NCBI GenBank assembly: GCA_964247055.1
Contig: OZ176051.1
Span: 11,904,001-11,968,000, forward strand
Source of the DNA: Paragordius varius
Lineage: Eukaryota > Animalia > Nematomorpha
Length of the DNA stretch: 64,000 nt
Reading direction: 5' to 3'
Shown: positions 1 to 64,000 of the stretch, in pieces
Layout: every line of letters begins with the position of its first letter
Numbering within the stretch: position 1 is the first letter of the stretch
Position numbers and translations under genes: made by a program
Notes under the pieces: generated by a model
What the model was told of the DNA's origin: nothing
Databases searched by the model: none
The model's input: only the letters and a program-made list of their open reading frames with translations

Positions 1-199
1 CCATATCTGAACATTTTTTATGTTTTTGTGTTTCCATATGCTTTGTAATATCATGCTTGCCGCCATGTGCTAGAGTGAATTCCCCCTCGCAGATAAGACA
101 TTTAACAGATGATTCATTCTTCGTTTTTTTAATAAAAGGAAAATCTTTCATTAATATATCGTTGAATTTACAACCTCTTTTTGTGCTCATATTTATAAA

Positions 200-470
200 C
201 TACTATTAGTAAAATAAATATTATATTACCTTAATTTTCTGAAATAAACGTGTAAGGTACCGATTTGTGGTATCAATTTGTCTTTTAAGCTACCGATTTG
301 TGGTATTAATTTGGCTTTTTAATAATGTTGGCAAGTAATAAAACTAAAATATTAGTATAATAAATATATTACCTTAATTTTCTGGAATAAACGTGTAAGG
401 TACCGATTTGTGGTATCAATTTGTCTTTATATCTAGAGATTTGTGATATAAACTTGGCTTTTTGATAAGA
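200..470. repeat. Two-copy tandem duplication (~143-bp period) with an internal TACCGATTTGTGGTAT sub-repeat
   Basis: TATTACCTTAATTTTCTG(A/G)AATAAACGTGTAAGGTACCGATTTGTGGTATCAATTTGTCTTT occurs at ~224 and ~367. TACCGATTTGTGGTAT recurs within the first unit. Confidence 0.85.
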
Positions 471-682
471 ATGACAGTAGTAGTAGGAAGGAAAGTGTAT
501 AATCATATGATATAAGTTTCGAAAAATAAATATTTTTAATTTAAAAATAAAAAGTTTAAAATTAAAATTTATATAGATTTTAAAGATATTTAATGTTAAA
601 AAATTTAAACGGATAAAAAAAATTTATTTAAAAATTTTTTTTTTTATATAATCGTGAAAAAGCGGGGCATTTTAAAAACGTA

Positions 683-703
683 GCGGGACGTCTGGTCACC
701 TTA
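683..703 (-). mobile_element. Solitary hAT-Blackjack-like terminal inverted repeat end
   Basis: The minus strand reads TAAGGTGACCAGACGTCCCG, resembling the TAGGGTGACCA terminus of Blackjack-type hAT MITEs (MER81/MER94-like, from recall). No partner end was identified. Confidence 0.4.
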
Positions 704-1464
704 GGTATAGGCAATTTAACCTAATAAAATTTGATTAAAACAAATTTAGGCCCTCAACGGTCTTATTTAAAAATTTTATGAAATTATTTGTGTTTTACAG
801 ATTATTATTTTGATACAATAAAAAATTTAAGCTAATATAGTTACATCTATAATAATACTAAAAACAGTTAATTTTTGGTTTTTTGCAGTTATTTCTCATA
901 TATGGAGCTTAACAAAGTTTAAAAAAATGATTTCATAAACATGCAACAAGTATCCGAATTTAACCACTACCTATATAAATAATAGGTACATATAGGGGAA
1001 GTAGTTACTTAGGTCGAATCGACTCTTGAAATAAAAATAATTAGTTGCCTACGGCCCTTTTCCATTCTATTTCCTTTAATTCCATAATAAAGCTATCATT
1101 TCCATTTCTTTCCTTCGACTTTTCCAAAAATCCAATCTTTAGAGAATGTAGTTCTTAAAATGTGACCTCATTCTACTATCTTTTTAACTTTGTCCTACCA
1201 TTTTATTTTTGACCTTCTCCTCGTGCGCTACATTCAAACGATGCACTTTATAACTGAGTTTCAATGTTAAACTTTTTTAGCCATAAGTCCCAGTAAACAA
1301 TGCCTTTGATGCTTATTTTAATTTTCATAGCGACGTTGATACTTCTGGATAGTTTAATCAAGTTGTAGCGATATCAAATATATTTATTAGCAATAACTCC
1401 CAATCTGAGTATATAATAAAAAATTATTGTCATTATGCAAAACAAAAACTAAAAACTGTTTAAA

Positions 1465-1972
1465 TTATTTTTGATCAGGCTCTTCTAATAAAAATTCGGG
1501 TTTTGCATAACCCATTTCTTCGGGTGTTGATATGCCTAATTCATCAAGAGTGGGTCGTATTTCTTGCAATATATATGGATATATTTCGTTAACTTTACTA
1601 CCGCATTTAAACTAAATCATTAATTAAAATATACTTTAACGGCTTCCAATACTCTGGTTGTCAGTGCGTAATCATTTAACCTCCGGCACGCTTTAAAAAT
1701 TGATATAATAATTTTAGGTTCAGGTATGACATCTGAATGCTAAGATATATTATTATAGAATGTACTATCAAATCATTTATTCCGTGCCTTAATTCCCAGC
1801 TATCTATGTTCTCTTTATTAAAATAGTCAATGTATTTTTGATCAAATTCCTCATCCGTCAATGAGTGTGAAGCATATAAACGAACATTTTTTAGATAACT
1901 AAATAAATTATTATAAACTTACAAAAGATTCCCGACTTTTGGCACTTTAGTTAGAAGCCGTGTGATATTCAT
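1465..1972 (-). CDS. COX5A: Cytochrome c oxidase subunit 5A, 4 exons
   Basis: Exons (minus) 1972-1923, 1898-1766, 1739-1635 and 1611-1465 are joined by GT-AG introns of 24, 26 and 23 nt. Protein: MNITRLL...[70 protein letters not shown]...[26 protein letters not shown]..., showing the classic COX5A motifs. Confidence 0.97.
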
Positions 1973-2329
1973 TTTGACTGACAGAAAGAAGCAAGCAGCA
2001 GGTTATTTAAAATATTATTTTTTTATCCAGATATAATAAACTCGCTTTATATATGATACTCTAAATATAAATGTTTAAATAATATTTCGCCTGAATTAAT
2101 TATATCTATGGTACACAGAAGTATATTGAAAAATTATAAATAATTGGGTAAGTAAGTGTACTAGGATTCTTATGGTTGGATATTATTACGGTTGGAATAA
2201 ACAAGACATCTTTACGTAACCGCTTTATGTTAACAAAATATGCGCAAATTTCTGCATAAATAATGGTTTATCTTAAACATATTATTCAAAAATATTATAA
2301 ATTATATATGTACCAAAATTTTTTATAAA

Positions 2330-4060
2330 TTTAGCGCCAAAATTCTGAAACTTTTAGACATCTCTAAAATTGGTATTTTACTAAAATTTAAATGCCGTTT
2401 GGCAATAATTTTAATTAAAGAAAACTTCCAAAAAATTTTATGCAAGTTAGTTTCAAGGAAATTTAGTTACGCGAGACTTAAGGTATTTTTAAGTATGGTT
2501 TAAGCGGAAATTACAATGCGATTTAATATAAAAAATTCATAATTTAACGATTAACTTAGATTTTAATTTATAAATGTGTTTAACTTCTTAAACCTATTTA
2601 AATAACTTTCAGAATTATGTATCGGCAAAGAGCGTTTTAATTGAAAATCTAAGGTAATGAAAATGTTCAGCGTCCTCAAATATATTTTAAATTGTGTAAT
2701 AAATCTCAAAGTGTTTATACCTTTCCACATGCGGCAAACATTAATCTCCCTTCTCTTATATAAATATTTTAAACCTATATAATTATTTCATGAAAAAAAA
2801 TTCTTGGCATCATTTGATAGTTTTGTCATAATAAAGCATTTATCTTTTACCAAAGTTAATTAGAGTAATGAATATTCGAACGCTCAAGATTAACTCCTAT
2901 CAAAACTCTTTACATATACAATTTTCCATATATAAAATTCAAGTTTATATATAAATGAACATATACCCCCAATAAGATCTAAGATCAATATAATCCAATT
3001 AGGTAGGTTAATAGTGGTCATATGCATGGTAAAGAACCGTTCAAAGCTCTATTACAATGTTTTATTAAGGTGACATTGCAAAAAAACGCACACTTCATTA
3101 AACATTGAATAAACACAAAACACATGATAAAAGTATTAATACGAGAGCATTCAAAAACAAAATTTAAAATCGTTCATAATTATAAAGTAAAATAATAGGC
3201 CTTCAATATTAATTTAAATTAATATAAAAACAGATAAAACCCAAGTTTTTAACAGTAATTTTTTTATATAGCCTAACTTTTATATGCTTTTTAAATTTGT
3301 AAAAGTCCATACATGAAGATTTGATTATTAACTTTTAGTTTAAGATTTGTGATTAATATGCTATATCATTTGTTTAATTTTGTGATGTTATTAACCATTA
3401 TATTTTAAAATGGATGTAACTTTGAGCCTGGGTTAAAAGTCTTAGTTTTAAAATCTTTTAACATAAAAACGAAATAGGTGCCATAAAACAATCCGAGATC
3501 CAATGTCTACCAAGTATAATATGTATAATGTTATTAATTCTTTTATAAAAATTATTTAGCGATAAGCTGTTATGAAAATTTGAAATCAATAAATAAATTA
3601 ATATTGATTAAAATTTCTACAACAACACTGCTCAACAAGGTTTTGTACCCCATTTTTTCATTTTTTTACATAGCCCATGTAAAGGACAAAACAAATAAAA
3701 TTGAGGCCGCTAATAGGATTTTTTAAATTCTTTTTGCAAAAACAATTATTCCTCGTATACATATACTCAAATATTTGACTGAGCAAATCGATACAAGTGG
3801 TATTCCAGCAGGTATTTTCATTATAATTTTAAAATGAAAATGGTATTATCCAAATATACCAGCCTCAGTATACGATAATTAAAAAAAATTTTAACGAAGA
3901 CTCTACAGAAAATGTTGATGATTCAAATAATAAAACTTTAACTAAAAAGTCGATCATTATATTAAAAAATATAATCTATCCAAAATCACTGCTGAAGATG
4001 TATCTCTTTTTCAGGAGAAATACAAATTGAGCGGGCTTGTTATTCCACATAGAAATAGAT
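2330..4060 (+). CDS. Possible unresolved multi-exon gene divergent from COX5A
   Basis: Several short AG...GT-bounded open stretches, e.g. ...PRIHILKYLTEQIDTSGIPA| near 3750-3810, and a stop-terminated DHYIKKYNLSKITAEDVSLFQEKYKLSGLVIPHRNR* near 3950-4060. I could not build a consistent gene model and recognised no homology. Confidence 0.25.
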
Positions 4061-5214
4061 AGTATACAATAAAAAAATGTTCAATATATTAAATATATTA
4101 ATTAAAAATTCTATGTAGAAATAAAATATACCTAACTTTTAGAACATAGAATTAAAATAAATTAAAAGCTAACCAAATTATTAAAAATCAAAAATCCAAA
4201 AATCTAAAAGGGAATTGTATGGTATGATAGATCCGGGCGGCTTGCACAACCTCTGAAAAACAACACCCCCCAAGCGCTCCTATAATTATGCCAGATATGG
4301 CAAGGTACAACGAGGTGATCTAAAAGCCCATAGGATGCAGAGAATATAACGTAGTTAAGTCAGTATAATCCAGGGAAATTGACATGTAACCAATTCACAG
4401 AATAGAGTTAGACAAATTCAACCATTAAATCGGATAAGAAGATTAGATAAATACAAGTAGTCCTATTGGGGCCCATAACTATGGTAAGATATCCTCCATC
4501 TATGCAATAACCGTTTCTGCTTAACATCCATCTGAAATTCAAAATATGGCGCATCCAACAATTTTGAAAATAAATGAAAACCACCAGTGATTAATAGGGT
4601 TTTTTGTAATAAACAACCGAAGAAAAAAAACCCTATTAACTACTAAAAATAAGCCATTCTAACAAAATGAATATAGCCTCTCTGAAAGCCCAAGGTTTAA
4701 ACGACAAAATCCCTCCTTAGTATTTTTTTATACAAATTTATACGTAAAATTAGCTTTAGAAAAACACTAGAATTAAACATTTATACCCGTACTATTTTTT
4801 TCTCCCTGTTATTTAAATGACATATTTAAATTAAAAATAAAGTTTAAAACGCTTTATGAAATGATAATATTTTTATAATATAAAATCTTTTATTACAAAG
4901 TTATATATGAATTTTTGCCTATGTTTTTGAAAAATTGAAAATCCTGTAATACCTCAAAATTCTGATTGGGGGAATCAAAATTATTTTTAGATTCGGTTTT
5001 GGAACACTAAAATTAGTCGAAATTTATTTTGAGTAGTGGTGCAAAGGTTAATTTAGTCAACTAGTGTAATTATTAAAATTTATCCATTTGGGATAATTTG
5101 CAATGCTAAAATAAAATATTATCGTAATATTTTTAAAAAAATCTATTAAAATAATAATTTGGATTGCAAAAATGATAATGGATTTTTTTCGGAAAATCTA
5201 ATATCCTCGACCCC

Positions 5215-7224
5215 CTAATGTCTATGTGGTCTCCTGTGAGCCCCATGATGTCTATAGTGTCCATGATGTCTTGTTGCACTAAACTTTAGCAACACTGTTC
5301 CATTATTCGGAGTGACCTATATAAATTATTATAATACAAATACCTTATTCAATCAAACTCAATATTTTCAACGAAACTCAACTTTTTTTTCAATCTCACA
5401 ACTTTTCGAATATTATTTTGATTGTAGTAAAAATGCTATAATAATAATACACCGATATAAACACATATAGTACTTACTGGAATTTCCAGATTATCGTATC
5501 CACGGCCACGTACATTGTTTATCAACCTTTCCCCCTCCATCCTTGTTCCCTCAGCCACAATAAGGCGTGGATGGCGTGGATTTTCCTCATTCCTTTCTTT
5601 CAATACGCACACGTTCCGTTTTTCATGTGAAGATTTTTCATCACGTCGTTCTCCCATTAGACGAGTGTTACCATGGTAATGTCTTCGGGGATGGTGTCTT
5701 TTTTTTCGTTTACTCCCTTGTAAAAGATATATTTTTTTTGGTAGGATGCGTAAAAAATTGATGTCATACAGTATTAAAATTATGCTATGGACAAAACGTA
5801 AAAATATACAGATAAATACACTTTTTGTTTCAAAAGACAATCATACTTTTTAAACCTTAATAATTTTTGTATAAAATATATATAATTGATTGTGCCACAC
5901 CTAACTCTATTTGATATTTAGCGAATTTGCACAATGATTTATATTTTAAAAAAGCATAGCGGTTATTCTTTACAAAAAAAAGATATATTTGTCCTTATAT
6001 TTTTACGTTTTGTCCAGCATAATTTCAATTTTTACTGTAATAAAATATCATGAACCAACAAAACCTTCGTCGGTGACACCTGTCGAATCGTCCGCCCCAG
6101 AAGCGTCAGAATCTGAAGTTGAAGGAGGAATTTCTTCGACAGGTTCTGTCACTTCGGGTGTTTCTGTTCCCTCCGGTTTCTCTTCGCCCGTATCAGGGCT
6201 TGTTTCCTTCGCCGTTATGGCTGTTACGTTACAGTAGACATTACTTTCGTTGATTGCAGCATCCACGTTTTTAAGAGATAGTTTACCATTAAATACTGTA
6301 GTTATATAAATTTATTAGCATAAGTAAGTCAGTCAATCCATACATATATTAATTAAAATTTTATTTTAAGTTTTTCTTACCGACATTAGCGTCGGACGTG
6401 GATCTTTCTACGTCTATCGAGATGTAACGACAATTCTCCAAGTGAATAACTTTATCGCTTTCTATATTAATATAACAATTATTAATTAAAAATAAAATAT
6501 CCCACGATAGAATTACATTTAAGTGAAATATAAGAGCAAAAGTATATATATTTAAATTTTATAAAGATTTAGCAGAAGAAAGTTTGTAATTTTTTATTTT
6601 CAATGATATGTTATTTCAAGGCGCTGTTTGTTCACCTGCTAAAAATAAGATTTTTGTAAATTATATATCATTCTAAATATTTAACCAAAAAATTGCAAAC
6701 GGCAAGACTTTCTTGGGGTAAAAATTCTAATCGCCGTAAATACCCCGTTTTTTTCAAAAAATATATGGAACCATAAGGATAAAAGGTTCGGAGCTGGTTA
6801 CAGTTATTGCACATGGTAGACTTGTGCAAAGCTCTAGACCTGAACTCAAAAAGGCAATAAATATTTGAGAAGAAATTTAATCTTAAACCCATATAAATTT
6901 CATTGGTATCCACGGTATGGTAATAATTAAGATTCTTATGGATGTATCCGCTAAACTTATGTATTTATAATTGTAATGCAAAATCTTAGCTGTAATATTT
7001 GGGAAAATAGAATATATCCTGGAAAATATGCTACCTTGTACGCTAATTTCCTTTGTCGCCTCGCCCGGTATCAAAGTTTCGTTTTTGTCATCATAAATTA
7101 TGCGACATTCCTTTGGGTGTCTGCCCATATGAAATCCTCCATGGTGATGTCCTCGGTGTCCATAGATAGACACGAAATTCAGGTATAAAACTATGGAAAA
7201 AACGGTAAGCCATTTAAGAGCCAT
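5215..7224 (-). CDS. Orphan secreted His/Arg-rich protein, ~6 exons
   Basis: Signal peptide MALKWLTVFSIVLYLNFVSIYG, then HRGHHHGGFHMGRH. The last four exons splice in frame with canonical sites: 6461-6381, 6295-6065 (acidic E/T/P/S linker), 5716-5478 (GSKRKKRHHPRRHYHG...) and 5316-5215 (...RHHGHYRHHGAHRRPHRH*). The exon 1/2 boundaries (about 7042 / 6955 / 6774) are less certain. Confidence 0.75.
5769..6037. mobile_element. Tc1/mariner-type MITE, copy 1 (in an intron of the His-rich gene)
   Basis: TA|CAGTA...TACTG|TA termini (TA target duplication). Long imperfect TIRs: ATTATGCT..GGACAAAACGTAAAAATATA and TATATTTTTACGTTTTGTCCAGCATAAT. Confidence 0.85.
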
Positions 7225-7855
7225 ATTAATATTTTTCCAAACGAAATAAAAATTATGAATTGTACATTTACTTACACCTTATATTATCATTAAGAATGTT
7301 TGCTCAGATGTGTGGATTAACGCAGAAAATGGAATATGACCCGTATTTTGCGCCCAATAAACGCATATTACTTAACTTTCTATTTTTAACAAAATAAAAA
7401 ATTAATTTAATTGTATAAAATTATGGGTTGTATGCCATCTTTTTTTTCGAATAAGCTCTTAAAACTTTTTATTTGTGAAAACACTTGTGTAAATATATTG
7501 CGCCTGTTATATGATTTCACAAAAATGATCCGCTTAACATTTTTGACTATGATAAATGTTATTTATAGCGTTAAAATAATAGATCTTATGATAGTAAATA
7601 AAATACTTATTTTTTATATATGTATATATATATATATTTATATATATATATATACATATTATGCTGACCGGTCTTATTTTTTATTGGTTCAAAAATTACC
7701 GGTTATAATCAGCTAATCGCTATTGGGATATGTAGGAACCATATTAATATTAATACTGAGGCCTTAATCGTGTAAAATATGAATAAATGTATATTTCACA
7801 ATTTTTTTCTCACATGAAAAGGTGTTTGTTTTATAAGATTATATTATATTAATTT

Positions 7856-9000
7856 ACTAGATGGCCCTGTCACGCTTCGCTGTGACATAGTAACACCGAT
7901 TTGTAATAAATAGAGGTAATGGAGATAAAAAATAAAAAAACAAATTAAATAAAAAGAAAGTTTTTAATTATTCTTTTACAGGTTATGAATAGGCTCAAAT
8001 ATTGTTTAATCGAAATCGACCATATTTAAACAGTTACTTATTTAATTTAATATACAACTATCATTAAATTTATTTTAAATTTAACGACATGGTTAAAATT
8101 ATTTTGAAATTGGGTTCACAAAGCTGGGATCGAGGGATATAAAAAGTAAACCATTTGTAGTCACTTTAAAGAAAAGAATGATGTTATACAAAATCCCTAG
8201 AAATTTGTTGGCGTCTTAATTTTTTGAATATAAAACCACGCCCATTTTTGTATGGCGTCTCAATAACCGGTAGACCCCTATGATAGACCTATAAGGAAAA
8301 AGCGCTGAGTTAAATTCTTTTCCTTTATAGGGCAAATATTTGGAATCATCTATGTAGCCGTCTCATGGGTTATTCAAAAAAATACCTCATATATGATGGC
8401 GTATTTTTAGGGAATAAAGCCCCAAATTATAGTGGCGCAGTTTTTGGCGATCATCACCCAGGGGCAGGTATAAAAAAGCGTTGGGAGAATTTTTATCTTA
8501 CTATGGGGAATATCTGGAAGTAGCATGGATTCCATATGTTTCTATTAATCCAGAAGTTTTCCGAAATTTAGCTCCAAAGGCAATGATATGGTGGCGCAGT
8601 TTTAGGCGGGTAGTTTTCTACCCGGTTGATACAAAAAAGCGCTGATTAAAATTTTTGCCTTTGGAAAATACTTGGAATAATGATTGATTCATATACTCTC
8701 ATTAGTTTTTGGGAAGATTTGCCTCAAAACTAAAAAATCACGGTGGCGGATTTTTCAGGACGTGAAGGTCTTAATTAACGGCCAATTTCAAAAAGCCACA
8801 CTACCTAAATTTTTACCTTCCTAAGGGTAGTAATTTAAGCACCTATTGAACTCATATGGCCTGATAGTTTTACTGAAATTTAGCCCCAACGGGTATCTCC
8901 TTACCCAGCAGTTATAATAAATAAAACGCACGACTAAAATTTTTGCCTTTTAACATGGATAACCTGGAATCCATATTAAATTTTTACGGTCTCATACCTT
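7856..9000. repeat. Degenerate ~135-175 bp tandem array (about 5 units) preceded by a Helitron-like 5' motif
   Basis: The anchor AAAAAGCGC/T..AAATTTTT recurs at ~8298, 8473, 8635, 8790 and 8923, and (G/A)TGGCG(C/G)A.TTTT recurs at ~8251, 8394, 8433, 8591 and 8741. At 7856, ACTAG...GTCACGCTTCGCTGTGAC forms a small hairpin resembling Helitron/HINE 5' ends (weak). Confidence 0.65.
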
Positions 9001-12000
9001 GATCGAAAAAAAGGTTCAAAAAATTATTTTTGTGGACAAAAATGGCATTTTACGAGGGGAGCGGGTAAAAGGGCCTAAATTTAAAATGCGAGCCGACTAT
9101 GTTAAATGCATTCGAAAATATGTAAGAAATAATTATATTTAAAATCAAGTGGCCCAACAGGTTTTTTGGAAAATTGTCTCAAAACGAATTTTGTTTTAAA
9201 AAAACGTTTTTATACGGGGTGGGCCTGAACTGGGGGCCTAATTCCAAAAAAGGCGAAGCTATTGTCGGGGCTTTCATAAATGATTATATTTTTTCGATAT
9301 TTGGATTTGAATGGGTCTACCGGTTTTCCGGAAACAGATCAGAAAGCCAGTTTCCATATATATATATATATGAATTTAGATATCATGAGATAACAAAAAT
9401 TGGTAAGCCGCCCAACTAACAGTTAAATGTCTTGATAACCAGTCAAAGCCAAATCTAATCCAAACAGACTTTAAATCCTACTATATTATAAAATTTCACC
9501 ATAAACGTGTTTTAGAGTCCAAGTTTAGTTATATATTAATCAAAGTAAGCTGAAAATATCAAAACGTCAATCAAATATGGCCGCATATTATTTATTTTAT
9601 CTGTGATTTTTATAATTTTCTTGGGTTAGTTTCTATATTTTGAAATTAACTATTACTTTACATAAAAAATAGCCACAGCTGGCTGGCACTTTGATAAAAT
9701 AAAAGTTACTTTTATAATTACATACTATATAGTTAATTTCTGACCGTAAATTAAAAAAAATCTCATCTATATATTTCATGTGTCACAGTTGGAAATTTAT
9801 TTATCTCATATAGAAACTAAAATACCCTTAAACCCCTTTTGTCTTATTATATTTGAGATATACGTTTTATAATATCATAATTACACTAATGATAAATGAC
9901 TATTTAAACATTATATAAAACGGACTTACTTTTTTTTCAGATAATTTATGCACTGCTAAAATATCTAAGTATTATAAAATAAATTATGTATTAACTAGCT
10001 GGCGACAGTGCAACAATAAATTTCTAAAAGAGAAGGTCTTGTATTTTAGGATGTATTATTAGACGAATTTTTGGACAGTTTTTTGGTCTATTTATTATAG
10101 ATTTTATAACTATTTATATTTTTTGGATGTTTATTACAAATAAAATGTTTCAAACAAGAAGGTAATTATATATTAAATAATCTTTTGAGGATATTTGATT
10201 TTTCGGTTTTAAATAAGGCTATTGTGTTTTACTATAATTAAATTGAGATCATAGTCTTAAAGACACTGATATATGTCAAAAATCTATTTTATGTATGTTT
10301 AAATACTCTGTTAATGGAGAGATCCTTAAATTCCGCCAAATGCCAAGATATATACTTTAATATAATCTAAGATTTTTTGGAATGTTAAGAATAAAATTGT
10401 TTTAAATAATATTCAAAAATATAGCTGAAATCCAAGCTGATGAAAAATAAATATCATATGAAATACAAATCGACTATTGTTTATTATATAATCACGCAAT
10501 TAAATTTCAGAAAACTCTATCAGATGCAAAATTTGAATATGTCTGTCTATAAAGAGGGAAAATTTTTAATAAAAAATAATGATGGTAGAAAAAATAAAAC
10601 TTTTTTAAAAATTAAATATATGGCAAATATAAAAATAAAAGCGAATCTTTATTTTTATTATATAGCAGACGATCCCAAAGTAAAAGGCTTTACGGACCGC
10701 AATTTCGACTAAAAAAATCCGGATGGACGCATTTTAAAAGATATAAATACGTACTAAAGATAGTACTATGAATTTAGTATATATAATTTATGGGTTAAAA
10801 AAATAACTCAACCAATTAAACAAATGGTGATATCTAAGGAGTTAATTTCTGGTTAAATTAAGACATAAACACTTAAAAAATATTTTTATAAAATGGAAAT
10901 AGTTTTTAAGGTTAAAATTATATTTAAATAAAAATAAATGATAGAAGATGCATTTTTTATCAAAAGCTCATATATATAAAGCGGTAATTGCTGAAACCGT
11001 TAAACGTTGATTGGTGTCAATAAGTTAGATGCATTAAAGTTTTTCTAGAAGAAGGGAATTTGAAGGCGCACATATTTGTGTTTGTTTTATAATTTTTTAA
11101 CTGCTTATAACGAATGTAAAATTCCCATATTATGTGAGAAAAAAGTTGATAATAAAAAACATGTTCTTAGTTTGACAAGAAATCAGAGAACAGTATTCGC
11201 CACTTTTATTTTTGCATGGTTTAATAAATAAAATCAGTTCCAAAGTGTGATGCCTATAGGCTCTGAGATTTAGTCCCTTTTAAGTTTCTGGTAACTCTAC
11301 AACTGCAAACTAAAAATTTATTGTTAAAGTATGAAAAGCAGGCTACCGTGGTTATTGTATCAAATAATTAGAAAACATTGGTATATTGTGTTGCTTTTTA
11401 CATTTTTATGTATTTTAATAAATTATTTATGAAGGCCCATATATATTTCAAATGCGGCCCGCCATTTTATTTAAATTAACGATGTGGCTCGCGACAAATG
11501 TTTGTAATTAAATATAAATTTGGGCACTACTAGCAAAAATTGAATAATTTTAATACAATACACTCAAAAACTAATTGATATTATATCATTTGATGTGTGT
11601 TGGCGATTTTTCTAAAAGACGAAACTACAGCCCTTTTCCTCACAGCTGTTGAAACAACCAAAATTGGCCAAAAATATTCATTTATTTTTTATACATTGTT
11701 TAACCTCTCTCTATATATATATTTAATATAATTTTTATAATTATAGATAAAGGTACCATACAATATATTTTTATTTCGTGTCCTGGAACATAATCATTCA
11801 CATTCCATCAATAAATACTAAATTATTTAAAATTAAAATAACCCTTTGACAAAAATCTTGAATCGGAAGTTAAGTGAAAAATCTTGACACGAAAATTAAA
11901 ATGATGTCACACAAATCGAATTTGGATTTATGGATTACTTTAATTACCCTTAAATTATTTTAAATTTTAATTTATATTATGAATATATACTGTACTCTTT

Positions 12001-13454
12001 TATGTTTAAAGTATGTATACTTGAAATATAATTTATGTTGGTGACATTATGTAAAAACAGATACTCCCGTCTATTCAAATTATCAAGCATAATTAAAATT
12101 AAAAATCAATTTTGGAAGCAATGAATATGCTAAAAATATTTTTTACAATACTTGCTCATTATTTTGAATATTTAAAGAAATTTTTATAAAAAATTAAATT
12201 TTATTGGTTATTTTTTATTAATACCTATAAAAATCTATTGTAAGCATAAATAACTGTATATACTTGATTTACTTTACAGACACCACTATAAAATAAATAT
12301 TTCAATTGTACCTTTTATTCAGGATAATTAAAAATTGTATTACAATTATATATGTGTATAAAATTGGTGGTTATATTTTTGTATTGTGTCCTCTTTTTTT
12401 CTGTTTATATAATGACAATAATTATTTTTTAACAACAAAATATCTGTATATTAGGATAGAATAGAGCTTTGTTTTTTTTATGTTTCATTATATTTTACAT
12501 TTACATTTCTGCATCTAATGTACAATAGTGGTTTTATCATCTAGTAGAAAGCTAAAAGAGTATTTTTATATTTTTTAAAATATGTGATGTAATTTTTATT
12601 GGACAAAGACAAAGTGGATGTCATATACAAAGTTTGTTAATAAAACGGTTATTTTACCCAATTCGCTAAAAATGGATGTGTGGACAATGTATTTTTAAAT
12701 GGAATTTATTTCACAGAAGAAAGCAAAAAAAATCAAATTCTTGGAGGTTTTTTTTTTCAACAAAACATATTCCAAAATCATATTAAAAATCGTGAATTTT
12801 TTTCCTTATGGAGGATAAAAATATTCTTTTTTTGTTTATAGAGAATATGTAATGGGCACAAAACTTTATTCTTTTCCATGTTGTTTTTATCAAAGGAAAA
12901 AACACAATGAACAAAGATAAAATTAAATTTTTGTACAATTTCTACACTAGAAAACATATTCTTCTACCTCCCAACCATTTTTTATAACGTCTATTAATAT
13001 TATTCTAGACCGCTAATTCCATCTCAATCCATTTTGATAAAAAACACCTGTGGCTATTCTTCCGCTAAGCCTAACAAATTCTGTAATTTATAATTTAAAT
13101 TATATACTATCATAACTGTTTATATTTAAAATCCTTTTTTTTTCATTTTTTTGGTGTTGGCAAAAATTTAAATTCTTTCCATCATTAATTATATAATAAT
13201 AATTTTGTGTTTTTTTCTTACGTAGCAAATTAATTAACGTTAAAAATGGTTGAAATTTTAACACTAAAACCATATCTCGCTCCATACATGTACTTTCTCC
13301 CGTTTTTGGATGTATTGAAATCACATTGAACCAAAAAAGTTCTGTTATCGCATTTGAATAAATGTAAAATATTTGTGCTTTGACGCATGTTGGGTTTTTT
13401 TTAATTAACATAAAAACACAATATAAATACTTGTCGATACCTATTCCATAAATA

Positions 13455-15036
13455 ATGAACCGCGTTATATTTATATTAACCATCAACTTTTTTAAAGTTG
13501 TTTTAATCCTTACAAAAGTAAGCGAGTCAGCAAAAAATCAAAAGCTGCCCCCCATATCCTATGATGAACAATCAAATTTTGGGGCAAAACAACCCTCAAA
13601 TGGCATCAAAATTGATAATAATTTAAATTGTATTCAAACGAAAAAATTTGTGGAACAATACTCTCCTTCACAACGTATATCAATTCAATATTCTCAAAAT
13701 CTGAAAAGTATATATACATATATAGTTATTTATATATATATTACATAATGAAATCCGATGCGATGATGCTGTCATGTGCTATTAACAATTTCCATTTTTA
13801 TGCAAATATCACATTTTTAGTTTAATTCCGTATGTTTACTAATCTCTATTTTATAATGATAACGAATCCCTTGTTTTGTTGTTAAATGGCTCTTATAAAA
13901 TATGTTGCTCTGATTTATAAAATAATTTTCTAAAATAGTGGATAGAGATAGACAAAACACTCTTACAAATGATGTTTAATATGTAATAACTAACACTTTT
14001 GTACGCTTCCTGTACAAAAAAAGTAAATTTATGCATTTATCGTTTGTATAAAAGGTAACAAACTGCACACAAGATTGCTTTTTTTCTATTTTATTAGAAA
14101 CACATTTCATTACAAATATATTTTTTATCATCTGTGGAAAATCGCTTTCATATAATCCAGCAGAAATCATAAATATTTTTTTACTTTTTTTTGAATATAG
14201 TAAGAAATTTAATATTCAGAGAGTGAGTATCTTTTAAATTAAGTATGTATAAAACACTTACGTATTTAATACATCAGGCGAAAATTACCAAGGCGATTTC
14301 GTCTAAAAAACAAAATTTAATTTATGCCTTTTCAACAAAATTTTCAGACACATAAATATTGTATTTTAAATTTTTTAAACGGGAAACTATAGTTGCATTA
14401 AAAACATCTCAAAATGTTTTATTTTGGTTTTACATGGCAAAATGTAACGATATCTCTTATTGGCCATTACGGTTTTTTAGCTTAAGTTAATTTAATTTTG
14501 TAAGCGAAATATTCAATCGAAATTATGAATAAAAATAAGTAGCGCCTGGTCCCAATGAAATATTATGTTGACTAATTTTAATCCAATATATATCATACAA
14601 GCTAACCGACATTAAAAACCACTTTAGGTTGTTAAAAGACAAAAATGGTCAATAATAGTTTCCGTTACTGTATTTTTTGACTTATTTTTATGTTATTGTA
14701 TGCAAAAACCACTATATTTGTTTTGAGATTCATGAAAAAAGTGTTATAGATATTTTTTATTTAAGTGATTTTATATCTATAGAAGCCATCGCGATTTCAT
14801 TTATTCCATAAGTTTAAACCCTAATTCTTGCTATCGTTATAAGTTGAAAATGTCGCAAAATAGTGCAAATAATCAGATGTTTCCCAAAATATTGTATAAA
14901 TAATGGGTTTATAGAATTCTCTTACCATAGTATTTATATATTTGTGGCCTTAATCCATCACAAAAATCTAATAAATACAAGAGGCTTTTAGTGTACAATT
15001 GACATCTTTTTCCTATAAAATTAAAAACACGTACTC

Positions 15037-15072
<36 letters not shown>

Positions 15073-18000
15073 CATAATTGTTAGAATACGGTAATTGATT
15101 TTGACATATTTTTGCAATTATATATAGTTTGAAATTATTTTATAAATTTTATCACTAATAGATAATGGTATGTGCCCGCATATTAGTCAAAAATCGACTA
15201 GACCACAACCATCCTGCTGTGATTTGGAAACCGAAAATTTGATTGCTGATAAAAAGTTGGAAACGTTAGAACAAAACACTCAAGATATTATATCAGGGTT
15301 GCATATAGAACTTGAAAAAACAGCACAAAATTTTAAAAGTTTCTAAACACACATATAATTTCATTTAACTTATAAATATATTTTTTAGGGTTTTGACGGC
15401 TTAAGAATTCATTTATTTAAATTCATCAACAAATTATTTATTTCAGTTTTTTTATATTTCATTTTATATCTCATAAAAAGCTTGAACATAACCATTAACA
15501 CTTCGATTCGAATTGGGGTATCTAAAGAGCCCAAGCTCCATCTAAGTTAATATTTTTAAAAAATAATTGAAAGAAATGGTTCCATATAGATTCATGCTTC
15601 TATTCTAATAAAATTATACAAATATGCCAAAATATCTATTCATTTTGAAAAAATATATCAAACTAATTCTCGACGCCATACAACATTTTGGCAAGATATC
15701 GTGTTTTTTTGATTTTTTATTTAAATTACATCTAACATTGAGAAAGAAAAAAAGTGGATTATTTTGCATTATTTTAATATTTAGCTAATGCTCACATGTC
15801 ATTTTGACTAAATTTTTACCTTGAGGTTTATAGTTTTTAAACGAATCTTTTGGGCCCTTAAATACCCTAATTTGAATCGGAGGACTGAAATAAATGTGTG
15901 TCTTTCAAATGTAACATACAGTTAAATAAAATAATCTTTCAATCAAATATGGAAATATTATAGGTATATATATAAAATTTTAGAGTAAATTGATAGATGA
16001 AAATAGGAAAAAATTTCATTTTTAGTCTCAATGATGTCTGGCTAAAATCTTGATTTCATAGTTCTACAAATGAAATGTCATTTCAAAAGAAATTATTATC
16101 CAATATATTAAAGGATACTTATTTTCTATAACAGTTACGTTGTTTGTTGTAAATTATTTTGTAATCATACAATTTGAATATAATTTTATTTGACTTTTAA
16201 TTAAATTAAACCAAACGATAATTTAAAGGATTATCAATTCATCATATATGACCAAAAAAATTAATATATATGCTAATAACTTGTTAATATATAACTTTTA
16301 TTTAATCATGTAAAATGTATAAATTTATTTTGTAACACTATATATGAGATAAATGACTTGTTCAAAAAAGTTAATATATATATATATATGATTTCATTAA
16401 AAGTTAACATAAAATAATGTAAATTTAAAATAAATATTGTATAAGTGACCCAATCAATAATTTTGCATTGATAAATAATTTATTTCAGATGTGCTGATAC
16501 ACTCACTCAAAACGTCAGGTCTTAACCTTAACAATGTATTTAACCGTACTTATGGGATGTTATATGCTCGTAATTCCGATCTATTTCTCAATCTTTTTCG
16601 ACACTTAACCCTAACACCACATGAGCAAGAACCCGAGAGGGCTTTAACAAATTTTTTTCAAGATTTATATGCCCGCACATTTGAGCTCTTAAATGTACAA
16701 TACAATGTGGCTTCTGATACGCCCTATGGGGATTGTGTTAAATCGACCTACAATGAATTTCGACCATTTGCGTCCATCAGTAAAGCAACAAGTGGTGTTG
16801 TCCAACAACACCTTAAACCAGGTGCAAAAACGATGTTGAATCAAAATGGCGTGAGAAAAAAACGACAAACCAAGGATGGTAGGATTTTACAACAAAATAG
16901 TTTTGATTCTGTGTAAAATTTGAGTTTTTTTATGTTATTTTGGGGTTAGTGAAGGAAAAATTATAAACTACTTTTAATAAATCTAAAAAACACATTTTAT
17001 GGAAATCGGAGATGGAGCTAATATTTTAAGGGTTTTACCAAAGTTTTGAATCTGTAAATACCCAAAAATATATCATAAATCATAAATGTTTCCCTGCAAT
17101 ATAGAGTGATTGTAATAATAAATTTTTTGCTATCAAAGATAGTATGATGATACTTTCATAAGTGAAAATCAATAGTTGTGATTTCAAGCGTATAAAAATT
17201 ATGTTTATCCATTATATGTAGGACAATTTTTAATATTAGATGTGGAGACTACATACTTTAATGTAATTAGCAATATATAGGAATATGTTTTAATTATATT
17301 TTATTCCAAATATATGTCATTTAAAACAATCATTTATATTGATGTTTTGTTTTTTCACCTTACAGAAAAGTTTTTAGATACCAACCGTTTACGTCAAAAT
17401 CGGGTACCGTTATCACAAAATAATCCCCAGATATTTTCCCAACATAATCAACACAATTATCATCATCAACAACAAAGTAATGTTAAACTGCAACATAGTA
17501 AACGACAAAATATGAGAAGAATGAGTAACACGGTAAAAAACCGAAACAAATTTGATAATAATCAACAAAAAGAACCAAACATGTTAAATGCGAAGAGGGT
17601 GGAGGACCCAGCCCATGAAATTATAACTAAACTTAGTCGGGCCCTTAATAGCGCAAAAGCTTGTATAAATGCTCTCACCCGAATCTCTAACCTTATTTCC
17701 ATTGTTGGCACCGGAGAGAAAAATAATCAACGCGCTCAGAATAATGGTTTATCATGGGTTAAACAAGTAATTTTTGTTTTAATTGGTGATATGTGATTGC
17801 TTAAAAGTCTATTGGAATTTATTGATTTTGTTTTTTTAATTGCGAAACGCAAGCTTGCTAAATATTCTGTATGACCGCGTTTTATAATAACAACCAAATT
17901 TGTAACAAACGGCGACTGATTATATACGAAAGACTATTATTTTAATCATTAATTTGTAATATAAAGATAAAAAATTAATACCCCGAACTGGAATCTAAAA

Positions 18001-18865
18001 CGGTGCGGTGGCAATCTAATTTTGTTATATTTAAATTATTTAATAACAAGAACATACATAAAAGACTATTTTTTCATAAAGTACATAATTCATGTTAGAT
18101 CCTTATAAAATTTTAAATATCTTTTATTATTACAATAGCGAAGTATAAAATTGAGTGTGGTGATACACCAATTTAAACATTACTTTTTTGCATGAACGAT
18201 ATAGGGTTCATCCAAAAATTTAGGGTTAAGTAAATATGACTTTTACGAAAACATTACTTTTCTATGTTTTTTAATTTTTACTGCCCAATTCAATTAAGGT
18301 TTTTCGTTCCGACCATTCGATTCGGACATCTATTATGAAACTTTGGGGCTGTTCTATATGTCAACCCTCAAATATTTCCACAAATATTTTGCCTGAGGTG
18401 TGTTCCCCTTTTTGTCGCGACATTATTGGACATTCAATGCAAAGCTTCAAGGAATTGGATTCACCATGGACCAGGCTTATAAGTAGGAGAGTTTAGCTCT
18501 AAAAATCAATTATTTAGATATCAAAGTTTTTTTAAAGTCTTTAAGTCGAATGTGTTTTATTAAAGTAGGCAGATTTTTGCGACAAAATATAGCGCGGTAG
18601 TGAGAAAAATCGTTTTAGGAAATTGGGAAATTATTTGCAAATTATGGTAATTTTACAATAAAAATACCTATACGTCTTTACCATTAGCATGTATTAGACT
18701 TTTTGTCTGTATCAATATCTTTTATATCACACACATAGTTAATGAAATTTCTTTAAAAATTTTGGGAATACTTCAATAAATACATATCTTTGTTCTTGTA
18801 CGAAGCATAATGAATCTTATGGCGTTTCTAAAAATGGCTATGTAATAATTTTAGTAATTATATCC

Positions 18866-18896
<31 letters not shown>

Positions 18897-21800
18897 ATGG
18901 TAACTTTTTTTATTGATTTTTGTGACCAAAACAACATAGACTTACCACACTAAAAGGTTCGGTAAATACTATATATATGTACATGTACTTTATCTTATTT
19001 TGGTATGTCGAAAGGAGGGGGGACTCGTTTTCGCTTTTATTAAACCTTTTTTAATTTAGAAAATGTATGATAAATCTATTCCTTTTTAGGTGAATTAATG
19101 ACACTGGTAAAACGCCTACAGAGTACACTAAATTTGAACGATATCATTGGTACGCTGGATGTTAAAATATCTGAGGCCATTATGAATTTCCAGGAAAATG
19201 CGATGATATTTTCTTCACAAGTAGTACAGTCTATTTAATAACGGAAAAAATTAAAATGATTAGCATTTAGAAAACAAAATTTTTCGGAATATACAGTTAA
19301 AATTGAAATTATATGGACAAAACGTAAAAATATAAAGACAAATATTTTTTTCTAAAAGACAACTATACTTTCTTAAAATCTAATTTTATAATAACTCATT
19401 GTTTCATATTGAAATTATAGAATTAATAAGTATATTGGTGACACAATCAATTATATATTTTTAAATTGTAATTATAGTATTTATATTAGAATAATTAAGG
19501 TTTAAAAAAGTATGGTTGTCTTTTTGAAAAAAATATTTGCAGTTTTTACTGTAAATTAAAAATATATGAAACCCTAGATTTTCAAGAAATGTGGACAGCC
19601 TACGCTTAAAGCGTATTCATCTTCTATGTTTTCGGGAATCTCATCATCCATCGAAGATTGGAAACGTTTTGAACAACAATTCCCACCCACAAACTCTACA
19701 ACAAGTAATTATTTTATATCAAAAGTTTTTTTAATAAAATTACTTAATATATATATATATATATATATTACTTTGTAAAATAAATCATTTAATTATCGTA
19801 TATGGGCCTAAAAAGTGACCATGATGGGTTTGATTATGAATAGATTACACGACTGTATCCGTGCTTTAAAATAATCAGTCATTTTTTGACATAATTTGTG
19901 AAGGGTCGAAGCCCAATTTTAGTGAAATATTTGTGGAAAAAGTGGATTTTAATTAATTTTAATTTTTGAGTTAAACTTTAAACATCCATAAAAAACAAGT
20001 TATGCAGGGTCAGTTTCTATTAAATTCACGATTATCTTAATTTTTTATGAATATTTAAATGGAATAGTTAGGCTTATCTCACATTAATGAGCTAAATAAT
20101 TTTAACAAAGTAGATATTCGGTAAATACACCTAGCAAGTAATCCTGCAATCCTTTAATGACATTTATATTAATTATTGTGCACTTTCAATATTAGATAAT
20201 ATAAATCTGGATGATTCACTCATCCAAATCCAAGATTTGCTGGAAAATGCCCAACATTTTTGGGTAGAAATGAAAGATTCGCTTGTTATAGAGTTGTGTC
20301 CAATGTTTTTCCATTCAAAGTCTCCTAAAGCAGCTAAAAAACCACAACAACTAAAAAACAACAAACAACAAAGAAACTATGTGTTAAAAGAAAAAACTTC
20401 TATAGCTCCCGATAACACGGAAAATGTGTGTTGGAACGGTTTTGAATACCAACCCAAAAAGTATGCACATTACCTTGAATAAAGAAAATTTAGGGCGCTG
20501 ATTTTTAAATAGTAAAATTTATAAATTTTTTATTAGCCTGAATCTCAGTACTATATCACAAACATATTTAACATCACTCTCCTCAAGTCAACAAACATTA
20601 ATGAGTGGTAGCAATATTGTAAAACAAAACTTATTAAATACGATGAAATACATCATGTTGGATACGGCTGATCTCTTGCAGAAGTCACACCAAAACATAT
20701 TTATCCCAATCCCCACAACTGGTAGTATATAAATTAGTAATAATTATCAAGTTATTGATAGCTATTGCAATTTTTTTGAATCCTAAATATAAGTATAATA
20801 AGTTAGTTATGAATAAAGATTGGAGTTTTTGTTTTAATTATGATGAGTAAAACTCGAGTAACACATATTTATATTGTATTTATAAGTGGTTAAGGGAATT
20901 ACTATTTTACTAATACCCTTTTTAGAAAAGAATGATAATATCTGAATATTTATAAAAACAGAAACCTAAACATCTGTGATGTTGCAAGTTTTATATAATA
21001 AAATATTTTGCTTTCGAATATTAAATATATAAAACAATACACCTTAATAACAAATATTTTAAAAAACGTTTTTAGACAAACCGCCAGAGTCAGCTGTTTT
21101 GCCCATCAAAAAACCGCTCAAAATAGTAGATGATGAAGATTCAGGTTTATATATTTACAATCGATAATTAAATTTGGATATTTTCATTCGTATTAAATTA
21201 ATAGCAACTTTAGTTTGGCTTACATTAGTTTAATTTAAAATCGTTTAATATCGCCTTAAATATAGGTTTCGGCTTGTTTAAATAAATTATTTTTGTAATT
21301 CTATTTTTGTAATTCGACAATGTGTTAAAAAACTTGGAGTATAACTATTTTTGACTAAATTGCTAATCTAGCACCCGCATACAGACAATTATTAATAATA
21401 TGTAAGTTAAGAGATTCCCAGTATTTTTTATATAATTGTGTGATTTTTTAGTTTTAGGGAGTGGTTCAGGCATGATTCCCTTCAATATACATTCTTCGAA
21501 AGTTGTTTTACCACTTAAGACAGTGCATGATGCAGACATGAATAATGATCGAATTTCACCCAATATTACATTAGGCAAATCAAAGGCACAGTTACCCAAA
21601 ATTATAAGTTATGGGGAAACGAGTAAAAAACCAGGGAAAAACGTTATAGCATTACCAGACGAAGAGTCACCACCAAGTAAAAATAATGTTGAACATATCG
21701 ATGAAGCCATAGAAGGATCAGGTATGGGCCAAGATTTTAGTTCCCAAACTACTAAAAAAACCGCAACATCCAATACAGTTCTAACAAAAAGTAATAAGGA

Positions 21801-22092
21801 AATTCAATTTCCAGGCATGATATCACCACGTTTAATACCAAAAAGACCCTACGAAGATGTGACAGTCCCCAATAATTCAGTCAGGACCCATAAAGATTCA
21901 GTGTATGTGAACTATAAAAATGGGAAAATACCACCAGATGATATCATTGATAATCGCATTTCAAATTATTTACTAGGAGACGGGCCTACGGGCGAAAAAA
22001 CGGTTAAAAGAGCTGCAAACGCAAAAACTGCCCCTCTTATATATAGATTTGCTTACACGGTTTTCATGTTGGGTGTCGCGTTAGTACCCTAG
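13455..22092 (+). CDS. GPC: Glypican (GPI-anchored heparan sulfate proteoglycan), 11 exons, ~938 aa
   Basis: Exons 13455-13707, 15162-15338, 16489-16878, 17366-17766, 18299-18482, 19090-19220, 19578-19704, 20196-20460, 20537-20721, 21076-21144 and 21458-22092 all join in frame (2817 nt). Features: signal peptide; CP...SCC; VFNRTYGMLY...YGDCV...RPF; MKLWGCSIC...C..FC; LDVKISEAIMNFQEN|IFKKCG; CWNG; GAG site DDEDSGSGSG; hydrophobic GPI-type C-terminus. Confidence 0.93.
15041..15068. repeat. (TA)n microsatellite; others at ~7615-7655, 18873-18895, 19748-19768, 22685-22742 and 62969-62994
   Basis: TATATA runs seen directly in the sequence. Confidence 0.95.
19294..19551. mobile_element. Tc1/mariner-type MITE, copy 2 (glypican intron 6)
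   Basis: TA|CAGTTAAAATTGAAATTATATGGACAAAACGTAAAAATATA...TTTTTACTG|TA. Same family as 5769-6037. Confidence 0.85.
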
Positions 22093-22688
22093 AATGAAAA
22101 TGATCAATAGTCAACTTAAATATGAAATTTTATTAGTTACTATAAATTTCATAGAAAATTTTATGGAAACATTCTTCTTGACAAACTTATTAGTGATTTA
22201 TTGATTAATACTTGATCAATATGACATTCCTTAGGACTTTGACTTGGAAATGATTTTTGGATCTCTCATCTACACAAAACGCATTTCGATTTTATTTAAT
22301 TTAGTAAATTTAATTAATTATATTAAATAATTTGGTGTAAATAATTTAATATTCTTGCACATATTAAATTAAATAAATTAATTGTTAATGTATATATATG
22401 TGTAAAATGTATAATTATCGTAATGATAACAATATTTAAGGATAGATGGCTGGTTTTTAACCCTGATATGTTACGTATTTATAATTCGTATAAATTCCGC
22501 TTATTTATCATAGATTCAAAATATCGTTTGTTACTTAATTGTATTTTGGAATAGTTATCTATTCTTGATTTGAAAAATCTACGATATTGGGCTAAAATTA
22601 TACATATGCATTCTATGGCAGGCTTAAAATTTTTTTCAAAGAAAAAAACTAATATTCTCCAACCTTTTGCAGTCATTTTTTTAGGTAT

Positions 22689-22731
<43 letters not shown>

Positions 22732-24841
22732 TATATATATATTTAACATTTAATTATAATAAAAAATATGATCTTTAAATGTAATCACTATTTCATTACC
22801 TTTTAAGATAGTTTCTCGATTTCGAATTTTATATCAATAAAATTTATGATACATTAATGAAAATATACATTCTAAGGTTCAAAATGTAAAATTGAAAATA
22901 CTCTTCCTCACTTTTAGCCGTCATTTAAAAAATTAAAACTGGCGGATAAAGATATATAATGGTTAAAAATATAATTAACTTGAAAATGCTTTTGATTAGA
23001 TTTTGCAAGAAATTTTTTTTATAATCTGCTGCTTGCTTTAAGTAGATTTCACAGGCGTCGTAAGCCTTTTCACCACATAAAATTGGACGGGCCGGATTTT
23101 ATAAGGTAAACAAGTAACCATTAATTACAATAAACAATGCTGTCACTCAAGTTTTTTGCATTTTCTTATATTTACTATTATTTTAACAGTAAATCTTAAA
23201 AAAAAATATAATTCACCTAAGAATTTTGTAGTTTAATTTTTAATTATGCGCATCTTTATCAAAATTAAAATCAAAAATGTTTTTCTTTGAAAATATACAA
23301 TAAATGCCCATTTGTAATATACCATTCGAAAGAGTAATCCAAACTCTATAAAATGCATATTAATATGTTTTACATCAATAGGTAATATTGGACATATGAA
23401 GCGACAAACGCGCGAAGCGAGAGCGTTTTTTAATTAATATTTTTAATACTTAAGGATAAAAATAGCTCAAACTTTGTCTAGATGACAATGAAAGTAAAGG
23501 TAACACGAAAGTTTTTTGATTAACGCACTTATTTTTTATTTTTATGCCATTCAAAAGAGCTATTTTTAAGTTTTTTTAAAAAAAATACCATCTCAACATA
23601 TTAATTTTTGGGAGGCTTATAATTTCGAAATTTCAAAGACTAAAAACAAAGTTTAAGTTTTATATTGTGTAATAAATTTAGTTAGAACTATGCATTTCAT
23701 ATCCATTAGGTAAAATTATTTTGGTAATACTATTTTAAAAAAGCTAACCAAAAGCTTTTAAACAGATTTTTAAATTTTTTAATATAACCCTAATAATTAT
23801 ATTAAAATAATTATGATTTTTAAATCGAAGTATAGTTATTAGCGCTCTTTAAAAAAATACATGGCTGTATATCTAAAACTTTTAATTTAGAAAATTTCGT
23901 ATTTAATGTTAAATCAGGATCAAAAATTATCGATAAACCCTAATTGAAAAAAATTCTTAGGTGTTAGACCATTTTTTTAGGTTTACTATTTATGTACTTT
24001 AATGAAATAAATTTTAGATTTACAATAATGGCGGTTAAAAAAAGTCAAAATTTGTTGTCTAATGTTATATTAGTTTCAAATAGAAAAAAATTACAGTAAA
24101 CACTATTTTTGCTTGTTATTCCATTTACAAAATTTAGAAAAACTTTTAATATCATTATGAATTTATATATATCCTACGATCTACATATGATTTTATATAA
24201 ATTCTATTTAAAGAGTTTTTACCGGTTTAAATTAAATTTACATATCTTTGTTTCCAAAATGTATTGAAAATTGATAATAAAATGCCAGTATCCATTACCT
24301 CACACTAAATTAAAGATATCAACCTTAAAGCTATGGTATAAATTCCATACATATCAATAATCTATCAATATCAAAACTCATATGCACAGGATTACGAGCG
24401 TTTATGATAGACCAATTAGATTCGACCAAAGTTTTTATTATTATTTCTGGTAGATGTTGAAAAATCTTTTCATGCTATATTATAATTACTCACATTTTGT
24501 AATTTCATCTCGAATAAATAATTTCAGTGACTGGCTAGATCTGAGACTTAATTAAAAACCATAATGATAATATTATTTCTCCAAGGGAAATATTGATCCA
24601 ATATCTCATTCAGGCGACGGCACATCTTGTACAATACAAAAAACAAAGGGCTAGCCGGCAAATGATTCATGCAAAATTTTACAAGGCATCACAAGACTAT
24701 TAGAAAAATTCTAAGATCAACCAAACCAAAATTTTAAATTATTTAATTCCAAGCTAGAGACTAGTTGGAATTATGCTTAATAAAACACTTAAAAATAATT
24801 TATGCAACGCATAATTAAATATAGATTTATTAATCAACAAA

Positions 24842-27015
24842 CTATTTTGAAACTTGGGCCTTCTTAGCGGTAGATTTCGTTCCAGTTTTCTTCTATAATC
24901 ATATAAAAAATTATGATAAGGATGAACATACTTAAAAATTATAGTGAAGTTACAAATTAAAAAAAAAACTTCACCTCAGTCCTTGCTTTTTCAGCTCTGA
25001 GCTTTTCTTTACCCGATTTATGTGTTTTATTGTAAGCCAAACGACGCAAAACCTTGTAATACGGATTCAGTCTAACCATAATCTGTGAATGTTTAAGTGG
25101 GTTCCTTCTAACCCGTTTGACATGTATAAAGCCTTTGCGAGCTGGTCGGCGTTCAATGGCACTTTGAACTTCGTCACTCTTTATAATGGCACGAATGTTT
25201 GTGTTCGTCATCATTGGTAGGGGTAAACTTGTTAATATAAAAAGAAATAACTTGAGTTTAGCGTCTTAACTGTAAGAAAATTAAAAATTAATACCAGTCA
25301 AAAATTGATATATATTATGTTATAAACTAATGGTTAAAACTTTGAAAAAGCTATCTTTAAGATGTTTTTTTTGTAGATTAGGTCATTAATAAAATCAATT
25401 CAATGTTATTTAAGAATGTTTATAGCAACTATGGAAATATGGTTGTTAGTAAATGGTTATGACTGTGTAAATGACTATATTTTTTATCGATTATAAATTA
25501 AAAGCAAACCCATAATCAAAAACTTACCTAAATCCTTTCTTCAATTTGGATGGTGACTTAAAGGTGCCAAAAATGGTATCCAACATCTTGAAAGCACTCT
25601 CAGTCCAAATGATAAAACGCCCAAGTTTACCACCAGGTGCAACCTTTCGCAAACTCATCTTATGAACATTCATAACCTCAACACCTAATTTAAAGCAGTA
25701 AGGATTAAATTACAAAAGATTATTAATTTTACAATCATGGTTCTTATTATCTACTGAAATTGTAAAGTAGTTATGACCACAAAGCTTTTTACTCAATCCA
25801 TAACATTTTATACACATTCAAATGATTTTTACCAAATAAAACAAATATTAAGACGCGTTGTATGTTGAAGAGCCATAATTATGTTTAAAGCAAAACATCC
25901 ATTGCTTACTTAATATATGTGATGCATTTTAAGTTATTGTAAAAAATTAAAGGATATTGGTAAAACGTACCTGGTATATTTCCGAAAGCGCGTTTTATTC
26001 CCTTATCCTGATGATAAATGACTAAGGGTCCCAATTTTTGCTTATGTCTACGGTTTCTCATTTTACCCTTTCCGGCCCGATATCGCTTAGATTCTTTTAC
26101 CTTAAAGTCAAAATATTTAGGGTAAAAATAATATAAGTTTACAAAAATTTATCAAATGTTATAAAAAAAACCTTTTCTACATCCGACCATGCTCTGATAG
26201 CTCGCAACATACCGACCGCTTGTTTTGTCTTTTCATAACTCTGGATCTTATCTGATACTACTAACGGAAGTTCAGGTATTTCATCAATTAAATGTCCTAA
26301 ATGTGATAAGACAAAAGTAAAGATAATATTCTCAAAATAAAAATAAATATACGTGTAAAATTAAATTTAAGTGCTGAAAACCATATAAAACTGCAATTTT
26401 TAAGGAGTTAAAGCATATAAAATCAAACCTTTTGCCATAACTAGAGCAGGCATCGCCGAACCGGCTACAGCAGATGCCAGAGCATATCGCCTTTGTGGTT
26501 TATTGATGCGATGATGCCATTTCCGCCAAACTTTGGTGGGAGAATACATATGTCCGCCGCGACACATGTTACCATAAGCACCTTGACCTGAACGATGAGT
26601 TCCACCCCCTCTAACTCTAGGAATACGAGCAACGGCTCGACCAGTTCCCCATGATTCAGCCGATGTTTGATGACCTATAATTGAGTATAATTTTTGAGGG
26701 TTGATAAATTTTAAATATAGTAATAATATTCAGATGGTACAGTTGTAATCAAGCGTATTTATCATAAACACGGACCAGATATCATCATATTTTTATTTAC
26801 GCATAAATATACCTGCTTTTTTGGATACAGCATAGGGTTGGCGTGAATTCAGCATCATTTGATCATGTACAAATTGAACAAGATCAGGCCTAAGAGGAGC
26901 TCTGAAAACTGCAGGCATTTTAATGGCTTTCCCTGAACTCTCATTTTTATCAGAGTAAACAGACACCAAAGGCCTTGCTAAGGTGGTCTAAAATATAATA
27001 TAATAGGTATACCAT
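24842..27015 (-). CDS. RPL4: 60S ribosomal protein L4 (uL4), 8 exons, 379 aa
   Basis: Exons (minus) 27015-27013 (ATG only), 26987-26813, 26674-26429, 26296-26172, 26100-25971, 25684-25528, 25227-24975 and 24892-24842. Motifs: [94 protein letters not shown]...RLNPY. Confidence 0.98.
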
Positions 27016-27479
27016 ATCGCAGGAAATAAACCTTTAAAAATAATCAGCTGTATAAATTATTTTCTTGCTAAAATTGGTTATCTTTACTGAATGTTAGATT
27101 TTAATTTTGCGAATAATAATGCAATATATATTAAAAATTTAAACCATTAATATTATTATAATGTAAAATTTTTATCTATTTTAACATGAGTGATTAAAAA
27201 TAAAGGCTAATTATATTTTTGCAATCAATTTATATATTTAACATTAGATACAGCAATTTATTTTAGTCCTCCAATTAAAATTGGGGTCTTTTGGGAGACC
27301 AGATCTGTATAATCTAATACTTCAGATATGGAACAAATCGTGACCATTGTCAAAGTTTGCACTTAGATAACAACATAATAATGCAAAATAGCCCAAAACT
27401 TCTTTAAGCGCTATAATCATAACCAATACTAGCACGAAGTTTAAACTTCTAAATCAACTTTAATAGAAAACAGTTATTT

Positions 27480-29150
27480 TGCAAAATGTCCTAAATAAAA
27501 ATGGGGCCGAAATAGTTTAATATGGAGATTTTATCAAACCAAATTTTATTTAAATATTTTGGATAATTTGCACTAATTTTGATAATAACTAAACTGAAAT
27601 TAAAAACATCCCTTTTAATTGTTATTCAATAATATCAATTTAACTTTTCTGGGGATAAGAAGCCCTAGAATCGTAGTATTTTATCTTATAACGTTGACCG
27701 GATAAATAAATATTAATAGAGAAGACACTTCTGGATATTATTATCACAAAAATAATATATTTAAAAGTATATTTATGTCTATATATATATATATATACGA
27801 TGTCCAAAAGATATACCTGTTGATATATAAATTCCGATAGAAAAATATATCAGAAATCTCATTGTGTTTTTGGTTTCGCCCTTAGAATGTTATTTTCACA
27901 TTTGTGGAAAGTGCTCCATATCAGAAAATGGCATTCGCAAATTTTTTAATAAATTTTTTTTGATGAAAGCTAAATGCTTCATTTTTAAAAATATTTCTAA
28001 TGTATATTATAAACTACATATAAAAAGCAAAACAATATATTTTAATTTGGTAAGGGCTCCAAAAGTCCCAAATTTTTTTGCTAAAACGGGCTACTTAATA
28101 ACCGCAAAATTTCTGGATTGCGCGATAAAAAATATTAAATATATGCTACTTGACATCAATAAATATATTTTCTTAAACTACTTTTAAAAATACAATTGCA
28201 AAATATTAAATTATACTTCATCCTTTAGAATTGATGAAAAAAAATATTAAAATCTTTTTATACGGTTGATAAAAAATCGTTTACTTTTTAGTTTTGTTGT
28301 TGTGTAAAAACACAAATAGGAAGACAAACGAATATTTTAGTTAATATTCTAAGGTGAATTTTCACCATCACTAAATAATATAAAAGTATTCTTACAATAT
28401 ATAACGTTTTTGTACCGTTTCTTTCATGCTTAAAAATAGTAAGAAGTACGCTAAAAAAAGTTTTACTAAAAATTAAATGTTTTTAAAATTTGCATTTTTT
28501 TAAAAAATATTTTTTTAATGTCAAAATTGTACACATATCTAAAAAAGTTATTGCAAAATTAAATTTTTTATTTTATGAGAACTATCCTGTTTAACACTTG
28601 AATACAACACAATGATTTAAGTCCTTTGATTTTAATTGGGGTACTTATATACCCCAGGCTTGTTTTAAAAGAAATAATTCAAAAATATGGAATGATTTGA
28701 AAGCATGGCAAAAATTTGCACTTATATAACAATAAACCAATAAATTTAAAAAAGCCAACAAAAAAACTTGATATTACTTATTTTAAAAGGAAAAATTAAA
28801 TCAAATGACATGAGTGCATTAATTTAGAAAAAATACAAATGAACCCACTTCTTATGTTTCCATCAATGTTAAACGTGAATAAAAAATTGCCTTAATCTTG
28901 GCTTAAAAATTAAATAAACACGATATTTTGCAAAGATGTTGCAAATAAAAATGGCGCCGAACTAGTTTAATATGAAACTTTTTTTTAAAATTAAATTTTA
29001 TTTAGAAATTTTGGGTTATTTATATAAATTTCATTAGGATAGAAGCGAAATTTATTGGGACCATTGCTTTCAGTAATTTTTTAAAAATGTCGACTTAAAC
29101 ATTATCTGGGGTACTTAGATACCGCAATTTGAATCTAAGTGTTAAGAAGA
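27480..29150. repeat. Two diverged copies of a dispersed repeat (~27480-27700 and ~28930-29150)
   Basis: GCAAAATGTCCTAAATAAAAATGGGGCCGAAATAGTTTAATATGG vs GCAAAGATGTTGCAAATAAAAATGGCGCCGAACTAGTTTAATATGA. Another short repeat pair (ATTATTAAAGCAGCCC...) lies at ~43580 and ~45310. Confidence 0.7.
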
Positions 29151-29737
29151 GCAAAACATATAAAATTTTGGTGATGATTTTCTAAACAATATATTTTTAA
29201 CATATATTTGAAGACGAACAATTCAGAATCATCGAACAGAAATAATGCTTTTGTTTCGTTTTAAAGCGTTTTTAAACCTTTCATTATAACTCAACTATGA
29301 GGTTTGAACAAAATTTTGTATGTGCATTTTTTCAAAAATAATATATATTTTTAGCCGCAATCCCGGCATTTTTACGTATTTAGGAGGACTAGCCCATTTT
29401 AGCAAAATATTTAGAAGCCTCTAAGCCCACATCTATAAATAATTTTTTTGAAAGAGCTCCCAAAACAAAATTTATTATTTGCCATTTTATAATATGGAGC
29501 TCTTACAAAAAAATGTAAATAACTTTCTGAAATCACGTTCGGGATAAAACCAAAAGTACCATAATAATCTTGACACATTTTCCTACAAGAATATATTTTT
29601 ATCAGGTTATTTATGCTCCTCAATTTCGGACGCAGTGTACATATTTAAAATTCAATAATTTACAAAATTTAATTTTTAATAATGCCCCCAAAGTTTAAAA
29701 ATTGTGGCCCGTAATAGGTCACCTTTATATAATAATG

Positions 29738-31503
29738 CAGTGGTACTCACCAAAAAAATTCGACGGGCCAAATAATTTTTTTTTCGAGGGCCATGAACCT
29801 TTAAATGACAAATATTCCATAGCTATTTGACACATATGTACATAATTATACTCAAAATCAGCCCAATAAATTTTAGGATCGCATGTAAAGTCAGCTAAAA
29901 ACTCGTTTTGCACCATTTAGTTAAAAAAACTTAAATAATTTGATACTAACCAATAATTTTTGACAAGTTTGGTTTTGCCTCATGACAGGCCTATCTTAAT
30001 ACGTCGTCCATATGATCATCGGTTAAGTGATTTCTGTATGTATTCTTGACATGATTCCTTTTTAAATATGCCGTCTCTCACGTGTAAGATAAAAACAGTT
30101 AGGATAACTTGAGCACTTTTTCTATATTTCCATATTTATTTGGCACATCTTGCCAAAACTTTACATGTCCTTCTCCGCTACGATTTTTAAATATAGCCTC
30201 CAAAAATTATTTTTAAAATCTACGAATTCTTCCATGATATACGCCTGATCAAAACCGAAATGCTCAAGTTGCTTAATATTTGATATATCCATCCGAGATT
30301 AAGATTTCAATATATCTTAATTCTTGAAAACTTTTCGTCTCATTAGATAAAAATGTTAAATGATGTTTTAAATTAATTTCCGCGGTAAATTCCATATTTT
30401 TTTCATGAATCGTTTTAACTGTTAAAAATATAGGATTGTTTAATTTAAAAAATCTTGTTTATATATTATTAATTTTTTTTCAAAAGCAAAATTTGATTAG
30501 CAAATTGGGTTATTATTTTGCTCCCTTCAAGACTTGTATTAAAAATACGAAGTTAATAATAATGTCGCAAAGGTAGGCTAATAACACCATTTGTCACTAT
30601 TAATTTCCTTGTCAAACTTTCTGTTATCTTTGATAAATAATAAAAATTCATGTTTTAAAACAAAAAATCTCTTTAAAACTTTGCTAAGGCTTAGCCATCT
30701 CACAGCGGTGTACAAAAGAATATCATCAAACTACTGTGGATATCTTTCAGAAAGTTTTTGAATTTACGGCGGTTAAATTCTATGCCACGGATGTAAGCCA
30801 TGAAAATAATAGATTTTTTTTTTGGTATAATTCCTTAATCTTTTTATATTTTTCGTTTCTTACCTTATGATTTTCTGGTAATTTATGAGAATGATGGATT
30901 GTAAAATGTCTTTTAATATTGTATTTTTTTAATTATGTTGTCCTTAAATATAAGGCAGATATCAACATTTTTTAAAACGACAAAAGCGATTTTCATCGGA
31001 TTATTAACGTTTTTTAGCATTAGATGTCATCCTTTGAATTTATGTTTAAATATTATGTAGGTATCAGAAAACAGGAATATAATTTGAATGCTGTTAAAAA
31101 ACAGATAAAAATTTAATGATGTTGATTCAAAAAATATTTTATGGGAATGGGTTATGAAAAATGATGCAGGACAATGAAAAGATTATGTATTGCAAGTTTG
31201 GGTGAAAAACTGGCTTAAATAGAAAAAAGGAATGCAATAAAAACCTTAAAATATAAAAAAAATAGAATACAGAAACAGAAACCAGTGCCAAAATTTTGAA
31301 ATCATTTTAATGTAGTCGAATTTTTCTAGATTTCAAATTGGAAAAAATAAAAATACAGAAATTTTAAGAAAATAAATTATTAAAATAAAAGAAAATTTGT
31401 TTAAGTGTATTTTAATAATTCAACAATAAAAAATAATTTAAGTATCAATATGGTCATAGGGCAATTTTAGAGCACTCTTAGGGCCGCGGTTTGAGTACCA
31501 CTG
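29738..31503 (-). mobile_element. Decayed hAT (Charlie/Buster, GTF2IRD2-like) DNA transposon with both TIRs
   Basis: 12-bp perfect TIR CAGTGGTACTCA at both ends, with flanks TAATAATG / AATTAATG (6/8 match, central TA). Minus-strand transposase relics: IRGIEFNRRKFKNFL.., DILLYTAVRWLSLSKVLKRFF (~30660-30720), WCY-LAYLCDI, FWQDVPNKY...TCETAY...YRNHLTDDHMDDVLR (C-terminal dimerisation region, ~29990-30170). Multiple stops and frameshifts. Confidence 0.9.
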
Positions 31504-32155
31504 AATTAATGCAAAGAGCTGAGATTTTGCCATAAGAATTTTTATATGTGTTAGATGACTTCATTAAAAATAATTTAAAAAATAAATGCCCGATTCAAAA
31601 ATTTAATTTTTAACAAAATTTTTTTAAAGCGTATATTATACCATTTTGAAGCATGATAGGGTTTAGACACGCTTAACATTTGAGTAAAACTTGGATTAAA
31701 AATTTAAGACTCGTTGTTTGATTCTAAGGCTAAAATTATGTTATTTACTTAAAATCACATTTAACATGAATATAAAGAGAAAAAGTGGTATAATTTGCAT
31801 TATTATATTTTGATAATGCATACAATTTATGTCAAATATATTTTTACTTTTGGGTTTTACTTCTAAATAAGTAATATTAGGTATTTTTAAATAAATTTTT
31901 TTTATATTTTTTAATGTTATATAAGTGCCAACTTTTGCCAATTCAATTCCTTCTATATTTTTTTAAGTATTTAATTTTAAACAGGCCTGGAGTATCTAAC
32001 TACACCAATAATCCGAGGACTAAAATAAATGTGTGTATCCAAGTGTTAAAATTCCAAATAGCAAAATTTATGTATTTTTTTTGCGATATATTATTAATCT
32101 CAAAAGCTTTTATGGTTGAATGCGTTTTCGCATGGTATAGCTGAACCACGCTACA

Positions 32156-35100
32156 ATGTATAGGATCCAATCCTACATAACTTCGTGGATAACTAGTTAT
32201 TTGGAAAAATATGTGACAAATTTGGATCCAAATTTTATTAATCTTTCAGTCGTAAATGGAAAATTAACCTTATTTAACGTTCACCTCAATACTCACGTTT
32301 TGAAACAAGTTTACAATGTTATTATTGTTAGGAACTTCCATTGCCTATTGATATCTTCAAAGCTGAAGCCTCCAAATTAGAAGTTAATATAGCATACTCG
32401 TCTATTTATAATGGCGAACCAATTGTTATATTTTTAGATAATGTCACCCTGAAGTTAAAATGCTCAGATTCTATAAAGCCAAGTTTTTTGAACGAAAAAA
32501 TACAAGATGACAATGAATACAAAACTAATTCTTTCCTCGAACAAATTTTGAATTGCTATCAAAGTTTGGTATTAAATTATAATGCCTCAAATTTTACATC
32601 AAGATCGGCGTTATCATATATTCCTCAAAAAAATGCTTTAACCGAATCTATTAATACCAATAGCTGGTTTGGGCGAATGTTTAGCAATGTTAAATATTGT
32701 TTGAATAATGTGTTGATTGAATATGTCGAGGAAGAAACTAGACTGATTGCTCCATATAAATTAATTTACTCTTTTAGAATTAAATATTTGGAATATGGGC
32801 TCGCTACACTCTTTCCTTTTTTAAATAATGCTCATAAGACATCGAATTCGTATGTTCCAATAACGATACCGAAAATGTCCCTTGGCAAATCATATTTTGA
32901 TTCAGAATTCGGTAATATTTATGCCGATGCCTTCCACTATCACAAATTTTTTAATGATACAAGTTATTCATATGTTACTGATAATAACAATGACGATAGA
33001 TTTGATCACAATGCTGTAAACAAAGTTATTTTGTTACATGATTTATCCTTTTTCATTGATTATAATGCATTAAGCATTGATGCCGTCCTTAAGAGTCAAA
33101 TTAATCAGACTATTTTGGAAGGGCTAAATTTTACCATTTTCTTAACTTATCGCGATCCAACTGACTTAACCCCCATTAATTGTTCTCCATGTTTGCAAAC
33201 ATATATAGGTTGTCCTGAGTTTCATATCCGATTGAATTATGTCCAGTTGCCCTTTATGTACCGTATGGTAGAATTACTTATTGCAATAATTAAAGGGGAT
33301 AGCACTGATTCTGTTATCGAAAACACTAATTCAAACGAAAACGGGAAAACGTCTGGCACTTATCATGTTGTGGCAGACGATTTGTTTAAACCTAAAATAT
33401 CATTGCCAAATTCTCCTTCAGATTGGAAAAATTTAGCCCATAAATTGTTTTTGGAAGAGGAAAATAAATTACAAACCGGTGAGAAAATACATTCCGATGT
33501 AAAAGAAGAACTGGAGATCGGGTTAACCCTGCCAGATGTGGCAGAAATCAAGGAGAAATTCGCTAATGAAGTTTGGTTTATACCAAAATCCACTTCAACT
33601 AAACGCGATCATACGCTTTTAGTAACAATTGAAAAACTCAAAATTGACATAGATATGCCAGAAAAGTATGATTTGTTAATTTAATAAAAAAATTATATAA
33701 GGGATTTGAACGCAACCATTTTCAGTTTTGTTCCAGTTCTGGTTAAAAGTTACTTATTGTTACGGTTTGATCCCTTTTTAATCAAATGGTTTATAGGACC
33801 CATTTTCTATGATATGACCCAAATTTTTGTATAAAATATTATGAAATAGCCAAATATAGATTAAAAATATTAGCTGCCGAAAGATCATGGTATGATTTCT
33901 GGAGTTAAATAAAAACAAAACAGAAAAGAGGGTTGCATACTTGAATTTTGTTGTAAATAATATTTGATCCCGATTGTGGATCTTTTTAGTGCCAATCCAA
34001 AAACATGGATCCCTTTTTAATTTTGTATATTTCCTGTCTTTAACAAAAAAAGTAACCAAACTGATAATACCATTATGCCATATTATTCATGTGCCTACAA
34101 ATATTTTAGATGTAATAAATGGACTATTTTTGCTTTGCCAATTATTAATATTTTTATATTATAACTAATCCAAAAATGTTTTCCAGATATTTGCCTTTAG
34201 TTTGATATGAAAATCTTCATATAATTATTGTGTAGGCTTGTGGGATTATCTTCATATTGTTCTCCATCATATAAATTTGAATGGTCTCAACTATGTTGCA
34301 AACTTTTGTACATTAAGAAAGATAACGAAGGCAAACATTGTTTGGCAAAACCCCAAAATTCCGGTGTTCAATCACATTCGGGATTACGCTTTCAAATGGA
34401 TTCCTTAGATTTTTCACTAATTTATCATTTTGGTTCCATGGAATATAGTTTGATAGAAAAGTCGCTAACTGAGGATAATGAAAACGGTAAGCGTAAAAAC
34501 ATAAATTTTACTTTTTTCTATCTTGACCATAGTAAAAATGAATTTTTCGAACACTTTCTGGACATATATTTTCAAAATTCTTCTATTTTGCACAAAAATT
34601 AATAAACATCTTTAAAACAATTTTTAACATTAGCCATGCTTCATTCTAAAGAAAATTTGGCGTTTTTTACAAATGATAGTGATTTTTACATTAAAAATAT
34701 TATTCTTTAAAGGAGTTTTTGGTGTGCCTCATGTTATATATTTTTAATAGTCGTCGGACTTACCAAAATATTCCTATATTCACTCATTATATTTTTCTTC
34801 AATCTTAATTTTATAGATAATAGTAGATTGGATAATCAGAATTTTCTGGTCAATCAAATGTTGGAATTTTGTAGGACCGTTAATGTCTTTACGACACAAC
34901 ATCCCAGTTTTTTTCGGGTTACTTATGAATCCTTTGATGCCAACTATACAATTTGCGGTATATAATTTCATTGTTTTTTATTAAAATATTTTATAATTGT
35001 GATTTTCTGTTGTCCTAAATTTATTTATATTTTACCTTTTTTTTATTGGTTAATGTTTGCATTTTACTAAAACTTTTTATATTGTTTATATACCAATTTT

Positions 35101-38100
35101 AAGTGTATATATATAGTTGTTATATCGTCTATTCTTTTAAAATCAATGTTTTTTTATACGAATTGTTACCATAGATGAATCCTGCAACTATACTTTTGCG
35201 TTTACCCAACCTATCAAAATGCATGTTTGCCAAGAATTCATAAATTTAATTGAAATATGTAATGACATAACTGAATATCAATACCGAATTATCCATCCCT
35301 CCTCCGATACGACTATAGCAAAAAATTGTGAGCTTCAAATTAATTTTCCGTCCTATAAAACACCATTCTGTCTTTCCACCACAAAATGTAAGGATATAAC
35401 ATACTCGGAATATAGTGAGATCATCGAAAATGGTATTGGGCCAAAAATCAAAAGTAACCGTATCATCGAATTTATGATTGAGAAAGGGGAAATAATTGTA
35501 CATATGGGAGGGGAACCTTTAATCCCAGTATGTACCCAAAATAATTGTTTTGCGTTTGAATCTATCGTAACATTGGCATCATCTCGCAGTTATACGCTAA
35601 ATTTAGTCGTTGATACTTTTACATGGAATTTCAATTGGTCTTGGACAACAATGTTAAATCTCGAAGGTTGTTTTTGGAAAAATATTCGTAATACAATTAC
35701 ATGTGTGAATCAAAATATGCCTATGCCTTGTGTAAGTACACTCTGTCAAAAGGGGTGGCATATAACTTGTCGTAATATTGCTTTCTCTTATGTACCGATT
35801 ACTGAACCAATCCTCAAGGAAGCTGGTTTGACTCAAATGACAACCGCAGTGCAAATGTTGTCCTATAAAGAATCAAAATCTTATTTGCGATTTTTTACAT
35901 GGCAACAAAATGGTCGAACTATACACACACCTCCAATCAAATATATGATTGAATGGAATGATCAAAATTATCACATTAGTTTTGAAAGCGGATGTATCAA
36001 TATGACTTACCTTAATACTTTGGTAGCTTCTTTAAATGGAACCCTTGTTACGGGTAAAATATTTTAAATATTTTTTAATAAAGATTTTATAATTTATGTT
36101 TCCCTCAATTTTAATCAAATATTTATATTATTTAATCGTTTTTTAATTTTTTTTATGTGTACATTGCCCCTAGAATAAATTGTTTGTTTCCTAGTTTATC
36201 ATGATTGCATTTAAGCATAAATTACTACATTTGGATTTTATTAAAAAGTTTTATTATTAGAAAACAAACTTTGCCAAATTAAACCATGTAATGCAAAAAC
36301 GGAACACGGCAAACCAATTGGCTTTGATTTCTACTATGGCATGGATTTTCGCAATCAAAGTAGTGGCAAATTTTATTTTTAATTATAATTTTTTTCCACC
36401 ATTAAAAAATATTATTTAACAAGTATTGAAAGTTTAGATGTGTTGGGGTCAATCTAAAATAACTTAGCGATCTAAATGCTAAGAAACGATAAGCTTTAAA
36501 CAGCCATTATTAATTATGATTATATATATTAAATATAACTACAAAATTGCAACAAAAAGATTAAATTAATTAAAGCATCTATGGGGCTTACCTACAATAG
36601 CGGATAAATATATTTCTCTTTCAAGTTTTGAACCCCCCAAAAAATTGTGAATTTTTAGGCCATGGTGCATATTAAAATAAACTTAGAAGCTATTCAAGTT
36701 GTAGCTTGGATGCATAATTGATTTTCTCCATACATATATAAAATATTTAAATATAACAATTATTAATAAAGTTTTAAATTGAATATATAAAAATATACCA
36801 CACTGGTTTTAACCGTATTAATTGTTTTATAATTACAGTAAAAACTGAAATTATACGGACAAAACTTAAAAAAGACAAATATTTTGTCTAAAAGACAACC
36901 ATACTTTTTAAATCTTGATTTATTTCAATGTAACTCATTGTTTTAAATGGCAAAGTATGAAAAAGAATATATTACTAACACAATCAATTATACATTTTAC
37001 AATTGTATCTAAATAGCTTATTTGAGAAGGTGTTAAAATGTATGGTTGTCTTTCAGATAAAAATATTTGTCTTTATATTTTTACGTTTTGTCCGTATTAA
37101 TTCATTTATAATTAAGATCGAACCAAATTTTCATTTCCCTTATTTATCCTAAATTTATGTTTTTGAAGCTTATCTGGAATTTAGCAATAACGAAATTTAC
37201 ACATGCTAAAATTAACATAATTTGTTTTTATTTTTTCAAACGAAATCTTTATTTGACACAATTAGAAAATGATTAAATCTAACACCTGATTTATAAACAA
37301 GTTCAAATCTTATTATGATTTATAGACGATCTCAAATAAAATTTGTCCGTTTTATTACCATTGTTAACTTATTTGAAAATTACGTACTCTCAGGACTTTA
37401 TATATTATTACCATTGTTTTATAAAACTTAGAAACATTTACACTCGTTATGGGATCCATCTCTTTACAATTGGACACAAACAAATTATTACCTATACTAT
37501 CTGAACCCTTTGCCAACCAAAATAATAAAGGATTGGGTATTTTTTCTATTTTAATGCCTTAAGGAATGGCTTCAACTGAATCCTGGATGACAAAATTTCA
37601 ACATATAAATTTTAAAGTATATATATATATAATTACACATTTATTTAATTTTTTTGTTTTATAATTTTATTACAATTTTAAATTTGAAACCCGTTTTAAA
37701 AGGGTTCTTAAATCTTAACTGGTTTTGGTTTTCAACATTTTATTCTTTTCTAGAACCGGTTATTTGAAAGTGGAACTTAATTGAAAACGGAAAATTATAA
37801 AAGTGTTTCGGTTTTCGTTATTTTTTTAAAGTTCCAGAGCCGATTCTAAAATTGGTATGTAAAATATTTAACTGTTCCGGTTTCTGTTCTTTACATTTTT
37901 TTGGTTTCAGAACCGGTTTATTAAAAATCGGAACATGAACAATAATGGTTCTTAAAATTTTAAATTTGTTTTTAGCCCTGCAAATTATCCTTCCTTTATT
38001 TTTTAGTTTATATGTGATGTGATTGATGTGGAATTGCGTACACAACACTTTGATAACAATCAATCAGGACAAAGTCCAAGTCTAAAATTAAAATGCCAAA

Positions 38101-41100
38101 ATATACAATTTATGACGCAAAAAGATTCATCTACTATCATACATATCATACCTAACAGTTATAATACGCTTGACTTTAATGTTAAGTGTAGCATGTATTG
38201 GTTAACTCAAGACAGTACACATTATTTCATTCGTCCCTGTAATTTTCAAGCTAAAATGATCTTTTTTGAGCAAAATATTCTGATTGATATATTGGCACAG
38301 ACAAAAACGATTTCTATTTTTACAAATCCTCAAATGGTAATCATAATGAATATTTTAATATCATAAATCTATTATATTCCGATTTGATTTTATATATGTA
38401 TAATATGTATATATTTGAAATAAATAGATAACAACAATATATACCATTGCAAATCAATATAAGTCAATTTATCACAATCTATTTAACTTATATGGCAGTG
38501 ACCATTGTAATGAAAGTAATTTCCCTATTTTTTTTATTAATTAACCTTTGGGATATTTCAAAAATTATTTAATATTCCGTAATAGAAAATACTAAACTGG
38601 ATAAAGCGTTACACATTAAAGGAGCATTTAAAAGCATATCGATTACAATGTATTCTCCAAAAATGTCCGATTTAAAACCTAACGAACCGATTGATATAGT
38701 AATTACCCAAGTGATATTCCAAAATGTTTTCGGTTTTTATAAAACACAACCTTATGAGACTTACCCGCAAAATGGCTGTGAGGAAAAAGTTAAAATTGCA
38801 GGGTTAACATTGGAGGATATATGTATTCGTTCGGGAGATAAAAGCCATCAAATTAAGTAATTTAGTTTACTTTTTACGAAATATAATTATCATTTATTTA
38901 ACTTCACTTTTAGTTTAAGAATAATGTTTTATTAGCAAATAATTATCTGGAGTTGGTTTGTTCGATTTTACCGTAACCTTTATCAAGTTCTATTTGCAAA
39001 AAAAATTTATTTCACTTATAGTGATTTATCAAACGAATGTACAAAGCCTATTTTGGATATGACTTTGGATAGCGATTATGGCATTAATATACGGAGTATG
39101 CGTAGCATAAGCATGGATATTAACCTACAACATATTTTACAACATTGCGCATGTATTTTGGAGGAATGGAAAAAATTGTTTAAGTCAGGATTTGGAACGC
39201 TTAAAAATAATTTAATTGGACATGAAACTAAACATTCTTACCATATTAACGATGTCTCGATTAAAAAGGGCCTATCCTTCAATTTTAATTTTGAGGGAAG
39301 TTCGATCAATTTGATATCTGGTCCTATTTTGAGTAGTAAGCTCTTTACTCATATAAATGAAACATTATCACATAAAACAACTAAATACACTATGAAAGGT
39401 ATAAAATGTCTATATACATTGGCGTGTGATATGGACTGTAATAAAATTAGCTTTATTCATATCCCAAATGATATAATGATAGTCACTGATCAAAGTGATT
39501 TAACATTAACATATAAGATTACAATTGAGGAAATTACTAATGCCTCACTGCCAACCATATCAATTAATTTAAGTCTTGCTTTCTTTAATTTTCTATATGG
39601 CATATACACCGACGATTGGTTGAAAATTATAATTCTTTGGGATTATTTGAAATTTCAAGCCGAAACAATGGCCACAACCGATAAAAATGAATTCCTTTCT
39701 GTGCCTTTTTACGCTTGGGTAAAACAACAAAATAATCGGGCCCTTGATAAAATTAGTTCAATGTGCCGAAAAGTGAGTATACATATCCATCATATTTCTT
39801 TATCTCTTGACTTGGATCATTATGATTCATTCAATAATTTTGTTAATGGTACTAGAAAAACCCTTAAATTTAACCTGGATATATTTGATTCCGATTTTAC
39901 GATACAATATAATGGTTTGATTACAAACAATCTATCCCATTCTTGTGTCGTGTCTCATGCTAAGTATCAATGTCAACACTTTACTTTGAAGCAAAACTTT
40001 GGCAATACGATTGATGAGGAATCTAAAACGATCCTTATTCAATGTATAAAGGAAAATAAAGCAAAAAGTCAGTCCTGTAATGTTGAATATGAATCTAAAA
40101 ACAAACTTAGGACCCTTATTCAAATAAATGTCAATTGCCCTGTAGAAAGTCACATATGTTTAACGGAGGAATTAATTTCAAATTACATAAACATTTGTGA
40201 GAATTTAAAGTTTGTCCGCCATAAACCCTATTGCAATTATAATATTAATCCACAAACACATTGGGCACACGCTTGTATGATAAATGTAAATGCTCCGTTT
40301 TTAACGGTATATTTCATAATTTCTAATTATACAAAACTCAAATTGGAACTCCACCAATTATCCCTTAAAAGAGGAATAGAATCCGGCATTTCAAGTACGA
40401 TTTTGGATGTTTTATATATGGCTATTTATTTCAGTAAAACATTTATTTTAATACAAATTTTTTTATTAATTTATACACATGTATAGTTTTTCAACCCATG
40501 ATGAAAACAGTTATAAAAGCCAATTTTGTCCAATTACTGGTATCGTATCCCCAAGCTCTATCCAATCTAGAATATTTACCATTTTTAAAGGCTTCATCTG
40601 TAAAATTAACCTTAAATGTCACAAATAAAATGGATTGTCCACTCTTTGACTGTTTAAGAAAAACCGAATTTGTACCAAAATACCATAATAATATAACAAC
40701 TAATGACGAATTATATGAATATCAATTATTTCCCTATATACCATCAATGGTGCTTAAGCAGAATGTTAAATATAATAATTCTAGCGTTTTACACAATAAC
40801 ATATACTACCATTTTGAAAAGGCAAAAAATCTTACTTTTAAATGTAATTTCATCAATATTCACGGCAGTCAAATCCATGCTAAATTGTTCAAGAATTTAA
40901 TGGATTCTTACCTGAACATAAAAGTTATATATATTTTTTTTATACATTTTAAAATAAAGTTTTTTTAACAAAATATTACAATTTTAAGATATTTGCTTTA
41001 TTTAATAAATTTATGTACAATCATATTTCTTATAATATCTCAAGATTAATTATTTGGTTATTTAGGATACATATTTTAAAGTATCAACTTTATTTTAAGC

Positions 41101-44100
41101 CAATTGCTAATACAGTAGCATATGGTAAAAAACAAAAAATGTTTGAAATTAAACATTTTAGCTATCCTTATTTAATCATAAAAAAACTTTGTTACTGTAT
41201 TAATGGCCACCAATAAAGTGGTTATTATATTTACTACAAAATTGGTGTTTTCAGTGATTATAATAGTCTATACCATTTGCATTTTAGAAAATGGTTAAAA
41301 GCGGTCCGAAGCTTTCATTTCATAAAAATCCTACTAAACAACCTCTAATGGATTACGAATACATGTGTGAATCCTATGTTTTTACGGATGATTTGAAAAA
41401 TAATCTATCTAACTTTACATTTGACGCCGAAAATGGTAACTTTAGAAAAAATCTTTTTTAGTAATTTTTTTAAATATATATAAAAATTGTAGTTTTCTAC
41501 TTAATTAAATATACCTACCCAATAAATATAATGTAATAAATGTTAGTTCAAAAAAGTACAATTATACCCGACCCACAACATGCGTCTTTTGCCACAAACC
41601 TCTCTAAAATTGAAAATCAATTCGGAACTTTCTATGTACATGAATGTTCAATGTGCTGGTCATATCCGGAACCCAGAACTATGGATAAAGTAAGCAGACA
41701 AAATGGCATATAAAAATATATTGGATTTTTATCTTAGAATAGCTTTTATCGGTATGCCCCCTCCCCCTACATTTATAATTAAAAAAATTAATATAATATT
41801 GTGCTATAATTATACAATTTAATGTTGTCTATAGTATTTTTGTCATATGGATGTCTAAATTTAAATTAATTAACCTCAACATTGTAAATTATTAAATTCT
41901 TTGATTATTTACACGCTTATTTATTATTTCCATTTAGATCATTCTAAATCCACCGCCTTATTGTAGGGAATATGTTGAACCTCAAAATATACCTATTTCT
42001 CAGACTGAATCAAGCGTTTTAACAAGCTCCCTTATTGAATCAAACATTGAAAAACTTAATTCTTGTAAACAAACAAAAGATCCTTTCGTACTGTGTAAAT
42101 TAGAATATGGAACTTTGCCCAATAATATTAACAATCACCAAAATCGACAGTCATCTATTTTCTTTAAAACGCTGAGTGAATTAGATATATCCCGAACTGT
42201 TACATTTCTAGATTGCGCTGATCAAAATTATTCTGTCAACATTTATAAAAAGCCTACTAAAAGTTTGTTTATTTAAATTAAGATATATTTTCATTGAATT
42301 ATTCAGATACATAATTAGTTGTTTGTTAAATTAATCGAAATATTATTTTATTTGCTACTTATAAAATTAAGCCTTTTATTAGATTCATATAACTTTGAAG
42401 TCTATTTTTCATATTAGATAAAAACACCTCAAACCTATATTCGGATGTTTGGAAATTTACAATCTTTATAATCCATTCAACCGTTCCACTTACAGAAATA
42501 AATTATACATTGTTAATTACGACACTCTCCCCTATATCCCTGGCTGGTTGCTTATGTGTGGATAGCATATTTAATCCCGTCATATATAATGATATCGTAC
42601 AATATAACCCTAATAATTATAAATGCAATCAAAAATTAAAATATGATTTTACCATATCTCAACTACAGTTCAATTTGTTTGATGTGTTGCCCCTTAAAAT
42701 TTATCAGGAAATATCTTCAATTGATGACTATGAAACTTTCGGTAATAATTTTCTTTATTAATAGTAAATCAAATATTTTTTCACATAGAATTCACATTTA
42801 ATATATTTAATCATTTTGCAATAATAACTTACTTTTCCGAATTTAATCATTAGACTTTACATAGAAGTTATTTAATTAGTTTATAAATTTTAAATAATTA
42901 ATATAAATTAACCAGACATTTGGTTTTAGACGCATTACATACCATTTACAATTCAAATACACCCTTAAATTATGTGTTTTCGGTCTAATATAACTCATTA
43001 TTAATATAAAATATATCTTAATGGCATAGTTTATTATTTTTTCAGTAATAAATTTTAAACGAAATTTATTTTTAAAAATATATTAGTAAGTTTTAATCTT
43101 AAAAAACACTAAATTTATTTTAGGGTGAATTTGCATTGTTCAAGGGTGAATTTGCATTGTTCAAGGGTGAATTTGAACTGTGATTGGTATATATAATATA
43201 TATATATATATATATTTATATATTCTCAAACTTTGTTTAATAAATAATTTTTTTTGACCAATTATAGGTGTTCCCGTAACCATTTTAGCCCTACAATTGA
43301 ACGCTTATGAACTAATTTTGAGTAAAAAATTAATGAACCAGGATTTATCTACAAAATCGTCTCTTATAAATGGGTTTGGATACTGTTATGATCTCAACCA
43401 AATTAAGGTAGGATATAGAATTTTATTGGGTAAACTATATAATAGTTTGAAAACGCTTTTCAGTAGGCAAAAATGTTTTAAAAATGTTAACAAAATAAAA
43501 AATGGTACCAATAAAAAATTTACGATTGTTTAGAAGATATATCATGCAATATTTAGCTCAAAATAAATAAAAAACAAAAATTATTAAAGCAGCCCGTGAA
43601 GATAGTTGTGCTGGACACCTCTGGCTAATATTATTTTTAATCACTATATATGTTTGAGTTTTTTGTATTTAGTTTCCATTTTTCCATGGCAAAAACCTGG
43701 ATTTAAGCCTTAAAACAAATCTCAAAAATGCTAACTTTGAATCCGATTTCATTCGTTTCATTGTTACACCTGAGCTTTATCGAACCATTTCTCATTACAC
43801 CAATGATTGGAAACTTTTTGATGAATCAGTATATCGTTTATTTATTTTTACCATATTTTAAGTGTCGTCATTCTATTAAAATATATCTATATTTTTTACC
43901 ATTAGTTGTTTCCAAAATCCATGTCAAATTTTCCATGCAGTATTATTTTAAAGAATGCAACACCCTTAACACTTATCATAGGACAGGATATGAATTTGTT
44001 TGATCACTTTAATTTTATCGATACGACGAGCGGTGAAGAAATCCAAAAATTACCCATAATCAATAATCGAGAAATGAACAGTTTAGAATTACGGCCCTCT

Positions 44101-47100
44101 CAAAGTGTAGCGATCGAGTATGCAATTATTTTATTAATTACTCTAAAATTTTTAAAATTAATTAATATTATTTAACAAAACATAATAGATTATAAATTTG
44201 TTTTTGCTTTTAATGGTTTCGCGATTTTTTGATTCCCCATAAGCATAATTTCTATTAGATGAATTTTATACGTTTTTAACTTGCTGTTTAGTTTACTTTT
44301 TTTATTTTATTCTCGCACGGATCTTACACATTTTACTAAATTTCATATATTTTAAGACTAAACGTTTTAATTGGATGCTTAATAATTATTGCAACGCTTT
44401 AATTGGATGCTTAATAATTATAGCAAAACAATTTTATTTTACTTTTTATATGACAGCTGGAGATTTCGATGTCAATTCAATAAGAATTGTCGAGGTGAGA
44501 ATGTTTATAATTTGGTGTGCGCGTTCCCAAACAATCCGCAAAAATGGTATCCCTTCTCTATAACAAAAACAATTACATCTAATCAAGCTAACACCAACAA
44601 ATCTATTGCAATAAATTACACCTCATTGAGGGCACTTTGTACGCACGAAAAAAATTCCAATAAAATGCTGGTAAGAAATTCATATTAGCAGTATCGATAT
44701 AAACGATATGTTATTTTATAAATATTTTTTAAAATTGATAATAGGTGATGTTTTTTAAATTATTAATACTAGTTACATTTTCCAGTAAACTATAAAATCA
44801 AAACGAAGGCAAAAACGTTCGCATGTTTTGATTTATCTTGGTTAAACAAATATACCGGCTTAATTTTATTTGTATATATTAGATTATTAATATTTTTGAT
44901 TTGTATTTAATTCAATTTAGATCCGCACTAAAAAATTTCTTTTAAAACATGGAGTGTTGGAGTTTAAAACATAAAGGATATCTCACAATAAACTATGAAA
45001 GAAATATTAATTACATAGAAAATATTTTAATAACTAATAAGATATTATAAATATAATTTTAAAAAGATCTTCATTACATAATTATATTTAATTTATACCT
45101 ATCTGATAAAATATTGGTGTCTTATTTAAAATTATCTATTAAAATAGTTAGGTGTAAGAAAATAGTAATAACATTTAACCACCTCCAAGAGGTTATACGA
45201 TCAAAAAACCAAACCCTTATTCCTTTATCAGGGAGGGTTGTACGCTTTTAAAAATAAAAATGGATTTCATTCAATATATTCCAAAATTGGTAGAATAGAA
45301 ATCCAAAAATTATTAAAGCAGCCCAGAAGATATTTGTGCTAAACACCTGAGAGATAAATAAATATAAAACACCATTTGAGACATAACCATTTTTATACTT
45401 TGGGTTTGAAACAATCATACAAAGTAATATATAAGATTTTAACAATTAACTAGGTTCTTATTACATTCATAAAAAATCTCATAGTACAGCATCCGAAAAT
45501 GGGATATTTTTTTACGTATTTATAATTAAGTTGATTTTGCCTTAAGAGAAACGAGAGGAATTATTTGCAAAACGATTTTGATATTTAATAAGAATAACAT
45601 TTAAAAGAATTTGCGCTTTGTCTTTTATCTTATTCTATAAACGAATTTAATTAATCCTATCAATGTTTCCGTAAATTTCAATCATTATTTATTCCAATGA
45701 TTGGTTTATTACAAAACAATCTCTCTATTAAATGTCCTTTTTTCCAAGATTATACAAACTCTGTAGTAATTGTAGAAAAATATTTGGAATTTAAACTTAT
45801 AAAATCTGTATGATAATGTTTGTGATGCTTTTAAAAATTATCAAATTCTAATAGATATTTCGAATATATATAATTTTGACTAATATCTTGTGCGATTCTA
45901 TATTTTATAAAATATCATTACATTAGAATTTCGAAATAAAATCTAATATAATTATACCAAAAAATTGGTTTTTTATAGCCAAAATGAAAAATTGTTTAAT
46001 ACCTCTTAAATGCATAATACGAAGAAACGAATTTATATTAATATTCTTCCCTATATTTAAATAAGATATGTGGGCTAGAATTCCTTATTACTCATTTTCA
46101 ACATGTTTTTTTACATTCCTGTTTGCCCATTGAATTTAGACACACATGGTTCTTCAATAGATTCTTATTTTTATCTTCCACAAGTTGTATTCAATTAAAG
46201 TGCGTATTTAAATGGTTTCCAAAATGTTTTAAAACATTTGCATGCCAAATTTTCAATAAATTTAGCAGATGATATATAACTTTTTTCATTTTATTCAAAT
46301 TCTCTTTACGGGAATTTAAGTACATTTTATAACTTAATTCATACTAATATTTTTAAGTAGTACAGATGTTGTTAAGTCGAAAAGATTGCATATTTATATT
46401 TTTGTGTTTTGTTCTAAAACAATTGGGTCAAACTACGTGTAGAAAACAAATTATTCCCCAAATAATATATCTTGACATATCGTTAATTAAAGATCCAATA
46501 GGAGTCAATTATTAAATTTGATATATAATTATAGACAAAACAAACTCGGATAATTAAAATTAAGAAATTGATAAATAATTCACAAATAATTTTTCAATTT
46601 ATCGCTTCTCTGGCTTATTAGCTATGATCGATTGTGTAGTATCTGTTCTTATCAGCTTAATATCTGATATGGTTTCTCATTGAAACCCCTGATATTAAAT
46701 CATTTTTTGTAGGTTTTGGGGATTGCTCTAGGCTTGCCTATCACTCCTCAAACGGGTCAACCTGGTATTGCACTATATCCAGGAGTGGCCCAACAATTTT
46801 ATAAACAAAATAATTACTTATGTAATAAAAATTATCATAAAGAAAAATATTGTAAAAATAATACAATGATGCATTCGGGTTTTTGACCTCTCATCAACAT
46901 GAGATGCTTGATTGTATTGGTGACAATTAATTTCTTGAGGTGCGTAGGGTAAGGGAACTTGTTTCTGTCAAAAAAGACGGTCGTTTTCGCGTACCAAGAA
47001 CAAAGGCTCTCTACAACAATTGGCATAACTTGTACACATAAGATTTTAAAATTTGATCGGAGATTATCTTTTATCAGGTCCACTAGGAGGTTGTTGAGGG

Positions 47101-50100
47101 AATGGTTTAGAATTGGAATGTGTGCTTGGATTTCTTTGGCTGCCACAACGATAGCCCAATTGTTTAGATGTTTGAGACCAATTTTCTTTGGTAGGAGATT
47201 GAGCCGCACTCGGTAGAGGTGACTCAACTTATCATCAGCAACGCACTCCACCCGACCCTGCAAAGCAAAATAATGTAGCTTAGTGGGTTCAAAACAACAG
47301 CTGAGTGATTGTCTTGGAGATAGAACTCAGAAATTTTTTTCTGAAAAGAATCATTAAAAGACCAAGAAATTTTAGATTCAGACGCCATTAACCCTCTTGT
47401 CCAAATGTTTTGGCATTTATTAGCTAGATGGAGACACAACGGTTCTCATAACCAGACAAATATTTGTCTGACTGATCGGGAGTTATAAAATCTAATTTAA
47501 CCTTACAAATGCTAGCCGACTTAAGTTCCTCGAGAGCAGAAACTCTTAAAAGCGAAATCGATACAAAATATATTGATATCATCTCAAAATAGGGCGTCCC
47601 TAAGGGGCCCGTATCACGATGCGAGCGAAATTCAGAATCTGCTCAAAAACTTTAGTCATTTTTGATCAAGAAATTCTCGTGTTACCATTTTGAATCATTA
47701 TTTCTCAATTGGGAAATAGTGGGATAGAAGAGGGTTTTTATTGCTTCAAGCTTTTGCCACGGAAGGAGGTTAGAGCTATGGATTTTATCGGGAATTTTTC
47801 TAGAAGGAACGGGTTTGTGAGGTTGACACCGGGCTTACCTAAAAACTTAAAAAAACAATAATTATGAAGAAATGTTTGGATTGTTGTTTGTTTCATTTCG
47901 TCCACTCATAAAGAAGTGAAACATATCGCATGACGCTTTAATGACGTCCGATATGATCAGCTTCCTCTCGAAGATTACGCCATTGTTGCAGCAGGAGCCC
48001 AGAGATCCAACGACGATCGGGATGACCTCGACATCATTAAGGCGCTCTCGCAGTCCAGTGGCGAAGGATTCGTACCTGATAAGCTTGTTTGTTGCGGCCT
48101 GATGGAGTGAGGATAGCCGAATTTTATATGGTACCGTGGGATCGATGATGAAGCAGGATGATTCATCGTGACGATTCTTGATTCTCGCTGATGACTTGGA
48201 AGTTTGGTGGTAGCGCCTCCTTGATCCGATTTATTAGATTGTGTCTCTTGGCTATTAGATTGCTCTCTTTTAAACAGTTATTGAGAACATGGGCGGGGGC
48301 TTCGTTATCTTTGCCACATCGTCGACATTTCAGTGTTGGGTCGTGTTTACGAGAATTGGTGGGGAGAAGATTGAGCCTGGCGCGATGAATGAATTTTCAA
48401 TCAAATAATCTCATGTGTTTTGCTGTAAAAAGAAAAGAATAGCTGGCCCGATCGGCAGCTACACATTCCATAACTCGCCTTGCAGGACTAAGTGATGGAG
48501 TTCTGCATCTTTTAGCGCACGCTGAGTGCGTCTGAGCATCGAGACTACGTTGTTCGATACGGAGTCGTTTTTTATCAACTATTAATGTGGGAGAGGAATT
48601 GATAAATTCCCATTTGATCTTAAGGAACTGAGATGATTTCCGTGCCTCTGTCCAAGGGTGTTGAGCTTTGTTGCTCGGGTTTCTAACGTCCGGATTATTA
48701 TTGCCGGAAAGAGAGGAAGCCATATCCTCCGGAGTTGGGTTTGTAACATTTAATCTATAGGCTGTTGTTTTTGAGAGCACGGCGAGCGACTCTGTTTTAA
48801 TTGATTCGTCGCGGGAGGTTAGCAGTTTGAAAGCGGAATCTATTCTAAATATATGCATGTCATCCTTTAGGAGAAGCATGCCGAGAGCACCTTTGGTGGA
48901 CACGTGGATATAGTTTATGGTGGCGTCTTTTGGAAGAACCAATATTTGTTTGATTATTGTAGTCAATTGTTTATCTATTGCATCCGAGGTATTGCAATTG
49001 ATTTGATTAAAGCGCAATCTGTGTGTGAGTGTGGGATAATAGAATGTTTTTATAGGGTCAAGCTTTTACCAGGCGGCCAGCTTGTAATTTAATATTTTTT
49101 GCGGGATTTTAGTATTTGCGGCTGGTCTTTGAATGTCCAACCCAACCGGGTTACCTAAGAAGTTTGTATATTCGTGGTGTTGTAAGGTTTTAATAATGCC
49201 ATCATCAATTGAGAACTGGTAAGTTGCATTAAGAGAAAAGGTGACACACTTGGAAGAATTTATTGTAAGACCGATTTCACCAAGGAGGAATGTGAGTCGG
49301 TCAAGCGCCGCTTGGTGGAGATGTGGGTTTGGCGATAAGCAAGCCATATCATCCGCATACGCAAGTATTTCGTGACTGTGATTACTTATTTTCTCAATTA
49401 TTGAATTAACGGCAACGTTAATTAAGGTGTTGAGTGGGCAGCCCTGTTTGATGCCGGAGAGGAAGGGGATTTGGTTTGTCAGTCCATGGGATGTCATGAA
49501 AGCTGTGGATAGGATGAGTTTGTATAGATAATTTAAATGATATTAATGAAGCTCTTGGATAGGCCGAAAAGGGTGAGGCCATTGAAGATGGCTTGGTGTG
49601 GAAGGCTATCGAAGGCAGCATCAATATCGATCCATGTTATGAACAATGAGGATTTACTGTGCACCGCTGTTTTGATTTTTTTCGATCACCTAGTTGTGTT
49701 CGAAGCGCCCATCATAGGGGAGGAAACCCTTCTGTTTTGGAGACATGAGATTATTGTTATTGGTGTACTGGATGATTTGATCTGATAAAATGGCTGTAAA
49801 AAGTTTATATTGTATTTGTTAACGAGATTGGACGCCACCCATTAATTTTACTCAAATTTCTTTTTGGGACCAAGATCGAGATGGAAGATTTCCAAGCATC
49901 AGGTATGCGTTGGTGATTGAGACAAATATTGTAAATAGCTGAGAGTAGTTTACCATTATTGTCTATTTTTAACCATTTTTGATAAGTGACGCCGTCATTG
50001 CCGGGGGAAGACTTTGGCATTTTTTTAAGCTTGTCGACTATTGTTTTTGGCAAGATTAGCTCCATGTCTAAAACATTGTCGTGGGATGTGATTGCAGGTA

Positions 50101-53100
50101 CCGAATTTAGCGTATAAGAACGTCCGATCAAGGATTTAAAATGAGATTCAATCACCTGGGGATCGATTTTACAGGACTTGGGCGGGCCTTCCATGATAAG
50201 ACGCATCGCCTTTCGTCTATTAAAACGGTATAGCTTTTGTAGGTAACGTGGGTTAGGATTTTCAATTGAGAATTTCTTGGGATTTTAGAAGAACGAGGAG
50301 AACTATGGTACCGGATGATATCATCCAATATTTCCTCGAATCTGGCCCAGGGATCCGGGTGAGAACTGATATTATTTAATTCGTTGATAAAATCGGGTGG
50401 TTTGTTATTATTATCAGGTATTAAATAGTTTGACCGGCCTTCCAAAGGCGGAGTAATAGAGTGTGGTACGTCTGGTTCAACTTCGCAAATATTCGAAGTG
50501 GATGGAGCATCATCCTCGATTGGATATTCTAATATTGAAAACCTATTATTGCAGGTGACTGTATCGCTAGCGTTAAAAGTTTGATGGGCAAACTTGTGAC
50601 AGTGACTTTTAACTGGGGATTTCTGTCGGACAGGTTTGTTATCAGGGTTAAATTTAGTATCAAGAAGCGAAGTCGCTTTCTCATGATGGCGTATTGGAGC
50701 ATTATGTGAACGAATGTGATGATCCAGATTACTTTTTTTGGGATATGTTTCGCCGCAAATGTTGCATTTGTGCGGGAATAGAGTTTTGGGGATCTCGTGC
50801 CGCGATTGTAACTTTGAATGTCCATTAAAAAATTGTAGTCACATATGGCCATGAAGTGAATGGCTAAACCCAATTCCTCCCGAGGCACCTCACCTTAAAC
50901 TACAAATTTAGGACTGAAGTCCGGAATTATAAACCTGGCGATTTGGATGTGGGACGCTATCCTTCATAACACTTATAATCGTGCCACTGGCACGAGCTCC
51001 CTAAAACTCTATTCCCCCACAAATGCAACGTTTGCGGCGAAACATATCCCAAAAAAAGTAATCTGGATCATCATAATCGTTCACATAATGCTCCAAAACT
51101 CCATCATGAGAAAGCGACCTCGCTTCTTGACACCAAATTCAATCCTGATAACAAACCCGTCCAACAGAAATTCTTAGTTAAAAGTCACTGTCGACAGTTT
51201 CCCCAACAAACTTTTAACGCTAGCAATACAATCACCTGCAATAATAAGTTTTCAATATTACAATATTCAGTCGAGAATGATCCTCATCTTCAAATATTTG
51301 CGAAGTTGAACCAGACTCATTACACTCTATTACCCCTCCTTTGGAAGGCCGGTCAAACTATTTGATACCTGATAATTACAAACCACCCGTTTTTATCAAC
51401 GAATTAAATAATATCAGTTCTCACCCGGATCCCTGGGCCAGATTCGAGGAAATATTGGATGATATCATCCGTTACCACAGTTCTACTCGTTCTTCTCAAA
51501 ACGATCCCAATAAATTCTCAACTGAAAATGCAAACCCACGTTACCTACAAAACCTATACCGTTTCAATAGACGAAAGGCGATGCGTCTTATCATGGAAGG
51601 CCCGCCCAAGTCCTGTAAAATCGATCCCCAGGTGATTGAATCTCATTTTAAATCCTTGATCGGACGTTCTTATACGCTAAATTCGGTACCTGCAATCACA
51701 TCCCACGACAATGTTTTAGACATGGAGCTAATCTTGCCAAAAACAATAGTCGACAAGCTTAAAAAAATGCCAAAGTCTTCCCCCGGCAATGACGGCGTCA
51801 CTTATCAAAAATGGTTAAAAATAGACAATAATGGTAAACTACTCTCAGCTATTTACAATATTTGTCTCAATCACCAACTCATACCTGATGCTCCATCTCG
51901 ATCTTGGTTCCCAAAAAGAACCAAGATTTGAGTAAAATTAATGGGTGGCTTACAATCTCTTTAACAAATACAGTATATAAACCTCTTACAGCCATTTTAT
52001 CAGATCGAATCATCCACCAATAACAATAATCTCATGTCTCCCAAACAGAAGGGTTTCCTCCCCTATGATGGGTGCTTCGAACACAACTACGTGATCGAAA
52101 AAAATCAAAACAGCGGTGCACAGTAAATCCTCATTGTTCATAGCATGGATCGATATTGATGCTGCCTTCGATAGCCTTCCACACCAAGCCATCACAATGG
52201 TTTCACCCTTTTGGGCCTATCCGAAAGCTTCATTAATATCATTTAAAATATCTATACAAACTCATCCACAGCTTTCATGACATCCCATGGACTGACAAAC
52301 CAAATCCCGTTCCTCTCCGGCATCAAACAGGGCTGCCCCTTTTCTGGCACCTTATTTAACGGTTAATTCAATAATTGAGAAAATGAGTAATCACAGTCAC
52401 AAAATACTTGCGTATGCGGATGATATGGCTTGCTTATCGCCAAACCCACATCTCCACCAAGCAGCGCTTGACCGACTCACATCCCTCCTTAGTGAAATCG
52501 GTCTAACCATAAATATCTCCAAGTGTATCACCCTTTGCCTTAATGCCAATTACCAGTTCTCGATTGATGATGGCATTATTAGAACTTTTTAACACCACCA
52601 ATATACAAACTTCTTGGGTAACCCAGTTGGGTTGGACATTGGACCTGCTCAAAATCCTGAAATCCCGCAAAAATATTAAATCCCAAGCTGGCCCCCTGGC
52701 AAAAGCTTGACGCTATAAAAACATTCTATTATCCCAGACTCTTGCACAGACTGCGCTTTAATCAAATCAATTACAATACTTCGGATGCAATAGATAAACA
52801 ATTGACTACAGACAAATATTGGCTCTTCCAGGAGATAACCACAAACTATATCTACGGGTCCAAGCTCAAAGGTGCTTCTGCATGCCTCTCCTAAAGGATC
52901 ACATGCATATATTTAGAATAGATTCAGCTTTCAAACTGCTAACCTCCCGCGACGAATTAATTAAAATAGAGTCGCTCGCCGAGCTCTCAAAAACAACAGC
53001 CTATAGATTAAAAGTTAAAAACCGAACTCCGGAGGATATGGCTTCCTATCTTTCCGGCAATGATAACCCAGACGTTACAAACCCTAGCAATAAAGCTCAA

Positions 53101-56100
53101 AACCCTTGGACAGACACGTAAATCATCTCAGTTCCTCAAGATCAAATGGGAATTATCGATTCCTCTCCCACCTAATAGTTGATAACGACTCGGTATCGAA
53201 CAACGTTCTTCCGTAGTCTCGATGCTCAGACGCACTCGACGTGCGCTAAAAGATGCAGAACTCCATCACTTGGCCCTGCAAGAAGGAGTAATGGAATGTG
53301 TAGGTACCGATCGGGCCAGTCATTCTTTTCTTTTTACAGGAGAACACATGTTCCGTGATTGGAAATTCATTCATCGCGCCAGTCTCAATCTTCTCCCCAC
53401 CAATTCTCGGTAACACGACCCAACACTAAAATGTCGACGATGTTGCAGAGACAACGAAACCTCGCCCACGTTCTAAATAACTGCTTGAAAGAGAGCAATC
53501 TAATAACCAAGAGAGACAACCTAATAGTAAATCGGATCAAGGAGGCGCTACCACCAAACTTCCAAATCATCAGCGAGAATCAAGAAGTTGACTCATCCCG
53601 TCTCCGCCCGGACCTAATCGTCACTGATGGATGATCCTGCTTCATTATCGATCCCACGGTACCACATAAAAATCGGCTATCCTCACCCCATCAGGCCGCA
53701 ACCAACAAACTTATCAAGTACGAATCAATCGCCACTAGACTGCAAGAGCGCTTCAATGGTGTCGAAGTCATCCCGATCGTCGTTGGATCTCTGGGCTCCT
53801 GGCACTGCAACAATGACGTAATCTTCGACAGGATTCCTATCAAGATTCCAAACCTCTGAAAGAAATTGATCATATCAGACGTCATCAAAGCATAATGCCA
53901 TATGTTTCACTTTATTATGTATGAAATGAAACAAACAACAATCCAAACATTTCTTCTTAATTAATGTTTTTTTATTTTTATATTACGCAAATTGCATCAT
54001 TGTTCCCATACAATTTTATCCATATTCACTCTTTAATTGTTAGATAGGCCACTTACATTTTTGTATCTTATTTCAGATTCTTAATTTATAATAAAAATAT
54101 AATAACTTTCAAATAAATTCTCTGTTCTTATCAGCTTAATATCTGATATGGTTTCTCATTAAACCCGTGATATTAAATCATTTTTTGTAGGTTTTGGGGA
54201 TCGCTCTAGGCTTTAGGCTTGCCTATCATTCCTCAAACGGGTCAACCTGGTATTGCTCTATATCCAGGAGTGGCCCAACAATTTTTATAAATAAAATAAT
54301 TAAAAAAAAATCTTTTTAAATATTTCTAACAAAAATTATCGTCAGCTAACTGTTTAAAACAATTTACTACAGCATTAAAATTCATTTTATTCAAGTACAT
54401 TAGTTTACCGTGAACGCCTAGAAAAGAAAAATGTAAAAATAATACAATGATGCATTCGGGTTTTTGACATCTCAATATTGTATTGGTGACAATTGATTTC
54501 TTGAGGTGCGTAGGCTAATGGAACTTGTTTTTTCAAAACGGTCGCTTTTCGCGTACCAAGAACCAGGGCTCCCTACAACAATTAGCATAATTTATACACT
54601 TAAGATTTTCAAATTTAATGGGAGATTATCTTTTATCAGGTCCACTATGTCGTTGTGTCTTTTGTTTAATATATTATCATCTTTGATGTAATGGTTTAGA
54701 ATGTGGGCTTGGAATTCTTCGGACTTGCCACAACCACGGCATGTTTGATCATATGTGAGACGTATTTCGTTGGTAGGAGATTGAGCGGCGCTCGGTGGAT
54801 GAAATTCCAGTCTCTAATACGGAGACTTTATTATTGTAAAATATATGACTGACCTTATTATCAGCAAAGCACTCCATCACCCGACCCAAAGCAAAATGAT
54901 GCAGCTCAGTTTAATTTTCGTTTATAAATCGGAGGTTAAAAACAACAAAACGATTGTCTTCGGAGATTTTAGCGAACTAAAAAATTGTAGGCTGAAAAGA
55001 TTCATTAAAAGACCAATAAATTTTAGATCCAGACGCCATTTTCGCTATTGTCCGAATGTTTTGGCTTTTATTATCTGGATCTGACACAACTGTTCTTATA
55101 ACCGGACAAATATTAGCTTAACAGATAGGGAATTATAGAATCAAAACGAACCTAAAACGAAAGCTAGCCGACTTAAGTTCCCCGAGATTAGAAACTTTTA
55201 TAAAAGGATCCATGCTAGTAGTAACCTAAAGGCGAAATCGACACGAAATATATACTGTCTTGAAATAGGGTCATCCCTAAAGCGTTATTACTACGAGACC
55301 CAAAAATATAATTGTTAGTCTTATCCCATATTCTCCTGTTACATGTTTAAATTATTTCTCAATTGGTGAGAAATAGTGGGATAAAAAAGGTTTTTATTGC
55401 GTCTTTCCATGGAAGGATTTTAGCTATGAATTTTATCCACGATTTCCGTAGAAGAAACGGGATTTATGAGGATACTTAAGAGCCTGGAAACTTTATACAC
55501 TCACATGGAACAGCAACTTCGCCAATTTTAAATATAAAACTGGTGCGATAGAAATTTTATTGTACTTTTCTGCTTTGATCGAAAGACCAATATCATAGAC
55601 ATTTTAAGCCCTTGATGACGTTCAGAAGAAGGCAATAAAACAATGTCATCAGCATAAGCGAGGACATTGTGACCATTAAACACCATAGATATCAACACAG
55701 AATCGATAGACATGTCAAAAAGAAGGCCAGAAATTGGACACCCCTGTTTAATGCTAGACAAGAAAGGAATGGGTTGCGTTAACCCAGAGGCGGAAAAGAA
55801 CTGAGTGCATGAATTTGTGTAAATATCCTTAATTAAAGCTTTACCAAAATTAGAAAGACATTCGAAAATCAGCTGGTGAGGGACCGAGTCAAACGCAGCC
55901 GTGATATAAATAAAAGTTACAAAAATATCTTTTTTATTACGTTTAGCATCAGAAATTGATTTATTTAAAAAATAATTATGCTTAAAGCAGCCATCAAAAG
56001 GCATAAATCCTTTCTGAGCTGATGATAATAAGTTATTCTTTTTAATATGCTTAGAAATACGGTTGGCAATAAGGCCAGTAAATAATTTTTAAATCGTATT

Positions 56101-59100
56101 GCTTAGAGAAAGAGGCCTTTAACTTGAAACAAGAGATAGTCTCCTTTTTTTTAGAATGTAAACTTGACTTAGTTATCCAATGATTAGGAATCATTCTATG
56201 ACTTAAACACAAATTAAAAATTTTAGCTAAAAGAATACCTTTGGGATCCACCTGCTTCCATTTGGTATATGAAATACCATCAGGACCAGGGGAGCTGTTA
56301 GAAACTTTTCTTAGTTTATCAGAAACTTCAGATGCTGAAAAGGGAATAAAATCAAGTAAAGGGACAGAATTATTAGAATAATTAAAATTAATAGGCTCCG
56401 ATTTTTTGCCAATTGTATTGTTAAAATAATTAGTTATATCTTCGTTATTAATTTTACAAGAGGATGGAGGGCCATCAACGATTTATAGCCTTTTTCCTAT
56501 TTTTTCTATACATGCTACGAATATTTATATCTTTTTGAACCAAACTTTTAGACTTATTATAATCAGCCCGGGGAGGAGATAATGCATTTTGAATAGATCT
56601 TTTTAAAAAACAAACGTCCTCCCAGTCTGAATTCTCTTAGTAAAAGGAAAAGTATTTTTATATAAAGCACAGTATTTATTAAAACTTTTATTTGGTTGAG
56701 GTGGAGTAACCGATGAAGTGGGTTCCTCATCAACACCCTCCTCAAGAATAGTAAAACGATTAGATAAAGAGACCTCATTTTTAGAAAAGTAATTAAAATA
56801 ATTTTTGTTTACCGAACTACTTGAATTTAGAATATTATAATTTTTATCCATACTGGAATTATTGCCTTCATGCCCCTTACCAATGATGTTTGAGGTCCCA
56901 CTCACTTTGGTAGGAGAAGAATTAACTGGAGAGCTTGGTGGATCAACAAAGTTTACTGAATGGGTTGGAGATGACTCGACAACCTTAGGCTTGTTAAACG
57001 GATTAAATCCGAGGTTAGACAAACTTGAGTGTTTGGTATGAGGATAAGGAGATGGATTATGAGACCTTTTATGAGCTAGTAATTGGTAAGTGATACGAAG
57101 GCAATAATTCCAATGCAGATATCAATTTAAGTATTCTAATCCCAGTGATAGTTCGGTAAACAAAAATTATTTTAATTGCTTTTCCAATAATGAGGTCCCT
57201 TTATCTAATCGTTTTAGTATTCTTGGGGAGAGAGTTGATAAGGAACCCTATTTATCGTCTACTTTATCCCACCAAATAAAAATGTTAAATAATATTTTTC
57301 TCTAAATAAAATACTTTTTACTTTTAATAACCTTCTCGATTCCCACGAAGATAATTCAGACTGGGAGGATATTTGTTCTTTAATGCTATATCAAGCATTG
57401 TCTCCTCCCCAGGCTGATTATAATAAGTATAAAAGTTTGGTTCATAAAGATATAAATATTCGTAGCATGTATAAGAAAAATAGGAAAAAAGCTATAAGAT
57501 TAATCGTAGATGGCCCTCCATCCTCTTGTAAAATATATAATGAAGATATAATTAATTATTTTAACAATACAATTGGCTTAAAATCGTATTAATTTTAATT
57601 ATTTTAATAATTCTGTTCCTTTACTTGATTTTATACCTTTTTCATCATCTGAAGTTTCTGATAAACTAAAAAAAAGTTTCTAACAGTTCCCCTGGTCAGA
57701 TGGTATTTCATACCAAATGGAAGCAGGTGGATCCCAAAGGTATCCTTTTAACTAAAATTTTTAATATGTGTTTAAGTCATAGAATCATTCCTAATCATTG
57801 GAAGATAACTATGTCATTTTAATTTCTAAAAAAAGGGAGACTCTTCTCTTGTTTCAAGTTGGAGGGCCCTTTCTCTAAGCAATACTATTTATAAATTATT
57901 TACTGGCCTTATTGCCCAACTGTATTTCTAAGCATATTTTAAAGAATAACTTATTATCATCAGCCTAGTTATGCCTTTTGATGGCTGCTTTGAAAACAGA
58001 TATTTTTGTAATTTTTATACGGCTGCGTTTGACTCGGCCCGTCACCAACTAAATTTTAGATATCACCCTAATTTTGGTATAAATTATGGCATTCAAGCTT
58101 TAATTAAGGATATTTACACAGATTCGAATACTCTGTTCATTTCCACCTCTGAGTTAACGCAACCCATTCCTTTCTTGTCTGGCATTCAACAGGGATGTCC
58201 AATTTCTGGCCTTCTTTTTAACTTTTCTATCGATTCTATGTTGAGATCTATGGTGTTTAATGATCAAAATGTTCTCGCTTATGCTGATGACATTATTTAA
58301 TTGTCTAACTCTAAGCGTCATCAAGTTGGGTTTAACCTGTTGGAATGTCTAATTAATGATATTGGTCTCTCAATCAAAGCAGAAAAATGCAATAATATTT
58401 CTATTACTGCTTGTGGATTATTTAAGATTGGCCAATTCGTTATCCCTTTAATTGTTTAAGGTGAGTTTGTTAAGTTACTTGGTAAGCTCATCAACTACAT
58501 AAATCCCGTTCCTTCTATGGTAATCGCTAGCTCTAACCTTCTTCCGTGGCAATTGACGCAAAAACCTTTTTCTATTAAATTACTAGTAGCTTGGATCCTT
58601 CTATAAGAGTTTCTGCTCTCGAGAAACTTAAGGTGTCGGCTTTTTCAGGTTCTATCTCCAAGACAATCGCTCATCTGTTGTTTCTCACCCTCGAATTTAT
58701 AAACGAAAGTTAAAGGATACTGAGCTACATCATTATGTTTTTCAGGGTCGGGTGATGCACAGCGTTGCTGATGATAAGGTCAGTCATCACTTACTATACA
58801 ATAAGGACCTTTGTTTTGGACACTGGAATTTCACCCACCGAGCGCGGCTCAATCTCCTACCAACGAAAATGCGTCTCAGGACATCTGAACAATTGTGCCG
58901 TCTTTGTGGCAGTCCAAAGAAATCCAAGCACTCATTCTAAACTATTCAATAATAATATGCCAAAAGACACAACTTCATAATAGACCTGAAAGATTATTTC
59001 CCTTCAAATTTTAAAATCTTAAGTGAGAGAGAGACTATGCCTTGACTTCATTGTAAAAATTGCAGATTGCTTTGATTTCACACTACTTTTAAAAACATGC

Positions 59101-62100
59101 TAAAAACGTTCGAAACCGCTTATAACAAATAACTAATAAAATATAGCTCAATGTTTCATCAATTACAAGAGACCTACAGCAAAACTCAAGTTATCCCAAA
59201 TGTTGTAGGGAGCCTCGGTTCGTGCTACGCAAAAAAACGACATTGTTTTTGACAAAATCGATTCTCGTTACTTTGCGCAAATCAATTGTCATCAATAAAT
59301 TTAAATCATATTGCGACATGTACCATATGTTTATGAGCAGTCGAAATTCCCTCATAGACAACAAGCCGTGACCTACTGCATAATTGTGATATTTTTTTAT
59401 ATATTTTCTTTTTTCATTTATTATATATATAATATTATTATGTTCCCTTCTTGTCCCATGTACTTCGCGCCCAACATTGTTGCCTAGAACATTTCTTCGT
59501 ACATTCTAAAATATATTTTTTAGTATATCTGGTTTATACTATTTTAGACCAAGACTGTTATATTGTCTGGAAGACTTCTTTTGTCGCTCCTTAAAAGTAC
59601 AATAGAGAACAAACCTTTTAAGTCAGGAGTGTCTATTCGGCTTTTATAGAACACAAAATATAATATTTAAGAAACTAAGGTAAAAATTCTTAAAGAAATT
59701 TTTTCAATGTTGCCTTTCAAATTTGGAGCGAAAATGGTTCAAATAAATACTTTTAATGTCGTATTTTATTTTAGTATCTCCGAATTCTAATAAAATATTT
59801 ATTATATACTTTGATTCTGACCTCCGAATTTTTAATCGTAACCACCCCTGTTTACTCCAAGGTTAAACTAGTACAAACTATTAATTGTTTTCCCTTTTAC
59901 GATTTCCGAAAGAAGCTTCTTAATATAACCAGATAATGGGTAAATCATTTTGACAAAAATATGGTACATATTAACAAAACCGGTTAAATTGAATAGTTTT
60001 AATCATAATAAAACACAGGTCCTAATAAGACCCTTCTCAACTTTTTGTAAATCGTCATCGAGAGATATGTTAGATTATAGAAAAGTATAATATATATGTT
60101 ATATAAATAGTGATAATGAGAATTTAATTCAATTCGGTTTTTATTTTGTTTAAATTAATATGTATAAAAAATTTATTAAAATGAAACCAGGTACAGATGG
60201 TTAGCAATTTGGCCGTTATTAATGAAACCAACATCCCTATTCGTATTGGAATAAAACATGATTGCAAAACTGCTAATGTTGATTTTTATGAAGCTGTCAC
60301 CAACGAAATAGTTTTTATACCAATATCCTTAATTCAACTCAAAGATACGAATGTTAAGACGGTGGTGTGTCAGTTTTATTGTAAAGATGTTTTGATTGCC
60401 GAAATTCCTATCAATGATTGTCAGAGTAAACTTTATACTATATATTATGAACTAAATATAAATTACATAGTACACCCCTTATAATTTTGTTATAAAAAAT
60501 AAACATTGCATGCATAATATTATTTGCAAGTTCCTTATCGAAATTCGAAAGGACTTAATCAGAAAATATAAATTTAACATTTGTAATAACATATTCTTGC
60601 AAATTAGGAAATTTGTTATTTGTAATTTTTGAAATTTCTGGGCGGCACTTATACCTTAAAGGACCTTATTTTGGCATGCTTTGTTTTGACACCCCTCATT
60701 TATCATATGATACACAGTCTTATAATATAATTTTGTTTTTATTAATATTACGTTCCTATACATTAAGTCAAGCGTGAATGTTTTTATCGTACTAATAAGT
60801 AACCAGTTGATAAATTGATAATCATTTTCAGCCAAATATAATTTTATTCACAAATTTAATGCAAACCATCTCTCACTTTTTATAAAACGTTCCGGGAATT
60901 ATTTTATAAATATTTACATATATGTTTACATAAACAACTCTATAATATTTTGGTATTGCATAGAACATGAACTGCGTATTCCAGCCAATAATGATTTGAA
61001 AGAATCTATGAAATACTGTTATGTCTACATGGTGGGATGCGGGCACGATATAATGCAACATGAATCATGCACACTTATAAAAATTTTACCGGCTCTTAGA
61101 ATCACCTTCCCCTACCTTTCCTTACTCATTAGCGATAAGGATAAACTTTATACTTTGGAAGCTAGAATACAACAGTCTGAAAATTTGTCATCCAACAACA
61201 CTGAAGCAATTACAATAGATAACAGACATAATAATACTATTTATAAAGAAAAATCGCCTATGAAAAAGGATGAAAATCCTGGATGCTCACAATCTTCAAA
61301 TTGCAATTCTATTTACGATTTTTATTCGTTCAGTCACAATAGCTTTGCCGAAACTGTTAATGGCGACGATATCAACACCTCTTATGTGGAACTAAGTTTG
61401 AGGTTTTTAAGGGTTATATATTTTGAATTTAAATTCAAAGTTTGAAGTTTATTATTTGTAGAAGGATTTAATTATACGGCACGATACCGTGATATAGAAA
61501 CACTTATTTTCATCTATTCATCAATGAATATTCAACAGTTTATAAATTATATTATTCAATAGAGATGTCATTGCCAACAAAATCATGCTAAATTTTTGTG
61601 TACCAAACTATTTAATTCAAGATCTTTTTAATGATATAGTCAATTTTACGCGAAGAGATTACGAGGAATTCGTTAGCGCCCATATGTTGAAAGAACACAA
61701 AGAAATTGTATTAAACGAAGGGAACTTGAATTTAATTGCCGGGTATTATATAAATTATTCATGTTTTAATCGAATACCTCTAATATTTATTTTATTGGCA
61801 GTACCATAGAAAATTATCCAATATACCCTGGACTCTTGGTAGTCCTCAACAAAGATCCCACGCTCTCAAATAACGATAAAATTGGTTCAATAAATCCGAG
61901 CTCCTCATTAACCCTAAATTTAAATGTACCCTTGATTTCGTTCTCACCAACACTCTGTTTAATGGATAAATGTTTAAACATTAGTTTTAATGCCCTAATT
62001 ATTAACGATACGAATTTAATCTTTCACGTAATGTCGGCATATAGCGATGTTTTGCAAACGATACCTCCTTATAGGAGCTGTATTCTGGAGTACCCTAAAA

Positions 62101-63925
62101 CTTCAGATTTTAAAGATGATAAGGTTATTTCCTGTCCTATGTATCATACCTTTTGTTTTTTTAACAATAGTTTGGACCCAACGCTTTACGTAACAATATA
62201 GAGTTAACATATTTTATTTTCTTTTGACTGAATTTTCAAATGATCCTTACAATTATTTATTGTTGTTATAAAAAAGTTTGCTATATAATTATTAAATAAA
62301 ATTTATAATTTAAAATATTAAGGATTTAATTATCATTTATTTATTTTTTTGGATATGATTTTTAATATTATGGAAAAACTTTAATACTTTTTTATTAATA
62401 TACTTGTAAATATTTTTTATTGTAAATTTTATCATTGGTAAATTTATCAAACAAGATAGTTTGATAACCGTACTATATTCCAGTATCCTTTTTTACATTT
62501 TATATTAATTATTTCCCCTTAAAGAGTATTGCCTATTACAAATTTGGGATTGATTATAATGGTACCCGATGCTTTTCGAAGCCAATTGCTATATCTCTGG
62601 TAACAGAAAATGAAAACGCATACTTTACAATCAGCGACGATCACATAGAAAATTATTTTTTCAAAACAGACTTTCGCAATGTTTTACCTTTAAATGGACA
62701 TTGCGCTGTAGAGATCGAACTTGATACAAAAAGGGTATTATTAATTGCAACAAACTTTAAAATTTATAGTTCTAATGTAAAGTTTAAGCATTTTTTATTC
62801 TTACGATCATAATCTAAAAAGTAAAACTTGGTCATTTATATATAAAGGCAATGTTTCTCAATTATTCTTATCTCTATGATTATGATTAAGACGTTGATTT
62901 ACGGATAATAAATAATATGGGCATCTATATATTATTTGGCCATGATGTAAAACGTTATAGATATATTAATATATATATATATATATATATATATAACCTA
63001 TAGATTTGCATGTTAACTTTAAATTCAACGGATAATGTAACGGACACATATGTCAACGGGCCTCGATTAATTACTATTAAAGCAATGTACAATTTAGATC
63101 CGCACTGTACCTATTTATCACATACAGCAAAAGAAAAAAATATCGATTTAAACTTTACACTTGATCGTATACACTTTGATCCTAAATCCTTAAATTGGAT
63201 GGAAAAATTAGTTATGGAATTGGGTAGACTTGGCTCAGCATTCGATATTAGTCCAAATATTATCCACGCACCAAGTTTAAATTCTCGAGTAAGTTTATAT
63301 TTCATTGATGAAATTGATGTTGACTTTTTTGTCATAGTAATTAGTACGTTAGGTTACCTAATATGTAATATACATATAAAAATACCTAATTTTACTATTC
63401 TAGATCATTCCATTTTGTTTGGTTAATGCAGCAAAACAATCATCACCATTTATTGAATCATATATGCTAAATAATAACTCAGTTAATAGAAGTTATATAT
63501 GTTTAACGATAAGTAAACCAAATTTGCCTTCTTCCGATACACGTATTAACGTTATATTTCCTGATCCTTTGGAGCATTCAAAAACTTGTAATAAATTTTC
63601 CGCGGCGGGAGATAGCACTCTATATATCTATCCTATTACACTTTGTTCATTTACTACAAAAATCAATCCAATGAAAAATGTGTGTAACTTGTGTATCAAA
63701 TATTGTGAACCATCAAACAATTATCTTTTGACCCTTGAACCTATTAATCAATCCCCTACCCTCGTAATAGGTAATAGCTGGACTCCCATATCTAAGGGAC
63801 AAGATAAAAATTTAATCACTAACGAATTGATACTTCTTTTGTCAAATGATAAAAACTTTCAACCTGTTGAAATGTTTAATCATTATTTGCCTCCCGCGTT
63901 TGAAAGAGAAGGTAATATTTCGTAA
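32156..63925 (+). CDS. VPS13B: VPS13B-like bridge-like lipid transfer protein; very large multi-exon gene, probably continuing beyond the window
   Basis: Exon 1 (32156-32308), a 23-nt intron and exon 2 (from 32332) give a chorein-N type start: MYRIQSYITSWITSYLEKYVTNLDPNFINLSVVNGKLTLFNVHLNTHVLKQELPLPIDIF...EPIVIFLD. A chain of same-strand, splice-compatible ORFs follows (35.2-36.1, 38.0-40.9, 41.5-44.7 and 60.2-63.9 kb). CWSYPEPR at ~41654-41677 resembles a VPS13B motif as I recall it. That all downstream exons belong to one gene is inferred. Confidence 0.65.
36836..37100. mobile_element. Tc1/mariner-type MITE, copy 3 (VPS13B-like intron)
   Basis: TA|CAGTAAAAACTGAAATTATACGGACAAAAC... and a right TIR remnant TATATTTTTACGTTTTGTCCGTATT. 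The outermost right end is eroded. Confidence 0.8.
37683..37945. repeat. AACCGG/CCGGTT-rich segment, probable non-autonomous DNA transposon remnant
   Basis: Clustered GAACCGGTT, AACTGG, TTCCGG, TTTCGG and ATCGG motifs in both orientations within an AT-rich intron. No TIR or TSD was resolved. Confidence 0.4.
43122..43175. repeat. 21-bp tandem repeat (~2.5 copies)
   Basis: AGGGTGAATTTGCATTGTTCA twice, plus AGGGTGAATTTG. Confidence 0.9.
44366..44429. repeat. 32-bp tandem duplication
   Basis: TTTAATTGGATGCTTAATAATTAT(T/A)GCAA occurs twice in tandem. Confidence 0.9.
46601..46793 (+). ncRNA. U2: U2 spliceosomal snRNA gene, full length
   Basis: 5' ATCGCTTCTC; branch-site box GTGTAGTATCTGTTCTTATCAG; stem IIa TATCAG-CTTAATAT-CTGATA; stem IIb GGTTTC-TCATT-GAAACC; Sm site ATTTTTTG; stem-loop IV CCTGG-TATTGCACTATAT-CCAGG. 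Confidence 0.96.
46830..47850 (-). mobile_element. 3' fragment of RLE non-LTR retrotransposon family B (late RT to RLE to 3'UTR)
   Basis: Minus-strand relics KFLGKP, QGRVECVADD...RVRLNLLP and PIVVESLCSWY. Collinear with 54420-55490 and the reverse complement of 58470-59330. Confidence 0.9.
47850..50890 (-). mobile_element. Utopia/R2-like RLE retrotransposon family A, minus copy (decayed, lacks ~150 nt of 3'UTR)
   Basis: C2H2 finger HKCNICGETYPKKSNLDHHIRSH (50772-50704). RT motifs SSPGNDG, WRPISL, GIKQGCP, LAYADDM, FLGNPVG. CCHC knuckle CRRCGKDNEAPAHVLNNC; VVGSLG. Many frameshifts and stops. Inverted copy of ~50990-53970. Confidence 0.95.
50950..54120 (+). mobile_element. Utopia-type (U2-targeted) RLE non-LTR retrotransposon family A, plus copy (decayed, 3' end intact)
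   Basis: C2H2 finger HKCNVCGETYPKKSNLDHHNRSH (51018-51086). RT motifs QKGFLPYDGCFEHN, DIDAAFDS, GIKQGCP, LAYADDM. HRASLNLLP; CRRC...HVLNNC; RLE RPDLIV...IIDPTVP...KLIKY...PIVVGSLGSW. The 3' end AATAAATTC abuts U2 TCTGTTCTTATCAG with no poly-A. Confidence 0.95.
54121..54280 (+). pseudogene. U2: 5'-truncated U2 snRNA copy (lacks nt 1-41)
   Basis: Begins exactly at TCTGTTCTTATCAGC, immediately after the branch-site box. Relative to 46642-46795 it carries 4 substitutions, a 1-nt deletion in stem IIb and a 7-nt duplication (TAGGCTT); the SL-IV loop has changed from TTGCAC to TTGCTC. Confidence 0.95.
54370..57100 (-). mobile_element. RLE non-LTR retrotransposon family B, minus copy (decayed)
   Basis: Half C2H2 finger LRITYQLLAHKRSH at ~57100-57060; SNRFTIL; SSPGPDGISYTKWKQVD; MPFDGCFKHN; AAFDSVPH; SIKQGCPISG; LAYADDIV; HRAPLNLL; VVGSPGSWYAK. 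Confidence 0.92.
57097..59400 (+). mobile_element. RLE non-LTR retrotransposon family B, plus copy (5'-truncated, decayed)
   Basis: Inverted copy of ~56870-54450. Motifs MPFDGCFEN, GIQQGCPISG, LAYADDII, FQGRVMHSV, HRARLNLLP, CRLCGS, VVGSLGSCY. The 3' flank is not U2. Confidence 0.92.
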
Positions 63926-64000
63926 CTCTGTGTTATATTTTTTGAAAAAAAATTGTTTAAAAATTATATTCCTTTAATTATAGATTTTTGAACATATTTG

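Follow-up and report, generated by a model that had tools for sequence, protein, structure and literature searches.

The window analyzed here, a 64,000-nt stretch of Paragordius varius DNA (GenBank assembly GCA_964247055.1, contig OZ176051.1, positions 11,904,001 to 11,968,000, forward strand), contains two multi-kilobase head-to-head pairs of retrotransposon copies, and these represent one old event of a family termed B and one secondary copy of a palindrome of a family termed A. The elements belong to a lineage whose insertions produce long target duplications, and the inversion in these pairs probably formed while the 5' junction was being made at integration, either through cDNA snap-back or through a second priming. 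On this analysis the pairs look like by-products of insertion and thus like a natural example of a process known from laboratory work on R2.

Element identity and target site

Judged from their sequences, A and B each constitute a family of restriction-like endonuclease (RLE) non-LTR retrotransposons that target U2 snRNA and belong to the R2 superfamily, and their assignment to the Utopia type is made from the insertion site and the domains. RVT_1 is present in both families. An intact B copy of 1282 aa carries RVT_1 at aa 581-821 (E 7e-38), an N-terminal C2H2 finger around aa 244-266 and, at the C-terminus, a CCHC motif (CRRCGKSKETQAHVLNHC) followed by the nuclease motif RPDLIV...IIDPTV (RPD...D). 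The best PDB matches of the B protein are R2 proteins (E 1e-64). Family A is degenerate but colinear with B in tblastn searches. The 3' ends of A-right and of other A and B copies abut TCTGTTCTTATCAG of U2, the 3' end being followed by TCTGTTCT..., which places the insertion site at U2 snRNA nt 41/42; 29 of the 34 genomic U2 matches begin at nt 40-42.

The target site of Utopia in U2 is the same (Kojima & Jurka 2015, PMC4640811). Shared with the published Utopia families are the exact 3' junction before TCTGTTCTTATCAG, a single ORF that encodes zinc fingers at its N-terminus, an RT, and a CCHC motif with a restriction-like endonuclease at its C-terminus, and 5' junctions that are variable and often lie outside U2. 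The same publication gives no target duplication for arthropod families and one of 20 bp for reptile families, and the words 'inverted' and 'head-to-head' are absent from it, whereas the duplications described here span 0.17-1.3 kb and some copies are head-to-head dimers.

Anatomy of the locus

Both inverted pairs are recovered by find_repeats and by self-BLAST of the window, and both are head-to-head (Table 1). Their arms are far too long and too similar for chance. The breaks in reading frame, as located by the tblastn pieces, differ between arms; in this an earlier sequence-only reading of the window, which had described paired arms with independent frameshifts where checked, is borne out.

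Table 1. Features of the locus, given in positions of the window
Feature	Position	Strand	Evidence and remarks
U2 snRNA gene, whole, upstream of the pile-up	46601..46798	+	Rfam RF00004, 154 bits, E 2.6e-32, model positions 1-192
Left copy of direct duplication: U2 nt 42-198, shortened U2 3' flank, antisense 3' B piece	46642..47825	+	BLAST
B3, antisense 3' piece of B in left duplication copy	46824-47825		B positions ~4611 to 3168; mapped on full-length B
Filler, ~14 nt, between left duplication copy and outer end of A-left	47826..47839	.	Pairwise alignments
A-left, inverted arm	47840..50811	-	BLAST to A-right positions 40-3031, 87.7%; tblastn B protein aa 238-1281
CGATTGTAA, 5'-most 9 nt at A joint	50803..50811	.	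8/9 inverted match to TTATAATCG at 50973-50981
A-right, canonical arm	50804..54120	+	tblastn B protein aa 193-1266
Mini-hairpin CGTGCCA-C-TGGCACG, inside arm	50980..50994	+	Sequence CGTGCCACTGGCACG
U2 nt 42-198, 3' target half joined to A-right	54121..54283	+	Rfam U2, 95 bits, 5' part replaced; BLAST 92.7%
Right copy of direct duplication: U2 nt 42-198, U2 3' flank 54284-54424, 3' part of B-left	54121..55472	+	
B-left	54425..57078	-	BLAST full-length B 1501-4176 + 4378-4486; tblastn aa 259-1255
B joint, 3 ambiguous bases (GTA) between 5' ends	57079..57081	.	Local alignments of arms to full-length B
B-right	57082..59527	+	BLAST B 1695-3232, 3508-3578, 3786-4721; starts at B position 1695

The arms of pair A are about 88-90% identical, with self-BLAST aligning 47840-50801 to 50989-53980 at that identity. 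The 5' truncation of A-right falls within zinc finger 1 (about B aa 174), and the 3' UTR of this arm is complete and ends exactly at U2 nt 42; another copy with the same 3' end also abuts U2. A-left is shorter, its 5' end aligning to the equivalent of 50973, and end alignment shows that its A 3' UTR stops 140 nt early. The arms abut with a 9-nt overlap. The center of the pair is element sequence and not a spacer: homology runs to 50811 and 50973, and the 162-nt center is the 5' coding sequence of A-right, 50812-50972 being unique to that arm and matching B protein aa 177-225/193-290 in the (+) orientation. CGATTGTAA translates as D-C-N in the zinc-finger frame of the (+) arm (compared with B aa 172-180), and the joint falls in a run of zinc-finger codons, so the (+) arm was 5'-truncated at an arbitrary point. 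A mini-hairpin previously placed at the edge of homology does exist as a string, 8 nt inside the arm homology rather than at the edge, and is not the joint; its counterparts are imperfect in the copy A3(-) and partly deleted in A-left. Gene-conversion mosaic blocks are visible among the A arms.

The arms of pair B are about 84% identical, the self-BLAST match being 55548-56884 to 57082-58404 with a weaker match out to 54597/59025. They meet at 57078/57082 around the ambiguous GTA and not, as first proposed, on GAAG at 57097-57100. The 5' end of B-left lies at B position ~1499 in the joint alignment, ~196 nt beyond B-right; extra 5' sequence in one arm, put at ~230 bp by the sequence-only reading, is confirmed. 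At its 3' end B-left is ~110-120 nt short and forms a tail-to-tail joint with the U2 3' flank. The 3' end of B-right is complete by comparison with canonical copies and is followed by TCTG (59528-59531, U2 nt 42-45) and then by non-U2 DNA; in its right flank neither a U2 remnant beyond TCTG nor another copy of a target duplication is found. Since each B arm has sequence that is missing from the other, neither is a copy of the other. Private changes are about twice as numerous in B-right as in B-left (113 vs 53; branch lengths 0.114 vs 0.056), which is awkward for a simultaneous origin. None of the 11 other B copies examined has an inverted partner, so pairing is a minority outcome. One B copy carries a 49-bp inversion.

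The window A palindrome is bracketed by a direct duplication of 1.2-1.35 kb that starts exactly at the U2 nick. Its two copies are joined by BLAST matches between 46642-46816 and 54121-54302 (92%), 46839-47085 and 54423-54647 (84%), 47307-47551 and 54952-55204, and 47673-47822 and 55330-55471, and they have in common the joint of the U2 flank with B. Flank homology on the left ends at ...GTGAGG (~47825), and A homology begins at 47840. Sequence of family B consequently lies to the left of the A palindrome as well, in a duplication that is absent from the sequence-only reading. Long direct duplications starting at the nick measure 174 bp (100% identity), about 530 bp and 1.2-1.35 kb. Divergence between the copies of the duplication flanking A (JC about 0.20) exceeds that between the enclosed A arms (about 0.08-0.10); to account for the difference, either the arms must have undergone gene conversion with each other or the alignments in AT-rich DNA must be noisy.

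Copying of the A palindrome and recurrence of the pairs

A second palindrome, 34 kb downstream, has the same 5'-truncated A joint and the same spacer, with 83% identity at the joint. There the inverted arm spans the full 3' end and continues into 28 nt of inverted U2 (nt 42-69). The copy A3(+) is without about 1.1 kb through an internal deletion. The four A arms of both palindromes form a star tree in which the partners in the window are not nearest relatives (90.5% to each other vs 92-93%). The shared joint and spacer, the star tree and the distance between partners together indicate that the window copy is secondary. Judging by these comparisons, it is not a fresh or independent local event, and the whole palindrome was copied rather than assembled by two separate insertions. 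The description of the window as two events side by side is accordingly given up. Arms closer to other copies than to their partners had been named as a sign of independent insertions; such closeness is indeed found for the A arms, and its meaning is palindrome copying.

Pairs of this kind recur. The DNA read contains at least four or five independent joints, all of them head-to-head. The cluster on contig C3 has two more pairs, joined at A positions 966/742 and 2251/2112, along with three outward-facing pairs of U2 halves and dimers whose inverted U2 tails are about 150 nt long. Another pair lies on contig C5 (C5:12734076-12735724) with a gap of 1-4 bp, and its non-canonical arm is the longer one by coordinates only. 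Among the loci read, which cover part of the genome, every same-family abutting pair is head-to-head, and truncation points differ from pair to pair. In A and in C3 pair 2 the inverted arm lies nested inside the canonical one; nesting is absent from B and, from coordinates only, probably absent from the C5 pair. Neither U2 nt 1-41 nor a promoter is present between the arms of any pair, and antisense U2 fragments are present in the cluster. The recurrence of head-to-head joints argues for a process tied to integration, to which we infer that pair formation is coupled, and upholds the earlier suggestion of a recurring mechanism.

Origin of the inverted arms

In the mechanism proposed here, the first-strand nick at U2 nt 41/42 would prime cDNA synthesis and the second strand would be broken far downstream, at a distance of 0.17 to 1.3 kb. 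With so distant a second break, a long direct duplication would flank the insertion on both sides, and upstream of it U2 would be kept as a whole gene. In a minority of integrations, the 5' junction would be sealed after the synthesis of a second, inverted stretch of element. This could proceed by snap-back, in which the 3' end of the cDNA folds and primes itself, or by a twin-priming-like double TPRT, in which synthesis on a second RNA starts from the remaining free 3' end. The outcome of either route would be two arms with different 5' truncations, placed nose to nose with 0-9 nt of microhomology. The B pair would be one such old event, for which two templates are needed. The A pair would descend from a single event, and the whole palindrome would later have entered this U2 gene as one copied unit. 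Snap-back fits the ancestral A event to the extent that its traces can be read in the arms: the canonical arm is longer, there is an 8/9-nt inverted microhomology and the inverted arm of the second palindrome reaches U2. In the window copy itself the 3' junction is canonical, 14 nt of filler stand at the 5' junction and the target is duplicated over 1.2-1.35 kb.

All copies are dead and 10-30% diverged, and it is from such fossils that the steps of the mechanism are reconstructed; from them, too, we infer the enzyme making the inverted arm and the mode of palindrome copying. The arms of A and B are 10-16% diverged and gene-converted, and shared RT errors are no longer readable in them.

One possible but not favored version is that double TPRT made all of the pairs, one cDNA being primed at U2 by the 3' end of the bottom strand and another at the distant break by that of the top strand, after which the cDNA 3' ends would anneal by microhomology and be filled in. 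Either arm may then be the longer, so pairs of both the A and B types are covered, and the direct flank duplication is explained by the arms lying between two copies of the stretch between the breaks. Inverted arms that start within the 3' UTR (A-left, B-left and C3 pair 2) would correspond to internal priming as in L1, and the inverted U2 tails (28 nt in the second A palindrome, about 150 nt in the C3 dimers) would follow if the RNA carried a co-transcribed U2 3' half. R2 also brings a second protein subunit to the second strand. The cost is that two RNA templates are required, or one used twice, that the read-through RNA is an assumption and that B-right lacks a target copy on its right-hand side. 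Nothing is gained over snap-back in accounting for the ancestral A event.

An independent in-place snap-back for each palindrome, in which the U2-primed first-strand cDNA folds on its 3' end and is copied to nearly full length, is improbable. The geometry invoked for it by the sequence-only reading holds, as no target sequence separates the arms where their 5' ends meet. The order of inverted arm, direct arm and U2 nt 42 matches as well, as do the longer canonical arm and the 8/9-nt inverted microhomology at the A joint, and A-left ends 140 nt before the 3' end; this class of 5' junction is moreover documented for R2 protein (PMC11371274). The model fails for B, where 196 nt of 5' sequence are in B-left only and the last ~110-120 nt and TCTG are in B-right only. 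Against it for the A pair, which is secondary, stand the recurrence 34 kb away of a truncation joint in a zinc-finger codon run, the star tree and partners that are not nearest relatives. In the C5 pair the non-canonical arm is the longer by coordinates.

Rearrangement of DNA after integration, through fold-back repair, replication template switching at breaks that the endonuclease makes repeatedly in this U2 cluster, or recombination or deletion between elements in opposed U2 genes, is likewise quite unlikely. The cluster is prone to such changes, as seen in the conversion mosaicism of the A arms, the ~1.1-kb deletion in A3(+), the 49-bp inversion in B and the antisense U2 fragments, and the copying of the A palindrome as a unit could be the result of DNA-level duplication. 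However, U2 nt 1-41 and the promoter are absent between the arms of any pair, arms end at the element ends or inside the element and never in arbitrary flanking DNA, and the same architecture is found at several loci with different truncation points. The window A palindrome also has the hallmarks of insertion, namely the exact U2 nt 42 junction, the duplication from the nick and the filler. Although palindromes are a familiar artefact in long-read libraries, there is next to no chance that a chimeric fold-back read in the contig produced the pairs, given arms that are 84-90% identical with independent indels and stop codons, a position at 11.95 Mb inside a 15.2-Mb contig and an A joint found twice in diverged form.

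The preferred reading, inversion at the 5' junction during integration, can be extended in a way that is speculative and on balance rather unlikely. Utopia would here integrate without a nearby second-strand nick of its own, and both free 3' ends would prime, giving kilobase duplications and near-full-length dimers. A finished palindrome would then be re-mobilized as a unit via a read-through transcript from the U2 promoter that spans the two arms and terminates in the U2 3' half, with the RT copying about 6 kb of hairpin-forming RNA. No model accounts fully for the B flanks.

Relation to known systems

Snap-back 5' junctions have been described for transgene insertion by R2 protein (PRINT; Zhang et al. 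2024, PMC11371274; Palm et al. 2024, PMC11331408). The pairs resemble these in the protein superfamily, in the joining of upstream target DNA to an antisense insert and in being a minority outcome. The PRINT junctions were seen as junction reads in an engineered system in human cells, with multi-kb arms not described, whereas those studied here are natural fossils with arms of ~3 kb, and pair B is incompatible with a simple snap-back. Target duplications of ~1,000 bp appear once second-strand nicking by R2 is disabled (Aderounmu et al. 2026, PMC13486585). These, too, are duplications in direct orientation, hundreds to about 1,000 bp in length, and they run downstream from the first-strand nick; they involve a mutant protein and an rDNA target, while here long duplication is apparently the normal habit of natural elements and the U2 gene is kept whole.

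In Penelope-like elements with an inverted, 5'-truncated partner, the head-to-head shape is also a regular footprint of integration. Those elements belong to another RT clade and have a GIY-YIG nuclease, whereas A and B have a CCHC motif and a restriction-like nuclease and find their best match in R2. Twin priming of L1, reportedly described by Ostertag & Kazazian in 2001 (cited in PMC11371274), is similar in its inverted 5' part, its microhomology joint and the location of both arms within one target duplication. Its segments are copied from a single RNA without overlapping, whereas the arms here overlap by about 3.0 kb in A and about 2.4 kb in B, a contrast that the sequence-only reading had already drawn.

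The second strand and the 5' junction of the first-strand cDNA are the least understood part of non-LTR retrotransposition (PMC13486585). The loci are natural fossils that show together inverted 5' junctions of the snap-back type and target duplications of about a kilobase, both of which were previously described in engineered R2 assays. If the proposed mechanism is true, both outcomes belong to the normal repertoire of an R2 relative, inverted synthesis can extend about 3 kb and the lineage spares an essential multicopy target gene by duplicating the half that it cuts. The dimers are a source of long palindromes and of instability near snRNA genes, and they mislead repeat annotation because one insertion event looks like two insertions.

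The paired arms and their setting

The two head-to-head retrotransposon pairs described by the sequence-only reading, one each for families A and B, are confirmed by an inverted-repeat search and by self-BLAST. In family A, 47840-50801 matches 50989-53980 in inverted orientation at 88-90% identity, and in family B, ~54597-56884 matches 57082-59025 at 77-84% identity; RVT_1 is present in both. The window is AT-rich (24-31% GC) with a GC-rich block at 48-54 kb, and it is located at C2:11,904,001-11,968,000, deep within a 15.2-Mb contig of the 110.5-Mb, 44-contig assembly. This position, together with the divergence of the arms and their independent indels, rules out an artefact in which the assembly incorporated fold-back reads. 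The frameshifts that break the arms also differ from arm to arm. The B arms meet at 57079-57081 instead of 57097-57100, where the joint had been placed initially.

Features of the window and related copies elsewhere in the genome. Unprefixed coordinates are those of the window; C3, C5 and C6 are other contigs of the same assembly, and L027 and L031 are further stretches of the genome.
Feature	Position	Strand	Remarks
Intact U2	46601-46798	+	
Shortened U2 3' flank	directly after intact U2		
B3, antisense 3' piece of B	to 47825	-	B positions ~4611 to 3168
Filler	47826-47839		14 nt
A-left	47840-50811	-	A position 3031 to joint
A-right	50804-54120	+	3' end complete
U2 nt 42-198	54121-54283		
U2 3' flank	54284-54424		
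B-left	to 57078	-	B positions ~4620 to 1499
GTA at B joint	57079-57081		
B-right	57082-59527	+	B position 1695 to element 3' end
TCTG	59528-59531		then non-U2 DNA
C3 pair 1	L027:8327-8657 with 8778-9239	- with +	
C3 pair 2	L027:9711 to L031:164 with L031:317-1191	- with +	arms 88-92% identical
Near-identical B copy	C6:8891-12736		
Near-identical B copy	C3:4529750-4533571		
Near-identical B copy	C5:12727815-12731633		
Near-identical B copy	C5:12783645-12787466		

Identity of the elements

An intact B copy on contig C6 carries a single ORF of 1282 aa with a C2H2 finger, RVT_1 (E 7e-38) and a C-terminal CCHC and RPD...D nuclease motif, and the best solved relatives of the B protein are R2 retrotransposon proteins (E 1e-64). 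Rfam annotates both an intact U2 snRNA gene (46601-46798) and a U2 without nt 1-41 (54121-54283). U2 nt 42 (TCTGTTCTTATCAG) directly follows the end of A-right, and the same is true for other A and B copies. The described Utopia target site is the U2 position seen here (PMC4640811). From the domains, the likeness to R2 proteins, the junction at U2 nt 42 and the shared target site, A and B are predicted to be Utopia-type elements. Genome-wide, 29 of the 34 U2 matches begin at nt 40-42 and only 5 of the 34 are full length; the 29 are 3' halves left by Utopia insertions. Many U2 3' halves are found on C3 at 257-527 kb, with alternating orientation.

A Penelope-like element, suggested by the inverted 5' partner, is rejected because the protein best matches R2 and has CCHC and restriction-like nuclease motifs. 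The Pfam search of the B protein gave no match to GIY-YIG, and an Rfam scan of 40-64 kb, aimed at 5'-terminal ribozymes, found only U2.

Four or five B copies with open frames of 1276-1293 aa are 98-100% identical. Judged by its sequences, family B is probably still active. In a further B copy (L023:1487-1662; C1:11510437-11510612), a 49-bp segment (B positions 2963-3011) is inverted between colinear parts and constitutes a very small internal inversion.

The A palindrome and its second copy

The centre of the A palindrome (50812-50972) had been read as a spacer. Analysis by tblastn and translation shows instead that it codes on the (+) strand, in a region homologous to B aa 177-225, so the canonical arm with its 3' end at U2 nt 42, A-right, is the longer arm. 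The same (+) coding excludes a 162-187 nt centre as a 5' extension of A-left, a possibility prompted by the ORF at 50529-50888(-). At the joint, the 9 nt CGATTGTAA (50803-50811) match TTATAATCG (50973-50981), at the start of the inverted arm, in inverted orientation at 8 of 9 positions. The mini-hairpin at 50980-50994, formerly assigned to the edge of homology, lies within the arms.

A second A palindrome is present at L026:571-5095 (window-equivalent 84571-89095), with the same joint between inverted arm and centre as in the window and a colinear spacer (83% identity over 337 bp). The A (+) arm begins within zinc finger 1, without a start codon, and is thus 5'-truncated at an arbitrary point. 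The identical truncation point in the two palindromes therefore indicates common descent of the joint, and independent hot-spot events are rejected since the same truncation is unlikely to occur twice. The inverted arm of the second palindrome passes the full 3' end and continues 28 nt into inverted U2 (nt 42-69). The window palindrome cannot be the donor because A-left is without the last 140 nt, and it represents neither a local nor an independent event. It bears the marks of insertion, namely an exact U2 junction, a duplication from the nick and filler. One A palindrome would have been made and soon copied whole into the U2 gene of the window, with palindromic read-through RNA, cDNA switching onto donor DNA and duplication at the DNA level as the candidate routes.

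The four arms of the two palindromes have 90-93% mutual identity, with the window partners among the least similar (90.5%). A single informative site groups partner arms and 14 and 9 sites favour the other two groupings; these sites occur in clusters, and the quartet tree has the form of an unresolved star. Arm-to-arm orthology between the palindromes, as the 14:9:1 site counts might imply, is not upheld given this clustering and the star-shaped tree. What the comparison does support is that partner arms are not sisters, and the mosaic identity among the arms points to gene conversion.

Long direct duplications

On either side of the A palindrome lies one copy of a direct duplication, 46642-47825 matching 54121-55472. 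The duplication starts exactly at U2 nt 42, includes an unusual tail-to-tail joint between U2 flank and B, and is shaped like a very long target-site duplication. Another two such duplications are located 24-34 kb downstream, and an intact U2 gene remains upstream in each case. At L029:4449-5831 (window-equivalent 78449-79831), a 5'-truncated A copy lies between an intact U2 and a further U2 sequence covering nt 40-198. It has a 174-bp direct repeat at 100% identity and is a young insertion that left U2 whole. The other duplication accompanies a full-length B copy with 96% identity to the probably active B copies; it is a ~530-bp direct repeat with 88% identity (L029:5650-6171 and L026:214-750; window-equivalent 79650-80171 and 84214-84750) that extends from U2 nt 40 to inside an antisense A fragment. 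The closest precedent for such long duplications is provided by R2 protein variants unable to nick the second strand; in human cells (PMC13486585), these yield duplications of the target 'on the order of 1,000 bp'. The U2 gene and ~500 bp upstream of it are themselves duplicated (window 46103-46812 versus L029:3957-4661, 87% identity), and two Utopia pile-ups are each found downstream of one paralogous U2 unit.

The B palindrome

B-left includes 196 nt of 5' sequence absent from B-right, and B-right includes the last ~110-120 nt of the element and TCTG, both absent from B-left. Since each arm has sequence missing from the other, neither is a plain copy of its partner, barring subsequent deletions. 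A tree built from 13 B copies places both arms together at the base, with 94/93 support for their separation from all other copies. The arms have 16 derived sites in common, and private changes are twice as numerous in B-right (113) as in B-left (53). To the right of B-right, the search for a U2 or target-duplication remnant gave nothing above shuffled controls, and Rfam reported no U2. The B pair fits best as a two-template event; no model accounts fully for the B flanks.

Recurrence of head-to-head pairs

A cluster on C3 contains two more head-to-head pairs with different truncation points, and in pair 2 a U2 remnant lies after the (+) arm, the longer of the two. From L027:8327 to L031:1420, the C3 pieces alternate (-)(+)(-)(+), and element coordinates along the (+) pieces rise from 742-1244 to 2112-3171. 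Instead of two events, the C3 pairs could reflect a single insertion that contains two inversions. A pair on C5, taken from coordinates only, consists of 12734076-12735421(-) adjoining 12735426-12735724(+). Also on C3 are three outward-facing pairs of U2 3' halves, 3.3-4.2 kb apart. This census is partial, with several pairs defined by coordinates alone. Eleven other B copies have no inverted partner in the flanks examined, so head-to-head pairing is a minority outcome.

Mechanism of inversion

The pairs have in common 5'-to-5' joining with 0-9 nt of microhomology, truncation points that vary by pair, one arm with the canonical U2 junction and another whose start lies within the 3' region or at its end, and enclosure by a long direct duplication. 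Together these features point to an inversion that took place while the 5' junction formed. A twin-priming-like double target-primed reverse transcription fits all pairs. Here, the top-strand 3' end at a distant second break would prime on a second RNA, which means that a second template is needed and that inverted U2 tails need an RNA carrying the U2 3' half. Snap-back, in which the cDNA 3' end folds back and primes on itself, is a documented class of R2 junction that includes upstream target joined to antisense insert (PMC11371274; PMC11331408). It fits the ancestral A event but not B; as originally proposed for both pairs, it is reasonable and of the right class, yet wrong in detail for each. 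Dead, diverged copies cannot separate snap-back from double priming. Rearrangement of the DNA after integration is an improbable source of the pairs. U2 nt 11-41 was sought next to B-copy 5' ends and between arms and found only in the two intact U2 genes, never between arms, which argues against a pair of ordinary insertions into U2 genes of opposite orientation.

Events of this class have been described before, in L1 twin priming and in R2 laboratory work. New here are the natural, multi-kb and recurrent form in Utopia, the link with kb-scale target duplications, and the copying of a palindrome as a unit.

Neighbouring repeats

L028:3546-10000 (C3:4537546-4542000) contains a tandem array of ~1057-bp units with 99.7% identity between them, and a related 340-bp piece is located at L027:7312-7650. 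A 527-bp inverted repeat pair (94% identity, 830 bp apart) is found at L026:6513-7039/7868-8379 (window-equivalent 90513-91039/91868-92379); these repeats are unrelated to A or B and may represent the termini of a different mobile element.

What the first reader, a model, noticed from the sequence alone, without database searches (positions are those of the whole stretch)
50950..54280. R2-like retrotransposon inserted precisely in U2 snRNA (Utopia-type) in a short-intron animal lineage
Seen: a near-full RLE non-LTR element (C2H2 finger, RT, CCHC knuckle, PD..D..K endonuclease). Its 3' end (…AATAAATTC, no poly-A, no microhomology) is fused exactly to U2 at GTAGTA|TCTGTTC, and an intact U2 7.5 kb upstream shows the uninterrupted site. 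Known: Utopia elements (NeSL/R2-like RLE group) target U2 at this position, about nt 38 of canonical U2 as I recall. Inference: this is a sequence-specific, U2-targeting family. If the host is a myxozoan, dicyemid or orthonectid it would extend the known range. It recognises a U2 whose upstream sequence differs from canonical, which is informative for defining the target and for site-specific integrases.
Basis: partly seen in the sequence, partly recalled or inferred. Interest (0 to 1): 0.82.

Follow-up and report, generated by a model that had tools for sequence, protein, structure and literature searches.

The report
Dead Utopia retrotransposon in U2 gene
This is a broken, mirror-duplicated copy of a known kind of jumping gene (Utopia) that lands at one exact base of U2 splicing-RNA genes; it is ordinary, already described biology in what is probably a new host phylum, and the scan has already found working relatives elsewhere in this genome.

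Summary
Rfam finds an intact U2 at 46601-46798 and a 5'-cut U2 at 54121-54283. The cut copy begins at TCTGTTCTTATCAG, directly after an element 3' end with no poly-A. That is the published Utopia/Keno site (U2 nt 38|39, human numbering).

The element ("family A") has a C2H2 finger, RT (YADD), CCHC, RHN and PD..D..K. It is not near-full. It is two inverted arms (47840-50801 minus, 50871-54120 plus), about 92% alike. Both lack the N-terminal ~180 aa and are full of stops and frameshifts.

Genome-wide, 32 of 37 sampled U2 copies are cut at this base by several related families, three with intact ORFs. All four complete family A 3' ends abut U2, but they may stem from only one to three insertions.

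The nearest proteins (39% identity) come from arthropods and a turtle, and all five loci checked end at the same U2 base.

The six rows from this genome (four U2 families, A as two arms, plus a U1 snRNA-targeting family) form one clade.

The host is probably a horsehair worm, which is only partly tested.

Verdict: a new, dead member of a known kind. The scan already reported Utopia and the U1 family on other DNA of this genome.

The parts
46601..46798 (+). Uninterrupted U2 snRNA gene of a variant type. Stem I and the U6-pairing region are altered and stem-loop II has compensated changes. The target site is intact, at 46641|46642.
   Evidence: Rfam RF00004, 154 bits, model positions 1-192. Alignment with the canonical U2 copies of this genome.
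46903..47854 (-). Old 3' fragment of an F1/B-type Utopia element lying downstream of the intact U2. It is part of a unit (U2 plus flank) that is duplicated at 54121-55203.
   Evidence: tblastn and blastn against the intact F1 element. Direct repeats D1-D8.
47840..50801 (-). Family A left arm. It is an inverted copy, 5'-truncated, and lacks the last ~135 nt of the 3' UTR, so it has no U2 junction. C2H2 at 50704-50766, YADD at 49348-49362, CCHC at 48274-48327, RLE at 48072-48152.
   Evidence: Inverted repeats I1-I25. MAFFT alignment of the two arms. tblastn frames and stops. Motifs. RVT_1 E=1.4e-11.
50802..50870 (.). Centre of the palindrome. No match to F1. The same centre is present in the second nest at C2:11991579-11991745.
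50871..54120 (+). The coding remnant runs from F1 residue ~189 to 1262 (50871-53919) and the 3' UTR is 53920-54120, ending ...aaataaattc. There is no poly-A.
   Evidence: RVT_1 E=1.3e-7 on one piece.
54121..54283 (+). 3' part of a variant-type U2 gene, starting exactly at the Utopia site. Its 5' half is absent from the window.
   Evidence: Rfam. Pattern search for the U2 5' end finds only 46601. Alignment.
54477..57078 (-). Family B arm: a degenerate F1-type Utopia, 83% nucleotide identity to F1, covering F1 positions 1313-4298. It is inverted relative to its partner.
   Evidence: Inverted repeats I5, I10-I20.
57082..59528 (+). Family B arm, the partner of the previous part, head to head with a 3-nt gap. 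It covers F1 positions 1507-4531. No recognisable U2 follows it.
   Evidence: Rfam finds no third U2 in the window.

Best explanation
The feature is a dead copy of a Utopia-type non-LTR retrotransposon: a single ORF with C2H2 finger(s), reverse transcriptase, a CCHC knuckle and a PD-(D/E)xK restriction-like endonuclease.

Inferred mechanism, by analogy with R2 and as proposed for Utopia:
1. The protein binds the conserved U2 sequence around the branch-point-recognition box GUAGUA.
2. It nicks the bottom strand between U2 nt 38 and 39 (human numbering; 41|42 in this variant U2).
3. It uses the nick to prime reverse transcription of its own RNA. This gives a base-exact 3' junction without poly-A.

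Intact sister families in this genome show the other side. Their 5' junctions lie 0-4 bp upstream in U2 and there is no target-site duplication.

Shown history of this copy: the element-plus-U2 unit was duplicated in inverted orientation, giving a head-to-head palindrome. The palindrome region is present twice, about 37 kb apart. Patches of the arms were homogenised. All copies have since decayed by 8-15%. Family A therefore has no working copy left, while families F1, F2 and F3 still have intact ORFs in U2 genes.
For: - Site and junction. The published Utopia site is in PMC4640811.
- Domains: RVT_1. C2H2, YADD, CCHC, RHN, RPDL..D..K..KY align with F1, F2, F3 and arthropod relatives. The intact sister protein F1 matches solved R2 proteins over both the RT and the CCHC+RLE region, E 2.5e-65. 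F1 and F3 have no APE domain.
- Specificity of family A: all 4 complete 3' ends are followed by the U2 3' part.
- Specificity of the clade: 32 sampled U2 copies are cut at this base and 5 are uninterrupted. Full-length F1, F2 and F3 copies have U2 5' halves ending GTGT|, GTAG| or GTAGTA| and U2 3' halves starting TCTGTTC.
- Relatives: the best hits are 39% identical over RT and RLE. Orchesella, Adelges, Trichonephila, Pelodiscus and one metagenome contig all end at |TCTGTTCTTATCAG.
- Trees: the six rows from this genome (four U2 families, A as two arms, plus the U1 family) form one clade (SH-aLRT 99; 100/99). It sits among U2-flanked arthropod elements. Family A is sister to F1 (94; 95/96).
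- History: arm alignment, second nest, four-copy comparison.
Against: - No Repbase reference sequences (Utopia, NeSL, R2, R4, Hero) could be put in the tree, so membership of the NeSL clade rests on target, architecture and U2-flanked relatives.
- The family A junctions may stem from only 1-3 independent insertions, because the C2 copies are largely segmental duplicates.
- The U2 5' half is missing, so this copy shows only one of the two junctions.
- Clade membership alone does not guarantee U2 targeting. A U1-targeting family nests in the same clade, and F1 has off-target copies.
- Nicking position and target-primed reverse transcription are inferred, not shown.
Confidence: 0.9

Rival explanations
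1. The element is a restriction-like-endonuclease retrotransposon of another lineage, such as an R2 or R4 superclade offshoot, that reached the U2 38|39 site by convergence. In that case it is Utopia-like in behaviour but not a Utopia by descent.
For: Solved R2 proteins are clear homologues of F1 over RT and RLE. Automatic names of the nearest database proteins say 'R2'. Keno shows that this site can be reached convergently. No reference Utopia or NeSL sequence was in my trees.
Against: The R2 matches are far weaker (224 bits) than matches to U2-flanked arthropod and turtle elements (650 bits). A relative from Pelodiscus sinensis, a published Utopia host, ends at the U2 site and sits in the same tree. 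No Myb domain was detected.
Confidence: 0.06
2. Family A was never U2-specific. The exact junction arose once by chance or rearrangement and was then multiplied by segmental duplication inside a U2/Utopia-rich nest.
For: All family A copies lie in two nests, C2:11.95-11.99 Mb and C3:4.52 Mb. The C2 copies share one palindrome centre and look like duplicates. Two junctions are identical over the 45 nt shown upstream and the 30 nt downstream.
Against: The junction is at the same base as 31 other cut U2 copies. At least three sequence-distinct family A junctions exist...aaattc|TCTG...aaattc|TCTA and ...aaatta|TCTG. Family A is sister to a family with proven two-sided U2 insertions. No family A 3' end lies elsewhere.
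Confidence: 0.03
3. The element is a Keno-type (APE endonuclease) retrotransposon, which uses the same U2 site.
For: Keno has the same 3' flank as Utopia. The N-terminus of family A is missing, so an upstream APE domain cannot be excluded from this copy alone.
Against: CCHC plus PD..D..K lie downstream of the RT in both arms. The intact sister families have a C2H2 N-terminus and no Exo_endo_phos domain.
Confidence: 0.01

Closest known systems
Utopia (U2 snRNA gene-targeting RLE non-LTR retrotransposons, NeSL clade; Kojima & Jurka 2015, PMC4640811)
   Same: The insertion base is the same, with the U2 3' flank starting at TCTGTTC (nt 39). The architecture is the same: a single ORF with ZF - RT - ZF - RLE. 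3' junctions are precise and 5' junctions variable. There is no target-site duplication, as in arthropod Utopia. Cut U2 copies outnumber intact ones, and several diverged families coexist in one genome's U2 genes, as in Phytophthora and Nasonia. Some families have off-target copies.
   Different: The host phylum, probably Nematomorpha, is not in the paper's Table 1. This copy is dead, 5'-truncated and palindromic. There is no RNase H (the oomycete feature) and no Ulp1 protease (the Trichinella/NeSL feature) by Pfam. A U1-targeting branch sits inside the same host clade.
Keno (APE-type non-LTR retrotransposon of U2 genes)
   Same: The 3' flanking U2 sequence is identical.
   Different: Keno carries an apurinic/apyrimidinic-like endonuclease N-terminal to the RT. 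The element here has a C-terminal CCHC + PD..D..K endonuclease.
R2 (28S rDNA-specific RLE retrotransposon; solved structures 9nl3, 9dou, 8gh6)
   Same: The RT - CCHC - RLE layout is shared, and the motifs C-x2-C-x7-H-x4-C, RHN, PD, D and K..KY align. Integration is presumed to be target-primed reverse transcription, giving an exact 3' junction without poly-A.
   Different: The target is U2, not 28S. Similarity is much lower than to U2-flanked elements. No Myb domain was detected. No HDV-like ribozyme was detected at the 5' ends of the intact sister families.
NeSL-1 (nematode spliced-leader-specific RLE element)
   Same: According to the 2015 paper it belongs to the same broad clade. It also targets a small RNA gene.
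   Different: Its target is the spliced-leader gene and it has an N-terminal Ulp1-like protease, which was not found here.

Membership tests
Utopia | 3' end abuts U2 snRNA at nt 38|39 (flank begins TCTGTTCT...) | tested here: met
   Window junction at 54120|54121 and intact site at 46641|46642. All 4 complete family A 3' ends meet this.
Utopia | Restriction-like (PD-(D/E)xK) endonuclease C-terminal to the RT, preceded by a CCHC zinc knuckle; no APE domain | tested here: met
   CCHC at 53432-53484, RPDLIV at 53605-53622, IIDPTV at 53641-53661, KLIKY at 53707-53721. F1 aligns to the R2 RLE region in the PDB. F1 and F3 have no APE domain.
Utopia | One to three N-terminal zinc fingers and one ORF | tested here: met
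   One C2H2 finger is retained at 51024-51086. Intact sister families have single ORFs of 1162-1403 aa. The N-terminus of family A itself is missing.
Utopia | RT groups with Utopia families inside the NeSL clade in a tree with reference elements | tested here: inconclusive
   No Repbase references were available. As a proxy, family A nests with F1, F2 and F3 among elements from Orchesella, Adelges, Trichonephila and Pelodiscus that all end at the U2 site. R2 proteins in the PDB are far more distant.
Utopia | Target-site alteration typical of the group (no TSD or a small deletion in arthropod-type Utopia) | tested here: inconclusive
   This cannot be tested on family A because its 5' junction is lost. 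The sister families F1, F2 and F3 show 0-4 bp deletions and no TSD.
Keno | APE-type endonuclease N-terminal to the RT | tested here: not met
   Pfam finds no Exo_endo_phos domain in F1 or F3. RLE motifs are present in family A.
R2 | Insertion at the R2 site of 28S rDNA, with a Myb plus ZF N-terminus | tested here: not met
   The flank is U2. Pfam reports no Myb match in F1 or F3.

The most novel reading that the evidence does not exclude
Family A belongs to a host-restricted radiation of Utopia elements in which one branch changed its target from U2 to U1 snRNA genes. That branch is sister to F1 plus A and its protein is about 46% identical to F1.

- A full-length copy with a 1289-aa intact ORF sits between about 20 nt of U1 5' end and the U1 3' part.
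- The tree joins it with F1 and A at 100/100 support.
- An AU test rejects a U2-only clade (p = 2.6e-5). The group was named after the tree had been seen.

The 2015 Utopia paper lists no U1-targeting retrotransposon. [quoted passage not shown]

Comparing the closely related U2- and U1-specific proteins could locate the residues that read the target. This lies outside the window, and the scan has already reported it from other windows.
Probability: 0.6. Interest if true: 0.6.

Novelty: new member of a known kind. Interest (0 to 1): 0.3.

Why it matters
On its own this copy matters little. It is a decayed example of biology described in 2015.

It is useful in three ways:
- It adds a probably nematomorph host to Utopia's range.
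- It shows a fourth, extinct family beside three intact ones, all living in a pool in which only about five sampled U2 copies remain uninterrupted. This is the same puzzle of survival in a tiny target pool that was raised for Phytophthora.
- It anchors the tree in which a U1-targeting branch arises among U2-targeting ones, which could help define how these site-specific integrases read their targets.

Tried and rejected
**Host identity**
- The single-copy 477-aa window ORF (39053-40486) has no homologue at E<=1e-3.
- An HSP70 exon gives 82-87% identity to animals of many phyla, so it shows only 'metazoan'.
- Enolase and HSP90 are too finely split into exons for the length filter of the search.
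- The mitochondrial contig did give a partial answer. Zero-spacer palindromes of 262 and 194 nt lie inside ORFs. This trait is published for Nematomorpha (PMC6649704; seen only as title and abstract).

**Ribozyme**
- No Rfam family other than U2 matches the intact elements at E<=1, so no HDV-like ribozyme was detected at their 5' ends.

**Trees**
- The AU test on the 48-row tree did not finish. It was rerun on 18 rows.
- Reference Utopia, NeSL, R2, R4 and Hero sequences are in Repbase and could not be brought in without typing them, so that tree was not made.

**Consensus of the two arms**
The arms were read through with X at each break.

**Other readings**
- Twin priming as the origin of the head-to-head pairs was rejected, because the arms overlap over almost their whole length.
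- The family B plus-strand arm was checked for a U2 flank. Only about a dozen doubtful bases follow it.
Full report
**1. What is in the window**

Rfam finds two U2 matches. One is a full gene at 46601-46798 (154 bits). The other, 54102-54283 (95 bits), aligns to the model only from the base corresponding to 54121.

The sequence reads ...caaataaattc|TCTGTTCTTATCAG at 54120|54121. The intact copy reads GTGTAGTA|TCTGTTC at 46641|46642. There is no poly-A, and no base is shared between the element end and the U2 sequence upstream of the site.

A search for the U2 5' end finds only 46601, so the cut copy has lost its 5' half.

**2. The element**

The element upstream of 54121 is one arm of an inverted pair.
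- The left arm is 47840-50801 on the minus strand.
- The right arm is 50871-54120 on the plus strand.
- The arms are 92% identical over aligned bases, with 36 indels.
- Identity is uneven, 87% to 99% per 250-column block, which suggests exchange between the arms.

Pfam RVT_1 hits pieces of both arms. Read through with X at every break, and aligned with intact relatives, both arms show these motifs:
- a C2H2 finger (C-x2-C-x12-H-x4-H)
- YADD
- a CCHC knuckle (C-x2-C-x7-H-x4-C)
- RHN (RDN in the right arm)
- PD..D..K..KY; the RPDL stretch itself falls in a break in the left arm

Both arms are dead. The right arm has at least 6 frame changes and about 17 stops. The left arm has at least 3 frame changes and about 8 stops. 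The longest ORFs are 196 and 206 aa.

Homology to the intact relative starts at its residue ~182-189. About 180 N-terminal residues and the 5' UTR are therefore missing, and 'near-full' overstates it.

The arms have 40-42% G+C against 27% for the rest of the window.

**3. The neighbourhood is a nest**

- The roughly 950 bp after each U2 copy are duplicated.
- That flank is itself an old fragment of another Utopia family on the minus strand.
- A second head-to-head pair, family B, occupies 54477-57078 (minus) and 57082-59528 (plus). It is 83% identical to family F1.
- A second nest at C2:11,982-11,993 kb repeats the variant U2 and the family A palindrome with the same centre. It also holds an F1 copy and further A fragments.
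- Among the four palindrome arms, the informative sites weakly favour the pairing that puts palindrome formation before the duplication: 13 sites against 9 and 2.

**4. The genome**

The assembly is 110.6 Mb in 44 contigs. Rfam finds 35 U2 matches above the family cut-off and 11 partial ones.

At the 37 U2 sites I could read (window plus 34 fetched loci):
- 5 copies are uninterrupted at the site. Two are canonical, two are the variant type and one has a mutated site.
- 32 are cut at exactly this base.
- Each cut copy follows an AT-rich end that closes with an AATAAA-like motif a few bases before the junction.

Pairs of U2 5' and 3' halves lie 4.3-5.5 kb apart and enclose intact ORFs:
- family F1: about 1265 aa
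- family F2: 1162 aa
- family F3: about 1403 aa

Their 5' junctions fall at GTGT|, GTAG| or GTAGTA|. That is a 0-4 bp deletion with no target-site duplication.

Family A exists only in the two C2 nests and at C3:4.52 Mb. Its four complete 3' ends all abut U2. Two of these junctions are identical over the 45 nt shown upstream and the 30 nt downstream, and the C2 copies are largely duplicates. The number of independent family A insertions is therefore between one and three or four.

**5. Comparison with what is known**

Kojima and Jurka (PMC4640811) defined Utopia as follows:
- RLE non-LTR retrotransposons whose 3' flank is U2 from nt 39
- a ZF - RT - ZF - RLE protein
- precise 3' junctions and variable 5' junctions
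- no target-site duplication in arthropods
- cut U2 copies outnumbering intact ones
- several families per genome
- specificity that varies by family

Every one of these points is matched here, either by family A itself or by its intact sister families. Keno uses the same site but has an APE endonuclease, which is not the case here.

F1 matches solved R2 proteins over both the RT and the CCHC+RLE region at E 2.5e-65 and 224 bits. It matches arthropod proteins much better, up to 650 bits and 39% identity.

I fetched the loci of five of these relatives: Orchesella dallaii, Adelges cooleyi, Trichonephila clavata, Pelodiscus sinensis and one metagenome contig. All five end at |TCTGTTCTTATCAG. Pelodiscus sinensis is a Utopia host in the 2015 paper.

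**6. Trees**

I built a 48-row quick tree and an 18-row careful tree.
- All six rows from this genome form one clade, with support 99 and 100/99.
- That clade lies next to the U2-flanked arthropod elements.
- Family A is sister to F1, with support 94 and 95/96.

No Repbase references were available, so formal placement in the NeSL clade remains untested.

It is listed under referred steps.

**7. The variant-U2 claim**

The intact U2 in the window differs from the canonical copies in stem I and the U6-pairing region. It also has compensated changes in stem-loop II.

The cut copy's 3' half is of this variant type, so family A probably entered a variant-type gene. However, the 5' half is gone, the nine bases just upstream of the site are the same in both types, and two other family A junctions carry a canonical-type marker (GATACG) in the first 30 nt of their 3' halves. 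The claim cannot be settled.

**8. Host**

My protein searches show only that the host is an animal.

The mitochondrial contig carries zero-spacer palindromes of 262 and 194 nt inside ORFs. This trait is published for Nematomorpha (PMC6649704). It agrees with other agents' notes but is only a partial test. Nematomorpha is not in the 2015 host table.

**9. Seen on the way**

The same host clade contains a family inserted in U1 snRNA genes.
- A full-length copy with a 1289-aa ORF lies between about 20 nt of U1 5' end and the U1 3' part.
- Two 99.6% identical, 5'-truncated copies lie outside U1.
- The family groups with F1 and A at 100/100.
- An AU test rejects a U2-only clade, p = 2.6e-5, with the caveat that the group was named after seeing the tree.
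- The scan already reported this family from other windows.

F1 also has off-target, 5'-truncated copies with exact 3' ends in an unrelated repeat.

**10. Verdict**

This copy is a dead, rearranged member of a known kind in a probably new host phylum. The scan has already found Utopia, including intact copies, on other DNA of this genome.

Noticed in passing
L060 (G000:C6:3723500-3731000), element about 1650-5742; also L061 and L062: A related RLE family sits inside a U1 snRNA gene. About 20 nt of U1 5' end lie upstream, a 1289-aa intact ORF follows, and the U1 3' part lies downstream. Two 99.6% identical 5'-truncated copies lie outside U1. In trees it nests among the U2-targeting families (100/100; AU p = 2.6e-5). 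The scan already reported it from other windows.
   Followed up: partly
L064 (G000:C7:4860000-4866500) and L065 (G000:C1:11507500-11514000): Two F1 copies, 93-95% identical to the intact F1 and 5'-truncated, end at the exact element 3' end (...aataaattata). They are followed not by U2 but by similar repeat sequence (CTCAATCAAAATATT and ACAATCAAATTATT). These are off-target insertions, possibly with a preferred secondary site.
   Followed up: partly
Window 54100-54120; L006-L014, L035-L055 junctions: The intact families and family A end in AATAAATT plus 1-4 bases just before the U2 junction; older cut copies on C3 end in looser AATAAA-like variants. Arthropod and turtle relatives end in AATAAA-like motifs. 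This could be a poly-A signal or a 3' recognition element for the reverse transcriptase.
   Followed up: no
Window 46601-46798; G000:C2:11982449-11982646: A variant U2 with altered stem I and U6-pairing region, and compensated changes in stem-loop II. The two copies are nearly identical in the U2 body but about 86-90% identical in the upstream flank. It could be a functional variant or a pseudogene kept similar by conversion.
   Followed up: partly
Whole genome: Only two canonical uninterrupted U2 genes were seen, at C1:15223126 (7.6 kb from the contig end) and C3:526786. Many cut copies lie within 10 kb of contig ends (C4, C6, C8) or in a C3:257-527 kb cluster.
   Followed up: partly
Window 54477-59528: A second head-to-head palindrome, made of a different Utopia family (B, F1-type), with only 3 nt between the arms. 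Two adjacent palindromes of different families suggest a local tendency to inverted duplication.
   Followed up: partly
G000:C7:8516000-8736000: An RLE fragment of about 107 aa recurs roughly every 20-30 kb over 220 kb. It looks like a large tandem repeat that carries a Utopia-like remnant.
   Followed up: no
L015 (G000:C44:5980-10320): The mitochondrial contig has zero-spacer palindromes of 262 nt (95%) and 194 nt (99%) inside ORFs, and a tandem array of 72-nt palindromic units upstream of COX1.
   Followed up: partly
Window 39053-40486 (+): A single-copy 477-aa ORF with no Pfam domain and no homologue at E<=1e-3 among 5.8 billion proteins.
   Followed up: partly
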